Of a stretch of 64,000 bases of DNA, positions 1-64,000 are shown one piece after another. Origin of the DNA: Desulfomonilia bacterium (GTDB lineage Bacteria > Desulfobacterota > Desulfomonilia > UBA1062). The notes below the pieces were generated by a model. It had not been told where the DNA came from. It did not search any database and saw only the letters and a list, made by a program, of their open reading frames with translations. A program made the translations under genes and the position numbers. Within the stretch, counting starts at the first letter, position 1. Each line of letters begins with the position of its first letter. Location of the stretch: contig CAXXDQ010000004.1 in assembly GCA_963664325.2 (NCBI GenBank), forward strand, positions 384,001 to 448,000. Direction: 5' to 3'.

Positions 1-1049
1 CCCATGGAGCCCGCCGGGATGGCGCTTATCGCCTCGTCCAGGACCACTTCGGGGGCCACGCCCCGTTTGTTCGCTTCAAGAGATTCTCTATAGGCGAACT
101 CCTGCTTGAACCAAGTGACCATCCAGAAACCGCGGTATATGAACATTTCCAAATCCCACATATTGGGGACGGCGGCGGGCCAGGTAAAATAATCCATTAT
201 CTTGTCCTGGGAATATTTCCCTACCATTACCTCCATGCAGGTGGCAGTGCCGTAGCTGATAACCCCTATGTCGGGAGTTATGCTGCCCGCACCAAGGGCT
301 TCGGACTGTTTGTCTCCCGCACCCACGATGACGGGAAGTCCCTCCGGAAGGCCTGTCTCCCTTGAAGCGGCGGCCGTGATATGGCCCAGGATTGTATCCG
401 GCGGGAATACATCCACCATATGCTCTTTCTCGAGGCCGAAAGCCTCGTAGATTACCCCCATGGTATGCCATGAAAGCTTCTTGTAATCCAAAGGCCACAG
501 GCCGGTTATCATGCCCACCGAATCCTTGAACTCGCCGGTGAGCTTTTTCACCAGCCATCCTGATATGGCCAAGAACTTATAGGTCTTTTTGTAAATCTCC
601 GGTTCGTTGAGTTTTATCCACAGGAATTTGGAATTCTTGCGCACGTATTTAATGAGCTCGGAAAGCCCGGCTATGCCGAATAAGGTTCTGGCCGTCATTG
701 AGAGCTGGGGCTGATTCTCAACCACGCGCTGGTCGAGCCATATTATTGCGGGGCGAAGGGCGTTGCCTTCCTTGTCGACAGGGACGCATGTCGTCCTTTG
801 CGTGGTTATCCCCAGGCCTGCAATCGCTTTGGGATCTATCTTTGAGTTCTCCATGACAGCCCTTGTCACCTTGCACAGGCATGACCAGTAGTCTTCGGTG
901 CGCTGTTCGGCCCATCCCGGATTGAGAGAAAAATAGGGTTCGTGCTGAGTCTGCGCCAAGGCAACTTCTTTACCGGTATGATCGAAAATTATCGCTCGAA
1001 CGCTCTGCGTACCCGAATCTACGGCAATAACATATTCCTTACCGGCCAT
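1..1049 (-). CDS. FGGY-family carbohydrate kinase (runs off the left edge)
   Basis: Not in the ORF track. Manual translation from ATG 1049 (SD AGGAGG upstream) gives MAGKEYVIAVDSGTQSVRAIIFD...PGWAEQ...GITTQR...PAIIWLDQR...GAGDKQ, all FGGY motifs, with no stop before the window edge. Confidence 0.9.
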   Translation of the reverse strand, partial: MAGKEYVIAVDSGTQSVRAIIFDHTGKEVALAQTQHEPYFSLNPGWAEQRTEDYWSCLCKVTRAVMENSKIDPKAIAGLGITTQRTTCVPVDKEGNALRPAIIWLDQRVVENQPQLSMTARTLFGIAGLSELIKYVRKNSKFLWIKLNEPEIYKKTYKFLAISGWLVKKLTGEFKDSVGMITGLWPLDYKKLSWHTMGVIYEAFGLEKEHMVDVFPPDTILGHITAAASRETGLPEGLPVIVGAGDKQSEALGAGSITPDIGVISYGTATCMEVMVGKYSQDKIMDYFTWPAAVPNMWDLEMFIYRGFWMVTWFKQEFAYRESLEANKRGVAPEVVLDEAISAIPAGSM

Positions 1050-1094
1050 ATAACCCTCCTCTCTTTTATTCGTTATAACTTTACATTAATTAGC

Positions 1095-2468
1095 TTACAT
1101 CTCTGGTTTCCATTTCGCATCACGGGCGATGTAATAGTCAAAAAACTTCTTTCTCTGCTCCCGGGCTTTTTCTATCATCTCTTTTTCGCTCATGTGGCCG
1201 GAGCTTATCAGCATGTCTTCGAGCTTTACAAGCGCCTGTTCGTATGGAGGGCAGCCGCCCAGAAATCTGTCGATACCTTTAAGCTGCATCTCGTTGCGCA
1301 TGTCCCGCAGGTCTCCTGCAGTGGCCAGTGCGCATTCGCCCAGGAAATATGTGTGCTCGAGGTCGGTGGCAAGTTCGCGCGGGACCTTGGGATCAACACC
1401 TACTATTATGGAGAATTTTTCAGGCACGCGGGAGAGCAGGCTTTCCACCATCATAGTCATGAGCCAGCATGAGGAACACGCACCTCCTATATAAAGGTCG
1501 ATGTTTGGGTAAAGTCCGGTAACAAGGCTTTCCAGCGGCTGTGTAAAATTTATGGGGAGAACGAACTTTTTCTTTACGCTCTCCACTCTTTCTCCCAAAA
1601 CTTCTATTAGGAAAGGATTCGCACATCCCAAACCGTCATGTTGAGCGATACGAGTGGTGCCTACTACAAACGGATTCTCTATCCCCATGCACATCGAGGC
1701 GACCGAATCCACTGCGACTGGATCATGCCCGGCCATGATGATGCCCATATCGATCGGGGTTCCGCCTTCGCCGGCTCCCATTCCCTCCATTGCGATCAGG
1801 CCGTCCAGTATTACCAGGTCGGGCAGGCGGATCTTGTTGATATCGACCATGTGCTGGTCCAGGTCGTCGCGATGAGAATAATACCGGCTCTTTTCATCCA
1901 GGAGCCCCTGGAGGTTTTTAAGTGAAAGCGTCACCATGGTCATAGTGTGCGTTTTGAGCGCAGGCATATTGATGAAATAGTCGGCCTCCAGCACAACCTT
2001 GGGAAACAGCGCGTGGTGAAGAGCCCTGCCTCCTTTAATTTCAACCGGTACTTTCTCCGCTTCCTCTACACCCAGGACCTCGCCTCCTGCATCCTCAACC
2101 GCCTTCTTCACGCCGAGCATCTGCATCACTTCGAGTGTTCTGTACCCGCGTCTCATACAAATGCCTGAATGAGCCGGATTGACGCGCTTCATCAGCGTGC
2201 CCATGCTCACGCCTTCGATCACTGTCACCCTGCCGGCTCCGGCCTCGCGGGCAATCGATACGGCTGAGGCGATAACCCGGCGGTCAACAGATATGGGGGG
2301 CGGATAGGGCGCAAAGAGGTTCGGCTTGATCACAACATGGCCGCCTTTCTTGATCTTTCCTGAAAGCCCTCCGATGAGGTCAATGGCCTTGCGCACCATG
2401 GCGTCTATGCCGTCGGCATCAACCGGCATTTCCTTTTTCACAATAGACACTTTTGATTTCTCACTCAT
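1095..2468 (-). CDS. DUF362-domain protein with C-terminal Cys motifs (putative Fe-S protein)
   Basis: VVIKPN, INMPALKTH and TLSLKNLQG DUF362 motifs; C-terminal CSSC / GEC / GCPP. Confidence 0.8.
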   Translation of the reverse strand: MSEKSKVSIVKKEMPVDADGIDAMVRKAIDLIGGLSGKIKKGGHVVIKPNLFAPYPPPISVDRRVIASAVSIAREAGAGRVTVIEGVSMGTLMKRVNPAHSGICMRRGYRTLEVMQMLGVKKAVEDAGGEVLGVEEAEKVPVEIKGGRALHHALFPKVVLEADYFINMPALKTHTMTMVTLSLKNLQGLLDEKSRYYSHRDDLDQHMVDINKIRLPDLVILDGLIAMEGMGAGEGGTPIDMGIIMAGHDPVAVDSVASMCMGIENPFVVGTTRIAQHDGLGCANPFLIEVLGERVESVKKKFVLPINFTQPLESLVTGLYPNIDLYIGGACSSCWLMTMMVESLLSRVPEKFSIIVGVDPKVPRELATDLEHTYFLGECALATAGDLRDMRNEMQLKGIDRFLGGCPPYEQALVKLEDMLISSGHMSEKEMIEKAREQRKKFFDYYIARDAKWKPEM

Positions 2469-2514
2469 TTATCACCCTCCGTTCATAAGACCGGATCAAA
2501 CAACCTGCCGGCTT

Positions 2515-3312
2515 TCATCGATTATTGTTCATCAGAGTATCGGCCAGTTCAGCAAAACCCAACCCGCCCTCTCCTGACGTCACGTATGAAGGCATATGCT
2601 TAAGAACAGGTAAAAATCTTTCGATATTGGCCACTCCTACGGAAAGAGGAAAGGCATCGAACATCGGTTCATCGTTGGGAGAATCCCCCGCGAAAACAAA
2701 GGTATTACGAGCCTCCTCCCAGGAAAGGCCTAACCTTTCCTCAATAAAAAGCTTCGTGGATGTAAGCTTGTTGTATTCTCCGAACCATCCATTGACATGA
2801 ATGGAACTGACCTTGCAGACTGCTCCATTTTCATTAAAAACTGAACAAATATCCCTGATTTCCTTATCAGACAGACGCGGCATGTCCTCTGCAAAATCTA
2901 TGGCCAGATCAAATAGTCTGAAAGGCTGGTCGGCGGCAACGGCTGCACGCGGAACTTTTTTCAGGACTTCAAGGCGGATGTTTTCCATCTGCATCCTTTT
3001 TTCATAAGCCACAGCAGGATTGAAAATATAACGCCTGATGAGTTTATGCTCTGTGTTCGAATAGTAATAATAAAAGGCGCCGTTTTCCCCTATTATCCCA
3101 TCAACCGGCCACATTCTTGCAATATGGTCGCACCAACCGGCAGGTCTTCCTGTTATCGGAACCAGTATGAACCCTTTGTCGTGAAGCCTCCACAACGCGG
3201 TAAAAGCCTCTTTGGGAATCTGTCCGTCAAGCGTAAATGTGTCATCGATATCGAACATGACACCCTTTATCGATTTGCGATCTTTTTCCGGAAGTTCTCT
3301 AATAGGTTTCAT
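2515..3312 (-). CDS. HAD-superfamily subfamily IIB hydrolase
   Basis: DIDDT motif I, ITGR motif II, GDSPND motif IV; start moved to MKPIRELP. Confidence 0.85.
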   Translation of the reverse strand: MKPIRELPEKDRKSIKGVMFDIDDTFTLDGQIPKEAFTALWRLHDKGFILVPITGRPAGWCDHIARMWPVDGIIGENGAFYYYYSNTEHKLIRRYIFNPAVAYEKRMQMENIRLEVLKKVPRAAVAADQPFRLFDLAIDFAEDMPRLSDKEIRDICSVFNENGAVCKVSSIHVNGWFGEYNKLTSTKLFIEERLGLSWEEARNTFVFAGDSPNDEPMFDAFPLSVGVANIERFLPVLKHMPSYVTSGEGGLGFAELADTLMNNNR

Positions 3313-3398
3313 GGTTTTTTCGTCCCGCTGCAATAGATTTTTAGCCAAGAGCTTCTCCTTAGGGATTTTCCTCCGACTCGATATTTATGGAATATGTT

Positions 3399-4217
3399 TT
3401 ATTGCTGTTCCTGCATGATCTGACCGAGCACGTCCCTGAATATAGATGCTATTTGAGGACCTGCCTTCTTTGCCATTGAGACTATATATTCCAGAGATGC
3501 GCCTTTATAGTCTTCAGGATCATTGACATTCGTTATTGCAGATATCCCCAGTACATCCAGTCCGCAATGGACAGCTTCAATAACTTCCATGACAGTTGAC
3601 ATACCGACTGCGTCTGCACCCAGTTTTTGAATCATACGTGTTTCAGCGGCAGTTTCCATTGAAGGGCCGAGGAGCTGGAGATAGATTCCCTCGTGCAATT
3701 TTATTCCGAGTTTTTTTGCGGAAATTCGCGCTTCATTCATAAGCTGGGGAGCATAGGGTCTGTTCATCTCGGGAAACCTCGGGCCAATTTCGTCATTATT
3801 GGGTCCGACAAGAGGATTCCTGCCAGTGAAATTTATATGATCCTTTATCATCATAACCGAACCCGGAGAAAGATCCGGCCTAAGGCCGCCCGCAGCATTG
3901 GAAACAAAAATCCTTTTTATGCCCATGAGCTTGAAAACACGTATAGGGAAAGTCACTTCAAGCGGCGTATACCCTTCAAAGAGATGGAACCTCCCGCTCA
4001 TTGCAACTACCGGCACATAGCCAAGCCTTCCGAATATCAGCCTGCCGGAATGATAAGGAGATGTGGATTTGGGGAACCCGGGAATATTTTTATAATCAAG
4101 GCTTTTGTCAATTGTTATGGCCTCTTCCATTACTCCAAGTCCGGTTCCGAGAATCATGGCTGTTTCCGGCCTTGAGTTGTCTGATAAAAAGGCCGCAGCC
4201 TTTTTTTCAGCCTCCAT
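3399..4217 (-). CDS. punA: Purine-nucleoside phosphorylase (trimeric family)
   Basis: ILGTGLG, GRFHLFEG, SNAAGG, GPSMET and DAVGMSTV motifs. Confidence 0.9.
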   Translation of the reverse strand: MEAEKKAAAFLSDNSRPETAMILGTGLGVMEEAITIDKSLDYKNIPGFPKSTSPYHSGRLIFGRLGYVPVVAMSGRFHLFEGYTPLEVTFPIRVFKLMGIKRIFVSNAAGGLRPDLSPGSVMMIKDHINFTGRNPLVGPNNDEIGPRFPEMNRPYAPQLMNEARISAKKLGIKLHEGIYLQLLGPSMETAAETRMIQKLGADAVGMSTVMEVIEAVHCGLDVLGISAITNVNDPEDYKGASLEYIVSMAKKAGPQIASIFRDVLGQIMQEQQ

Positions 4218-4401
4218 TTGCAGGTCTCCTGAGTGTAAGGTCTATGGCCTCGTCTATAAGCATGACCGGAATTTCATCTTCTATCTTGTATTTCAGCATA
4301 CAGGCATTGCATATCAATCCTGATTGATCGTTTTCAAGGACCAGCTTACCTTTGCACTTCGGACATGCAAGTATGTCTAGCAGTTCTTTGTCGACTGGCA
4401 T
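4207..4401 (-). CDS. Trm112-family (YcaR-like) small protein
   Basis: MPVDKELLDILACPKCKG...C..C...Y.IEDEIPVML; SD AAGGAGG before ATG 4401. Confidence 0.9.
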   Translation of the reverse strand: MPVDKELLDILACPKCKGKLVLENDQSGLICNACMLKYKIEDEIPVMLIDEAIDLTLRRPANGG

Positions 4402-4699
4402 GATTTTCCTCCTTAGCCTTTCTTCCAATTGCTATCAGGCATTCTCTTACCAGTTTTGCAGCGACAACGGAAGAGGTTCCGATTACATCTATCATAAGCT
4501 GGGCAAGTTCAAGTATATGAATTCCTGAAATCTCGAGGGCTTTTATCAACGGTATCAGGGGGTCGGTTATTGAACAAAGTGTCGATCTGAGCCATCAGAA
4601 TACTATTGTGGAAATTTTATCTCATAAAAATTCAAATTAGAAATGAATTATCTGGAAAAGAGGCAATAAATTTCTTATTATTGAAGCTGGAATTAATAA

Positions 4700-4731
4700 T
4701 TTCAAATGGTTATAACAGGCATGTACATTGC
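4700..4731 (+). promoter_or_regulatory. Sigma-54 (-24/-12) promoter with adjacent IHF-like site
   Basis: AGGCATGTACATTGC at 4717-4731 has exact GG-N10-GC spacing; TTTCAAATGGTTA (4700-4712) is one mismatch from the IHF consensus WATCAANNNNTTR. Confidence 0.65.
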
Positions 4732-4799
4732 TTATTTATTTTATGAATAAAACACTTTATTGCTAAGAGACTGTATAGAAAGTCCAGAAGGAGTTTAAA

Positions 4800-6206
4800 A
4801 TGAAACCAGTGAAACTGATTCACATTATTTTAATAATTTTCATGCTATTCCTTTACGCCTGTGGCGGTGGCGGAGGAGGCGGTGGTGGAGGGAGTGACAC
4901 CCCCCCCGGCGGTGGTGAAGTTAAGAAACAGTATTCACTTACTGTTACCCACGAAGGCGAAGGAAGTGTATCGGTATCCCCATATTCCCAGGGTTTAGTG
5001 TACGATGAAGGAACAACGGTTTCGCTTGAAGCTGCAGCATCTTCTTCCGAATGGTCTTTTGACCACTGGGAAGGGACTATTGAGTCTACAGACTCAAATA
5101 TTGATATATCCATGAATCAGAATTATTCATTGAAAGCGGTTTTTATAAAAGTTGCGCAATCCCTTACAAGAGAACAGATTGAGAATGCACTCTATGCGGT
5201 TTATGGAGGGATCGGTTATAATGACAGGGAGGATACGAATGACGATGCGCTAATGTACAAGCTGATGGTGGATAACCTAAACTCGATAGGAATTGAGCTG
5301 ATTACGACCACAATTTCCGGTGATCCAAATTTTGCAACTAAACTACTGAGTTTATTACTCTTCCCCAGCGTCACCTTTACCTCAACTACATCAGGTTATA
5401 CATCTTCTATTACAATTAACAGAGAACCATTAAATAGTGGATACTATCCATTTAACGCCACTCTGTCGGTAGCATTCAATAGTAACGGTTATTCCTATGG
5501 ATCAGGTGCGGGAATGATTTATGGCACTGGTCAAGTTTCTGATTTTACAGCAACCTTTACTGGTGATTTTAAATACACGAATGATAGCCTGACCTTAATT
5601 ATCAGATCAGTCAGAGTAACTGCCGGGAATGGCCTCGAAACAATTGAAGGCGGTGTAACAACTTCTTATAATAATTGGGAGCTGGCCTATGACATTAACT
5701 ATGGTTCGGATGATCCGATGGGCGGTTCTGGAACACCTACAAACCTGGCCCTTATTGTCTCTTTTAATACGATCTCAGGCGACAAGACTTATGCCGACTT
5801 CAGGGATTATAAAGTGGGGGGCTCATTCACGACCAACGACAAGGAGTTTACCTTTGCCGATGGTTTCAGGTATAAACAGGAGCAGTATAATTATATAAGA
5901 AACAATACAACTGTCACATATGTCATAATGAGTGCAAACGGCTGGGTAAGCGTTCCAGGCCTGGAGGGTAACATTTCAGTTTCTTCTTCGATTGACAAAA
6001 TCAACCCGGATACATCTGGCACAATTATAACACATGTTTTTGAAAACAATGCTTGGTCAAGTAACTGGCTGTCAGGAAACCTTTCATTCGCAACCTCAGA
6101 AGGGACTGCTTCCGCAGTTTTTGATGATGGTTCTGTAGCATTTACAAGCGGTGCCGATTCATGGGTAGTCCCTGACTGGCAAACCGCTCTTAATCCGTTG
6201 GAATAA
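4800..6206 (+). CDS. Surface lipoprotein of unknown function with poly-Gly linker and one InlB-B-repeat-like domain
   Basis: Lipobox LYAC followed by Gly10; YSLTV..EGEGSV...YDEGTTVSLEA...WSFDHWEG...M..N.SLKAVF matches the bacterial repeat pattern; S/T/G/N-rich remainder. Confidence 0.8.
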   Translation: MKPVKLIHIILIIFMLFLYACGGGGGGGGGGSDTPPGGGEVKKQYSLTVTHEGEGSVSVSPYSQGLVYDEGTTVSLEAAASSSEWSFDHWEGTIESTDSNIDISMNQNYSLKAVFIKVAQSLTREQIENALYAVYGGIGYNDREDTNDDALMYKLMVDNLNSIGIELITTTISGDPNFATKLLSLLLFPSVTFTSTTSGYTSSITINREPLNSGYYPFNATLSVAFNSNGYSYGSGAGMIYGTGQVSDFTATFTGDFKYTNDSLTLIIRSVRVTAGNGLETIEGGVTTSYNNWELAYDINYGSDDPMGGSGTPTNLALIVSFNTISGDKTYADFRDYKVGGSFTTNDKEFTFADGFRYKQEQYNYIRNNTTVTYVIMSANGWVSVPGLEGNISVSSSIDKINPDTSGTIITHVFENNAWSSNWLSGNLSFATSEGTASAVFDDGSVAFTSGADSWVVPDWQTALNPLE

Positions 6207-6231
6207 TTATACCAGAACATAATCATAACCC

Positions 6232-6264
6232 GAAAAGGCCACGATAAAAGTGGCCTTTTCTTTT
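6232..6264 (+). terminator. Intrinsic terminator
   Basis: GAAAAGGCCAC-gataaaa-GTGGCCTTTTC, 11-bp stem followed by TTTT. Confidence 0.8.
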
Positions 6265-6343
6265 ATTCTAGAAAATATGGCAAAGTTTTTTTTGTCATTT
6301 AACAGATTGACTCTTAAAGAAATCCCGTCATATAAAAATCCTT

Positions 6344-6661
6344 ATGGAAATTAATTTGACAGAAATCATGAAACAGGTGCAGAACATCCAATCACAGGTA
6401 AAAGACGTTCAGGACAAACTCTCACGGCTTACAGTCGCTTCAGAAAGCGGTGGCGGAATGGTGACGGTAACTGTAACCGGAAGACAGGAAATAAAGGATA
6501 TAAAATTGGACCCGATCTGTGTTGATCCGAGGGATATCCCCATGCTTGAAGCCCTTATTATTGCAGCCGTCAATCAGGGAATTAAAAAATCAAAAGAGCT
6601 CTCTTCCGAAGAAATGAAAAAGTTGACCGGTGGAATCCCTCTTCCCATTGACTTGAGCTGA
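6344..6661 (+). CDS. ybaB: YbaB/EbfC nucleoid-associated protein
   Basis: MKQVQ..Q, SGGGMVTVTVTG, D..MLEALIIAAVN; directly upstream of recR. Confidence 0.92.
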   Translation: MEINLTEIMKQVQNIQSQVKDVQDKLSRLTVASESGGGMVTVTVTGRQEIKDIKLDPICVDPRDIPMLEALIIAAVNQGIKKSKELSSEEMKKLTGGIPLPIDLS

Positions 6662-6664
6662 AAT

Positions 6665-7264
6665 ATGGACCCTTACCCTAAACCGCTTCGAAATCTTATA
6701 AGGGAATTGAAGAGGCTGCCTGGAATTGGAGAAAAATCAGCTACCCGGTTAGCCCTTTATATACTGGGCGATAAGAAGAGGCTTAGAGAAAGCCTTTCCG
6801 CAGCACTTGAAGATATTCGCCAGATTCAGCTGTGTTCCGTATGTTTTAACCTGACTGATAATGAAAGGTGCCCATTTTGTGCCAATCCTTCGCGAGACGC
6901 TTCTGTTATCTGTGTAGTTGAAGAGCCAGGGGATATACTTTCGCTTGAAACATCAGGAGAGTTCCGTGGAACATACCATGTCCTGCATGGACTTATTTCT
7001 CCAATGAACGGGGTTGGACCGGAAGATGTGCGTATCAAAGAGCTTATTGTAAGATTAACACCTGATATAAAAGAGGTGGTGACCGCTCTCAGTCCTTCTG
7101 TTGAGGGTGATGTAACCGCTCATTATATCTGCAAACAGATAACGTCTTCCGGCCGTGATATAAATGTTACCCGGCTTGCATCAGGAATCCCGATGGGAGG
7201 GGAGCTACGGTACATGGATCAGGTGACAATAGCGAGTGCTATTCGTTACAGAAGGGCTCTATAG
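6665..7264 (+). CDS. recR: Recombination mediator RecR
   Basis: LPGIGEKSA HhH, C4 zinc finger CSVC/CPFC, YHVLHG, TOPRIM region, RLASGIPMG. Confidence 0.96.
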   Translation: MDPYPKPLRNLIRELKRLPGIGEKSATRLALYILGDKKRLRESLSAALEDIRQIQLCSVCFNLTDNERCPFCANPSRDASVICVVEEPGDILSLETSGEFRGTYHVLHGLISPMNGVGPEDVRIKELIVRLTPDIKEVVTALSPSVEGDVTAHYICKQITSSGRDINVTRLASGIPMGGELRYMDQVTIASAIRYRRAL

Positions 7265-8518
7265 CTCAATTATTGAGGGCAGCTTCTGCTGTTCTTCGGC
7301 GTTACGCCCGAGTGTTACGAGTGTGATGTTCTCTGCCGTAAATATATCCCTGGCCAGTTCAATCAATTCTTGTTCGTTCACTGAATTTATATTTTCAATT
7401 ATTTCTTCTACCGGGATTTCTCTTTGATAGAACATTTCGTTCTTTGCAATAGAGGACATCCTGTGCTCTGTAATTTCCTGTGAAAGAAGAATGTGTCCTC
7501 TCATTTGAGCTTTTACTTCTTCTAGCTTAATTCCGCCGAAGTCTCCCCTTTTGAGTTTGCGCATCTGCTCAGAAAGCACTTCCAGTGTTTTTTCCATGTT
7601 ATCCGGAGTTGTTGCCGCATTGACTGCAAACACACCGCAATCCTCATATATATTCAAGTATGAGCAGATGGAATATACAAGTCCAAGCTTTTCCCTGATT
7701 TCCTGGAACAGCATGGAGCTCATGCTCCCGCCCAACATGGAATTCAGGACGGAATAGACCCAGCGTCGGCCTTCTTTAAGAGAAGGGCCCTTGACGCCCA
7801 GAGTAAAATGTATCTGCTCCAGATCCCTTTCGTACACTTTATGATTTAGCCCTCTGGGCTTGATGCCATCAGCAACGCTTTTCATAACATTCTTGACGGA
7901 TTCAAATTTGCTTCCCGTTATATCAAGCAGTCTTTCATGTTCGAGGTTTCCTGCCCCTGCAACAATAATTGAATCTGCATCATAACAGGCATTCATGTGA
8001 TCGAGCATGTCATTTCTAAAAATGGAATTTATCGAATCTGCAGTACCAAGAATAGGATTCCCAAGGGGTGTACCTTCAAATACCGCACTGGCAAACATGT
8101 CGGATACTAGATCTTCTGGAGAATCTTCAACCATATGAATCTCTTGGAGCACCACTTTTTTCTCTTTATCAATTTCTTGGGTATCCAGTTCGGAATTCAG
8201 AAAAATATCAAATAAAACCTCTGATGCCTTTTGAAGATGTTCATCAAGAACCTTGATATAATAAACCGTGTATTCCTTTCCGGTTGAGGCGTTCAGTATT
8301 CCGCCTAAAGCGTCAATCTCTTTTGCTATCTGTAATGCACTTCTTGTTCCTGTTCCTTTAAAGAGCATATGCTCAATAAAGTGAGCAATCCCCGGTTTTT
8401 TCACCGGGTCATGGCGGCTTCCGGTTTTTACCCAGACGCCAATGGAAACCGACCGAACCTGTGTAATGGGTTCGGTCAGGATTCTCACACCATTGGACAG
8501 GCGTGTCTTATGAGGCAT
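7259..8518 (-). CDS. M16 (pitrilysin-family) zinc peptidase
   Basis: HFIEH inverted zinc motif; IREKLGLVYS; usual position after pnp. Confidence 0.92.
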   Translation of the reverse strand: MPHKTRLSNGVRILTEPITQVRSVSIGVWVKTGSRHDPVKKPGIAHFIEHMLFKGTGTRSALQIAKEIDALGGILNASTGKEYTVYYIKVLDEHLQKASEVLFDIFLNSELDTQEIDKEKKVVLQEIHMVEDSPEDLVSDMFASAVFEGTPLGNPILGTADSINSIFRNDMLDHMNACYDADSIIVAGAGNLEHERLLDITGSKFESVKNVMKSVADGIKPRGLNHKVYERDLEQIHFTLGVKGPSLKEGRRWVYSVLNSMLGGSMSSMLFQEIREKLGLVYSICSYLNIYEDCGVFAVNAATTPDNMEKTLEVLSEQMRKLKRGDFGGIKLEEVKAQMRGHILLSQEITEHRMSSIAKNEMFYQREIPVEEIIENINSVNEQELIELARDIFTAENITLVTLGRNAEEQQKLPSIIEL

Positions 8519-8521
8519 GCT

Positions 8522-10609
8522 TCATTGACCTGCAGCCTGTTTAAGGGCTTCCTTCCGGCTCAATCGTATTTTTCCATTTTTGTCGATTCCGATTACTTTA
8601 ACTACAATTTCGTCACCCTCGTTAACCACGTCACGTACATTCTGTACTTTTTCATTAGCAAGCTGTGATATGTGAACAAGCCCTGAATCTCCTGACGGGA
8701 AATCCACAAAGGCTCCGAAATCCATTATCTTGACTACTTTGCCAACATACACCTTATCGATTTCAAGCTCTTCTGTCAGGTTGTTTATAATGTCAACAGC
8801 CAGACGGGCATGTTCCTCATCCGGTGAAAAAACATTCACCTTGCCTGAATCATCTATCTCGATCTTTGTTCCGGTGCGGGCTGTGATATCTTTTATTACC
8901 TTTCCCCCAGGGCCTATTACGTCTCTTATTTTCTCAGGATTAATCTGAATGGTAAATATCCTGGGGGCATATTTTGATATCATATCGGAAGGTCTATCAA
9001 TGGTCTTTGACATTATATCCAGGATTTTGAGTCGGCCTACTCTGGCCTTTTCCAAGGCATCAGACAGGACCTTTTCGGGTATTCCTTCAATCTTGATATC
9101 CATTTGAAGTGCAGTGACACCATCTGTTGTTCCTGCGACTTTGAAATCCATATCCCCTAAATGATCTTCGTCTCCAAGAATATCGGTCAATACCATATAT
9201 TCTCCGGCCTCATGGATAAGCCCCATCGCTATTCCGGCCACAGGTTTTCCAAGTGGAACCCCAGCAGACATAAGGGACATTGATCCGCTGCAGACCGAAG
9301 CCATAGAAGAACTGCCATTGGATTCAAGTATTTCAGATACGAGCCTTATTGTATAAGGGAATTTCTCGATTTCTGGAAGAACCTGCCTGAGAGCCCTTTC
9401 CGCCAGGTTGCCATGTCCGATCTCGCGCCTGCTGGGTCCTCTTAACGGTTTTACCTCACCGACTGAAAACGGCGGGAAAGAATAATGCACCATGAAAGTC
9501 TTAGATGTCTCGCCGAGAAGGTTTTCCAACTTCTGCTCATCTCGGGGTGTTCCTAAGGTCGTTATTGCCAAGGCCTGGGTTTCTCCTCTTGTAAAAAGTG
9601 CCGACCCGTGGGTCCTTGGTAAAATCCCCGTTCTGCATTCTATATTTCTTATCTGGTCAAAATCCCTTCCGTCAACACGGATTCTTTTCTCATGCATTAA
9701 GGTCCTTACAACTTCCCGTTCCAGCTTTTCCATGCAGACTTTTACCATAGAAATCCGGTCTTCATCCTGGTCTGCATACCCATCAAGAATCTTCTGCCAG
9801 ACGGCTGAGGCCCCATCTCTTCTGCTCTGCTTAGTTGACCCAGGCGTAAAGACCTTATCCAAACTATCAGCAACAAGGTTCCTGATCTCTTTGTACAAAT
9901 TATCATCGCTGGCAGGCGGTACGGTCTTGATCTTCGGCTTGCCTGATAATTTTCGGAGCTCTTCCTGAGCATAGATAATTTCTCGAATTCTGGAATGGGC
10001 AAACATGATCGCATCAAGGATAATCTTTTCGGGAAGCTCCTTTGCTTCTCCTTCGACCATGACTATGGCGTCTTTCGTCCCAACAACGACAAGCTCCATA
10101 TCTCCCTGTTCGATCTGGCTGTATGTAGGATCAATTATAAACTCTTCGCCAACATGCCCAATTCTGACACCGCCTATAGGGCCTTCGAACGGGATGCTTG
10201 ATACGTGCAGTGCCGCAGAAGCTCCATTTATTGCCATTACATCAGGGTTAACCTGAGGATCGGCAGACAGAACGGAAGCAACGATTTGCAATTCATTGTA
10301 AAAGCCATCAGGAAATAGTGGCCTTATCGGCCTGTCAATGAATCTTGCAGTTAGTATTTCCTGGTCTGTTGGTCTTCCTTCCCTTTTAATAAAACCACCT
10401 GGAATCCTTCCTGCAGCATAAGACATTTCTTGATAATCAACTACAAGGGGCAGAAAATCCGTACCTTTTCTTACGTCTTTTGAAACTGTTGCAGTAACAA
10501 GGACAACGCTCTCCCCCTGATAAACCAAGACTGAGCCGTCAGCCTGCCTGGCAACCGTACCCACATCGAAGATGAGGGGTTTTTCAGAACCTTTAGTTTG
10601 AACCTGCAT
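8522..10609 (-). CDS. pnp: Polyribonucleotide nucleotidyltransferase
   Basis: FTRGETQ, RREIGHG, SNGSSSMAS, GDMDFKVAGT; KH and S1 domains. Confidence 0.98.
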   Translation of the reverse strand: MQVQTKGSEKPLIFDVGTVARQADGSVLVYQGESVVLVTATVSKDVRKGTDFLPLVVDYQEMSYAAGRIPGGFIKREGRPTDQEILTARFIDRPIRPLFPDGFYNELQIVASVLSADPQVNPDVMAINGASAALHVSSIPFEGPIGGVRIGHVGEEFIIDPTYSQIEQGDMELVVVGTKDAIVMVEGEAKELPEKIILDAIMFAHSRIREIIYAQEELRKLSGKPKIKTVPPASDDNLYKEIRNLVADSLDKVFTPGSTKQSRRDGASAVWQKILDGYADQDEDRISMVKVCMEKLEREVVRTLMHEKRIRVDGRDFDQIRNIECRTGILPRTHGSALFTRGETQALAITTLGTPRDEQKLENLLGETSKTFMVHYSFPPFSVGEVKPLRGPSRREIGHGNLAERALRQVLPEIEKFPYTIRLVSEILESNGSSSMASVCSGSMSLMSAGVPLGKPVAGIAMGLIHEAGEYMVLTDILGDEDHLGDMDFKVAGTTDGVTALQMDIKIEGIPEKVLSDALEKARVGRLKILDIMSKTIDRPSDMISKYAPRIFTIQINPEKIRDVIGPGGKVIKDITARTGTKIEIDDSGKVNVFSPDEEHARLAVDIINNLTEELEIDKVYVGKVVKIMDFGAFVDFPSGDSGLVHISQLANEKVQNVRDVVNEGDEIVVKVIGIDKNGKIRLSRKEALKQAAGQ

Positions 10610-10614
10610 AATGC

Positions 10615-10884
10615 CTACTTGCGCAGCTTAAGGGCTTTAGCGAGAGATCTGTATCTCTTGATGTCCCTTTCCTTGAGATAATTCAAAAGACGCTTGCGCT
10701 GACCGACCAGCATAAGGAGACCTCTTCTTGAATGGTGGTCTTTTTTGTGAGCCTTAAAATGATCTGTGAGAGAATTTATCCTGTTCGTAAGAAGTGCGAC
10801 CTGCACTTCCGGTGATCCGGTATCATTCTCATGGATCCTGAATTTTTCGATGACTTCCTTTTTTACCTGTAGTTCTAATCCCAC
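10615..10884 (-). CDS. rpsO: 30S ribosomal protein S15
   Basis: [24 protein letters not shown]; GTG start with AGGAGG. Confidence 0.98.
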
Positions 10885-10986
10885 TTTCTTCCTCCTGATT
10901 TTCTTTCTTCGCCTTTATTAGAGCGAAACGTTTAGCATGCCTTAAATACGCTGTAAATAGTTAATATGCCTTCTTCTTGCTGATTA

Positions 10987-11883
10987 TTAAAAGAATCCTC
11001 TTGCAATATATCCGAATATACCACCTGAACGTTTAACCCTTGCAACACATAGCAGATTGTCGTCTTCGTCCTGAATTGCCACAAAAGATTCATCTTCGGC
11101 AATTACATCATTGACCATTGTTGATATCAGCACCGGCTTTCCTTTGGTGATGGCATCTTTTCCTTCGGAATTGACCTTTGCAATGGGAAGATTGATTGCA
11201 TTTAGAAGTGATATTAAGATGTTCTTTCCTTCTGATGATCTTTTCTTAATCTCATCTATAGTCAATGCATTTTCAATTGAAAACCCCTCGCTTTTGAGTC
11301 TTCTTAATTCCCTCAGATATCCTCCGCATCCAATAAATTCTCCCATATTCCTGGCCAGAGACCGTATATAAGTTCCTCTGGAGCAAACAACCTTCATCTC
11401 TAATGATAAATTATCTATCGAAAGAATTTCTATTTTATGAATAGTTACATTTTTTGCCCTTGGACTAACGTCTTTATTCTGTCGTTTAAGCCTGTAAAGG
11501 GGTTTCCCGTTGAGTTTCTGTGCACAGTAAGCTGGCGGTATTTGGGTTATTTCTCCTGAATTGTTCTTTAACCATTCTTTAAGTTTTATATTATCAAAAT
11601 TTATGTTCTCAAATATTTTTTCAGCATTGCCTGTGACATCATCTGTATCTGTAAACATCTCCAAACCTACCGTGGCAATATAGGCCTTAATATTATCCTC
11701 CATAAATGGCAAAAGCTTTGTTCCGCTTCCAATACCTATGCACAACAAACCCGTTGCAAAGGGATCAAGGCTACCGAAATGACCCCCTTTTTTTTCACCT
11801 AATATTTTCAACACAACATCAACCGCTTTTCTTGATGTAATGCCTTTAGGTTTGTCAAGAAGAACTATCCCGTTTAAACCCAT
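10987..11883 (-). CDS. truB: tRNA pseudouridine(55) synthase
   Basis: LDKPKG.TS, GH.GSLDP.ATG, CSRGTYIRSL. Confidence 0.93.
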   Translation of the reverse strand: MGLNGIVLLDKPKGITSRKAVDVVLKILGEKKGGHFGSLDPFATGLLCIGIGSGTKLLPFMEDNIKAYIATVGLEMFTDTDDVTGNAEKIFENINFDNIKLKEWLKNNSGEITQIPPAYCAQKLNGKPLYRLKRQNKDVSPRAKNVTIHKIEILSIDNLSLEMKVVCSRGTYIRSLARNMGEFIGCGGYLRELRRLKSEGFSIENALTIDEIKKRSSEGKNILISLLNAINLPIAKVNSEGKDAITKGKPVLISTMVNDVIAEDESFVAIQDEDDNLLCVARVKRSGGIFGYIARGFF

Positions 11884-12791
11884 TTGGATCCTTCTTCCAT
11901 TACCCTGTTCAACAATAATGAGGCTTTTCCCTTAATAGAAAAACCTGCTGCACGTTCATGTCCTCCTCCTCCAAAGGCCAATGCCGTCATCAAGGCTGCA
12001 GGTCCGGATCTGCTCCTCATTGAACAGCGCACCATATCATCTTCTGCATCCCTTAAAAAAATGCAAAGCTCGGATCCGCCTATTGAAGCTATTTCCTCGA
12101 CAATACCTGACGCATCCTGTGGAGACGCACCAAGTCGATTTAAATCATCTTTAGTAATATATGTACCAAAAACAGGACCTCTGATTGATAGTCTTTCCAT
12201 GGCATGACATAAAAGTTTATAATACCAGAGAGTTTTACTTCTCTTGAGTTTAAGGGCTATAGAATAGGCATCCGCTCCGGATTTTGTCAGTTCATGAACT
12301 ATTTTAAAAATTCTTGGTTTGATGTTCGTATGCGTAAAGCCTCCGGTATCACCAAAGATTCCCATATAAAGATTTGATGCTATAGCCGGAGTTATTCTTG
12401 CAAATCCACATAGCAAATCATAAACCATCTCACAGGTGGAGGAATACTTGGGATCGACCCAACTGATATCCCCATATCCGTTATTTGATTTATGATGGTC
12501 AATCACAACTACTATCCCTTTTGGTTTTATATTTCCAAGCATCTCCATATCTGAAACATCCAAAAGAAAAGAAACATCCGGAGATTCACAGAAATAGTCT
12601 TTGTGAATTGGCGGTATTATATATTGTTCTGCAATAGATGTGGTGTATATGCGACCTGCTTTTTTGCCCAATCCAGAAAGGGCATGCGCAAGCGCAGATG
12701 TCGATCCAATAGCATCTTCGTCAGGAAGTTCATGGGTTAATATTTCAAAGGTGCGTTTCCCTTGAATTAATTCAATTATTTTATCCTTCAT
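11874..12791 (-). CDS. nrnA: DHH/DHHA1 phosphoesterase (NrnA-like)
   Basis: H..PD.DAIGS, IDHH, DTG and GGGH motifs. Confidence 0.85.
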   Translation of the reverse strand: MKDKIIELIQGKRTFEILTHELPDEDAIGSTSALAHALSGLGKKAGRIYTTSIAEQYIIPPIHKDYFCESPDVSFLLDVSDMEMLGNIKPKGIVVVIDHHKSNNGYGDISWVDPKYSSTCEMVYDLLCGFARITPAIASNLYMGIFGDTGGFTHTNIKPRIFKIVHELTKSGADAYSIALKLKRSKTLWYYKLLCHAMERLSIRGPVFGTYITKDDLNRLGASPQDASGIVEEIASIGGSELCIFLRDAEDDMVRCSMRSRSGPAALMTALAFGGGGHERAAGFSIKGKASLLLNRVMEEGSKWV

Positions 12792-13134
12792 CTATATGTA
12801 TCTTACTGAGTAATTCATCTATGTGAGTTCCGTAATCAAACGAACTGTCATATATAAACCCGAGTTCAGGGATCCGTCTTAAATCCAAAGTTCCCAACAT
12901 TTCATGCCTCAAAAAACCAGCAGCACTCTCCAGGCCTGCCAATGCCTCTTCTTTCAGCGCACTGTCATGAACACAGAAAAAAACGTTGGCCTTTCTCAAA
13001 TCGGCGCTCACTTCAACACCTGTAATAGTAAGATCGTGTACTCGAGGGTCCTTCACTTTCCTTAAAAGGATTTCCGTGATAGTCTCCTTTAATAGATCTG
13101 ATACCCTTGCCTGTCTTAATCTTCCCTGTTTCAT
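12781..13134 (-). CDS. rbfA: Ribosome-binding factor A
   Basis: KDPR, VEVSADLR.A, LRRIPEL.F.YD. Confidence 0.95.
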   Translation of the reverse strand: MKQGRLRQARVSDLLKETITEILLRKVKDPRVHDLTITGVEVSADLRKANVFFCVHDSALKEEALAGLESAAGFLRHEMLGTLDLRRIPELGFIYDSSFDYGTHIDELLSKIHIDEG

Positions 13135-13415
13135 AGGTGAATAATCTCCATACTGCTGTCAATGATTTCCACATCCATATTATTATGGATACCCTGAACA
13201 AATTTATCCATCATCGAATTAACATGAGCTGCGCTATTGCTGATAAAAGCGACTCCTATTGTAGCAGCCTGCCATAGATCATTATCTTCAACCTCAGCTA
13301 CTGATGCATTCATTCCAATTGCCTTGTCTTTAATAGATTTGAGAACCCTGCGCTTATCTTTTAGCGACCTAGAACCTTCAATAAGTAATTTTATCTTGAG
13401 CGCACCGATTATCAC
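13131..13415 (-). CDS. DUF503 (YlxP-family) protein
   Basis: SLKDKRRV, NASVAEV...DLWQ; located between infB and rbfA. Confidence 0.9.
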   Translation of the reverse strand: MIIGALKIKLLIEGSRSLKDKRRVLKSIKDKAIGMNASVAEVEDNDLWQAATIGVAFISNSAAHVNSMMDKFVQGIHNNMDVEIIDSSMEIIHL

Positions 13416-16021
13416 AATACGGAAGACTCCTGCTTTTCCTTTGTAAAGGCTTGCACAATGTCTCCTTCTTGAATATCATTAAATCCTTCAAGGGAAATAC
13501 CGCATTCATAACCACTCACCACTTCTTTTGCATCATCCTTAAAGCGTTTCAGAGATGCAAACCGGCCCTCCCAGATTATATCTTTCCCGCGCAAAAGTTT
13601 AACCTGTGCTGTTCGCATAATCTTGCCATCAATAACCATGCATCCTGCTATTGTTCCAATCCTGGATATTTTAAATACGTTCCGGACCTCGGCTTTACCC
13701 TGAAGCACATCTTCATAAACAGGCTCGAGCATACCTTGAAGCGCCTGTTTAATGTCATCAAGGAGTTCATAAATTACCGTATATAATTTAATATCTATTC
13801 CATAGTTCTTTGCCAGATTTTTTACCTTTGTTTCCGGCTTAATATTAAATCCTATAATAACGGCCTGGCTTGTAGTCGCCAGCATAATATCATTTTCGGT
13901 TATGCTGCCGACACCTGAGTGTACAACGTTAATTCTTATGCTTTCGCCTGTCTCGATTCCTTTAATGGCCCCTGTAATCGCCTCAACTGTACCGTGAACA
14001 TCTCCTTTGATGATAAGGTTTAAGGCCTTTAATCTTCCCTCCATAACTTGGCTGTAGAGGTCTTCAAGTGTTACCTGTGCTTTTAGTTCAACTACATTCT
14101 TCTGTTTAATCTTTAAATCCAGATATTCAATTATTTCTCTGGCTTTTTTATCATTAGGTACCACAAAGAAATTATCCCCAGCTGACGGAGGACTTGTGAG
14201 ACCTATTATTTCCACTGGCGTACCAGGTAATGCACTGTTTAAAGCCACACCCTTAAAATCATACATGGCCCTGACCTTTCCCCATGTCATTCCGGCAACA
14301 AAGGTGTCACCCTGTTTTAGTTCTCCAGACTGTATGATAATAGTTGACATAGGTCCTTTACTTTTATCCAGTTTGGATTCTAAAACCGTTCCTCTAGCGG
14401 CAACTTTGGAATAGGCCTTGAGATCTAGCATTTCGGCTTGGAGGAGTATCATTTCGAGAAGATCATCAATTCCGATATGCTTTTTAGCAGATACTTCCAC
14501 AAAAACCGTATCTCCACCCCAATCTTCCGGAACAAGCCCTTGTTCTGCTAACTGCTCTTTTACTCTCTGAGGGTTCGCGTTAGGTTTATCGATTTTATTT
14601 ACCGCAACTATAATCGGGATCTTTGCTGCTCGTGCATGGCTAATAGCCTCTTTTGTCTGTTCCATCACGCCGTCATCTGCCGCAATAACTAACACTACAA
14701 AATCTGTAACCTGTGCACCTCGTGCCCTCATGGCAGTAAACGCCTGATGGCCTGGTGTGTCAATGAATGTTATCAGTTTATCCTTACACTTTGCCTGATA
14801 CGCACCAACATGCTGAGTGATACCACCAAATTCATTTTCTGTAACATTTTCAGACCGTATTGCATCAAGAAGTGACGTTTTGCCATGATCGACATGCCCC
14901 ATTACAGTAACGACAGGAGATCTTCTAACGAGTTCTTCTTCCGGATATTTCGGAGGAGTCAAATAGTCTTCTAGTATATCGTCCCTAGCCTCTTCTATTT
15001 CAAAGCCCATTTCAGCAGCTGCAAGAACTGCTTCATCCGATGTTATATAATCACTCTCCCTAACAATCATTCCCAGGGTACCGAGTACTCTAATAATTTC
15101 TGAAACCTTTACTCCCATTTCCCTTGCAAGCCCGAGCACTGATATGTCCTTGCCAATGCGTATCTTTCTTTTTCTTGTCGGGAAAGGTAGCTGTGCCTTT
15201 TTATCCTTGTGTTTGTGCGGTTTTTTCGAGAAAGAAGGTTTTATATTATAAATTTCAACTTGAGTAAAAACTTCGGTTTTTGGTGCTTTTACACCAGGTC
15301 TTATATTTTTTAAATCAACAACTTCCAAGTCTGTGTCGTCAGTAATGACATCAACGACTTTTCCTTTTTTCTTGGGCTTTTTCTTTTCACGTTTCTTTTC
15401 TTCTTCTTCTATTAATTTTCTCGCTTCTTCTTTGACAGGAGATTTTTCCTGCTGCCCAACAGATTTTTTTTCTGGTTTTGTGTCTTTTGCCTGAACCAAT
15501 GGTTGTTGTTCTTTTTGAGTAATTGCTGGTTGGATCTCTGTTTTTGTTTCTTTTTTTATGGCTTTCTTTTCAAGTTCCGCTGGTATTTTTTTCTCCTGTC
15601 CTGATGGTTTAACCTGGGGTTGTTTGATTTCTTCTTTTTTATGTTCCCGTGTTGTAATTTCCAGTTTTACTTCAACTTCAACGGGTTTTTGTTCAATGAT
15701 TTCCGGTGAGGTTTTTATCTGTGCCTCTTCTAGATCGGTTTCGGAACTTATATCTTCAGACTCAGTTGGTGAAATTTTTGCCCTTCGGCGTATAATTTTT
15801 GAACTTACTCGTTCTTCATCAAAGGATTCTGTCTTTATTTCATCCTGTTGTTTGTCAGTTGATTTTTCAAGTCGTTTTTTTATTCTATCTATGTCATGAG
15901 GATCAACCTGACTCATTTTGTTTTCTGCCGATATGGCAAGATCTTTACATATTTTCATGAGATCTTTTTCGTCAATGGAAAATTTCTGCGCTAATTCAAA
16001 AATCCTCATTTTTTTAATCAT
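13412..16021 (-). CDS. infB: Translation initiation factor IF-2
   Basis: [18 protein letters not shown]; start reassigned to ATG 16021 (ATGA overlap with the upstream stop). Confidence 0.97.
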
Positions 16022-16620
16022 ACAACAGCACCTCTGAAGGAAAGGCTCTGGAATTTTTCCAGATTCCTCAACATCTTTTTCTGCATCGGCCAATTACCTT
16101 TTACTATTGCTGTTTCTATAAACGTATTTCTGCTATTGTCTCGAAGATTAAAGATTTTTATGCCGAGTCTTCTAGCTTTTTCAAACAAATTCAGTGAATC
16201 AGCTGTGTTATCATCACCTGCAATTAAGTAATCCATTGGACCAATGGGGCCTTCTGCAACTTTTTGCATATATCCCATTTTACAGCATAAATTCATTTCC
16301 TTTACTATTTCATCTATAATCTTGGCTTTAATTTCGTCTTTAAACCTATCTTTTTCTTCTTTTGAAAAACCTAAGCGGGAGTTTTTTCCCTTTATGGTTT
16401 TATCAAGACATTTCGTAGTTGGACAAATGTAAATGCCTCGACCTTTCATTCTTGCAGAATGATCATATACGGCATATTCTTTTTGTGTTCTAACCAGCCT
16501 CATTAATTTGTCCTTTGGCTGTATTCTTTTACACATGCAGCATTGTCTTAAAGGGTTACCCCTTTTAGTTGTTAATAATCTTTTTTGCCCTTTTAATGAT
16601 GAGTTCAGCAGTTTGGTCAT
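16018..16620 (-). CDS. YlxR/RnpM (DUF448) protein with C-terminal extension (possible degenerate L7Ae domain); start uncertain
   Basis: PLRQC..C....K..L.RLV, GRGIYIC....CL; located between nusA and infB. Confidence 0.8.
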   Translation of the reverse strand: MTKLLNSSLKGQKRLLTTKRGNPLRQCCMCKRIQPKDKLMRLVRTQKEYAVYDHSARMKGRGIYICPTTKCLDKTIKGKNSRLGFSKEEKDRFKDEIKAKIIDEIVKEMNLCCKMGYMQKVAEGPIGPMDYLIAGDDNTADSLNLFEKARRLGIKIFNLRDNSRNTFIETAIVKGNWPMQKKMLRNLEKFQSLSFRGAVV

Positions 16621-17806
16621 CTATTCCCTCTAATTCAATTAAATCGTCTATGGTTGTCTTCGCAATGTCATGAAGGGTTTTGTATCCGGCTGATGTCAAT
16701 TCTTCTGCTATGAGATCATCTATTTCCTTAATCCTAGTAAGAGCATATTTGTCTTCTGATGAAATAACTTCTTCCATCCCGTCCGATCTAACATCAATTT
16801 TCCAACCAGTAAGTTTTGCAACAAGTCTTACATTCTGTCCACGTCTTCCTATTGCTAGGCTAAGCTGATCATCAGAAACAACAACATCCATGGCCTTATT
16901 TGTCTTGTCCACAATAACCTTTGAGACGCGAGCCGGAGCAAGGGCATTGCATACAAATTTAACAGGGTCTTCTGACCATACAACGATGTCCTGTCTTTCT
17001 CCCCGGAGTTCATGAATAACATTCTGAACGCGCGCACCCTTTACCCCGACACATGTTCCAACAGGATCAACATTTGGGTCGTGACTTCTTACGGCAATCT
17101 TTGCCCTTATCCCTGGATCCCTAGCAACAGCAACTATTTCCACAATCCCTTCTGCGATCTCAGGAACTTCCATTTCAAAAAGCTTTTCAAGAAACTTCGG
17201 ATGTGTACGTGAAAGCTCTATCTGTGGCATTTTAAGCGATTTGGTTACATCCAGTATATAAGCCTGTACCCTGTCACTTCTTCTGAAAAGTTCACCAGGG
17301 ATATGCTCTTTTTCTCTGAGAATTGCTTCAGCCTTGCCTAAATTGATAATGGCATCCTTCCTTTCGAACCTTTGAATAAACCCTGATATTATTTCTCCTT
17401 TGCGTTCGATAAACTCTTTGTAAACTGCATCCCTTTCTACTTCTTTAACCTTTTGCGTCATTACTTGTTTTGCATTCTGCGCTGCGATTCTACCGAGTTT
17501 GCTGGCGTCAAGCTTTTCTCCGATTTCATCGCCAACTTCGCAGCCGGGATCAAGATTTTTAGCATCTTCTAGTGCAATTTCCATAGATGGATCAAAGACA
17601 TCTTCAGCAACAACCTTAAATTGAAATACTTCTACTTCATCAATATCTGCATTATACTGCGCCTCAATATTCGGATAATCTCCGTATACTTTCTTTGCTG
17701 CGCTAAGAATTGCTGCCTCAATTACACTTATGAGGTCATTTTGTTTTAAACCCTTTTCCTTAGCAATCTGCTCTAACGTTTTTGATAAGTTTAAACTCAT
17801 ACGCAT
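16565..17806 (-). CDS. nusA: Transcription termination factor NusA
   Basis: GRIAAQNAKQ, S1, ARDPG.RAKIAV, DPVG.CVG.KG.RV, LSLAIGRRGQN. Confidence 0.97.
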   Translation of the reverse strand: MRMSLNLSKTLEQIAKEKGLKQNDLISVIEAAILSAAKKVYGDYPNIEAQYNADIDEVEVFQFKVVAEDVFDPSMEIALEDAKNLDPGCEVGDEIGEKLDASKLGRIAAQNAKQVMTQKVKEVERDAVYKEFIERKGEIISGFIQRFERKDAIINLGKAEAILREKEHIPGELFRRSDRVQAYILDVTKSLKMPQIELSRTHPKFLEKLFEMEVPEIAEGIVEIVAVARDPGIRAKIAVRSHDPNVDPVGTCVGVKGARVQNVIHELRGERQDIVVWSEDPVKFVCNALAPARVSKVIVDKTNKAMDVVVSDDQLSLAIGRRGQNVRLVAKLTGWKIDVRSDGMEEVISSEDKYALTRIKEIDDLIAEELTSAGYKTLHDIAKTTIDDLIELEGIDDQTAELIIKRAKKIINN

Positions 17807-17817
17807 ACTCCCTAAAA

Positions 17818-18246
17818 CTAATAATCTAGATTAGCTTTGATAATATCTTTCAATAAAATCTCATGTACGAGGCTACCTGTATCTATCTTCATTTTGATTC
17901 CATTTGTTTCCCTTAATATGCCCTGAATTATTTCTTGTTTTGTATGGATTTTTACTTTTCTTCCCGTAAAATGTTTAAATTCCTTTACGGTTGACAGCTT
18001 TCTTGTAATCCCAGGAGAAGAAACTTCCAATCGATAACGGCCTTCAATGATATCTATAACATCAAGCAGAAGTCCAACATGCCTGTTAACGCTAACGCAA
18101 TCATCAAGAGTAACACCTTCAGGTTTGTCTATTGTTAGCTTTAATACACCCCTGGGAAAACTGATCTCTAATAAATCCAGACCTAAAGGTGCAATTACGT
18201 TTGTAATCTCTTTTTCTAATTTTTCTACTATTTCTTCTGCTTTCAT
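17818..18246 (-). CDS. rimP: Ribosome maturation factor RimP
   Basis: GVTLDDC, Y.LEVSSPG; start reassigned to MKAEEIV because the longer ORF runs through the tRNA. Confidence 0.93.
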   Translation of the reverse strand: MKAEEIVEKLEKEITNVIAPLGLDLLEISFPRGVLKLTIDKPEGVTLDDCVSVNRHVGLLLDVIDIIEGRYRLEVSSPGITRKLSTVKEFKHFTGRKVKIHTKQEIIQGILRETNGIKMKIDTGSLVHEILLKDIIKANLDY

Positions 18247-18256
18247 GTTAAATAAA

Positions 18257-18278
18257 AAAGTGGGCATAAGCCCACTTT
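18257..18278 (-). terminator. Hairpin/attenuator between tRNA-Gly and rimP
   Basis: On the minus strand AAAGTGGGC-ttat-GCCCACTTT continues into a T-run just before rimP. Confidence 0.65.
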
Positions 18279-18299
18279 CCTCCCATTTCCCTTTCTTTC

Positions 18300-18375
18300 T
18301 GGAGCGGGCAACGGGGTTCGAACCCGCGACATTCAGCTTGGGAAGCTGACACTCTACCAACTGAGCTATGCCCGC
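18300..18375 (-). tRNA. tRNA-Gly(CCC)
   Basis: GCGGGCATAGCTCAGTTGGTAGAGTGTCAGCTTCCCAAGCTGAATGTCGCGGGTTCGAACCCCGTTGCCCGCTCCA: 76 nt, full cloverleaf, anticodon CCC, encoded CCA. Confidence 0.97.
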
Positions 18376-18385
18376 ACGAATATTA

Positions 18386-18415
18386 TTAATAGAATATGAA
18401 CAATCCTATTGTCAA
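18386..18415 (-). promoter_or_regulatory. Sigma-70 promoter for the tRNA-Gly/rimP operon
   Basis: TTGACA-18 nt-TATTAA ending 10 nt before the tRNA. Confidence 0.55.
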
Positions 18416-18493
18416 CATATCTTTCTGTTGGTGTCATTTGGTACGGGAATTATTTAATGTTATAAAAAAACCTGTTCTCGGTATTATAAATGG

Positions 18494-18892
18494 TCAATTC
18501 GTGATCATCTTTACCAGTACCGATCGCAACCTTGGTCCATCAAATTCAGCAAGGTATATGCCCTGCCAAGTTCCTAATACGAGGGTTGAGCTTTCTGCAA
18601 AAACTGTTACACTGGACCCAATTAAGCTTGCTTTTATATGTGCGTGTGAATTTCCTTCAACATGCCTGTAATGCATATTTTTTGGTACAAGTCTTTCCAG
18701 GGTTTCCTTAATATCTTCTTTTACATCAGGATCTGCATTTTCATTGATAGTTATCCCGCATGTTGTGTGGGGTACATAAACAAAAATTACCCCTGAAGAA
18801 ACGGCTTCTGATTTGATAATTGATTTAATATGTGATGTTATGTCAATAAACTGACAAGCTCCTGTGGTTTTTACTTCTATTCTCTTGATCAT
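18494..18892 (-). CDS. yjbQ: YjbQ/UPF0047 family protein
   Basis: PHTT.GITINENADP, GNSHAHIK, LGTWQGIY..EFDGPR; start at MIKRIEV. Confidence 0.9.
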   Translation of the reverse strand: MIKRIEVKTTGACQFIDITSHIKSIIKSEAVSSGVIFVYVPHTTCGITINENADPDVKEDIKETLERLVPKNMHYRHVEGNSHAHIKASLIGSSVTVFAESSTLVLGTWQGIYLAEFDGPRLRSVLVKMITN

Positions 18893-18902
18893 AATATCCT
18901 CT

Positions 18903-19691
18903 CTAAATAGTTCTCCTTGTTGAAATATGTGAAAGAAAAAGTTCTTCAAAATTTGAAAATGTTATTTCTGATAATTCTTCAATACCTATCTTTTTAATTT
19001 CTGACAACACATTAAGAACTTCCATAAGGTATGCTGGCTCATTCATTTTCCCTCTATGTGGGACAGGGGACAGATATGGCGCATCTGTTTCTATAAGAAG
19101 CCTGTTGAGAGGTGTCATCTTGGCAACTTCTCTTAATAGGGTTGCTGATTTATAAGTAATAACCCCCGTAATTGATAAATAAAATCCTTTCGAGAGGATT
19201 AAAGAAGCAAGATCTTTGTCTCCTGAAAAGCAGTGCATAACGCCACCCATAGACCATCCATTATATTCATTAAGTACCTTAACTGTTTCTTTGTGGGCTT
19301 CCCTATCATGTATGACCAAGGGAAGACTATGCGCCTTTGAAAGTTTTATGTGTGCCTTAAATATTTCTTCCTGCTCAATGATGGAATTTGGTGTACGATA
19401 AAAATCAAAACCGGTTTCCCCTATGGCAACGACATTATTATCAATTTCAAAGGAAAGATTATATACATCTTCTACTGAAAAATTAAATGCCTTCTGAGGA
19501 TGAATTCCTACAGAGGTATAAAATCCTTTGTGTGTTTCAGATAGCCTCCTGGCCTTAATACTGTCCTCGGGATCAATCCCGACCAAAAGAATTTTTTCAA
19601 CTCCAGCAGAATAAGCCCTGTTTAGAATATCATCAAGTGTGTTTTTACATTCATCAAAATGAAGGTGATTGTGAGAATCTGCGATCTTCAT
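18903..19691 (-). CDS. tatD: TatD-family nuclease
   Basis: DSHNH, GIHP, AIGETG.D, IHDREA, HCFSG, ETDAPYL. Confidence 0.93.
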   Translation of the reverse strand: MKIADSHNHLHFDECKNTLDDILNRAYSAGVEKILLVGIDPEDSIKARRLSETHKGFYTSVGIHPQKAFNFSVEDVYNLSFEIDNNVVAIGETGFDFYRTPNSIIEQEEIFKAHIKLSKAHSLPLVIHDREAHKETVKVLNEYNGWSMGGVMHCFSGDKDLASLILSKGFYLSITGVITYKSATLLREVAKMTPLNRLLIETDAPYLSPVPHRGKMNEPAYLMEVLNVLSEIKKIGIEELSEITFSNFEELFLSHISTRRTI

Positions 19692-20446
19692 AATTTCAAG
19701 AGCTGTAAAAAGGTTTCGTGTATTATTTTATTGCTGGCTGCAATGTTTCCTTTATTCAGGTCAAAGGCCTTTCCATCCATACAGGTAGCCCTGCCCCCAG
19801 CTTCTTCGAGTATCAAAACCCCAGCTGCCATATCCCAAGGTTTCAGTTCCATTTCCCAAAATGCATCAAATCTACCGCATGCAACAAAACAAAGGTCAAG
19901 AGCTGCCGATCCGAATCTTCTTATACCCTGAACCTCTTTAATAATATTAAAAAAACGTTTTACTATTTTTTTTATATTATTGCTTTTATAAGGAAATCCT
20001 GTAGCCACAAGGGCATTAACAAGATTCCCTGTCGCTGAAACATTTATTCTTTTTCCGTTAAGAAAAGATCCCTTTCCTTTTTCGGCATAATAAATTTCTT
20101 GGGTTACAGGATTAAAACATACACCAATCAATGGTGTAGCTTCTTTATAAAGGGCTATTGATACACAAAACATTGGCACACCATGTACAAAATTGGTTGT
20201 ACCATCAATCGGATCAATATACCATGCAAAGCCTTCTTTTCCTGATTTATCATATCCTTCCTCAGCTATGATTGCATGGTCTGGAAATCGTTTTTCTATG
20301 CTCTCGATTATTATTTTCTGGGAAGCTTTATCTGCATGAGTAACAAGATCAATACGGCTTTTATGTTCAATGAAAAGGTCCGTGCCTGTTTGGCTTAGTA
20401 AATATGTCCCAGCCTGTTGAGAGATATCGATTACAAAATCGAGCAT
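19688..20446 (-). CDS. suhB: Inositol monophosphatase family protein
   Basis: W.IDPIDGTTNF, GSAALD, WD.AAG. Confidence 0.92.
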   Translation of the reverse strand: MLDFVIDISQQAGTYLLSQTGTDLFIEHKSRIDLVTHADKASQKIIIESIEKRFPDHAIIAEEGYDKSGKEGFAWYIDPIDGTTNFVHGVPMFCVSIALYKEATPLIGVCFNPVTQEIYYAEKGKGSFLNGKRINVSATGNLVNALVATGFPYKSNNIKKIVKRFFNIIKEVQGIRRFGSAALDLCFVACGRFDAFWEMELKPWDMAAGVLILEEAGGRATCMDGKAFDLNKGNIAASNKIIHETFLQLLKL

Positions 20447-20491
20447 ATAACCTCTTGCTAAATCATAATTAATTGATATAGCATAAAAGAC

Positions 20492-21001
20492 ATGGAAAAG
20501 GTTTACAAGATAAAAAATAGCTTAAGAATACCTATGGGAATTGCAATTATCCTTTCAATTCCCGTTTTCTATGACGTGTTTAATAAAGGGCTTGCTAAAC
20601 AACATGTTTTTATTGTTGGGATACTGGTTTTTGTTTTTATTGTTTTTGCTGCTAACAACCTGTTAAGGAAAATAACTATTTTTAATGACAGGATAATTAT
20701 ATTTAGCATTGCGGGAAAGAGAGTTGTTCCCTTTAATGAAGTAACATCTGTTGATGGCATTTCTTTGGGCAGAAGACAATACATAACAATAGCTCATAAA
20801 AACAGGAACCTTCTTATTCCAAACAGCTTTTATGATTTCTCAAAAATATTATCGACGATCAAAAGAGCTGTGCAAGAGGATATTATTGGGCAAGGCCTTA
20901 TTGACATTGAAACCTTCCCCCTTTTTCGTGCCGGTGATACAATAGCCGCATGGATTACGGTCATACTTCTGGCAGGAATATTGATAGCTCGGATGATCTG
21001 A
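20492..21001 (+). CDS. Hypothetical membrane protein (about 3 TM segments, possible bacterial PH-like domain)
   Basis: Three hydrophobic segments; fills the gap between suhB and parS. Confidence 0.65.
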   Translation: MEKVYKIKNSLRIPMGIAIILSIPVFYDVFNKGLAKQHVFIVGILVFVFIVFAANNLLRKITIFNDRIIIFSIAGKRVVPFNEVTSVDGISLGRRQYITIAHKNRNLLIPNSFYDFSKILSTIKRAVQEDIIGQGLIDIETFPLFRAGDTIAAWITVILLAGILIARMI

Positions 21002-21057
21002 TTCTATTTTCATCTTAAAAGCTCTTTATGTAAGCCCAAACAACGGGTTCTTCAAAA

Positions 21058-21073
21058 TGTTTCACGTGAAACT
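21058..21073. promoter_or_regulatory. parS: parS centromere-like site
   Basis: TGTTTCACGTGAAACT matches the consensus TGTTTCACGTGAAACA at 15/16; 42 bp upstream of parA. Confidence 0.92.
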
Positions 21074-21115
21074 TTTTGATTTGTTATCTATAATTTTTAT
21101 GTTAATTCCTTTTTT

Positions 21116-21886
21116 GTGACTGCAAAAATAATTAGTATTTCTAATCAAAAAGGCGGGGTTGGAAAAACGACCACTGCCGTTAATCTGAGTGCTTCTTTAT
21201 CCTTGCTTGGGCGACGAGTTTTGCTTATTGATTTTGATCCACAGTCCAACGCCTCTTCTGGTTTGGGTATAGTTTTGGGCGATAGCGAGAAGCATATTTA
21301 TCATTCCCTGATTGGAGCTTGTTCTTTACTGGATATTATAAGGGAAACCCGAATAAGAAATCTTTTCCTTGCCCCCAGTAACAGCAGTCTTATCGGCTCA
21401 GAAATAGAACTTATGTCCATGAGTTCATGGGAGACTATTCTTTCTAATACTTTAAAAAACCAGGTTGCAAATTACGAATATATTATTATCGATTGTCCTC
21501 CTTCGCTTGGATTATTAACTTTAAATGCCCTGACTGCCTCCCATTCTCTTCTTATCCCAGTCCAGTGTGAGTATTTTGCCCTAGAAGGGTTAAAGAACCT
21601 TCTTGGAACCTTTGACCTTGTTCGGCAGCGGTTGAATCCATCTATAAATATAGAAGGGTTTTTACTCACAATGTTTGATTCCCGTACAAGGTTAAGTCAT
21701 GATATTTCTGAAAATGTTCGTTTGCATTTTGGTTCCAAGGTTTTCAATACCGTAATACCTAGAAATATAAAACTTTGTGAGGCGCCAAGTTATGGTCTTC
21801 CCATCTGCCTTTATGATGTTTCTTCGAAAGGCGCCCAACATTATCTTATGCTGGCAAGAGAAATCAATGAGAGGTACAATTCATGA
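21116..21886 (+). CDS. parA: Chromosome partitioning ATPase ParA/Soj
   Basis: NQKGGVGKTT deviant Walker A, DPQ.N, IDCPPSLG, PVQCEY.ALEG. Confidence 0.96.
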   Translation: MTAKIISISNQKGGVGKTTTAVNLSASLSLLGRRVLLIDFDPQSNASSGLGIVLGDSEKHIYHSLIGACSLLDIIRETRIRNLFLAPSNSSLIGSEIELMSMSSWETILSNTLKNQVANYEYIIIDCPPSLGLLTLNALTASHSLLIPVQCEYFALEGLKNLLGTFDLVRQRLNPSINIEGFLLTMFDSRTRLSHDISENVRLHFGSKVFNTVIPRNIKLCEAPSYGLPICLYDVSSKGAQHYLMLAREINERYNS

Positions 21887-22734
21887 AATCAAAACAACGT
21901 TTGGGCCGTGGAATAGATGCCTTATTTAGTAATACGGCTGTATCAACAAACATGGGTATTGTTGATCTACCCGTTAGTGATATTTTACCTAATCCAACCC
22001 AGCCTCGAAAAATTATTGATGATGACAAAATAGCTGAACTTTCGGAGTCAATAAAAAAGAACGGCTTGATCTCTCCAATTCTTGTAAGAAGAAATAATTC
22101 TAAATTTGAAATAATAGCGGGAGAAAGGAGATTCCGGGCAGCTGTTTTAGGGGGTATCAAAAAAATACCTTCAATTATTCGTGATGTTTCTGATGGTGAC
22201 TCTTTCCGGTTGTCAATAGTTGAAAATGTCCAGCGGGAAGACCTTAATCCAATGGAAGAAGCTGAGGCTTACTATACCCTGAACAAGTACTTCCATCAGA
22301 CCCATAATGATATCGCTGTGGCTGTTTCAAAAGATCGTTCTACCATATCTAATTCTCTAAGACTAATATCTCTTCCCGAGGTCGTGAAAGAATCTTTAAG
22401 GGCAGGAGAAATCACAACTGGTCACGCAAGGGCGATCCTTATGCTCGAAAGTTTTAACGAACAAATATCACTCCATAAAACTGTTGTCTCAAAAAAACTT
22501 AGCGTTCGAGAAACAGAGAAGCTGGCATCAAAAAATATTAGAAAAAAAGCCTCTCCCAAAAAAGGGGTTTCTTCAGATCTTGAGCGGTTATCTCATATTC
22601 TCTCTGAGAAACTTTCAACCAGGGTCATTTGTTCTTGGTCAAAGAAAAAGGGGAAGATTCTCATTGAGGTTCATTCAAGGGAAGATTTCGGAAGGATCGC
22701 TTCTTTGTTGTCTCTAAAGGAAACTCCAATATGA
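21883..22734 (+). CDS. parB: Chromosome partitioning protein ParB
   Basis: LGRG..AL, PNP.QPR, IAGERRFRA, ENVQREDL, HTH. Confidence 0.96.
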   Translation: MKSKQRLGRGIDALFSNTAVSTNMGIVDLPVSDILPNPTQPRKIIDDDKIAELSESIKKNGLISPILVRRNNSKFEIIAGERRFRAAVLGGIKKIPSIIRDVSDGDSFRLSIVENVQREDLNPMEEAEAYYTLNKYFHQTHNDIAVAVSKDRSTISNSLRLISLPEVVKESLRAGEITTGHARAILMLESFNEQISLHKTVVSKKLSVRETEKLASKNIRKKASPKKGVSSDLERLSHILSEKLSTRVICSWSKKKGKILIEVHSREDFGRIASLLSLKETPI

Positions 22735-22904
22735 GAATAAACATTTTATCAACAAATAAACAATTAGAGTTAATTTACAAATGTTTTTATATTTTTTTTC
22801 ATTGTTCGTTTTCATTAAAGTTAAGGCAAAATGATGGTTTGTATGCGATCTTGACATATCGACATTGGTATTCTTATTTTCTATATAAATAAGGAGAATC
22901 TATT

Positions 22905-26419
<3,515 letters not shown>

Positions 26420-26442
26420 TTTGCATGACAGGGGATAACTAG

Positions 26443-28878
26443 ATGCCGATAAATAATATAGCCATAGATCAGGAGATGCGAAAATCCTACCTTGATTACG
26501 CGATGAGCGTAATCATAGGGAGGGCAATACCCGATGTGAGGGACGGACTGAAGCCGGTTCACAGACGGATCCTTTTTGCCATGCATGAAGCCGGCAATAC
26601 CCACAACAAGGCATATAAAAAATCAGCACGCATTGTAGGTGATGTCATTGGTAAATACCATCCACATGGCGACCAGGCTGTTTATGACTCCATCGTGCGC
26701 ATGGCGCAAACGTTTTCATTGAGATACATGCTGGTTGACGGGCAGGGCAATTTCGGGTCAGTCGACGGTGACCCTCCTGCGGCTATGCGATATACGGAAA
26801 TCCGCATGTCCAGAATAGCCGATGAGATGCTTTCAGACATCGAGAAGGAAACAGTGGATTTCAATCCGAATTATGATGAAAGCCTTTTTGAACCCCAGGT
26901 CCTTCCTGCAAAAATTCCCGCACTTTTGCTTAACGGATCATCCGGTATTGCTGTTGGAATGGCTACCAGCATCCCGCCTCATAACCTTGGAGAACTGATA
27001 AACGCACTAATAACCGTAATCGACAAGCCGTCAACCACTGTCCTCGATGTAATGAAAATTGTGCCAGGGCCGGATTTTCCCACAGGAGGCATAGTTTATG
27101 CCGGCAATGAGCTTGATAAGAGCTATGCAACTGGCCGGGGTGTAATTACGATCCGTGGTAAAGTTCACATAGAGGAAGAAAAAGGAGGAAAGGAAAAATT
27201 AATAATTGACGAACTTCCGTATACGGTAAACAAGGCCGAACTGATTGAAAAGATAGCCATTCTGGCCCAGGAAAAAAAGATTGAAGACCTCGCGGCTGTC
27301 AGGGATGAAAGCGACAAGGACGGTATGAGGGTAGTCATTGAACTGAAAAAAGGCGCTCAGGCCGGAGTAATAGAAAACCTTTTATACAAGCTCACAAACC
27401 TTCAAACGTCGTTTTCCATGAACTTCCTTTCCATCCACAACAACCGCCCGCGAGTAATGAACCTGCTTGAGCTTCTCTGCGCATTCCTTGATTTCAGGGA
27501 AGAGGTTGTAACAAGGCGTTCCCAATTCGAACTCACAAAGGCAAAGGCAAGGGTTCATATACTGGAAGGTCTCCTCAAAGCCCTTGATCACATTGATGAA
27601 ATTGTAGCACTTATCAAGGCCTCGGCAACGCCAAAGGATGCCCAGGAAGGGTTGATGAAGACGTTCGCTTTCTCGGAACTTCAGGCTCAGGCAATCCTGG
27701 ACATGCGTCTCCAGAGGCTCACGGGACTGGAAAGAGAAAAGCTGGCGGATGAACATGCATCATTACTCAAAGAAATAGCACGTCTTGAAAAAATCCTATC
27801 TGACAGAAATGAGCTGTTAAGTGTTATCAGGGGAGAGCTTGTAGAGATTAAAAACAAGTATGCTGATCCACGAAGAACGGAGATCGTATACGGTGAACTT
27901 GGCGACTTCAACCTTGTTGACCTGATACCCGATGAGAAAATGGTGGTTACCATAACGCGCAGGGGATATATCAAGAGAAGCGAGCTTGACAAATACCGCA
28001 CCCAGAACAGGGGAGGAGTGGGAGTCAGGGCCGGAACAACTGGAGAAGACGATTTTATCGAACATGTCTTTACCGCGAACAACCATGCTTCAATCCTTTA
28101 TTTTACCAACAAAGGACGCGTTTACCATACAAGAGTCTATGAAATCCCGGAGAGGGACAGAGCCCTTAAGGGTGTTCCTTTAAACAATATCAGGCCGATT
28201 CACAAGGATGAAAGAATTTGTGCGGTGCTTGTGGCGCCAGACATAACCATGACCGCCAATGTCATAATGGTGACCGCCAAGGCTAATTGCAAGAGGGTGA
28301 ATCTCAAAGATTTCAGCAGCATACAAAAAACCGGGATAATCGCATGTACGCTTGATGCGGGGGATGAAGTTATTTCAGCAAAGCTTACCTATGGCAACTC
28401 AAACGTGGTTGTTGCATCGAGTGCAGGCAAGGCGATAGTATTTCCTGAAAACGATGTAAGGGTCATGGGCCGGCAGGCACAGGGGGTAAGAGCCATAAGA
28501 CTTGATGAAAATGAAACTGTTGTCGGCATGGACGTGGTTCACGCCGAAGATGAATATGTTATTAATCTTACAACCAACGGGTATGGCAAAAAGACATCGG
28601 TAGGGAAATATCCTGTACAGGCAAGGGCCGGTAAAGGCGTACTCACTGTAGAGATCACAGAAAAGACGGGAGCCCTTGTTGGTGTTAGAGTCGTAAGGGC
28701 AACAGATGAGCTTATCGTGATTTCATCTTCGGGACAGATTATAAGGGTACCTGTGTCGCAGATAAGGAAAACTGGAAGAAAAGCGCAAGGAGTAAAAACC
28801 ATCAGCCTCAAGGATGACGAAAAAATTATGGATTTCACACTTTATGTTGAGGATGAACCGGCTGAATCAGTTAATTGA
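26443..28878 (+). CDS. gyrA: DNA gyrase subunit A
   Basis: YHPHGD, AAMRYTE catalytic Tyr, GyrA box QNRGGVG. Confidence 0.97.
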
Positions 28879-28892
28879 TGGGCGCCATTAAG

Positions 28893-29032
28893 CGCCCCTC
28901 AAGTTTAAACGACCAGGGCTTTTTCAAGGACAATCGTTTTTGTAAGGGCTTTCTCCCAGAGCAGTTGCTGTTGGAGAGGCCGACATAATGGATATATCTT
29001 GCTCTGGCGACTGGTCGCCGAATACTAAGGCG
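28893..29032 (-). ncRNA. Candidate structured ncRNA (6S RNA-like rod)
   Basis: Minus strand pairs end to end (GGCGACCAG with CTGGTCGTT; CGCC with GGCG), with an apical GGC/TCTCC...GGAGA/GCC stem and an unpaired AT-rich central bubble. Confidence 0.45.
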
Positions 29033-29040
29033 ATCCTTTT

Positions 29041-29511
29041 TCAGAGTTCAATAACTTCAGCCTTTCCTGTATCGGTTTCAATTATCACAAAAGATCTGAC
29101 ATTAACCAATGCCCCTGAAACCGTGCCAGGATTGATTATTTTCATCGGCGTTCTCTCGTCAATTGTAAGTTTATGCGTATGTCCGAATATCAGGATATCC
29201 ACCCTGTCCGGGTCGATATATTCATTTATAAACGGTTCATGAAAAACAACGATGCTGGTTCCTTCGGCGTCGATGTGCCTTGGTGCAGGTTTGATGTCCA
29301 CAATCTGTGCAAGGTGAATTTTGTCACCATCATTATTTCCGAAGACACAGAGTGCAGGTATGAGCGAGTCCTTAACAAGCCTTGCCGTGAAAGGGGAACA
29401 AAGATCTCCCGCATGTATGAGCATCCGGCATCCTTTAGCCCTTGCAATCTCCAGAGCTTTTCCTGTCGCAATAAGATCATCATGCGTATCGGACAGTATT
29501 GCAATCTTCAT
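29041..29511 (-). CDS. YfcE-family metallophosphoesterase
   Basis: SDTH, HAGD, GNND, GHTH, INPG. Confidence 0.9.
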   Translation of the reverse strand: MKIAILSDTHDDLIATGKALEIARAKGCRMLIHAGDLCSPFTARLVKDSLIPALCVFGNNDGDKIHLAQIVDIKPAPRHIDAEGTSIVVFHEPFINEYIDPDRVDILIFGHTHKLTIDERTPMKIINPGTVSGALVNVRSFVIIETDTGKAEVIEL

Positions 29512-29514
29512 GGA

Positions 29515-30723
29515 TTATGCACCATATTTTGTCAGCTTTTCAGCGTGGGCCATTGCAAGAGGCATAATATCGACATGCCTGATGTGGCCGAGCCCTCCTG
29601 CCTGACAGGCACGTTCTCCAAAGGAGGTGCAGGCATCGGTTAAAATATTGTTGGCATAAACCAGAATCGGGAGTTCATGCCACGAATGTGATTTCATCAC
29701 GGCAGGAGTGGAATGATCACCTGTGACAATGAAAACATCCGGCTTTAGATTGAGAATTTCCGGAAAAAGGCTGTCGGTATGTTCTATAACCTTTTTCTTT
29801 GCATCAAAGTCGCCGTCCTCGCCGGAAGAATCGGTTTTTTTGACATGGAAAAAGAAAAAGTCATGTTCCGTCCAGTTTCTTTTTAATGCCTCAACTTCAT
29901 CTTCAAGTGTATTGCAACCATCGATTATTTTCATACCGACAAGCTTTGCCAGGCCTTTGTACATGGGATAAGTGGCTATGGCGCAGGCATTCAATCCATA
30001 TATATCTTTAAAAACAGGCAACCCCGGGTCCTTTGCAATACCCCTGAGTGTACATCCGTTAGCCCTGGGCTCATCTTTAAGGATTTCAAAGGCCTTGGCG
30101 AGCCATTGGTTGAGCAGCCTCGCACTTTTTTCTGCGGCAGGAGCAAGTGCGGTCACGGAGAGAGGTTTTAATCCCACCTTTTGAGGATCGGTTTCGGTAA
30201 GTCCCTCTTCCAGGCCGGCACCATCAAAGACCAGGGCAAACCTGTGGTCCCTGACAGGCTTTACTATTACATCGGTGTCTTCCAGTTTTTTTACTACAGA
30301 GAGCTTCTCAACCAATCTTTCGCATTCAAAGGTCGGTATACGCCCTGCCCTGCGGTCGGTTATTGTGCCGTTTGAGGGTTCGATTGTACAGAAATTGCCT
30401 CTTGTCGCCAGACTTGTCGGTGTCAGATGTAATCCTATTCCGAGGGCCTCGAGTACACCCCGGCCGATATTGTAGGTAAGTGGGTCATATCCAAAAAGTC
30501 CCAGGTGTCCAGGTCCGCTTCCTGGAGTAATGCCGGGAGCTATCGCAGTCGAAAGCCCCAGAATGGATTTTTTTGCCAGTTCATCAAGGTTAGGCGTTGA
30601 TGCAGCCTCCAGCTCGGTTTTTCCGGCATCGTTCGGAAGACCGCCGAGTCCGTCCATTACAAGCAGGACAATTTTTTTATCCGAAGATACATGAAGCGTC
30701 TTCATTAAATCGAGCTGGTTCAT
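29515..30723 (-). CDS. apgM: 2,3-bisphosphoglycerate-independent phosphoglycerate mutase (ApgM type)
   Basis: MDGLGG, TPNLD, PGSGPGHL, DRRAGRI, TGDHSTP; AGGAGG before ATG 30723. Confidence 0.9.
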   Translation of the reverse strand: MNQLDLMKTLHVSSDKKIVLLVMDGLGGLPNDAGKTELEAASTPNLDELAKKSILGLSTAIAPGITPGSGPGHLGLFGYDPLTYNIGRGVLEALGIGLHLTPTSLATRGNFCTIEPSNGTITDRRAGRIPTFECERLVEKLSVVKKLEDTDVIVKPVRDHRFALVFDGAGLEEGLTETDPQKVGLKPLSVTALAPAAEKSARLLNQWLAKAFEILKDEPRANGCTLRGIAKDPGLPVFKDIYGLNACAIATYPMYKGLAKLVGMKIIDGCNTLEDEVEALKRNWTEHDFFFFHVKKTDSSGEDGDFDAKKKVIEHTDSLFPEILNLKPDVFIVTGDHSTPAVMKSHSWHELPILVYANNILTDACTSFGERACQAGGLGHIRHVDIMPLAMAHAEKLTKYGA

Positions 30724-30808
30724 AATGAAGAACCTCCTATATTTTTGAAAACGGTGTTTTTTCCATATCGGTTCATTAGCATACAATACATAAAAGTCAG
30801 CCTGAAGG

Positions 30809-31756
30809 TCAACTCATGCCTGCAAGAAAGGCTTCATTAATCTGTCTGCGCATATCGTTAAGGCCAGGGCCTCTGATTGTTTTAACGAAATGGTGGCCAA
30901 ACCTGAGGTTTTGAGCAAGCCAGGGCAGGGCCAGTTTAAAGCGTTTGACGGCAACATCCTCTGGAAACCATGTTTCAATGCTGTCGCATAAAGTGAGCAT
31001 AACGTCCTTGATAGCAGGCATACCGTAAATTAAACTTTCTGAGTAAAGCTCTCGGATTTCCCTGAATATCCAGGGCTTGATAATTGCACTTCGTCCTATC
31101 ATTACACCATCACAACCTGTTTCATTAAACATGCGTACAGCATCGGCAGCTGTTTTAACATCACCGTTTCCAATTATGGGAATACCCAACTTATTTTTAA
31201 GACTCGAGATATATTCCCATTTAGCAGGACGCGTTAGTCCGTCCGTTTCTGAACGTGCATGCAGAACCAGGAAATCCGCCCCTGCTGATTCTATCATCCT
31301 GCCGAACTGGAGCAGGTATGGAAGGTCATGTTTCTGGCCGATTCGTATTTTAACTGAAAGCGGCCTGGTGGTAGCTTTTCTGGCAGCAGATATAACCGCT
31401 TCAGCGGCGGTTAGATCTTTCATCATTGCTACACCCCAGCCGTGGCAGGTTATCTTTTTCAAGTAGCAGCCCATATTGATGTCAATTCCCCAAGGGGAAA
31501 AACCATCAAGCCTTTCTACAGAAAGGCGAACTTTTTCGGGATCATTCCCTACAATCTGAATAATTAGATCATCTGTTTTTTTGAATTTAAGGTATTGAGA
31601 AAGAGCCGGATTTTCATGAGGGACCATCCTTGAATTGAGCATTTCCGTGTAAAACAAATTGCACCCGCCAAAGCTGCGGACGAGATCCCTATAAGGTTCA
31701 TGGCTTAAATCGACCATGGGCGCCATGAACAGCGCCCTGTCCGGGATGATGGGCAT
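30809..31756 (-). CDS. tRNA-dihydrouridine synthase family protein
   Basis: APM, DINMGC, SVKIR.G, LHAR, GNGDV, DGVMIGR. Confidence 0.9.
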   Translation of the reverse strand: MPIIPDRALFMAPMVDLSHEPYRDLVRSFGGCNLFYTEMLNSRMVPHENPALSQYLKFKKTDDLIIQIVGNDPEKVRLSVERLDGFSPWGIDINMGCYLKKITCHGWGVAMMKDLTAAEAVISAARKATTRPLSVKIRIGQKHDLPYLLQFGRMIESAGADFLVLHARSETDGLTRPAKWEYISSLKNKLGIPIIGNGDVKTAADAVRMFNETGCDGVMIGRSAIIKPWIFREIRELYSESLIYGMPAIKDVMLTLCDSIETWFPEDVAVKRFKLALPWLAQNLRFGHHFVKTIRGPGLNDMRRQINEAFLAGMS

Positions 31757-31758
31757 TT

Positions 31759-32436
31759 CTATTTTTTCTTAAGTACCACCAGGGCATCAACGGCAATCGG
31801 CGTGTCACCTTTGATGATAAGGGGATTAATGTCGATTTCCGCAATGTCGTCATTTTCGATGCCAATATTCCCCAGATTTACAAGTATTGATGCCAGGAGA
31901 TCCCTGTTTACAGCGGGTTTGCCCCTGAAGGCGTCAAGCAGCTTCTTTGATTTGATTTCATCCATCATCTCAAGGGCATCCTTCTTTTCCAGAGGGGCGA
32001 CTCTGAATGTAACGTCTTTCAGGACCTCGGTAAAGATGCCTCCCAGTCCAAACATAACACACGGACCGAACTGCGGGTCACGGACAAGTCCTGCAACAAG
32101 CTCGCGTTCACCCTTCACCATTTCCTGTACAAGAATGCCTTCAAGTTCACCCCGCCCCCTTTCTTCAAGGGCTTTGTATGCCTTAACAAGCGCTTCGTCA
32201 TCGCCGATGTTGAGTTCAATCATGTTCTTTTCTGTTTTGTGGGCAAGAGTTTTTGAGTGCCCCTTGAGTACGACCGGATACCCGATTTGAGAGGCATGGC
32301 TCTTTGCTTCATCAAGTGTTTTCGCAATCAATTCTTTTGTGACAGGTATTGAATATGAGTGCAAAACCTGTTTAGATTCGTATTCTGTTAAATTTTTGTC
32401 TCCTCTGGCAATAGCTTCTTCTACTGTTTTCATCAT
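31759..32436 (-). CDS. Acyl-CoA synthetase (NDP-forming) beta subunit, ATP-grasp
   Basis: EYESK..L, GYPVVLK, HKTE, DPQFGP..MFGLGG, EIDINP. Confidence 0.9.
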   Translation of the reverse strand: MMKTVEEAIARGDKNLTEYESKQVLHSYSIPVTKELIAKTLDEAKSHASQIGYPVVLKGHSKTLAHKTEKNMIELNIGDDEALVKAYKALEERGRGELEGILVQEMVKGERELVAGLVRDPQFGPCVMFGLGGIFTEVLKDVTFRVAPLEKKDALEMMDEIKSKKLLDAFRGKPAVNRDLLASILVNLGNIGIENDDIAEIDINPLIIKGDTPIAVDALVVLKKK

Positions 32437-32597
32437 GTTACCTCCCGTTCGGGTTGAATTCTATCCATTTAGCAGATTTGATCATATATGAAAATTAGCT
32501 TTTGGTGAATGTCAAAGTTAGGGCCTTTTTTCATATTACTGGTTATTCATCATCAAATGATGTATAAGGAATTCATTACAATTTTAGGAGAAATAAT

Positions 32598-32951
32598 TTG
32601 AAGATTTATGTGGGAAATCTAGCTTACCAGGTAACGGAAGATGATTTAAAGCAGGCCTTTGGGGCGTTTGGACAGGTCGAAACTGCAAATATTATCAAAG
32701 ATAAATATTCGCAGCAGTCAAAAGGATTCGGATTTGTCGAGATGCCTTCAAGCGCAGAGGCCCAAGCATCAATTGCGGGTCTTAACGGACAGGAGCTGAA
32801 AGGAAGGGCGATTAAAGTCAATGAAGCAAAGCCTCGCCCTGAAGGAAGCGGCAGCCGAGGAGGATTTCGTAGTGGAGGAGGAGGCGGCCGGGGATTTGGC
32901 GGCGGCGGAAACCGCAGCAGCGGCGGTGGCGGCGGAGGAAGACGCTACTAA
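32598..32951 (+). CDS. RRM RNA-binding protein with Gly-rich tail
   Basis: RNP2 IYVGNL, RNP1 KGFGFVEM; TTG start after AGGAG. Confidence 0.93.
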   Translation: MKIYVGNLAYQVTEDDLKQAFGAFGQVETANIIKDKYSQQSKGFGFVEMPSSAEAQASIAGLNGQELKGRAIKVNEAKPRPEGSGSRGGFRSGGGGGRGFGGGGNRSSGGGGGGRRY

Positions 32952-33000
32952 TTAATTATTAACAGTTATTGGGGCCGGTCATGAGTTGTCCCAATAATTG

Positions 33001-33060
33001 CCAATGGTCATATTATACCTGCGTGTCTTAAAACAGATTGATTAGAAACCAATGGTCATA
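33001..33060. repeat. 12-bp direct repeat (candidate operator pair)
   Basis: CCAATGGTCATA at 33001-33012 and 33049-33060. Confidence 0.6.
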
Positions 33061-33114
33061 GTAGAAATGTTTTGTTGTCGTTGTATTTCCATTTAAAAAT
33101 AAAGGAGGCAACTG

Positions 33115-33879
33115 ATGGAATATGCAAATGTCATTGTTGAGAGAAAGGGTTATACAGGTATTCTTACCATTAACCATCCTCCTGTTAATGCTATTAATGT
33201 TGCTACACTGGAAGATATAAACAAGGCCCTCAACGAACTTGAAGAAGATAAAAATGTAAGGGTTATTATATTTACCGGTTCAGGCGAGAAGGCTTTCTGT
33301 TCGGGCTTTGACGTAACAGATGCAGGAAGGGCTGATATATCTCTGTATACGGGACAGGGCACATGGACGAGGATTGACAGATTAAGTAAACCAACGATTG
33401 CCGCGATAAACGGTTATGCACTTGGGGGCGGATGCGAATTGGCGCTGGCCTGTCATTTTCGAATCATGTCCGATAACCCTAAAGCCAAAATCGGCCTAAC
33501 CGAACTTAACCTTGGAATTATTCCGGCCTGGGGCGGTACGGTCAGAATGACAAAATTGCTCGGCCGATCGAAGGCCCTTAATCTTATTCTTTTCAGTAAA
33601 AAAATAGAAGCAACAGAGGCCCTTGATGCGGGACTGATCGACAAGATTTCCCCTGACGTGATGAAAGATGCCCTTGAACTTGCCGGATTAATAGCAGAAA
33701 GACCGCCCGTGGCTGTATCATGCGTGCTCAAGGCAATGGACAGCCTTAGTTATAATGGTCTCAATGAAGGACTGAAGCTTGAGCGCGACGGTATAAAAAC
33801 CGTAAGCCGCAGTGCAGATGCAAGAGAAGGGTTTAATGCATTCTTTGAACGCCGGAAACCCGATTTCAAAGGCGAGTGA
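33115..33879 (+). CDS. Enoyl-CoA hydratase/isomerase
   Basis: AFCSGFD, AINGYALGGGCELALAC, ELNLGIIP; both catalytic Glu present. Confidence 0.92.
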   Translation: MEYANVIVERKGYTGILTINHPPVNAINVATLEDINKALNELEEDKNVRVIIFTGSGEKAFCSGFDVTDAGRADISLYTGQGTWTRIDRLSKPTIAAINGYALGGGCELALACHFRIMSDNPKAKIGLTELNLGIIPAWGGTVRMTKLLGRSKALNLILFSKKIEATEALDAGLIDKISPDVMKDALELAGLIAERPPVAVSCVLKAMDSLSYNGLNEGLKLERDGIKTVSRSADAREGFNAFFERRKPDFKGE

Positions 33880-33885
33880 TGCCCA

Positions 33886-34800
33886 TCAAATGATAATCCT
33901 GCCTTTTTCCATGCACAGGTAGGCTGCGCCCAAAACGCCTGCATGGTCAGGAAATGAAGAGCATGCAACTCCTTTTGGCGGAAACATATAGGGCCTAGCG
34001 CTAAGCATCTCCCTGAGCTTTTCAACGGCCTTTCCCAGGAACAACTCAGATGATTTTGAAAGTCCGCCTGCAATAATAATGACTTCGGGATTCAGAATAA
34101 TCGTATAATTGTATAGAGCGATTCCCAGATATGATGAATATTTTTCCATAACCTTTAAAGCGAGAACATTGCCCGAAGAAGCAAGTAAACAGACATCCTT
34201 TGCAGATTTTGCTTCCAGGCCTTCGGAGACGGCAATATTTGCAAGTGCCGTTGCCGAACAGAATGTTTCAATGCAGCCCGAATTTCCGCAGCCGCATCTG
34301 TAGACACTGTCAAATCCCATTGCAATATGACCCCATTCACAGCCCAGATTGAGGCCCCCATGAACGACCTTGTTGTGCAGGACCGCACCTGTGCCGACAC
34401 CTGTACCGAGCGTTACGGTTATGAAGGTTGACGAGGATGCCGCCATACCCACCCAGCCCTCCGCAAGGGCGGCACCGACAGCGTCGTTTTCACAGAATAA
34501 AACGAGCCCGGTCCTTTCCTGAAGGATTTCAACGACCGGAACTTCTGTGAGGCCCTGTATGTTGACCGGATAGAGCAGCAGCCCCCGCTTCCTGTCGACC
34601 TGTCCTGCAGATACTAGCCCGGCCCTCTTTACAAGCGGATATTTTTTCTTGAGTTCGAGAACGGTTTCAACAACTGCACCCATGACCACATCACATTCGC
34701 CTTTATAATAGGGCCTGGCAACATAATCTATGATATTGCCGTCGCTGTCTATTACGCCGGCATGAATGTTGGTTCCCCCGAGATCTATGCCTATTACCAT
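33886..34800 (-). CDS. ROK-family sugar kinase
   Basis: IDLGGT, END, TLGTGVG, EWGH, CGCG..GCIE. Confidence 0.92.
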   Translation of the reverse strand: MVIGIDLGGTNIHAGVIDSDGNIIDYVARPYYKGECDVVMGAVVETVLELKKKYPLVKRAGLVSAGQVDRKRGLLLYPVNIQGLTEVPVVEILQERTGLVLFCENDAVGAALAEGWVGMAASSSTFITVTLGTGVGTGAVLHNKVVHGGLNLGCEWGHIAMGFDSVYRCGCGNSGCIETFCSATALANIAVSEGLEAKSAKDVCLLASSGNVLALKVMEKYSSYLGIALYNYTIILNPEVIIIAGGLSKSSELFLGKAVEKLREMLSARPYMFPPKGVACSSFPDHAGVLGAAYLCMEKGRIII

Positions 34801-36659
34801 ATCAGCACCTGAGCCCCTGTCGAAATAAGATATTTTATTATGTTCCCATCGATATTTTTTTCCAGGATTATTTGTCTGTCTATCTTTATCCCGGGTACCT
34901 CAATTTCTGCGCGCTTATCGGCCACGTTTATTTTTAGCGGCGGTCCGCTGTGCTGCAGGCCCAGCGCGTCAATTATTTCATAAAGGGAGACGGTATTCGA
35001 ATCAAGAACCTGGTAGCCTTTTTTAACAAGCATGTCCTTGATGTCATCATCGACAGGAGATGAAACGAGAATAATCCTGCCGGCAAGGATAGGTGCCTTG
35101 AACGAAACATTAACCGTCTCTTCATCCAACAGAAGGATTTCCACTTCCTTTTTGTATTTCACGTCAAGGGCATCGAAAAGGGCTTTGTATGAATGCGTTA
35201 ACTCTTTTGCGCCGCTTCTTGAAGAGGATGATTCAGAGGCCTTTCCCCCTATGTCAATTATGTCAAGACCGAAATGAGCCGCATACTCCATGATTGTTTT
35301 AGGGGTACGTATCTGGTCGTCATTCAGGATGTTTATCACGTAAACATTGCTTCTCGTAAAGTCTTTATAAACAATCCACCGGCCGGAAAGCTTGACCTTT
35401 TCCTCGGCGCCTACGATTATCGGATCACCATCCTTGTTTATTGAGAAATACCCGGAAACATTCAAAACCTTGTCCATCACAGCCTCAAGATCTGAACCCG
35501 GATCGCTGATTATCCTGCAGTCAGGGAATGTTTTTTCGATAAGGCCTTTTACCTTTGGGGATAACTTTCCATTGAAATCAATGATCACCTTTTTGCCGGT
35601 ATCGAGTTCAAGCACGGGGATTTCCTGTGTATTAATCGCCACATTGCCGCCTGATACAGGCATGTAATATTTCCCGTCCTCGCGGCTTGTGGCCCCCATC
35701 TGCTTGAAGGTCGGGATAAGGGAATTTTTAATAATCCTTGCAGCATTTGCCTTGCTGGCAGGAATGGAAACGGGTTTAGTATTTGTCAGTGGTTTTTCCG
35801 GCAATGCTGTTGGAGGAGCGCTGCTTTGCATGGATTTTACTGATTCACGGGGAACGGAGACCTTCTGTTCTTTTATCGGAGGGGATGGTTTGGCCTCAGC
35901 TTTTTGTTCGCCTGGACTTGGCTTATCGACCTTTACTTTCGCCTCCGGCTGTACGACTTCAGTCTTTGCCTCTGGCTGTATAACTTCAGGCTTGGGTTCG
36001 GGCATTGGAACTGCTGCAGCAACTTTTTTTTCGGACGGTTCCGGCAGCACAGGAGCTGTTTTTTCAGGCACCGGAACCGGGACCGGAAGGGGCTCTTGTT
36101 TTAAAGCAGCCGCAGGTTTTTCACTAATTGAAGATTTTTCAACAAGCTGTTTTGGCATTTTTACCCGCTGGCCTGGAACTACATAGTTCAGGTTTTTTAT
36201 TTCAGGATTAAGTTCGGAGATGGCCTTTAAATATTCTTTCTGGATATCTTCATCTGTAAGCCCGTAAACCTTTTTTAATATCTTTATAAGGTGCTCTCCC
36301 TGCTTTATGGTGTAGTAGTCTTTCCCGACTTCCTGCATTTCAAGCGATTTCGACGAAGCCTTCACCCTGTTTATTTTTGGCAGGACAATCTTCTGTTCAG
36401 GCTTGATAATGTTTAAATTTTTAATTCCCGGATTCAACAGTTTGAACTGATGGTAGAGGTAAGGCAGTTCCTCCGGTTTTGCCCCGAGTGCCCCGGAAAG
36501 GATTTTGTATAAAGTATCGTTGTTTTTTACCGTATAAGATGACTTTCCATCAACAGCGGGAGACGCTTTTTTGGCATGCTTGACAAGTGTTATGTCATCG
36601 GCAAGAGAAGCAGAGAAGAAGAGGAATATTGCCAAGGCGACAAAAAGCCCTTTTTCCAT
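34794..36659 (-). CDS. Secreted protein with two LysM domains and a Pro/Glu/Lys-rich linker
   Basis: Signal peptide; YTVK..DTL.KI...LNP.IKNLN.I.P.Q and YTIKQGE.L...LNP.IKNLN.V.PGQ. Confidence 0.8.
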   Translation of the reverse strand: MEKGLFVALAIFLFFSASLADDITLVKHAKKASPAVDGKSSYTVKNNDTLYKILSGALGAKPEELPYLYHQFKLLNPGIKNLNIIKPEQKIVLPKINRVKASSKSLEMQEVGKDYYTIKQGEHLIKILKKVYGLTDEDIQKEYLKAISELNPEIKNLNYVVPGQRVKMPKQLVEKSSISEKPAAALKQEPLPVPVPVPEKTAPVLPEPSEKKVAAAVPMPEPKPEVIQPEAKTEVVQPEAKVKVDKPSPGEQKAEAKPSPPIKEQKVSVPRESVKSMQSSAPPTALPEKPLTNTKPVSIPASKANAARIIKNSLIPTFKQMGATSREDGKYYMPVSGGNVAINTQEIPVLELDTGKKVIIDFNGKLSPKVKGLIEKTFPDCRIISDPGSDLEAVMDKVLNVSGYFSINKDGDPIIVGAEEKVKLSGRWIVYKDFTRSNVYVINILNDDQIRTPKTIMEYAAHFGLDIIDIGGKASESSSSRSGAKELTHSYKALFDALDVKYKKEVEILLLDEETVNVSFKAPILAGRIILVSSPVDDDIKDMLVKKGYQVLDSNTVSLYEIIDALGLQHSGPPLKINVADKRAEIEVPGIKIDRQIILEKNIDGNIIKYLISTGAQVLIW

Positions 36660-36660
36660 T

Positions 36661-39111
36661 TTAAAATACCTCCTTCATCAAGGTGTCTTCTGGTACCGGG
36701 ATGTCCTCGTCTTTCTTAGGCAGGGTGCCTTCCTTGAAGCATTCGAATCTTGCGCCCGGCAAAGGGCTCGCTGTTACAAGACCGGTTTTCGGATTGATCT
36801 GTGCAAAGACAATACCGGCAGGAACCTTGAAGTCTGCAGATGGTTTTCCTGATTCCGCAGCCTTCATGAAATCAAGAAATATAGGCGCTGCAGCCCTCCC
36901 CCCGGCTTCTTTTTCTCCCAGCGGCTGCATATCATCATAACCAACCCAGACTCCGCAAAGGATATCCGGTGTGTAGCCGATAAACCATGCGTCTTTGAAA
37001 TCATCGCTGGTACCAGTTTTCCCGGCCACAGGCCTTCCAAGAGCCTTTACTCTTGTGGCTGTCCCGTTCTGGACCGCATCGGCGAGCATATTTGTAATAA
37101 TGTAAGCTGTCTGAGGGTCAATGATGACAGGTTCTTCTTCTGCTTGAATCTCGGGAGAATCTTCAGCGTCAATTGTGTCATCATCGGATGGCTGCTCCGG
37201 TCCTGCTGCTGTAGTCTCAGGAGGGCTTTCTTTCTGTGGCGGTTCAAAGCCGGCTTCCTCATTTTGTTCTTTCTTTTCCTGAATTGTGATTCCCGTGGAT
37301 GTATAAACTTGAGCCCCGGCCTGTGGGGCAGTATAAATCGATGTTCCGTTTGCCTCGAGGATGCTTTCTATTGCGGTCGGCTCAAATGGTTTGCCAGAGC
37401 CTGCAAAGACCGCAAATCCCTTTGTCAGGTTATACGGGGTGACCGCGCCGGTTCCCAGGGCGAGGGAGAGATCTCTTGGAAATTCACCTTCCATTCCGAA
37501 TTTTTTCAGATAGTCCAGGGCGTAATCTATTCCAATATCCTTCAGAATTTTTACTGTCACGACATTCCTTGACATAACAAGGCCGGTCCTGAGCGTTGTT
37601 GCCCCATAATATTTTCTTTCATAATTCTGGGGATTGTAACCTTCATCAAGTTCATCTTTTTTGAATGTCTCCGGGGCATCTATTATGATGGATGTAGTGG
37701 TGTACCCTTTGTCAATGGCCGCCGCATATATGAAAGGCTTGATTGCGGAACCGCTCTGGCGTCTGGCGCTGATAGCCCTGTTAAACTGGCTTCTGGCGTA
37801 ATCAACACCACCGACGATGGCAGTAAGTTTGCTGCCTGACAAGTCAAAAGCCACAAGTGCGGATTGAATCAACGGATCCTGTGACAAAATAAAATTATTT
37901 CCGGCGCTGAGGACCCTGACCAGATCGCCCGGCTTCAGAATATCAGCAGGAGTCCATTTCTTAACCGGCGAGATCCATTCATACGATTTTGGCGTCAGGT
38001 CGACGGTCTTTGTGCCGATATCAACCTTAAGAGGTAAAACCGACTTTACTTCACCGTAGTAAATTTCGTAATCAGTAATACCTTCCCATTCAATGCGGTT
38101 TTTCTGAAAGGCCATAATATCGGCTATCTGTGTTTTATCGAAGCCGGTGACGGGTCCACGGTAAAGGCCCTGGCGCATCTCAATCTCGATGACACCCTTT
38201 CGGGCCGCCAATTCTGATGCATCCTGCAGTTTTGGTATAATGGAGGTCTTTATCGTGATGCCGTTATTAAATATTTCAGTCCCGTATTTCTGGGTTATAA
38301 ACTGGTGAACATAGTCGGTTACATATGGATATCGCGTGAACATTGCATAATTCTTGCCTGTGATTCGCAGGGGCTCCTGATATGCCTTTTCAGCCTCTTC
38401 CTGTGAAATGTACCTTTCAGCGGCCATGCGGGAGAGCACGTAATTTTGCCTTTTCTTGGCAGAAGGAAGGCTGTTGAGCGGCGAATATCTTGCTGGTGCA
38501 GGCGCAAGTCCGGCGAGCAGGGACATTTCCGGGAGAGTAAGCTCCTTGCACTCCTTGTTGAAATATCTGAGTGATGCGGCGCCTACGCCGCTTGCCCCGC
38601 TGCCAAGGTAGACCCTGTTGAGATACAGGTTAAGTATCTGGTCTTTTGTGAGGGATCGCTCTATCCTTATTGCAAGAACCGATTCCCGGACTTTTCTGTA
38701 TATGGTTTTTTCCCTGCCGAGCAGATAGGTCCTGACAACCTGCTGGGTTATGGTTGATGCGCCCTGCGAGTATGAAGCCGCCCTTATATCGGTAATAACT
38801 GCCGCTATGATGCGCCGGTAATCAAGCCCTGCATGGGAATAAAATGTAGCATCCTCTGCGGAAATAAAGGCCTTTTTAAGCATCTCAGGGATGTCCTTGT
38901 CGTCAAGGATAACCATGCCGCCGGGGGGATAATATCCTATGACGGAACCGTCGGCCGCCAGAACCTTGCTTACAAGGGTAGGCTGAGGCTCCTTGAGCTC
39001 CTGAATGGAAGGCAGTCCCTGCATCATAAAAAGCCAGAGACCGGCAGCAAAGATTATTATTGCACAGAGAATGCCTAAAAGAATTACCGGGATCCACCTG
39101 ATTTTTCTCAT
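36661..39111 (-). CDS. mrcA: Class A penicillin-binding protein (PBP1A family)
   Basis: Transglycosylase ED..F..H.G, GASTITQQ, RK..E; transpeptidase SAIK, SRN, KTGT; start at MRKIRW. Confidence 0.93.
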   Translation of the reverse strand: MRKIRWIPVILLGILCAIIIFAAGLWLFMMQGLPSIQELKEPQPTLVSKVLAADGSVIGYYPPGGMVILDDKDIPEMLKKAFISAEDATFYSHAGLDYRRIIAAVITDIRAASYSQGASTITQQVVRTYLLGREKTIYRKVRESVLAIRIERSLTKDQILNLYLNRVYLGSGASGVGAASLRYFNKECKELTLPEMSLLAGLAPAPARYSPLNSLPSAKKRQNYVLSRMAAERYISQEEAEKAYQEPLRITGKNYAMFTRYPYVTDYVHQFITQKYGTEIFNNGITIKTSIIPKLQDASELAARKGVIEIEMRQGLYRGPVTGFDKTQIADIMAFQKNRIEWEGITDYEIYYGEVKSVLPLKVDIGTKTVDLTPKSYEWISPVKKWTPADILKPGDLVRVLSAGNNFILSQDPLIQSALVAFDLSGSKLTAIVGGVDYARSQFNRAISARRQSGSAIKPFIYAAAIDKGYTTTSIIIDAPETFKKDELDEGYNPQNYERKYYGATTLRTGLVMSRNVVTVKILKDIGIDYALDYLKKFGMEGEFPRDLSLALGTGAVTPYNLTKGFAVFAGSGKPFEPTAIESILEANGTSIYTAPQAGAQVYTSTGITIQEKKEQNEEAGFEPPQKESPPETTAAGPEQPSDDDTIDAEDSPEIQAEEEPVIIDPQTAYIITNMLADAVQNGTATRVKALGRPVAGKTGTSDDFKDAWFIGYTPDILCGVWVGYDDMQPLGEKEAGGRAAAPIFLDFMKAAESGKPSADFKVPAGIVFAQINPKTGLVTASPLPGARFECFKEGTLPKKDEDIPVPEDTLMKEVF

Positions 39112-39168
39112 AGAAGAAGAATAAATGCAAGATGCCCAAGATTCAAGGATAAATAACACCCGTGAACA

Positions 39169-39891
39169 TTATATTGGAGATTTTTTTATAAGATAAAGAT
39201 ATGCCGTGCCGAAAAAAACGGGCGTTTTCTCAAGAATTTCAAAACCGCAGCCTTGCATCATCAATGCAAGATGGGCAGGTGCTGGAAAGCGCATGACCGA
39301 ATCCCTGAGATAACGGTATGAATCGTGATCACCCGACAGAAGGCCTCCCAGAAAAGGCAGAATGGACCGGAAATAAATTAGGTAAACAAACCTGATTAAC
39401 CTGTTATCCGGGAGTGACAGTTCCATGATGGACATAATCCCGTCAGGTGAAAGAATCTTACGGCACTCCCTTAAAAAGCCTTGGATATCGGGAATATTCC
39501 GCATTCCGAAGCAGATCATCACCTTATTAAAACTGTTAACGGGAAACGGCATATCAAGTGCGTTGGCCTTAATGGGAATAAACCTTCCCTCCTCAAGATA
39601 GGCCTGAAGGCGGATTTTTGCTTTGGCCAGCATGCCGGAGGAAAGATCAACCCCGATTACACGGCAGCCGGCTTTCCTGAGGGCGGCAAGAGCCAGCATA
39701 CCGGTGCCTGTCGCAATATCAAGAACAATATCGCCGTCTTTTATTTCAAGTGCGGCAACTGCCCTTGAGCGCCACAATCTGTCGATGCCCAGAGACAGGA
39801 TTGTGTTTATCGGGTCATATGACGATGCTATCCCGTCGAAGAGCCTGCCTATCCTGCCGGCGGATTTGTCCAGGTTGGTTTGAATATCCAT
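39169..39891 (-). CDS. ubiE: UbiE/MenG-family C-methyltransferase
   Basis: F..IA..YD..N..LSLG....WR, LDIATGTG, FGMRN, Y.YL..S. Confidence 0.88.
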   Translation of the reverse strand: MDIQTNLDKSAGRIGRLFDGIASSYDPINTILSLGIDRLWRSRAVAALEIKDGDIVLDIATGTGMLALAALRKAGCRVIGVDLSSGMLAKAKIRLQAYLEEGRFIPIKANALDMPFPVNSFNKVMICFGMRNIPDIQGFLRECRKILSPDGIMSIMELSLPDNRLIRFVYLIYFRSILPFLGGLLSGDHDSYRYLRDSVMRFPAPAHLALMMQGCGFEILEKTPVFFGTAYLYLIKKSPI

Positions 39892-40167
39892 TTGATAACC
39901 ATATATGTTAGCGAACCTGAAATAAACAAGAATCCTCAAAAACGCTAAGTAATTCAGGGATATTAATGAATCTTTTGATAAAGTTTCATCAGATTAGACC
40001 GATAAAATAAATTGTGAGATATCACAACAGCCAGCCAGTGAATAGAAAATCAATAGTGATATCTGAGTGTATTCCCTTTAGAAATTGCTAACTGGAGGAA
40101 CAATACAAATATGAAAGAAGATTATGCGGAATATAAGGCGGATAATCATGAAGACAAGGGGGAACAA

Positions 40168-41397
40168 ATGAAACAAACAAATTTTAATGTTTATTTAATG
40201 TCTTTTTGCAAGATGTTTTTAATAATATTTACTGTAGCTGCATTTTCAACAGGATGCAGCAGTAGCAGCAGCAATCAAACATCAACCCCATCCCCACCCG
40301 TCTCATTAATTCCAGTGTCTACCCAATACGCCGCCAGCGTATGGCCGAGGCTGCATCAGAACGATTTCAACAACGGCCAGAGCATGGTCGATACAAGCTC
40401 CAATACAGGCGCACTGAAATGGACGTTTTATGCCGGGGCCAAGGTGGATTCCTCGCCTGCGATCGGTGCAGACGGCACGATCTATATCGGGTGTGAAAAC
40501 GGCAATCTCTATGCGCTCGACCCATCGGACGGCACGCAAAAATGGGCGTATCAGACCGGCGGCATAATATATACATCCTCGCCTGCGGTTGCAGCTGACG
40601 GTACGATCTATATTGGCTCCCAAACTGGTTTTTTTGCGATCAATCCGGATGGCTCGCTTAAATGGTCATATGGGACCGGTGACACAGAGGCCGGCTCGCC
40701 TGCCATCGATGCAAACGGAATAATCTATGTGCCGTCATACGATTATAATCTCTACGAGTTCAACCCTGACGGCGTGCGGCGATTTACCGTTTCCACCGGA
40801 AATTCCATGGCCGGCGCGCCTGCGATAGACCCGAACGGCACGGTATATATTGGATCTAATGATAAGACCGTCTATGCGCTCGGTGACGGCTTTTCAATAA
40901 TGTGGACATTTAAAACCAAAAACGGGATGGGCATGCCGGCGATAGGGCCTGATGGCTACACGCTCTATGTGGGCGGACTCGACGGCTATCTTTACTCGCT
41001 CGATGGATATACCGGCAAAGAGAACTGGAAACTTTATCTGCATAATCCGATAGAAGCTACACCCGCAATCGGGACGGACGGCACGATCTATGTGGGGACG
41101 ACTGCACCAAATTCCTCTACAAATGACACCGTCTATGCAGTCAGCCCGTCCGGCAAGAAGTTATGGGGATTCAGGGCCAATGATCAATTGGATTCTTCTG
41201 CCGTAGTTGGGTATGACGGCACGATCTATATCGGGGGTGAAGGTTCGGATTTCATTGCGCTAACTTCGGCCGGCAAGATGAAATGGATAATTGGCGGCAT
41301 TTCTAATTTTTTAACCATCAATTCCACGCCTGCAATCGGTGAAGACGGCACGATCTATTTCGGCGCCGATGACGGCTACGTGTATGCGATACACTGA
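40168..41397 (+). CDS. Lipoprotein with PQQ-like beta-propeller repeats
   Basis: Lipobox STGC plus Ser run; about eight (S)PAIG.DGTIY.G...YA....G..KW blades; start probably ATG 40168. Confidence 0.85.
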   Translation: MKQTNFNVYLMSFCKMFLIIFTVAAFSTGCSSSSSNQTSTPSPPVSLIPVSTQYAASVWPRLHQNDFNNGQSMVDTSSNTGALKWTFYAGAKVDSSPAIGADGTIYIGCENGNLYALDPSDGTQKWAYQTGGIIYTSSPAVAADGTIYIGSQTGFFAINPDGSLKWSYGTGDTEAGSPAIDANGIIYVPSYDYNLYEFNPDGVRRFTVSTGNSMAGAPAIDPNGTVYIGSNDKTVYALGDGFSIMWTFKTKNGMGMPAIGPDGYTLYVGGLDGYLYSLDGYTGKENWKLYLHNPIEATPAIGTDGTIYVGTTAPNSSTNDTVYAVSPSGKKLWGFRANDQLDSSAVVGYDGTIYIGGEGSDFIALTSAGKMKWIIGGISNFLTINSTPAIGEDGTIYFGADDGYVYAIH

Positions 41398-41708
41398 TAG
41401 AAAAACAGAACACTGAACTTAAAAAAATATTCGGTAACATTCCGGAATGGAATCGTCAAAAATATCAACTATTCCGGTCAATTATTCCCTCTCGCCGCCA
41501 CGCTCCGGCCTGACAGCGTAATTTAATCAAAGCGCCGGCTTTTTCAATGAACCCAACCCGTAAAAAGCACTTATAACCCAGCTTTAAAGCAATTTAATTA
41601 TGGATAAGAGCCGGTCTTACTGAAACATTTGACAAAAACCATTAAGTCATGCAGGGGTCATTTAGGCGTTTATTTAAAAAAGTTGAATCAGCGAAAGAGG
41701 AGATGCTT

Positions 41709-42800
41709 ATGACGGGCAGGGAAAGAATACTGACAGCACTGGAGCGCCGGGAACCGGACCGCGTTCCTGTTTGGGAAATGGCTTTCAATGAGGAGTCGAT
41801 CATCAAGATCGGAAAATTTTTCACCGATGATCTGCCGCCTATGAAATTTGCAAGCCAGATGACAATGGAGGAGAAAATCAAGCTCCTCAATACCCTGTTC
41901 ACATTTGCCAAGGCCTTGGAACTGGACGGCCTCACTTCGATCACGCTGCCCGTCACGGAAAAGATCGACGAGGAACACTACAAAGACGGCTGGGGCCGCG
42001 TTCTTTATGTAGCCGGAGAAGGGGAAGCGACAGCCGTGGGAGGACCCGTTTCAGGACCTGATGACCTTAAGGGGCTCAAAATATACCACCCGCAGGATAT
42101 GGATTTCCTTATGCTGATGGCATCGACAGGCGGCATGGGAAAGGATATAGCACAGGTCTTTGTCCAGCCTGGACCCTTCCGTGAAAGCTGGTCGCTACTG
42201 GGGAGCATGGAGAAGCTTCTGTTTTATTACATTAAAAAACCATCTTTCGTGCTGGATCTGGCCCGTATAGTGACTGATTACATATTGGAGGTGGTTGATA
42301 AGGCAGCGGCGCTTGGAGCGGATGTTTTTGCCCTGGACGGCGATCTCGCCTTCAACCAGACGACCCTGATGTCACCGGCCCAGTACAGGCAGTTCATCTT
42401 TCCGTTCCATAAGGAGATCGTCGCGCGTGCTCATGAGCGGGGACTCAAAATCATCAAGCACTCAGACGGCAACATGGGACCTATCCTTGCGGATATCGCG
42501 GCAGCGGGTTTTGACGGCTTCCACCCCAACCAGCCCCAGTGCATGGATATAGGAGAGGTGAAGGCCCGCTTTGGAGACCGCCTTTGCCTGCTGGGAAATA
42601 TCGACTGCACGTATCTCCTTCCCTTCGGTACAGAGGAAGAGGTGGAACAGACCGTCAAAGAAACGATTGCTAAAGCGGCGCCCGGGGGAGGCTACATCAT
42701 AAGCTCATCCAATTCCATCCATCCTGGCTGCAAACCGGAAAATTACCTGGCCATGGTAAGGGCGGCGCGCAAATATGGAACATATCCCATTGGAGTCTGA
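41709..42800 (+). CDS. Uroporphyrinogen-decarboxylase-family protein (methylcobalamin methyltransferase MT2-like)
   Basis: MT.RER...AL....PDRVP, HSDG, GNID, GGGYI.SSSNSI; adjacent corrinoid protein. Confidence 0.85.
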   Translation: MTGRERILTALERREPDRVPVWEMAFNEESIIKIGKFFTDDLPPMKFASQMTMEEKIKLLNTLFTFAKALELDGLTSITLPVTEKIDEEHYKDGWGRVLYVAGEGEATAVGGPVSGPDDLKGLKIYHPQDMDFLMLMASTGGMGKDIAQVFVQPGPFRESWSLLGSMEKLLFYYIKKPSFVLDLARIVTDYILEVVDKAAALGADVFALDGDLAFNQTTLMSPAQYRQFIFPFHKEIVARAHERGLKIIKHSDGNMGPILADIAAAGFDGFHPNQPQCMDIGEVKARFGDRLCLLGNIDCTYLLPFGTEEEVEQTVKETIAKAAPGGGYIISSSNSIHPGCKPENYLAMVRAARKYGTYPIGV

Positions 42801-42908
42801 TAAACAGGCGAATGGCATCATATGGCCGGCTGCAGGTTCCTAACGTAGCTGTATCGGCCGGCGAGGCTGGCTGATAAAACGGAATAAATACAATGAAGGA
42901 GACAGGCA

Positions 42909-43535
42909 ATGGTTAAAACGCTGGAAGATATAAGAAATGCTGTTCAGACAGGGGATGAAGATAAGGTTAAAACACTTGTGGAAGAGGCCATCCGTGAGGG
43001 GCTTACACCTCGGGAGATTCTGGAAGAGGCCATGATGCCTGCTATGGAGGAAATCGGCGGACGTTTCGCCCAGGGCGAAGCCTTCATTCCGGAACTGATC
43101 GTAGCGGCACACGCCATGGAAGAGGGGATGGCCGCCCTGAAAGCCCGATTTGAAGGAACGATAAAGGATCGCGGGAAGGTGGTCCTGGGTACCGTAGAGG
43201 GAGATATCCATTCCATAGGCAAGAACCTCGTCCGGATGTGCATGGAAGGTGCCGGCTATGAGGTCATCGATCTGGGCGAGGGCGTAAAAACAGAGAAATT
43301 CGTTGAGGCCTATACAAACATGAAACCGGATGTCCTTGGCCTGTCAGCCCTTTTAAGTTCGACTATGCTCTATATGAAAAAGACAATCGATGCCATCCGG
43401 GCCATTGATCCCGACGCCCGAATCGTCGTGGGCGGAACCCCGGTAACCCAGGCGTTTGCAGATCAGATCGGGGCCAGCGGGTATGCCCCGGACGCTTTTA
43501 CAGCCGTTCAGTGCATCCAGGGCCTTCTGGAATAG
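42909..43535 (+). CDS. Corrinoid (B12-binding) protein, MtaC-like
   Basis: Cap domain M..IG.RF...E.FIPE; GDIHSIGKNLV (DxHxxG), SALL, VGG. Confidence 0.93.
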   Translation: MVKTLEDIRNAVQTGDEDKVKTLVEEAIREGLTPREILEEAMMPAMEEIGGRFAQGEAFIPELIVAAHAMEEGMAALKARFEGTIKDRGKVVLGTVEGDIHSIGKNLVRMCMEGAGYEVIDLGEGVKTEKFVEAYTNMKPDVLGLSALLSSTMLYMKKTIDAIRAIDPDARIVVGGTPVTQAFADQIGASGYAPDAFTAVQCIQGLLE

Positions 43536-43546
43536 GCCGACATAAC

Positions 43547-44944
43547 TCAACAATCCAGGTTTAACCCTTCAGGAAGGTCTTCTTTCCGTTCAAGGAAGCG
43601 GTACTGCCTGTAGGAAACCTCAAGCGCCCTGACTGCCTCTTCCGGCGATTCGAACAGCGGCACATTGTATGTATGCCTGTAGTTCATGGTTCTTTCTGCA
43701 GAATTAGGTGTATATATAGCCGCAGGTTTTCCATATTTATGGCACTTTGCCACAAGCTCCTTGATTGCTTCTATAACCATAGGATGCCACAGGCTGGGCA
43801 CTGCAAGCAGGCCGTCGACCTCGTTGGAATTAAGCAGGATGTCGAATATTTCCTGGAAAGTGCTCATGGATATGGCAGGCCCGAGGTCTATGGGATTTGT
43901 TAAATTAAAAAGATGGCCGGTTTTGCTCAGCTTAAAACGGGTTTCAACCGAAAGCGATGCCATTTCCAGTCCGGCCTCGACAAGCAGGTCTGCCGTTATG
44001 CCTCCGAAGGCCCCGGAATTGGTGAACACCGCTATCTTTTTGCCTTTCAGCAGGGGCATTGAAGTAAAGATTTTAGGCAGGGAATGGAGTTCGGTTATGC
44101 TTTTTAAACGGATAATACCGGCCTGTGAACAGGCTTTTTCAAACACGGTATCATTGTTTGCCATACCCGCGGTGTGCGACATGGCAGCCTTTGATCCTTC
44201 AGAGGTGCGGCCGACCTTGAAGGCCAGCATGGGCTTTTCCACTTTTGATGCCGTTTCAATCAGCTTGCGTCCGTTCTTGACATTTTCAAGGTACAACCCG
44301 ATTACCTGAGTGGAATCGTCCCTGCTGAAATATTCAATCATATCTGCTTCATCGATGTCCGATTTATTCCCGATGCTGACTACCTTGTTAACCTTGACGA
44401 TGTCCTTATGGAACGATTCAAGGATAATAACGACAATTCCGCCGCTCTGAATAATGTAAGAGATGCTTCCCTTGCTGTGGGCGAACGTATCAAAATCTTC
44501 CTGGGTGATCCCGTAGAAGCAGCAGAACTTGTTTTGCGTATTGAGCACACCAAGACAGTTCGGCCCCATAATGCGAATGCCGTGGCTCTTTGCCGTGGCC
44601 GAGATCTCTTTCTGATACGCCAGCCCGTCCAGTCCCCCCTCTGAAAAACCCGAACTCTCAATAATTATGTGTTTGATACCTTTTGCCGCGCATTGCTTTA
44701 CAAATTCAGGGACTGTAGGGGCAGGGGAAATTATCACTGCAAGTTCGACATCTCCTGGTATGTCGGTAACGCTTACATATCCGTTGCAGCCGTGTACGCT
44801 TTCGCCTTTGCGGTTCACGGCATAAACATTTCCGGTGAACAGGGAGTAAAGCTTGATTGTCTGGATAATTGTTGCACCGAGGTTGAAAAGGGAATTTGAA
44901 GCGCCGATTACTACTACCGATTTCGGATTGAAGAAGACATCCAT
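43547..44944 (-). CDS. Acyl-CoA synthetase (NDP-forming) alpha subunit, CoA-binding
   Basis: FNPKSV.VIGAS, GPNCLG, QSGG, GNK.D, SHTA phospho-His, TNSG; start at MDVFFNP. Confidence 0.9.
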   Translation of the reverse strand: MDVFFNPKSVVVIGASNSLFNLGATIIQTIKLYSLFTGNVYAVNRKGESVHGCNGYVSVTDIPGDVELAVIISPAPTVPEFVKQCAAKGIKHIIIESSGFSEGGLDGLAYQKEISATAKSHGIRIMGPNCLGVLNTQNKFCCFYGITQEDFDTFAHSKGSISYIIQSGGIVVIILESFHKDIVKVNKVVSIGNKSDIDEADMIEYFSRDDSTQVIGLYLENVKNGRKLIETASKVEKPMLAFKVGRTSEGSKAAMSHTAGMANNDTVFEKACSQAGIIRLKSITELHSLPKIFTSMPLLKGKKIAVFTNSGAFGGITADLLVEAGLEMASLSVETRFKLSKTGHLFNLTNPIDLGPAISMSTFQEIFDILLNSNEVDGLLAVPSLWHPMVIEAIKELVAKCHKYGKPAAIYTPNSAERTMNYRHTYNVPLFESPEEAVRALEVSYRQYRFLERKEDLPEGLNLDC

Positions 44945-45133
44945 AGCTGAAAAAGTCCTTTTGACGGGACAGATACAATCGGTTAAGAAAAATGTCAATT
45001 AATCTTAGTATTTCAAAAGGCCCATCTGTTTGATTTTTTAGCGGCATTGGCATATAAATAAAAACTCCTGAACCGGGACAGAGCAGACGGTTTATAAAAA
45101 CTTCCGGTAAAAAAACAAGAGGAGGAACAAATC

Positions 45134-45730
45134 TTGAAACGAGCCCTTATTGCAGTAACAGTGATGGTTGCCTTTGCGTGTACCGCTTATGCGGCGGATA
45201 CACAGAAACCTGCCAAAACATCAGGGAAAAATCCGGTTGTACTGGTTCAGACCAGCATGGGAAATATAAAACTGGAGCTGTTCGAAAAAGAAGCGCCCTT
45301 AAGTGTGAAAAACTTCCTGGCCTATGTAAAATCCGGTTTTTACTCGGGCACCATTTTCCACCGGGTGATCCCGAACTTCATGATACAGGGTGGAGGGTTC
45401 ACGGTGGATTTTAAGGAGAAGCCCACAAATCCTCCGATAAAGAACGAGGCCGGAAACGGCATCAAGAACGCGCGCGGCACGCTTGCAATGGCCCGTACAT
45501 TTATTGTTGACTCGGCCTCTGCACAGTTTTTCATCAACGTGAGAGATAACGATTTTCTGAATCACAGCAGCAACTCCATGCAGGGTTACGGCTATGCCGT
45601 TTTCGGCAAGGTGATTGAAGGCATGGATGTAGTGGATAAGATAGCAGCGGTCCCTACAGGCATGCACGGTGATTTTTCCGATGTCCCCAAGAAAGAGATC
45701 CTTATCGATTCCATGAAAGTGCTCAAATAG
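45134..45730 (+). CDS. ppiA: Periplasmic cyclophilin peptidyl-prolyl isomerase
   Basis: Signal peptide; FHRVIPNFMIQGGG, GTLAMAR, QFFIN, YAVFGKV. Confidence 0.93.
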   Translation: MKRALIAVTVMVAFACTAYAADTQKPAKTSGKNPVVLVQTSMGNIKLELFEKEAPLSVKNFLAYVKSGFYSGTIFHRVIPNFMIQGGGFTVDFKEKPTNPPIKNEAGNGIKNARGTLAMARTFIVDSASAQFFINVRDNDFLNHSSNSMQGYGYAVFGKVIEGMDVVDKIAAVPTGMHGDFSDVPKKEILIDSMKVLK

Positions 45731-45768
45731 CATTAAGCGGTTATCTGCGGTTTGCTGCAGGCCTTCTG

Positions 45769-45811
45769 TCGCCGCGGGCAATGGTATAATCTTTGTCCGT
45801 GGCGATGTTTT
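45769..45811 (+). terminator. Hairpin after ppiA (possible terminator); its loop contains TGGTATAAT
   Basis: TCGCCGCGGGCAA/TTGTCCGTGGCGA 13-bp stem with 2 G-U pairs, then TGTTTT. Confidence 0.55.
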
Positions 45812-45850
45812 AACTTGCAAATGAACGGATTTTGATGCTAAACGCCCGCT

Positions 45851-45931
45851 ATGAAAAATTCATTACCACATCATATTAATGTTCATGAAAGTCCTGAACA
45901 CTGGATTAATTCAGGAAACACGCCACCCTGA
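45851..45931 (+). CDS. Putative 26-aa leader peptide upstream of prfC
   Basis: MKNSLPHHINVHESPEHWINSGNTPP-TGA; 6 nt downstream of a TG-c-TAAACG -10-like element. Confidence 0.4.
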   Translation: MKNSLPHHINVHESPEHWINSGNTPP

Positions 45932-46057
45932 TATTATAAGACCTTTTATTTATCGGAAGATTAATTCTTTTCTAAGGCCAGAGGATTTCAGAAGGTTTTC
46001 GGATTGAGCTTCTAATAAAAACCCGGCAAAGCCGAACAGTAAAAAAGGTAGAACAAT

Positions 46058-47674
46058 ATGACTAGTATGAATAATGAAATCAACAGGCGCAGGACATTGG
46101 CGATTGTCTCGCATCCCGATGCGGGCAAGACGACCCTTACGGAAAAGCTGCTCCTCTACGGCGGAGCCGTGCAGCTGGCGGGTTCTGTCAAGGCCAGGAA
46201 AAACCAGCGTTCCACAACTTCGGACTGGATGGAACTCGAACGCCAGCGCGGGATTTCCATCAGCTCGACCGTGCTCTCTTTCGAATATAACGGGCATCTC
46301 ATCAACCTGCTTGATACCCCCGGGCACAAGGATTTTTCAGAAGACACCTACCGCGTGCTGACTGCCGTTGATGCGGCAATAATGGTCATTGATGCTGGAA
46401 AAGGTATCGAAAGCCAGACGAAAAAACTCTTTGAAGTCTGCAGGATGCGGGGCATCCCCATATTCACCTTCATGAACAAGATGGACAGGCCGTCACGGGA
46501 CCCTCTGGAACTGCTGGATGAGCTTGAAAGTGTTCTGGGGATAGGGGCTTATCCAATAAACTGGCCTTTGGGCACAGGGCCTCAATTCAAGGGGATATGG
46601 GACAGGCGGACAAAGCTGGCCCATTTCTTCGAACGTACACCGGGAGGTTCTTTCCGGGCGCCTGTTTCAACCTTCGGCCTGACAGATCCGGTCGTCAAGG
46701 ATCAGCTTGATGAAGCGACTTATAAAAACGTATGCGAAGAGCTGGAAATGCTGGACGGAGCCGGTACGTATTACAGACAGACCGAGGTGCTTGACGGAAG
46801 GATCACACCGGTCTTTTTCGGGAGTGCATCGAATAACTTCGGCGTACAGCTCCTGCTTGACGGGTTTATCGAACAATCGGCGCCGCCCATGCCGCGCATG
46901 AGCCGGGGTTTTCCAGTAAAGCCCGAAACCGATACATTCTCGGGGTTTGTTTTCAAGATTCACGCCAACATGGACCCGAACCACCGTGACAGGATTGTGT
47001 TCATCCGGATCGTATCGGGCTGTTTCACCCGGGATATGACGGTGACTCATGTGCCGAGCGGTAAGAAGCTCAGGCTTTCCAATTCGAACAAGATATTCGG
47101 CCGCGACAGAGAGACCGTCGACGAGGCGTATCCGGGAGATGTCATCGGAATCGCCGGCGCTAAAACTCTTTCCATAGGGGATACACTCACTGAAGATCCC
47201 GGAGTGATGTTTAACGAAATTCCGCGGTTTCCTCCCGAATGTTTCGCCTTTCTTCACAATGAGATCCCGTCCAATTATAAACGGTTCTACGATGGATTGA
47301 ACCAGTTGCTTGCAGAGGGAGTGGTGCATGTCTTTGAACTGCCCGATGCCGCACAAAAAAAACCTCTTCTTGCAGCTGTCGGGCCTTTGCAGTTCGAGAT
47401 CGTAAAATACCGGCTGGAATCGGAATACGGGGCGTCTTCCCGTCTTGAAATAGCGGACTGGACTCTGGCCAGGTGGTTCAAGGACCCTGCCGTCAATACT
47501 GAAAACCTTCAGCTGCCGACAGGCTCGAAAATAGCCAGAGACCGTACGGGACAGTCTGTACTGCTGCTTCCCACGGAATGGAACCTGAGATATTTCATCC
47601 AGAACAACAAGGATGTCGAACTGAGCGAATACCCGGCGACGGCGCCTGAAGACGCATTGCAGAGGGTCGCTTAA
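46058..47674 (+). CDS. prfC: Peptide chain release factor 3
   Basis: SHPDAGKTTLTEK, SDWMELE..RGIS, DTPGH.DFSEDTYR, VG.LQF. Confidence 0.97.
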   Translation: MTSMNNEINRRRTLAIVSHPDAGKTTLTEKLLLYGGAVQLAGSVKARKNQRSTTSDWMELERQRGISISSTVLSFEYNGHLINLLDTPGHKDFSEDTYRVLTAVDAAIMVIDAGKGIESQTKKLFEVCRMRGIPIFTFMNKMDRPSRDPLELLDELESVLGIGAYPINWPLGTGPQFKGIWDRRTKLAHFFERTPGGSFRAPVSTFGLTDPVVKDQLDEATYKNVCEELEMLDGAGTYYRQTEVLDGRITPVFFGSASNNFGVQLLLDGFIEQSAPPMPRMSRGFPVKPETDTFSGFVFKIHANMDPNHRDRIVFIRIVSGCFTRDMTVTHVPSGKKLRLSNSNKIFGRDRETVDEAYPGDVIGIAGAKTLSIGDTLTEDPGVMFNEIPRFPPECFAFLHNEIPSNYKRFYDGLNQLLAEGVVHVFELPDAAQKKPLLAAVGPLQFEIVKYRLESEYGASSRLEIADWTLARWFKDPAVNTENLQLPTGSKIARDRTGQSVLLLPTEWNLRYFIQNNKDVELSEYPATAPEDALQRVA

Positions 47675-47693
47675 CAGAGAAATGCCCGGATTA

Positions 47694-48533
47694 TTATATA
47701 GGCTTCATGCCCAGGATTTTCCGGGCCTCTTCGGGGGTTGCCACTTCGCGCCCGATCTCACGCGCAAGTCGAACCACCCTTTCAGCCAGCTGGGCGTTGC
47801 TTTTTGCGAGCTCCCCTTTTTTATAATAGATGTTGTCCTCAAGGCCGACCCGGACGTTTCCGCCCATAATCAATGAAGCCACGTTCATCTCCATCTGAAA
47901 GCGCCCTATCCCGGATACGTTGAAGATCGAGCCTTCCGGCAGGAGATCTATCATGGAAAGCAGGTTTTTTGTCGTTCCGGCATATCCGCCCATGCCGTCA
48001 ACGCCCATGACGCAGTTAATGTAATAAGGCTTTTTGAGCAGGTTTTTCCTGATAAGGTTTTCGACTTCGCCGAACATCGACGGATTGTAAACTTCCAGTT
48101 CGGGCTTGATGTCCAGTTCAATCATTTTAGCGGCGAACGCCTCTATTTCACTGCGCAGGTTCATGAACAGGCTTTCCTTTTTCTCTTTTCCAATGAAAAA
48201 CACAACGGAACCCATATTGAGAGATGCGGATTCGGGCCCGGCATTGAGGCTTAAAACCCGTTCATTTATCGGGATGCCAACACCGCCGGTCGTATTCTGT
48301 ATGATGACAGGGCATTTCGCCCTGATGCCTGAATTGATCTCCTTGAATATTTCGGCGTTGCCTATGCTTCGGCCCTGTTTATCCCGGGCATGCAGGTGAA
48401 CGATAGAAACTCCTGCATTATAGCAGTCGTAAGCATCCTTTATGATTTCATCAGGCTGCTCGGGCAGGTTCGGGTTTGCCTCCTTGCCCTGCATCGCTCC
48501 TGTGAGCGCCGCAGTTATTATAAGTTTTTCCAT
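47694..48533 (-). CDS. Beta-keto acid cleavage enzyme family (DUF849/Kce-like)
   Basis: IITAA.TG, HLHARD zinc ligands, TTGG, PELE, VRVGLED. Confidence 0.92.
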   Translation of the reverse strand: MEKLIITAALTGAMQGKEANPNLPEQPDEIIKDAYDCYNAGVSIVHLHARDKQGRSIGNAEIFKEINSGIRAKCPVIIQNTTGGVGIPINERVLSLNAGPESASLNMGSVVFFIGKEKKESLFMNLRSEIEAFAAKMIELDIKPELEVYNPSMFGEVENLIRKNLLKKPYYINCVMGVDGMGGYAGTTKNLLSMIDLLPEGSIFNVSGIGRFQMEMNVASLIMGGNVRVGLEDNIYYKKGELAKSNAQLAERVVRLAREIGREVATPEEARKILGMKPI

Positions 48534-48626
48534 TGCCGCCTCCTGTCGTTTGTTCAGATTCTTCGAGGTTTTTTATCTCCGATGTTTTGGCCATATTTGT
48601 CAAGATGAAGTGACAAGGTGGAACTT

Positions 48627-51266
48627 CTACTTTATTAAAATTCTCAGGGGCCTGCTTTTCGATATGGTTATCTTGTTATCAAGCAGAAGTTCTCCCTTTT
48701 TCTGAACAAAGCCGATCTCTGTTTCGCCAAGCAATAATTTCTTTACCGTACTTTTTGAAAGGTAAGGAAGATTGATGCGGCGCAGAATGAGGTTGCCGTA
48801 AAGCACTCTGATCTCGGTAAATACTTTTTGCTTGTACACTTCACCCCAGCCAGAGGAGAGTGACCAGAAGCATCTGAATCGGTCATGAGTATGCCAGATG
48901 ACTGGATTGAAGCCGATCAGGCCCTTGGCCGTATCGAATTCAAATCCGCTGAACGCGTTAAGCAGGGCATAACTCGCCATTGACCGGGCATAATTGCTGC
49001 CGCATTCAAACTCGTTGAACGGGTTGCGCTTTTCGCCGTCGTAGCGCTCGCGCACGGCTTTCACGACAGACATGCCTTCCTTGACCATGCCTCTCTGTAT
49101 CATATGGCCAGCAGCCGCATATTCATAGCCGTTCTGCGTTTCCTGCGAATAGGTCAAAGGGATCGAAGGCCGGGGCCTTTTACCTGGCCACTCGCAAACG
49201 ATCAGCCCCTTTTCGTCGTTAATGCAGTATACCCGGCAGGGGTTGGGAAAATCGCGCATGGATTTAAAGTTGTATTTGTAAAGGGAAGCGAGAGATTTTT
49301 TTGTCTGTACAGGGTCGAAGATTTCACCGAGCCCATACAGGTTCGCATGCCACTGTGCAAGCACCTGGTCGATGTCGCACCCCTGACCTATCTGATATTT
49401 GATCTCAGCGTGCTCTGCATCCCAGTATTCACCTGCAGCATCGAATTTTTCAGGAATGGTTTTGTCTTTCAGATCAATAAGCTGGCAATAATATTCTCCG
49501 CCATAAAGGTTGGCATCAGCCCAGGCCTTTCCTTTCCTGAACAGGGTCATATATTCCGAGGCCGTAACCGTTTCACCTAGATGGTCGGCCATTTCAGCTC
49601 CGGCCTTCAGGGCCGCCAGGTAAAATCCCGTCAGCCATGAGTTCGGGCCGAACAGCTCCATGTCGAGCGTATGATGCTGGCGCCCCTGAAGTACCCCCGT
49701 TTTTTCCGGGTCCCATGCGTCTATATTGGTTTCAGCCCAGGCAAACTCGATGGACTTCCTGACTGCAGGCCAGATGTTTTTCAGCCAGGTCGTGTCACCG
49801 CTTATTTTCCAGTCGCGGTAAACCTTGAGTACATTTCCGAAAAGCCCGTCTGCGCAGGACCTTCCGCCCTGGTCGTCAGAGCCTACAGAGCCGCCCGCTC
49901 CCCCGGGATGCATAATTCCCAGGGGCAGTTTGAGGCGGAATGGCATGCCGCCGTTTGGCTGCTGGTTGTAGCGATAATCGGCGTCCCGCATGGACCTCTC
50001 AAGTTTCGGAAAAAGAAACGGAAGGGCCTGGGCGTAGTTCCAGACATGAGTGCACGAGCCCTCACAGCAGCCTGTATTGCAGAAGCATCCCTCCCACCCG
50101 TAAAAGGTCCCGTCTTCAAGCCTCATGACGGACGGTGATTTGAGTACGGACAGGTTTGACGATACGGCTTCGATAGCCTCAACCGGCAGGTCGGAAGCCC
50201 AAAGAGCGTTCTTGAAAAGAAGAGTCTCTTTGTAAAGGCGGTCCTGGTTTTTAAGAGCGTAGATGCCGCTTTCCTTCGAATCCTTCCATATGATTGCATA
50301 GTAGTTCTTCCATGTTAACGGTATGCCCGCTTTTTTTGCGAGTTCCGTGGCGTTAGCGTCCCAGTAGTTCTGGCAGTTGGGAAAGTTCCAGCTGATGACA
50401 AATCTGACGCTTTTTCTTGCTCCGGGTTTAATCAACATATGCGCAGCAAGCGTGCCGTGATTATATCCTCCGGCCTGCTCCGGACTGTATATGCGGTTAG
50501 CAAGCCTGCCGGGCGTGGTCATGTCCTTCCAGTAGATTTCAAGGCTGTCGAACCAGTTGCCCCTGTACCAGTACTGCTGGGCGCTAACATCTTTTGCGTC
50601 GGTCGAAATGCACAGATCGCCGAATCCCGGGTCAATGGGCTTGAAGAAATCGGCTGTCATGAACAGGGAAGTAATGCCGTCTTCTTTTGAAATCATGTTG
50701 CTGCTCACTCCGGGCAGCGAGTTTGTCAGAGTTCCCGTGATTGTATAAAGAACCGGTTTTGAGTATGTGTTTTTAACCTCGATATCGAAAAAGGCCGCCG
50801 GGATGCCGGAATCCATGTCGTTAAGGGGAATGAACGGATTGAACGCTGTCAAGATCACATTTCCCGGAAACCTCTTTTCTTTAAAATCAAGCTTGGCGAT
50901 CGGATATTCTCCGGTGAATTCGACCGATCTGAAATGGGGAAGGCCTGCCAGGAATTCCCTCGCCGGACCGAAGCCATAGCCGGTGCCGCTGCCCGTATAT
51001 GGCGGGTGCAGGTCTCCGTTCAGTATCCTGGCATCCAGGATTTTACCGCCGCTTTCCGCCCTGACAGCAAAATGTGAAAAGCCGTTTACACTGCCCTTGT
51101 TGGGCCGGTTGAAGATCTCCCAGTCGATCAGCCTGCCGTTTCCTGCAAGTCCGATGCAGCCAGACCCGATGCCGCCGATAGGGAAGCTTATTTCTTTAAG
51201 TTGCTGCTTTCTGTATATGCGGGGAGAGCCTTTTTCATGGTTATTTTTAGCGGATTGCCGTGCCAT
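48627..51266 (-). CDS. Glycoside hydrolase family 116 protein
   Basis: [45 protein letters not shown]. Confidence 0.88.
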
Positions 51267-51483
51267 GCTTGCCTCCTTGCCAATGTCTTATGATTTTCAT
51301 CGTTGACCGGCCTTTTCTGAAAAGGGCCGGTTTTTTCGGGAGATTGAAGTATAAGTTTTTTTAGATAGGTTTCCAATAAGATTTCTCTGAAATTTCGGGA
51401 AGAAAAATAAGGCAACTTTTTATTCGGAAAAACCAAAATGAAGAAACAGCTCCTGCTGGGCTTTATAGATACAAATCCGGTGA

Positions 51484-53055
51484 TCAGAAGGCCCTTGCAA
51501 GGATTGCATCGGCGGCCCTGACGCCGTCGACAGCAGAACTTACTATGCCGCCTGCATACCCGGCGCCTTCGCCTGCCGGGTACAAACCGGACACGGAAAC
51601 GGACTGCATATCGTCACCGCGCAGTATGCGAAGAGGGGAAGATGTCCTGGTCTCGACTCCGATGAGCACTGCCTCTTCCGTCATAAATCCCTTCATCCTT
51701 TTTTCGAAATGTCTTAATGCCAGCCTTATTTCGGAGGCGATCCACTCAGGTAGATAAGAGTGGTCTGACGGTTTGATGCCGGGCAGGAAAGATGAAGCAG
51801 GAAGATCACCGCAGGTTTTTTTTGCGGCAAACGAGGTGATACGCTGGGCCGGGGCGCAAAAACCGCCGCCGCCTGCGGCAAAGGCGGCCTTTTCGAGTGA
51901 CCGTTGAAAATTTATGCCTGCCAGGATATCCCCCTTAATGTCATCCGGCCCTATGGTTACCACTATGGCGGCATTTGAAAAGAGGCCGTCCCTTTTGGAA
52001 AAACTCATACCGTTTGTACAGAGCATGCCGGGCTCCGATGAGGAATTGATAACCTCCCCGCCCGGGCACATGCAGAAGGAATATGTCCCGCGGCCGGTAG
52101 ACTTGTTGTTGAATGTCAATACGTACTCCGCTGCGGGAAGCACCCCTTTTCCGGCAACAGGCCCGTATTGCATACGGTTGATGAGTTCCGCAGGATGCTC
52201 GGCCCTGAGACCTATAGCGAACCCTTTTTTTGTTAAGGAGACGCCAGAGCCTTCAAGCATTTCATAGGTGTCACGGGCGGAATGACCTGTTGCCAGCACC
52301 ACTGCGTCAGCAAGGTATTCGTTGCCCGTTTCCGTAATAAAACCTTTAACCTTTGAATCGTGTAAGATAAGCGAGACGGCCTTTTCGGAAAAATAAATTC
52401 GCGATCCCGAATTCAGAATATATTTCCTTATATTTCTGATTATTACTCTAAGCGTGTCCGTGCCCAGATGAGGTTTCTGCTCATACCTTATTTCTTCAGG
52501 GGCGCCCATTTCAACAAGCCTGTCAAACATCCAGGCGATTTCAGGTCTGCGGGTTCGGGTCGTGAGCTTGCCGTCGGAATATGTTCCGGCACCACCCTCT
52601 CCGAAAAGCACGTTGCTGTCTATATTGAGGAGTCCTCTTTGTTTGAGCTGTTCGATGTCCGCAATCCTTTCTTCAACGGGCTTGCCCCTTTCTATTATTG
52701 TTGCCGTACCGCCTGCTTCAATAAGCCTTAATGCACAGAATAGTCCGGCTGGACCGGACCCGGCTATGATTACCCTGGGAAGGCTCGCCAGACGCCGAGC
52801 CGGAATGTTCAAAGGCGATTCAGTCTTGATGCTTATCCCGGGGATCTTCAGCAGACGCCGGGCATCTTCCTCAGAGACATCAGCTTCGATTCTGTAACAC
52901 CATACGATAGCAGCCTTGTTGCGGGCATCAAGCGATTTCCTGAGAATTTTAAACGGGGTGCTGCCCGGCAGGTTATATAGACTTACAAGTTTTCCAGAAA
53001 GGCCGTCTGAATTTTCGAACGGCGAGAGTTCAATGGAATCAAAAACGAGGTTCAT
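51484..53055 (-). CDS. Uncharacterised FAD-dependent oxidoreductase
   Basis: GSGPAG, ERG, FGEGGAGTYSDGKL, FCMCPGG, ETRTSSP, GEGAGYAGGI.S.A.DG. Confidence 0.9.
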   Translation of the reverse strand: MNLVFDSIELSPFENSDGLSGKLVSLYNLPGSTPFKILRKSLDARNKAAIVWCYRIEADVSEEDARRLLKIPGISIKTESPLNIPARRLASLPRVIIAGSGPAGLFCALRLIEAGGTATIIERGKPVEERIADIEQLKQRGLLNIDSNVLFGEGGAGTYSDGKLTTRTRRPEIAWMFDRLVEMGAPEEIRYEQKPHLGTDTLRVIIRNIRKYILNSGSRIYFSEKAVSLILHDSKVKGFITETGNEYLADAVVLATGHSARDTYEMLEGSGVSLTKKGFAIGLRAEHPAELINRMQYGPVAGKGVLPAAEYVLTFNNKSTGRGTYSFCMCPGGEVINSSSEPGMLCTNGMSFSKRDGLFSNAAIVVTIGPDDIKGDILAGINFQRSLEKAAFAAGGGGFCAPAQRITSFAAKKTCGDLPASSFLPGIKPSDHSYLPEWIASEIRLALRHFEKRMKGFMTEEAVLIGVETRTSSPLRILRGDDMQSVSVSGLYPAGEGAGYAGGIVSSAVDGVRAADAILARAF

Positions 53056-53561
53056 TTAGGTTTTCTTCGAAGTGCCTTTACGTAAATGATTTTTCCGTCT
53101 CCAGGCATGTAGTAGTCTTTAAGGAAGGCTTCCTTTTTGTAGCCGCAGCGCTTGTAAAATGCCTGTGTCGGGATATACAGGTCCCTTGCCGAAGTCTCGA
53201 TATAAATACGCCTGCAGCCCACAGCAGATGCAATTTTTTCAGTCTCCTTCAGAAGGGATTCGCCAATGCCTTTCCTCTGATGCCGGGGATGTACGGCGAT
53301 CCAGTACAGGTCGAAACTGCCGAAGGTGCAGGGTATTTCTCCGAAGCACGTATATCCTGCAATGTGACCGGCAATATCCGCAAAAAGAAAACTGTACCCG
53401 CTCTCTGTTCCGTATTCCAGCCTGTCGAGAGCAAGTTCAACACCGATCTCTATTTCCTCATGATGGAAAAAGCCGGTTAAAGTGAGTATTTCATGGATGG
53501 AAGCGATATCTTCCTTACGTATGTCATGCCTGAAAACAAGTTCAGGGTTTAACATAAGCAT
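53052..53561 (-). CDS. GNAT-family N-acetyltransferase
   Basis: LYWIAV...Q.KGIG motif A; FY...GY. Confidence 0.9.
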   Translation of the reverse strand: MLMLNPELVFRHDIRKEDIASIHEILTLTGFFHHEEIEIGVELALDRLEYGTESGYSFLFADIAGHIAGYTCFGEIPCTFGSFDLYWIAVHPRHQRKGIGESLLKETEKIASAVGCRRIYIETSARDLYIPTQAFYKRCGYKKEAFLKDYYMPGDGKIIYVKALRRKPK

Positions 53562-54551
53562 TTAATGGCAGGCTGCTGTAATAATCTGACCGATTGTCTG
53601 GGCGTAGCTCAGCCCGGTCTCCTGCGCGGCGGCGGCTAATCCGCTTTCAGGCTGCAGGCACGGATTTGCGTTTATTTCAAGCACCCAGGGCTTGCCTAGA
53701 GTGTCCACCCTGAAGTCAACCCTTGCATATCCCTTGAGGCCGAAGATCTTCCAGCATTTAAGCGTCATTTTTTTCAGTGTGTCGACAAGCTCGTCCTCTC
53801 CTTCGAGGTTGAAACTTCTTTTAGTCATGTCATATTCAGGCGAGTCCTCCGCCCATTTTGCCTTGTAATCCATGATGGGGAGCATGCCTTCATTATGAAG
53901 GAAGTGCATCTCCGCAGGAGGCATGACCTTTATACCCCCCGGCGTATCCATTATTGATATATTAAATTCCCGGCCTTCGATAAACCGCTCTGCAAAACAT
54001 GGTTTGCCGATTATTTCCGAGCGCAGTCTGGTCCGGTCTTCAACGTCTTCAATGTTTACAGCCGTGATAACGGCCTCCGAATCAAGCCCGATAGAGGCGT
54101 CTTCAAAAACAGGTTTGATGATGTAACGATCCGGGAAAGGCAGCCGTGTAAATGGTCTTTCGCCTGGTATAATCCAAGGGGCCGTACAGACTCCTCTTGC
54201 CAGCAGCATTTTTTTGGTCAGCACTTTATTTGTAGTGATCATGATCGATTCTGATGATGAGCCGGTAAAAGGAATGCCCCAATATTCAAACATGGCCGGT
54301 GCCAGATATGAAAGCCTGCTGGATCCCATGACTGATTCCACAAGGTTGAATACGCAAAGCGGGTTATCATTTTTAATGATTCCCAGCATTTCGTCGGGCC
54401 TCATGAAAAACGGCCTTGTCACAGATTCAAGCCCCAAATCAAGGATTGCCTTTGATATCTCCTCTGCGGCTGAGACGACTTCTTTTTCGTCTTCAGGAGA
54501 ATCATCAGTAACCGGATTGTGGAAAATTGTAACCTTCTGTTTTTCAATCAT
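53562..54551 (-). CDS. D-Ala-D-Ala-ligase-like ATP-grasp enzyme (paralog 2)
   Basis: PFTGS, K..TK, IIKP..EDASIG, E.FIEGREF, GYARVDFR, LEINANP. Confidence 0.88.
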   Translation of the reverse strand: MIEKQKVTIFHNPVTDDSPEDEKEVVSAAEEISKAILDLGLESVTRPFFMRPDEMLGIIKNDNPLCVFNLVESVMGSSRLSYLAPAMFEYWGIPFTGSSSESIMITTNKVLTKKMLLARGVCTAPWIIPGERPFTRLPFPDRYIIKPVFEDASIGLDSEAVITAVNIEDVEDRTRLRSEIIGKPCFAERFIEGREFNISIMDTPGGIKVMPPAEMHFLHNEGMLPIMDYKAKWAEDSPEYDMTKRSFNLEGEDELVDTLKKMTLKCWKIFGLKGYARVDFRVDTLGKPWVLEINANPCLQPESGLAAAAQETGLSYAQTIGQIITAACH

Positions 54552-55528
54552 ACCGTCACCCTCTTTTGAGCTGATGTCATTATTTCTTCAATTACAGTCT
54601 GATAACTGATACCGTTCAGCCTTGCTATAATCGGGAGATCCGAATGCACGGGATTGAGCCCTGCAAGAGGGTTAGCTTCGATGAAATTCAGGATCCCCTT
54701 TTCATCCATGCGGATATCTATACGGCCGGCATCGCGACAGCCCAGGCCCTTCCATGCCTTCAGGGCCAGCTCCGAGCATGCATTCAAAATGTCTTCTTCG
54801 GGGATGTGGTAATCAATAATCTGTTCATAATTGCTTTTGTTGTAATAGGAATAAATCAGTTCTTCGCTCTGAGCTTTTTTTAAAAAAACTTCCATTGCCC
54901 CGACACATTTGGAATCTTCGCCGGTGCCGATTATCCCTGCGGTAAATTCCCTCCCGGGAAGATACGTTTCGGCGATCAGTGGCTGTTTGTATGAAGCGAG
55001 CAGCCGGGAGACAGTAGTTTTCAGTGTTTTCAGGCTATCGACCTTTGACGTGCCGTCAATGCCTTTTCCCGTGCCTTCGCAGGCTGGCTTGATGAACAGG
55101 GGATACGGAAGGTCGATGGCGTCGGTTTCCGTTTCGTTTTCGATTATGGCGAAATCCGCAGTCGTTACCCCGTAATGCCTGACGATTGATTTGGTAATGC
55201 CTTTGTGAAGGCATACTGAAAGCACAAGAGGGTCGGAAAACGTATAAGGGATTCGATAGGCGTCAAGAAGCGCCGGAACAAGAGATTCGCGGCCGGCACC
55301 ATACATGCCCTCCGCGATATTGAACACCATATCCCAGGTTTTTCCTGATGCAAGTTTTTGTATGAGTTCTTTTGCGTTTCCGACGCGCTCCGTATCATAT
55401 CCCAGGGCAACCAAGGCGTTTTCAATGGCCTCTATGGTCTCAAGACTGTCAAACTCTGCTGCTTCTTCTTTGGAAAAACCCTCTCTCAGGTAATCGTCTT
55501 TAAGGTCATATGTCAGGCCGATCAGCAT
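54548..55528 (-). CDS. D-Ala-D-Ala-ligase-like ATP-grasp enzyme (paralog 1)
   Basis: FNIAEG, IPYT, FIKP..EGTGKGI, E.YLPGREF, RIDIR, IEANP. Confidence 0.88.
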   Translation of the reverse strand: MLIGLTYDLKDDYLREGFSKEEAAEFDSLETIEAIENALVALGYDTERVGNAKELIQKLASGKTWDMVFNIAEGMYGAGRESLVPALLDAYRIPYTFSDPLVLSVCLHKGITKSIVRHYGVTTADFAIIENETETDAIDLPYPLFIKPACEGTGKGIDGTSKVDSLKTLKTTVSRLLASYKQPLIAETYLPGREFTAGIIGTGEDSKCVGAMEVFLKKAQSEELIYSYYNKSNYEQIIDYHIPEEDILNACSELALKAWKGLGCRDAGRIDIRMDEKGILNFIEANPLAGLNPVHSDLPIIARLNGISYQTVIEEIMTSAQKRVTV

Positions 55529-55541
55529 CTTATGTATAATC

Positions 55542-56822
55542 CTAATTGTTGTCCGGATATCTGATTAGGCGACCCTCGTAGTTTCTAAGCAGAAGGTCGT
55601 TACCAATGTTACCCAGGTTGTGCTGAGGAAGAATGGCTATTTTACCGCCGCCGCCGGGAGTGTCGATGACATAATGCGGCACGGCGTATCCCGTTGTATG
55701 GCCTCTTAGATTTTCTATCATTTCCAGACCCCTGCTGACCGGAGTTCTGAAATGCGACGAACCGATAATCGGGTCGCACTGGTACAGATAGTAAGGTCTT
55801 ACCCGTATTTTAAGCAGACCCGTGAACAGCTTTTTCAAAGTTTCAGCGTCATCGTTTATCCCTTTGAGCAGCACGGTCTGGCTTCCCATGGGTACCCCGG
55901 CATCCGCAAGAAGCCCGCAGGCAGCGCTTGTTTCAGGTGTGAGTTCGTCCGGATGGGTGAAGTGAATGCTCATCCACAGAGGCTGGTTTTTGCGAAGGAT
56001 CCTTAAAAGCCGCGATGTAATGCGGTATGGAAGCACAACCGGCACCTTTGTGCCGATGCGTATCATCTCCACATGAGGGATGGCCCTGATTCTGGAAATG
56101 AGATAATCAAGATCGGCGCTGGGCAGCGTCAAAGGATCTCCGCCTGAGAGCAGGACATCGCGCACTTCTTTCGTTGATTCGATATACTCGATCGCCTTTT
56201 CCCACTGCAGTCTGCTCACCCTGAATCTGTTGTTTCCGACCATGCGGGAACGTGTGCAGTAACGGCAATATGTCGAACAGAAACCGGTTGTCAGGAAAAG
56301 CACTCTGTCAGGATAACGGTGGACGATTCCCGGCACCGGGCTCTGGTGATCTTCTCCGAGCGGGTCTTTTTCTTCCCCGATGCTTCTTATGAATTCATTT
56401 TCCACAGGAATGACTGCACGCCTGATCGGGTGGCGGTCATTGAACTGATCGATAAGGCTTGTGTAATAGGGAGTTATCCTGACCGGCAGACGTGTACTGT
56501 CCGTCCTGTTGAGCGCAGATTCTTCTTTGGGTGAAAGTTTTATGAATCTCTGCAGATCGGCAACGGAGCGCAGACTGTTCTGAAGCTGCCATTTCCAGTT
56601 CGACCAGTCGGAGAGGCTCACATGAGGAAAAAATTCGTGGACGAATTCTCGTGTCGAATTGCTTGCAGGGATAAGACCAGAAAAAGGCCTTTTAAAACCG
56701 GTTATCGATAGAACGGGCTCGGCCGCTGTTAGGGACGGAGGCTCTTCCGGGATCTCGTTTACAAGGGGCGGGGGTTCTTCTGAAGTTATCGCCAACTCAG
56801 TTACCATACTCGGTTTTGCCAT
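55542..56822 (-). CDS. KamA-family radical SAM enzyme (lysine 2,3-aminomutase-like)
   Basis: HRYPDRVL, CSTYCRYCTR, SGGDPL, YQCD, DTPGGGGK (PLP lysine). Confidence 0.93.
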   Translation of the reverse strand: MAKPSMVTELAITSEEPPPLVNEIPEEPPSLTAAEPVLSITGFKRPFSGLIPASNSTREFVHEFFPHVSLSDWSNWKWQLQNSLRSVADLQRFIKLSPKEESALNRTDSTRLPVRITPYYTSLIDQFNDRHPIRRAVIPVENEFIRSIGEEKDPLGEDHQSPVPGIVHRYPDRVLFLTTGFCSTYCRYCTRSRMVGNNRFRVSRLQWEKAIEYIESTKEVRDVLLSGGDPLTLPSADLDYLISRIRAIPHVEMIRIGTKVPVVLPYRITSRLLRILRKNQPLWMSIHFTHPDELTPETSAACGLLADAGVPMGSQTVLLKGINDDAETLKKLFTGLLKIRVRPYYLYQCDPIIGSSHFRTPVSRGLEMIENLRGHTTGYAVPHYVIDTPGGGGKIAILPQHNLGNIGNDLLLRNYEGRLIRYPDNN

Positions 56823-57074
56823 CTTAAATTCTCCTTAATCAGCTTTATCGGTGCCCGTAATAAAATACTTTAAAAAAAATACTATAAATTGACCAAAAAC
56901 TAGGGCTGCTGGCCGTTCCGAGTTGCATCTATAATTCGCATATAGAGAATAAAAAAAATATTTGTCAATGTTTTTATGAGAAAAAAAAGATGATATTTTT
57001 TTGCATCCAATGCCGCTCTGGACGAAACCTTTGATTTGTGTGTAAATAAGCTTTATTCAAGAACCGGAGGAGAT

Positions 57075-59546
57075 ATGTTTTCAGATTATAAACCTGGCGA
57101 AATCGAAGAAAAATGGCAGGAGGTATGGGAGAAAAAAAATCTGTTCAAGGTAAAACCTGACAGCATAAAAATAAAATATTACCTGCTCGAGATGTTTCCA
57201 TATCCGTCAGGCCGCATACACATGGGACATGTAAGGAATTATTCCATCGGCGATGTGGTTGCACGGTTGAAGCATATGATGGGGTTCAACGTACTTCACC
57301 CTATGGGATGGGATGCTTTCGGAATGCCGGCCGAGAATGCGGCTATTGCAAGCGGCGTTCATCCGAAGAAATGGACGTATGAAAACATCGCCTACATGAA
57401 AAAGCAGCTCAAACGCATGGGCTACAGCTATGACTGGGACCGCGAGGTGACGACCTGCGCGCCTGAATACTACAAATGGGAGCAGCTCTTTTTTATCAGG
57501 ATGTTCGAAAAAGGGCTTGTTTACAGAAAGCGCGGCTTTCTCAACTGGTGCGAGAAATGCAACACGGTCCTTGCGAACGAACAGGTCGAGGACGGCGCAT
57601 GCTGGAGGTGCGGAACGCAGGTCATCCTGAAGGAGCATGACCAGTGGTTTTTCCGGATTACGAAATACGCCCAGGAACTGCTGGACAATATTGAAAAGCT
57701 TAAAGCGGGTTGGCCCGAGAGGGTACTCGTAATGCAGAAGAACTGGATAGGCCGCAGCATCGGTTCAATGATAAAGTTCAAGATAGACGGCCTTGAAGAA
57801 GACATAGAGGTTTTCACCACGAGGCCGGATACGATCTTCGGAGCCACGTTCATGAGTCTTGCACCTGAACACCCGCTGGCGAAGAGGCTTTCAAAAGGAA
57901 CGGTTCAGGAAAAGGCCGTCAATGCTTTTATAGAAAAGACACTCAAGGAAGACAAGATCACCCGGACCTCGGATTCCTATGAAAAGGAGGGCGTGTTTAC
58001 GGGCGCATATTGCATCAATCCTCTCACCGGCTACAGGATGCCCGTTTATGTAGCGAACTTTGTTTTATACGACTATGGCACTGGCGCCGTCATGGCGGTC
58101 CCCTCTCATGACCAGCGCGACTTCGAGTTCGCCAAGAAATACGGCCCGGAGATTATCGTGGTCATACAGCCTGAAGAAGAGACCCTTGATGCGTCGAAGA
58201 TGACAGGGGCCTATGAGGACGAAGGAGTCCTGGTCAATTCGGGTCAGTTCAACGGCATGAAAAACAAAGAGGCTATGGGTGCCATCAACTCGTACCTCGA
58301 AGAGATAGGACGCGGCAATGCGACCATAAACTTCAAGCTCAGGGACTGGGGCATTTCACGCCAGCGCTACTGGGGGGCGCCGATCCCGATAGTCCATTGC
58401 GAGAAATGCGGGATGGTGCCGGTGAAGGTAAGCGAGCTGCCGGTGATATTGCCTGAAAATGTCGATATCAGCGGCGCAGGCGACTCTCCAGTTTCAAAGG
58501 TGCCGGAGTTTGTGAATACGGAATGCCCTAAATGCGGCGGGCCTGCAAAAAGGGATACGGACACCATGGACACGTTCGTCGAATCAAGCTGGTACTTCAT
58601 GCGCTATGCATCCAAAGAATATAAAGATCAGCCTTTCGAGGCTGATGAGCTTGCCTACTGGATGCCGGTTGACCAGTATATCGGCGGCATCGAACATGCG
58701 ATCCTTCACCTTCTTTATTCACGATTCTTCACGATGGTTCTGCGCGACCTCGGGTATACAAAATTGAGCGAGCCTTTCGAGAAGCTGCTCACACAGGGGA
58801 TGGTCATAAAGGACGGGGCGAAGATGTCAAAGTCCAAGGGCAATGTAGTCGACCCTGAAGAGATGATAAAAAAATACGGGGCGGATGCCACACGGCTTTT
58901 TACGCTTTTTGCCGCACCGCCGGAAAAGGATATGGACTGGAGCGACAAGGGCATAGAAGGAAGCTACCGTTTCCTTATGAGGCTCTGGCGGCTCGTGCAG
59001 GACATCAAGGATATACCGTCGGGAACGGGCGCCATCCCGCAATCGATGGAGGATATCTGGCGGAAGACGCATCAGACTATAAAGAAGGTCACCGATGATG
59101 TCGACAAGCGCTTCCACTTCAATACGGCAATTGCCGCCATGATGGAGCTCGTGAACGATATTTACAGGATTCGTGAAACGGTACCCGGAAACGACCAGTG
59201 GGTTATTAAAAAATCGGCGGAGTATCTGCTCATACTTCTTTCACCTTTTGTGCCGCATATCGCAGACGAGCTTTGGCAGGTCCTCGGCAAAGAAGGCGAA
59301 CTCTTTGACATGCCCTGGCCTGGTTTTGATGAAGAGTGGGCCAAAGACGCGGAAATCATCATAGCCGTACAGATCAACGGAAAGCTGAGGGGAACGATAA
59401 ACGTACCGGCCGGGTCGGAGCAGGCTTTCATCGAGGAGGCTGCATACCGGGACCCGAAAGTTATCAAGAACATGGAAGGCATGCAAAAGGTAAAGGTAAT
59501 ATATGTCAAGGATAAGATTCTCAATATTATTGTTAAGCCTTGTTAG
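57075..59546 (+). CDS. leuS: Leucine--tRNA ligase
   Basis: PYPSG..HMGH, editing domain FTTRPDT, KMSKS; GGAGG before ATG 57075. Confidence 0.98.
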
Positions 59547-59979
59547 CCTGCTCTGTGCGTGCGGTTATTCCTTCGTACTGAAAGGCGGGGGAAACCTCGG
59601 GACCGTTAACCTTTATTCGTGCACAAACCAGACGCCGCTCAGAAGCGCAGGCGTCATGCTTGACGAACATATGGAAAACGTCCTTGCCTCATACGGGCTT
59701 TATTCCACAGACCCCAGCAGACCCAACCTCAAGTGCATTGTCGTGTCCGCTTCAAAATCGCAGGTTACATCAAATGAGATCGGCACACCCAATCAGTATC
59801 TGCTTTCGGTTACCGTAAGGGCCGAGGTTTTTGACGACAATGACAGGAAGATATGGCAGGGCGATTTCACTGATGACGGTGCGTACAGCACCGGCGGCCA
59901 GGAAGAGGACGGGCTGGATGTCGCATTTGACAAGATCGCTACCCGCATTGCACAGGCCCTGTCGGCAATAAAAGTCTGA
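59503..59979 (+). CDS. LptE-like lipoprotein (start uncertain)
   Basis: Lipobox LCACGY; conserved position between leuS and holA. Confidence 0.7.
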
Positions 59980-59980
59980 T

Positions 59981-60940
59981 ATGTCTGAACTTGAAAGGGT
60001 GTATCTCTTTACGGGAGAGGATATGTTCCTCATGGAAGAGGCGATAAAAACCATGAGATGCTCGCTCGGAGAAGATGCCCTCATGAATTTTTATTCTTTC
60101 GGCCCCGATGAGAGCGGGGCTGCCGATACAGCGCTTGAGCTCCTGAATACGATACCCTTCTTTAACGACAAACGCCTTGTCGTTTTCAGAAATGTGCACA
60201 AGCTTGATGCAAGGTCTTTTGAAAAGATCGCTGGATATGTCAGCGATCCGAGTGATACAGCCACGCTGGTACTGACCATGGAAGGCCAGAAACCCTGGAA
60301 GGATAAAGAAAAAAAGCAATGGGAAGAAAAGTATAAAGTCCTGACTGAGAAAGCGAAAAAGCAGTCGTTCAACGAGCTGAAGGAAGGCCAGTTGATCTCC
60401 TGGATAATTGCCAGGGTAAGATCAATGGGAAAGGAAATCGAAGCCGAAGCGGCCAACTTGTTGAAAGAGGCCTTGCTGTCCCAGACCTGGCAGATAGCCT
60501 CGGAGCTTGAAAAACTGTGCCTTTACGCCGGAGTTAGAAAGACGATCACCCATGATGATGTCAAGAAGCTCGTTTTAAAAACATATGATGATACGGTCTT
60601 CAAGCTTGCTGATGCACTGTTTGACAGGAAGGCGGATGTGCTGATGAGAATAAAGGAAATTGAGGCCTCCGGGGTTAATGAGCTTGAGGTAATTGCCTCA
60701 TTGCAGAATCAGGCCATCGACCACTTTCAGGTGCTTTATGCCCCGGCTGCAAAGAGGAGGAACCTGCACTCTTTTGTAGAAAGCAAAATTTCCGCGCGCA
60801 GGAAGTTCTGGAAGGCAAACGAACTGAATGAGCTGATAAGCGCATTTTCCGGCGTTGAACGCGGAATAAAAACCGGCAGGTGCCTGTCTGCGTATTCGGA
60901 GATTACGGAAATCGCCGCGCGGTATATAAAGACGGTTTGA
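59981..60940 (+). CDS. holA: DNA polymerase III delta subunit
   Basis: VYLF.GED.FL, PFF..KRLV, ELEKL.LY, VFKL.DA; leuS-lptE-holA synteny. Confidence 0.88.
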   Translation: MSELERVYLFTGEDMFLMEEAIKTMRCSLGEDALMNFYSFGPDESGAADTALELLNTIPFFNDKRLVVFRNVHKLDARSFEKIAGYVSDPSDTATLVLTMEGQKPWKDKEKKQWEEKYKVLTEKAKKQSFNELKEGQLISWIIARVRSMGKEIEAEAANLLKEALLSQTWQIASELEKLCLYAGVRKTITHDDVKKLVLKTYDDTVFKLADALFDRKADVLMRIKEIEASGVNELEVIASLQNQAIDHFQVLYAPAAKRRNLHSFVESKISARRKFWKANELNELISAFSGVERGIKTGRCLSAYSEITEIAARYIKTV

Positions 60941-60958
60941 AAATATAATATTAAAACA

Positions 60959-62566
60959 ATGAACAGGAATAAAAGCAGAAAGGCTCAGATAATTCCGAGA
61001 GACCATATTTCAGGAGCGGACCACACGGAGTATGAAAAATTTATTGCAGAACTGTCCGCGAGATTTATAGCCATTTCCCCGGACAAGATCGATGAAGAAA
61101 TCGAAAAAGCATTCAAAGAAATTCTTGCATTTTTTGATGTCGACAGGAGTTCTCTGCTCAAGCTCCTGCCAGGCAAAACCTCATGGATGATTACACACTG
61201 TGCCAGTATTCCCGGCATACCGCCGCTTCCCTTAAATGCAGAGCTGCCTGTATCGCTTATCTCATGGGCATATAAAAAACTTGCAAAAGAGCGCAGGCAT
61301 TTTTCTTTTGAAAACCATGACGATCTGCCTGCGACGGCCACGAAAGACAAAGAAACATACAAGACGTTCAATATAGTATCAGGCATTTATATACCCATCG
61401 CAGCCCTGATGTCTTCAGAGTATTCCATCGGCGCCGCCACATTCAACAGAAACAGGTCATGGCCTGAAGAGTTCATTCCGCGGCTGAGGCTGCTCGGGGA
61501 AATTATCGTCAATGCCCTGGAGCGCAGCAGGGGCGAGCTTGAACTCCGGGAACGGCTGGAAGAAATCCAGAAACTGAAGCTTCAACTGGAAAAAGAAAAT
61601 ATCTACCTGCGTGAAGAAGTAAAAAAAGGACAGGGTTTCGAGAAGATCATCGGAAAAAGCGACTCCCTTAATTATGTTCTCTTCAGGGTCAAACAGGTGG
61701 CTCCTACGGATGCGACCGTGCTCATCTTGGGTGAAACAGGGACCGGCAAGGGGCTTGTGGCCCACGCCATACATGAAATGAGCAACCGCAGGGAGAGGCC
61801 CATGATAACTGTAAACTGCGCGGCGCTGCCCGCCAATCTGATTGAAAGTGAACTTTTCGGCCGGGAAAAAGGGGCCTTCACCGGGGCCAGCACCAAGCAG
61901 GCCGGACGGTTCGATGTCGCCAACGGCGGTACGATTTTTCTGGATGAAATAGGAGAGATGCCGCTGGAGCTTCAGGCAAAGCTCTTGAGGGTGCTGCAGG
62001 ACGGCGAATTTGAAAGGCTGGGGAGTTCAAAGACGATCAAGGTTGACGCAAGGGTGATCGCTTCGACAAGCAGGGACCTGAAGGCCGAGGTCCGCAACAA
62101 AAGTTTCAGGGAGGATCTCTATTACAGGCTCAATGTATTTCCCATTTCAATCCCGCCTCTGACCAAGAGAACCGACGACATCCCGCTGCTCGTGAATCAT
62201 TTTATCGGTAAATACTCGCGGAAGTTTGGAAGGAAATTTGAAGCCATTTCTAAAAGTACGATGAAAGCCCTTCAGGAATACAATTGGCCGGGCAATGTAA
62301 GAGAACTGGAGCATATAATCGAAAGGGCCGTAATCACGAGCCAGGGGTCTGTTCTCCAGCTTGCCGAATGGCTTGAGCATGATTCGGCGACAACTGCTGA
62401 AGGCAGATTTGATGATCTTGAGGCAGTAGAACGTCAACACATCATCAAAGTCCTTGAAGGCACATCCTGGAAGATTGACGGAACAGGCGGAGCCGCTTCC
62501 GTTCTCAAACTTCACCCGAGCACCCTTCGGTTCAGGATTAAAAAACTAGGCATCAGGCGTTCCTGA
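60959..62566 (+). CDS. Sigma-54-dependent enhancer-binding protein (GAF-like, AAA+ and Fis HTH domains)
   Basis: GETGTGK, ESELFG, GAFTGA, FLDEIG, WPGNVREL, C-terminal HTH. Confidence 0.95.
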   Translation: MNRNKSRKAQIIPRDHISGADHTEYEKFIAELSARFIAISPDKIDEEIEKAFKEILAFFDVDRSSLLKLLPGKTSWMITHCASIPGIPPLPLNAELPVSLISWAYKKLAKERRHFSFENHDDLPATATKDKETYKTFNIVSGIYIPIAALMSSEYSIGAATFNRNRSWPEEFIPRLRLLGEIIVNALERSRGELELRERLEEIQKLKLQLEKENIYLREEVKKGQGFEKIIGKSDSLNYVLFRVKQVAPTDATVLILGETGTGKGLVAHAIHEMSNRRERPMITVNCAALPANLIESELFGREKGAFTGASTKQAGRFDVANGGTIFLDEIGEMPLELQAKLLRVLQDGEFERLGSSKTIKVDARVIASTSRDLKAEVRNKSFREDLYYRLNVFPISIPPLTKRTDDIPLLVNHFIGKYSRKFGRKFEAISKSTMKALQEYNWPGNVRELEHIIERAVITSQGSVLQLAEWLEHDSATTAEGRFDDLEAVERQHIIKVLEGTSWKIDGTGGAASVLKLHPSTLRFRIKKLGIRRS

Positions 62567-62591
62567 AAAAAAACAGACCGCAACAGGCGGC

Positions 62592-62624
62592 CCTCAATAT
62601 ATTGAGGATCCGCAATATTCTGAG
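62592..62624. promoter_or_regulatory. Tandem palindromic enhancer (UAS) sites
   Basis: Perfect 16-bp palindrome CCTCAATATATTGAGG (62592-62607) plus degenerate copy CGCAATATTCTGAG (62611-62624), directly after the bEBP gene. Confidence 0.7.
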
Positions 62625-62722
62625 AGCCTTCCTCGCCCGTGCATCTTTCCAAAAGAACCCTGTTTTATACAAAACCGACTGATATTGTAAGGTTATAACT
62701 TCACTCCGGGCATGTTCCCTTC

Positions 62723-62737
62723 AGGCATGCTTTTTGG
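62723..62737 (+). promoter_or_regulatory. Near-consensus sigma-54 promoter
   Basis: AGGCATGCTTTTTGG: GG-N10-GG (last base deviates from GC), about 100 bp downstream of the UAS. Confidence 0.5.
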
Positions 62738-62834
62738 ATAAGCCTCGATATACCTGCTGCTTGAACCAGCTGGCCGTTTATAATCCTGAACAAGATTTTA
62801 ACGTGAAACAAAGACGGGTGGAGAAAAAAATAAA

Positions 62835-63158
62835 ATGATGCTGACAATTGAAATCAGGGCAAAAGAGGAAAAATTCCAGGAATTGTACCAGATGCTGCAA
62901 GCTCTGCTGCCCACAATCCGCAAAGAAAAAGGCTGCAGGGAATGCCGGATATACAGGGATGTCGAGGGTGGAGAGGTCTTCTTTCTTTGCGCCGATTGGG
63001 AGACCAAGGCAAACCTCATACATTATATGCGGACAGGCAGCGGCAGCGCCCTTCTTGGGGCCATCGATCTTCTGAGCGAAACCGCCAGGGTCAAAAGCGG
63101 CCAGGATGAAATATGGGAGGGCATTGATGCACTGAAACGCGTGCGGAAAAAAACATAG
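62835..63158 (+). CDS. ABM-domain (antibiotic biosynthesis monooxygenase-like) protein
   Basis: IR.EKGC...IYRD......F...DWET...L..Y pattern; 107 aa. Confidence 0.8.
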   Translation: MMLTIEIRAKEEKFQELYQMLQALLPTIRKEKGCRECRIYRDVEGGEVFFLCADWETKANLIHYMRTGSGSALLGAIDLLSETARVKSGQDEIWEGIDALKRVRKKT

Positions 63159-63312
63159 CCTGCGTCCATGTTTATTCACCAGGGGATAATCTGTGAATGT
63201 TCAGGATGGGGAAACCGAATGATGCGGAGCAGAAAAAAAAAAGGTCGTGGTCAAAGAGAAAAAATCGGCGGCACGGCCTTATATGATAATCCGTAAGGAG
63301 AGGAGGAATTTT

Positions 63313-64000
63313 ATGAGAAAAATGAAAAGAATCACCAAGATCGCCGCTACCCTTGGCCTAACACTGGGTGCAGCCGGCGTGGTAACAGCGGGGGACCAAC
63401 CTGGCGCACCCTCTGCTGCCCAGCCGTTCAAGGGAGTGATCAAGACCGACGTGCGCGATTCCGTTCCGGACTGGGGTCCGTTCATACCCAAGAGGGCCCC
63501 GGAGGGTTCACCGAATATCCTCATCGTGCTCTACGACGATACCGGCCTGGCCATGTGGTCGGCATATGGCGGCCGGGTCAACATGCCCACGCTCGACAAA
63601 CTGGCGGCGAACGGCCTGACCTACACCCAATGGCATACTTGTGCCCTGAGCTCGCCCACCCGCTCCACCATCCTGACCGGGCGTAATCATAACCTCAATG
63701 GCCTATCCAGCATCACCGAAGTTTGCGACGGTTTCCCGGGGGCCAGCGGCCGCATTCCCGAACAATGCGCCACGGTAGGAGAGATCCTCCAGGACAATGG
63801 CTGGAGCACCTTCTGGGTGGGAAAAAATCATAATGTCCCGGTTCAGGACATCGCCTCCGGCGCGACCCGCAAGTATTGGCCGCTCCAGATGGGCTTCGAC
63901 CGCTTCTATGGCTTCCTGGGTGGCGAATCCAGCCAGTGGTACCCTGATCTGGTCGAGGACAATCATTACATCGATCAGCCCTACTTCCCCGAGCAGGGCT
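63313..64000 (+). CDS. Secreted arylsulfatase, Ser-type (runs off the right edge)
   Basis: Not in the ORF track. Manual translation from ATG 63313 (AGGAGG) gives a signal peptide, PNILIVLYDDTG, MPTLDKLA, ALSSPTRSTILTGRNH, GKNH and GFDRFYGF. Confidence 0.92.
   Translation, partial: MRKMKRITKIAATLGLTLGAAGVVTAGDQPGAPSAAQPFKGVIKTDVRDSVPDWGPFIPKRAPEGSPNILIVLYDDTGLAMWSAYGGRVNMPTLDKLAANGLTYTQWHTCALSSPTRSTILTGRNHNLNGLSSITEVCDGFPGASGRIPEQCATVGEILQDNGWSTFWVGKNHNVPVQDIASGATRKYWPLQMGFDRFYGFLGGESSQWYPDLVEDNHYIDQPYFPEQG

Follow-up and report, generated by a model that had tools for sequence, protein, structure and literature searches.

Gene layout of the locus

The window, a 64,000-nucleotide stretch of DNA from a Desulfomonilia bacterium, carries an array of five open reading frames on the minus strand, within positions 51484–56822. 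In order, these encode a KamA-family aminomutase (KamA), two ATP-grasp ligases (Lig1 and Lig2), a GNAT N-acetyltransferase, and an FAD protein. The coordinates given in an initial annotation of this DNA agree with the open reading frame listing, and its description of five tightly coupled same-strand genes, including the types of junction, is borne out by the list and the DNA. KamA and Lig1 are separated by a 13-nt gap (TAG gattatacataag ATG), Lig1 and Lig2 share an ATGA overlap, Lig2 and GNAT abut (TAA directly followed by ATG), and a second ATGA overlap joins the GNAT stop to the start of the FAD gene.

The array is separated from the divergent leuS by an intergenic region (56823–57035), the presumed promoter and leader, in which AAGGAG precedes the KamA ATG by 8 nt. 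The window and the related loci L001 and L002 share 94% identity in this region, where searches detected neither an Rfam family nor a stable fold. Beyond the FAD gene, a gap of 217 nt contains a GC-rich hairpin (CCGGCCCTTTT-CAG-AAAAGGCCGG, 51307–51330, read from the DNA), which possibly marks the end of the operon; its T-run, however, is on the opposite strand, and the terminator scan did not list it.

Pfam and NCBIfam searches of the window place leuS, an lptE-like gene, a holA-like gene, and a sigma-54 activator on one flank, and a GH116 gene, a BKACE gene, and prfC on the other; efp, epmA, kamDE, and mur are absent from the flanks, as annotated initially. The BKACE gene (47694–48533, minus strand), encoding a Kce-like beta-keto-acid cleavage enzyme that scores 310.2 with the Kce model, below 382, was missing from that annotation.

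KamA (426 aa, 55542–56822, minus strand) is a KamA-family radical SAM protein (TIGR00238, 346.8 bits; cut-off 199.2), the only one encoded in the window's genome. Its best NCBIfam model is AblA, with 469.5 bits, below the cut-off of 525.4; the match covers model positions 3–360 of 417 and leaves the C-terminal part unmatched. The protein is without the C-terminal ~50 residues of clostridial lysine 2,3-aminomutase, and its N-terminus is extended by ~60 variable, Pro-rich residues. It matches the solved lysine 2,3-aminomutase 2A5H (E 3.6e-126), keeps the equivalents of D293, D330, and K337, and contains the motifs CSTYCRYCTR, YQCD, and DTPGGGGK. In the clostridial enzyme, two Asp residues bind the side-chain amine of lysine and the Lys carries PLP. 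The Fe-S cysteines (CxxxCxxC), the two lysine-binding aspartates D350 and D387, and the PLP lysine K394 are invariant in all 63 full-length cassette KamA sequences. The agreement with 2A5H and this invariance support the earlier prediction that beta-lysine would be the product.

The small GNAT (169 aa, 53052–53561, minus strand), assigned by Pfam and NCBIfam, has 2R7H as its best PDB match (E 4.3e-36). Its identification as AblB was rejected, with 17.2 bits against a cut-off of 205.1. AblA and AblB make N-epsilon-acetyl-beta-lysine, which serves methanogens and certain bacteria as a compatible solute. The locus resembles this system in combining a lysine 2,3-aminomutase, best modeled by AblA, with a GNAT in one operon. 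It differs in the two ATP-grasp ligases between them, in a KamA that falls below the AblA cut-off and leaves part of the model unmatched, and in a GNAT that is not AblB.

The two ligases and their natural fusions

Lig1 (326 aa, 54548–55528) and Lig2 (329 aa, 53562–54551), both on the minus strand and with a Dala_Dala_lig_C domain, are Ddl-superfamily ATP-grasp ligases, Lig2 being the more divergent. Lig1 contains FNIAEGMYG, KP, LPGREF, RID, and EAN, and Lig2 contains FNLVESVMG, KP, EGREF, RVD, and EIN; all motifs quoted initially for KamA and the ligases were found in the translations. Like Ddl and VanA, their best PDB matches, the ligases have the ATP-grasp fold and keep the ATP and Mg ligands (KP, E..GREF, RxD, ExN). 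Unlike these enzymes, they fall below all Ddl and Van cut-offs and are changed in the N-terminal domain and at the D-Ala-binding positions, where the LHG..GEDG segment and the equivalents of Ser150 and Tyr216 are replaced. The altered positions correspond to those that hold D-Ala in DdlB. Lig1 has an invariant N-terminal motif of its own (GLTYDL..DY..G..EE.AEFD..TI), and its N-terminal ~60 residues align to no solved Ddl; Lig2 has a conserved loop (KW.EDS.EY..T.R). The nearest characterized relatives of both use free amino acids.

The Ddl model has a cut-off of 243 bits; the ligases reach 159 and 114 bits with it, and a separate Ddl elsewhere in the window's genome scores 293.7 bits, in agreement with the earlier view that neither is the housekeeping enzyme. 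Five of five other cassette genomes searched also contain a separate, better-scoring Ddl. In the tree, Lig1, Lig2, and Ddl form three separate clades, with support of 100/100 for Lig1 and 100/99 for Lig2.

Each neighboring pair among the first four genes (KamA–Lig1, Lig1–Lig2, and Lig2–GNAT) occurs fused somewhere, as does the triple Lig1–Lig2–GNAT. The 120 classified clusters of long Lig1 relatives, which rest on automatic metagenome gene calls with one fusion checked in the DNA, comprise 90 Lig1–Lig2, 24 KamA–Lig1, and 2 Lig1–Lig2–GNAT fusions; Lig2–GNAT fusions were also found. The checked case, L051, reads as an in-frame KamA–Lig1 fusion.

Modeling of a Lig1–Lig2 complex gave a score of 0.38, against 0.00 for the best control, with at least 90% contact agreement between runs and a partner pLDDT of at least 82. 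Of 80 solved complexes, 58 attain the mark that this model attains, as do 2 of 110 mismatched pairs; at scores of 0.60 or under, only 7 of those 80 complexes attain it, along with both mismatches. Custom alignments were used and Ddl homodimers have already been solved, so the pass may reflect structures memorized by the predictor. Since 90 of the 120 classified clusters join Lig1 to Lig2, the earlier suggestion that the ligases act together stands; for the heterodimer proposed with it, the model gives a tentative indication. Lig1 and Lig2 probably associate.

Conservation of a four-gene cassette

We compared 102 related loci. They represent the window's own phylum together with Bacteroidota, Spirochaetota, Planctomycetota, Omnitrophota, and Ignavibacteriales. 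Metagenomes supplied 80 of them, the best 80 among 575 confirmed relatives; this selection is biased toward closer relatives, and related genomes do not count as independent cases. Of 92 evaluable loci, 85 have KamA immediately upstream of Lig1; Lig2 comes after Lig1 in 76 of 86 loci, and 53 of 69 include the GNAT. All three accompany Lig1 in 38 of 53 loci, and none of the ten loci without Lig2 has the GNAT. The order is still kept at 36% Lig1 identity. The order of the first four genes is repeated across many phyla, so the arrangement is not due to chance, and the gene neighborhood is indeed conserved. Lig1 is the tightest partner of KamA. Flanking genes vary between lineages; no mur, fem, or polysaccharide genes recur across the 102 loci or adjoin the cassette in the window, and no conserved candidate protein-target gene was found within the cassette.

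Among 301 genomes sampled from the phylum, 74 carry the cassette. A KamA-family gene occurs in 73 of the 74 Lig1-positive genomes versus 103 of 227 Lig1-negative ones (tables compared by hand). The exception, G191 (93% complete), is Lig1-positive yet gave no KamA match. In two Lutibacter genomes whose cassette is without KamA, a canonical KamA sits instead in a kdd-kamA-kamB-kamC cluster, and in one of them 196 aa of KamA persist at the cassette as a remnant.

The conserved unit consists of KamA, Lig1, Lig2, and GNAT only. The fifth gene encodes a COG2509-type FAD protein (523 aa, 51484–53055, minus strand; PF21688, 223.5 bits) that matches the uncharacterized VP0956 (3NLC, E 1.1e-116). Of the 102 loci, just 2, both close relatives of the window, have it after the cassette, and the overlap of its start with the GNAT stop is confined to this lineage. 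The protein was not found in any of the three other genomes of the window's family that were searched. The search gave no match in G213, G119, G047, or G021, and in G072 it placed the gene on another contig; in G213 no FAD gene adjoins the cassette. The FAD gene is a lineage-specific addition and no conserved member, so the original concept of a five-gene operon is not supported. The BKACE gene, possibly also a lineage-specific accessory, adjoins the cassette in 1 of 102 loci; in L002 (12158–12994) it directly follows the FAD gene, and in the window the GH116 gene lies between the two.

Two further genes accompany the cassette in some lineages. An HDAC-type deacetylase, closest to acetylpolyamine amidohydrolases (APAH; 9GKZ, E 1.1e-72), is found with it in 10 of 102 loci. 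In 4 of 102, of spirochaete type, the gene after Lig1 encodes an MFS-HEAT protein; the MFS link probably reflects a single lineage.

Predicted product and alternative functions

On balance, we favor a cassette that makes a small N-acetylated peptide or amide containing beta-lysine. Judging from its conserved catalytic and substrate residues, KamA would convert L-lysine to beta-lysine. By the chemistry of its family, Lig1 would use beta-lysine in an ATP-dependent amide ligation of the acyl-phosphate type, Lig2 would form a second amide bond, and the GNAT would acetylate a free amine, either in the product or in the substrate of Lig2. In some lineages, the APAH-like deacetylase may reverse this acetylation. 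Because the recurrent accessory genes encode that deacetylase and the MFS transporter, the product is most likely small and soluble, serving as a solute in the cytoplasm or being exported as a metabolite, and a cell-wall or protein target is less likely. The initial interpretation thus keeps its beta-lysine, its non-Ddl and cooperating ligases, and its conserved context. It loses the five-gene operon and the oxidation step, which falls outside the conserved pathway because the FAD gene follows the cassette in so few loci; that gene, and possibly BKACE, is a genus-level add-on, perhaps for beta-lysine turnover. Against the favored reading count the sub-threshold AblA score, the unaligned N-terminus of Lig1, the missing adjoining KamA in 7 of 92 loci and missing Lig2 in 10 of 86, and G191.

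A literature search found no paper on the arrangement of KamA, two ligases, and GNAT, consistent with the earlier remark that it has no characterized product. The NAGGN (Ngg) pathway and NAAG synthesis by RimK-like ligases combine GNAT and ATP-grasp enzymes to give acetylated dipeptides. The proposed pathway would be analogous in coupling N-acetylation to ligation toward a small acetylated peptide, with GNAT–ligase fusions in both. This is a likeness of logic: those ligases are RimK- or cyanophycin-like, the cassette's are Ddl-like, and those pathways involve neither an aminomutase nor a beta-amino acid. By analogy with acetylpolyamine amidohydrolase and polyamine acetyltransferase, the GNAT and the deacetylase could switch the acetylation of an aminoalkyl group on and off. 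In streptothricin resistance, amines of the beta-lysine chain are acetylated; the cassette has neither polyamine nor streptothricin genes.

Alternatively, Lig1 with Lig2 could place beta-lysine on a protein, such as the tip lysine of EF-P in the absence of EpmA, with the GNAT acetylating the adduct. EpmA and EpmB beta-lysylate EF-P, an established role for a KamA paralog, and there too the beta-lysine used by an ATP-dependent ligase comes from a KamA-family aminomutase. A single EF-P, whose loop is of the lysine type (KPGKGGAF), is encoded in the genome along with one KamA-family gene; no EpmA scores above cut-off, and Lig2 gives weak TTL matches (E 0.0042). EpmA, however, is a LysRS paralog and not an ATP-grasp enzyme, and KamA reaches 253.6 with the EpmB model against a cut-off of 369.3. 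The missing target gene, the small-molecule affinity of the deacetylase, the spirochaete-type MFS gene, the free amino acid substrates of the ligases' relatives, and the occurrence in just 74 of 301 phylum genomes make this function very improbable.

Membership in the Ddl superfamily would also suit synthesis of a beta-lysine dipeptide for peptidoglycan or another envelope polymer, and 2R7H was deposited, in name only, as a 'putative D-alanine N-acetyltransferase'. We regard this as very improbable, given the lack of adjoining or recurrent mur, fem, and polysaccharide genes, the lineage-dependent flanks, the separate better-scoring Ddl in six of six genomes checked (the window's included), and the alteration of residues that hold D-Ala in DdlB.

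A catabolic role is highly improbable. Here the GNAT would form N6-acetyl-beta-lysine, the FAD enzyme a C3 beta-keto acid, and BKACE would cleave it with acetyl-CoA, as in an old Pseudomonas B4 pathway that reportedly degrades lysine via beta-lysine. KamA, GNAT, the FAD oxidoreductase, and BKACE do occur together in the window and L002, and a deacetylase accompanies the cassette elsewhere. Kdd and KamD/KamB were not detected in the window's genome, which would leave BKACE without its classical substrate route, although this absence comes mainly from tblastn and the family searches gave no match in control genomes either. The scheme reduces to a side role the two ligases, which are KamA's best-conserved partners and occur fused to it, and relies on an FAD family without known function and on two genes that adjoin the cassette only in close relatives of the window.

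That the ligases are ordinary Ddl/Van-type paralogs making D-Ala-D-Ala or D-Ala-D-X merely beside KamA, as their database name (D-alanine--D-alanine ligase) and top PDB matches would have it, is extremely improbable in view of their sub-threshold Ddl scores, the true Ddl elsewhere in the genome, their separate and well-supported clades, the replaced substrate segment, residues, and N-terminal motif, and their fusions with KamA and with GNAT.

Conservation and fusion of the cassette

Five minus-strand genes make up the operon. KamA (55542-56822) encodes a KamA-family radical-SAM aminomutase of 426 aa, Lig1 (54548-55528) and Lig2 (53562-54551) encode Dala_Dala_lig_C ATP-grasp proteins of 326 and 329 aa, and a GNAT of 169 aa follows (53052-53561), all four assigned by Pfam and NCBIfam. 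The fifth gene (51484-53055) encodes an FAD protein of 523 aa and of the PF21688 (COG2509) type. Successive open reading frames are joined by a 13-nt gap, an ATGA overlap, abutting TAA and ATG codons, and a second ATGA overlap. The tight coupling described in the initial annotation is therefore real, and all catalytic and ligand motifs that it quoted are found in the translations. One flank carries leuS, an LptE-like gene, a holA-like gene, and the gene for a sigma-54 activator, and the other a GH116 glycosidase gene, a Kce-like β-keto-acid cleavage enzyme (BKACE) gene, and prfC. A tRNA gene (18303-18375, minus strand) is the sole Rfam match at gathering score within the window.

When species-representative genomes were searched with Lig1, 23 loci emerged, spread over Bacteroidota, Spirochaetota, Planctomycetota, Omnitrophota, Ignavibacteriales, and Deferribacteraceae and including two that are closely related to the window. 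Metagenomes, searched with an alignment of Lig1, contributed 575 confirmed relatives, of which the best 80 were retained. After exclusion of L023, a 29%-identical archaeal homolog, 102 loci were scored by tblastn. In this sample, which is skewed to closer relatives and includes related, non-independent genomes, Lig1 is immediately preceded by KamA in 85 of the 92 loci that could be evaluated (in one case by a 196-aa remnant), and Lig2 lies downstream in 76 of 86 and GNAT in 53 of 69. All three partners occur together in 38 of the 53 loci with sufficient sequence on both sides. The neighbourhood is thus conserved, but for four genes rather than five, as only two of the 102 loci have the FAD gene after the cassette. 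None of the 10 loci that lack Lig2 has GNAT, and six other loci have Lig2 without GNAT. Downstream of these incomplete cassettes we found ABC binding proteins, MCP, PhoU/PHO4, QueC, and peptidases, with no recurrent pattern.

The gene order KamA-Lig1-Lig2-GNAT is kept in a high-GC genome at 36% Lig1 identity and in two genomes from a different genus of the window's own family, and the cassette occurs in at least five phyla besides that of the window. Within the latter phylum, Lig1 orthologs (E ≤ 1e-60) are present in 74 of 301 sampled genomes, about a quarter, and in 50 of 201 genera. The flanking genes vary between lineages, which fits a self-contained module. Taxon labels conflict among the closest relatives: the records of L001 and L002, the two loci nearest to the window, read 'uncultured Bacteriovoracaceae bacterium', and those of the closest named Lig1 proteins (P0010 and P0059) read 'Desulfomonilia bacterium'. 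In one genome (G190, locus L118) a lone Lig1-like gene (5541-6509) lies 4 kb from a KamA gene followed by a second Lig1-like gene (10296-12001).

Among longer relatives of Lig1 (151 proteins at E ≤ 1e-40), the 120 typed by blastp comprise 90 Lig1-Lig2 fusions, 24 KamA-Lig1 fusions, two Lig1-Lig2-GNAT fusions, three double Lig1-like proteins, and one other. Four Lig2-GNAT fusions came from the equivalent search with Lig2, and the domain order was verified by Pfam for one example of each fusion type. In locus L051, a single 786-aa frame covers KamA and Lig1 and is followed by Lig2 and GNAT. Each adjacent pair is thus fused somewhere, always with the gene order preserved, and we regard these fusions as the strongest argument for a single pathway served by all four proteins, in which Lig1 and Lig2 would cooperate side by side. 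A seeming KamA-Lig1 fusion in L012, like the frames of ~754 aa in genomes of family f52, was rejected as an artefact of the long reading frames that stay open in high-GC DNA.

The earlier suggestion that the two ligases work as a pair is supported, as far as joint action is concerned, by the 90 Lig1-Lig2 fusions; direct contact in a heterodimer is only weakly suggested by modelling. The Lig1-Lig2 pair model, built from our own alignments by a predictor that possibly remembers solved Ddl homodimers, scores 0.38 against 0.00 for the best control, with at least 90% contact agreement between runs and a partner pLDDT of at least 82. For comparison, 58 of 80 solved complexes and two of 110 mismatched pairs attained that mark; scores up to 0.60 accounted for only seven of those 80 complexes and for both mismatches.

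The aminomutase and the two ligases

KamA contains the radical-SAM CxxxCxxC motif (CSTYCRYC, residues 182-189), and its residues 62-423 align to the structure of Clostridium lysine 2,3-aminomutase (PDB 2A5H; E 3.6e-126). Asp350, Asp387, and Lys394 match Asp293, Asp330, and Lys337 of 2A5H, as counted along the printed chain. In that enzyme the two aspartates bind the lysine ε-amine, and Lys337, in PGGGGK, carries PLP. All 63 full-length cassette KamA proteins conserve the three cluster cysteines, both aspartates, and the lysine without exception, in keeping with the initial expectation that β-lysine is the product. KamA passes the subfamily model TIGR00238 (346.8 against a cut-off of 199.2) and stays below the AblA equivalog (469.5 against 525.4), with a match limited to positions 3-360 of that model's 417; for the Glu- and Arg-aminomutase models the scores are 395.8 and 380.3, both below that for AblA. 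These profile matches, together with the variable N-terminal extension, set the cassette KamA apart as a subtype of its own.

A KamA-family gene is found in 73 of the 74 Lig1-positive genomes of the phylum sample, compared with 103 of the 227 Lig1-negative ones (a comparison of tables by hand). Two Lutibacter genomes have a KamA-less cassette and a canonical KamA elsewhere; in one of them (G001) the latter, with 624.8 bits against the AblA model, lies within a kdd-kamA-kamB-kamC lysine-fermentation cluster. Such an arrangement is expected if the cassette merely needs a source of β-lysine. A 196-aa KamA remnant still precedes one Lutibacter cassette (L018), and the loss is a single evolutionary event. 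Together, the co-occurrence and the Lutibacter pattern tie the cassette to β-lysine. In Lutibacter (regions L018, 5648-6238, and L112, 394-4079), a GNAT-HDAC gene heads the cassette where KamA would otherwise stand.

In both Lig1 and Lig2 the aligned nucleotide and metal ligands of the ATP-grasp fold (K, E, R-x-D, and E-x-N) are kept. Automatic annotation names these proteins 'D-alanine--D-alanine ligase', almost certainly in error. Lig1 (159 bits) and Lig2 (114.3 bits) miss the NCBIfam Ddl cut-off of 243 bits, the window's genome carries its own Ddl (293.7 bits), and a separate, better-scoring Ddl is present in all five other cassette genomes searched. A tree of 39 sequences resolves three separate groups, Lig1 (100/100), Lig2 (100/99), and true Ddl (100/97), in which Lig1 and Lig2 are not sisters. 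The ligases thus differ from true Ddl and from each other, as first noted. Two further sequences in the tree are more distant. A fourth Ddl-like gene, located outside the window (contig C8 of the same genome, G000, 306195-306974), is very divergent (84.4 bits on the Ddl model) and forms a long branch beside true Ddl. The archaeal homolog L023 (4193-6163, on a Nitrosopumilaceae contig) is a 657-aa protein whose Ddl-like part has the 29% identity to Lig1, and its placement on the side of Lig2 is weakly supported (87/82).

The differences extend to the substrate site. His63, Ser150, Tyr216, and Leu282 are the D-Ala site residues of Escherichia coli DdlB. Relative to PDB 1IOV, Lig2 replaces Ser150 by Ala, Tyr216 by Trp, and Leu282 by Gly, and Lig1 has Thr, Ser, and an invariant Asp at these positions. 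The histidine of the LHG segment (His63) is an invariant Glu in Lig1 and an almost invariant Glu in Lig2. Furthermore, Lig1 has an invariant acidic N-terminal motif of its own (Glu21, Glu22, Glu25, and Asp27) that aligns to no solved Ddl. We infer that a diamino acid such as β-lysine would be well accommodated by substrate sites with additional carboxylates.

GNAT, accessory genes, and a candidate route

The cassette GNAT scores 17.2 bits on the AblB model TIGR03827 (cut-off 205.1) and has 169 aa against 266 model positions; judged by this comparison, it is not AblB. Its best solved relative is the uncharacterised protein 2R7H (E 4.3e-36). A candidate locus tag for 2R7H could be traced only to an unrelated gene, in PMC8836040. 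In 10 of the 102 loci, a protein of ~580 aa lies next to the cassette and combines a weak GNAT-like N-terminal region with a histone-deacetylase-family domain; L019 has it as a fusion with the cassette GNAT. Among solved structures, the deacetylase comes closer to acetylpolyamine amidohydrolases (E 1.1e-72, 1.1e-70, and 7.3e-62) than to HDAC6, which points to a small aminoalkyl compound as the substrate of deacetylation. In four spirochaete-type loci (L006, L007, L077, and L093), the gene after KamA-Lig1 encodes an MFS transporter of 741-747 aa that carries HEAT repeats at its C-terminus, and Lig2 and GNAT are both missing.

These observations suggest a route in which KamA, as its residues predict, would convert L-lysine to β-lysine, Lig1 would use β-lysine in the ATP-dependent amide ligation typical of its family, Lig2 would perform a second ligation, and GNAT would N-acetylate the product, which some lineages might deacetylate or export. 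We consider it probable that the four steps give a small soluble β-lysine peptide or amide. The closest known system is AblA/AblB, from which the cassette differs by the two inserted ligases, another GNAT, and the distinct KamA subtype. Acetylated dipeptides are made by systems pairing a GNAT with an ATP-grasp enzyme; the logic may be similar, although the cassette has Ddl-type ligases and, putatively, a β-amino acid. β-Lysine serves bacteria and archaea as an osmolyte precursor, EF-P modifier, fermentation intermediate, and antibiotic building block. The cassette would give it a fifth, ribosome-independent use and would offer two new ATP-grasp specificities for β-amino-acid ligation. Titles and abstract openings retrieved in our literature search contain no description of this gene arrangement. 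Being small, self-contained, and in many cases fused, the cassette lends itself to direct testing by heterologous expression.

In the window, the route may be extended by two further genes. The FAD protein matches PF21688 with 223.5 bits (gathering score 27) and resembles only the uncharacterised VP0956 (PDB 3NLC; E 1.1e-116). Its translational coupling to GNAT in the window's lineage implies that it is probably co-expressed. The two loci in which it follows the cassette are L001 and L002, with 80-81% Lig1 identity to the window. It does not follow GNAT in G213, from another genus of the window's family, and searches of three genomes of that family other than the window's own, and of G021, did not find it; G072 has a homolog on another contig, in surroundings obscured by high-GC overlapping frames. 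The FAD gene is a recent addition, outside the conserved pathway. The BKACE gene (47694-48533, minus strand; 310.2 bits, below the cut-off of 382) lies 3 kb downstream of the operon, with the GH116 glycosidase gene (48627-51266, minus strand) in between. In L002, BKACE (12158-12994) directly follows the FAD gene, and the GH116 gene looks like an insertion.

Lysine fermentation proceeds by KamA-KamDE-Kdd-Kce, and neither Kdd nor lysine 5,6-aminomutase was found in the window's genome. Family searches there for Kdd, KamD, and KamB gave no match, with controls that matched in no control genome; the main basis for their absence is that tblastn with Lutibacter Kdd and KamB also found none. BKACE is accordingly left without its classical substrate route. 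In a Pseudomonas pathway, β-lysine or its acetyl form is converted to a 3-keto acid and then cleaved. By analogy, we speculate that the FAD protein and BKACE form a branch private to this lineage, in which β-lysine or its acetyl form would be oxidised to the 3-keto acid and cleaved.

A more specific version of the peptide product, for which we see only a small chance, is a polycationic peptide of the oligo-β-lysine type. Lig1 and Lig2 would each add a cationic unit, GNAT (with the deacetylase where present) would switch its charge and activity, and the FAD/BKACE branch would recycle β-lysine in the window's lineage. If true, this would be a widespread polyamine-like or streptothricin-like metabolite of anaerobic bacteria, previously undescribed. 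Protein β-lysylation, for example of EF-P, is improbable. The window's genome encodes a Lys-type EF-P and no EpmA (the best match to the EpmA model, in a 541-aa frame, scores 228.7 against 286.9); however, KamA falls short of the EpmB equivalog (253.6 against 369.3). We likewise give little credence to a cell-envelope precursor as the product, and less still to a catabolic route in the window's lineage, for which the FAD and BKACE genes would speak. Finally, that Lig1 and Lig2 are ordinary Ddl paralogs, as their automatic names imply, is scarcely believable beside their scores and tree positions.

The region upstream of KamA

Between the window, L001, and L002, the leuS-kamA intergenic region (56823-57035) shows 94% identity, more than the flanking proteins do (80-92%). 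It matches no Rfam family at gathering or E-value thresholds and has no stable fold (z-score 0.58). It contains TTGACA at 56968-56963 with TCTATATG 16-18 nt beyond, a pair absent from the promoter-scan output. A candidate sigma-54 promoter 20 nt before the KamA ATG (GGGCAC-N5-AAGCT, 8/12) was rejected, as its -12 GC is lost in L001 and L002. Sigma-54-type sites scoring at least 9/12 occur upstream of KamA in eight of 60 loci (L052, L057, L064, L043, L074, L085, L108, and L071; 9-12 of 12), compared with 1.3% of shuffles.

Proteins of ~95 aa are encoded just upstream of KamA in L045, L052, L057, L064, L066, L089, L103, L105, and L108. They belong to no Pfam family, some have signal peptides, and they occur in too few loci to be the carrier or substrate of the cassette. 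A sigma-54 activator is also found in L045, L052, L057, and L064.
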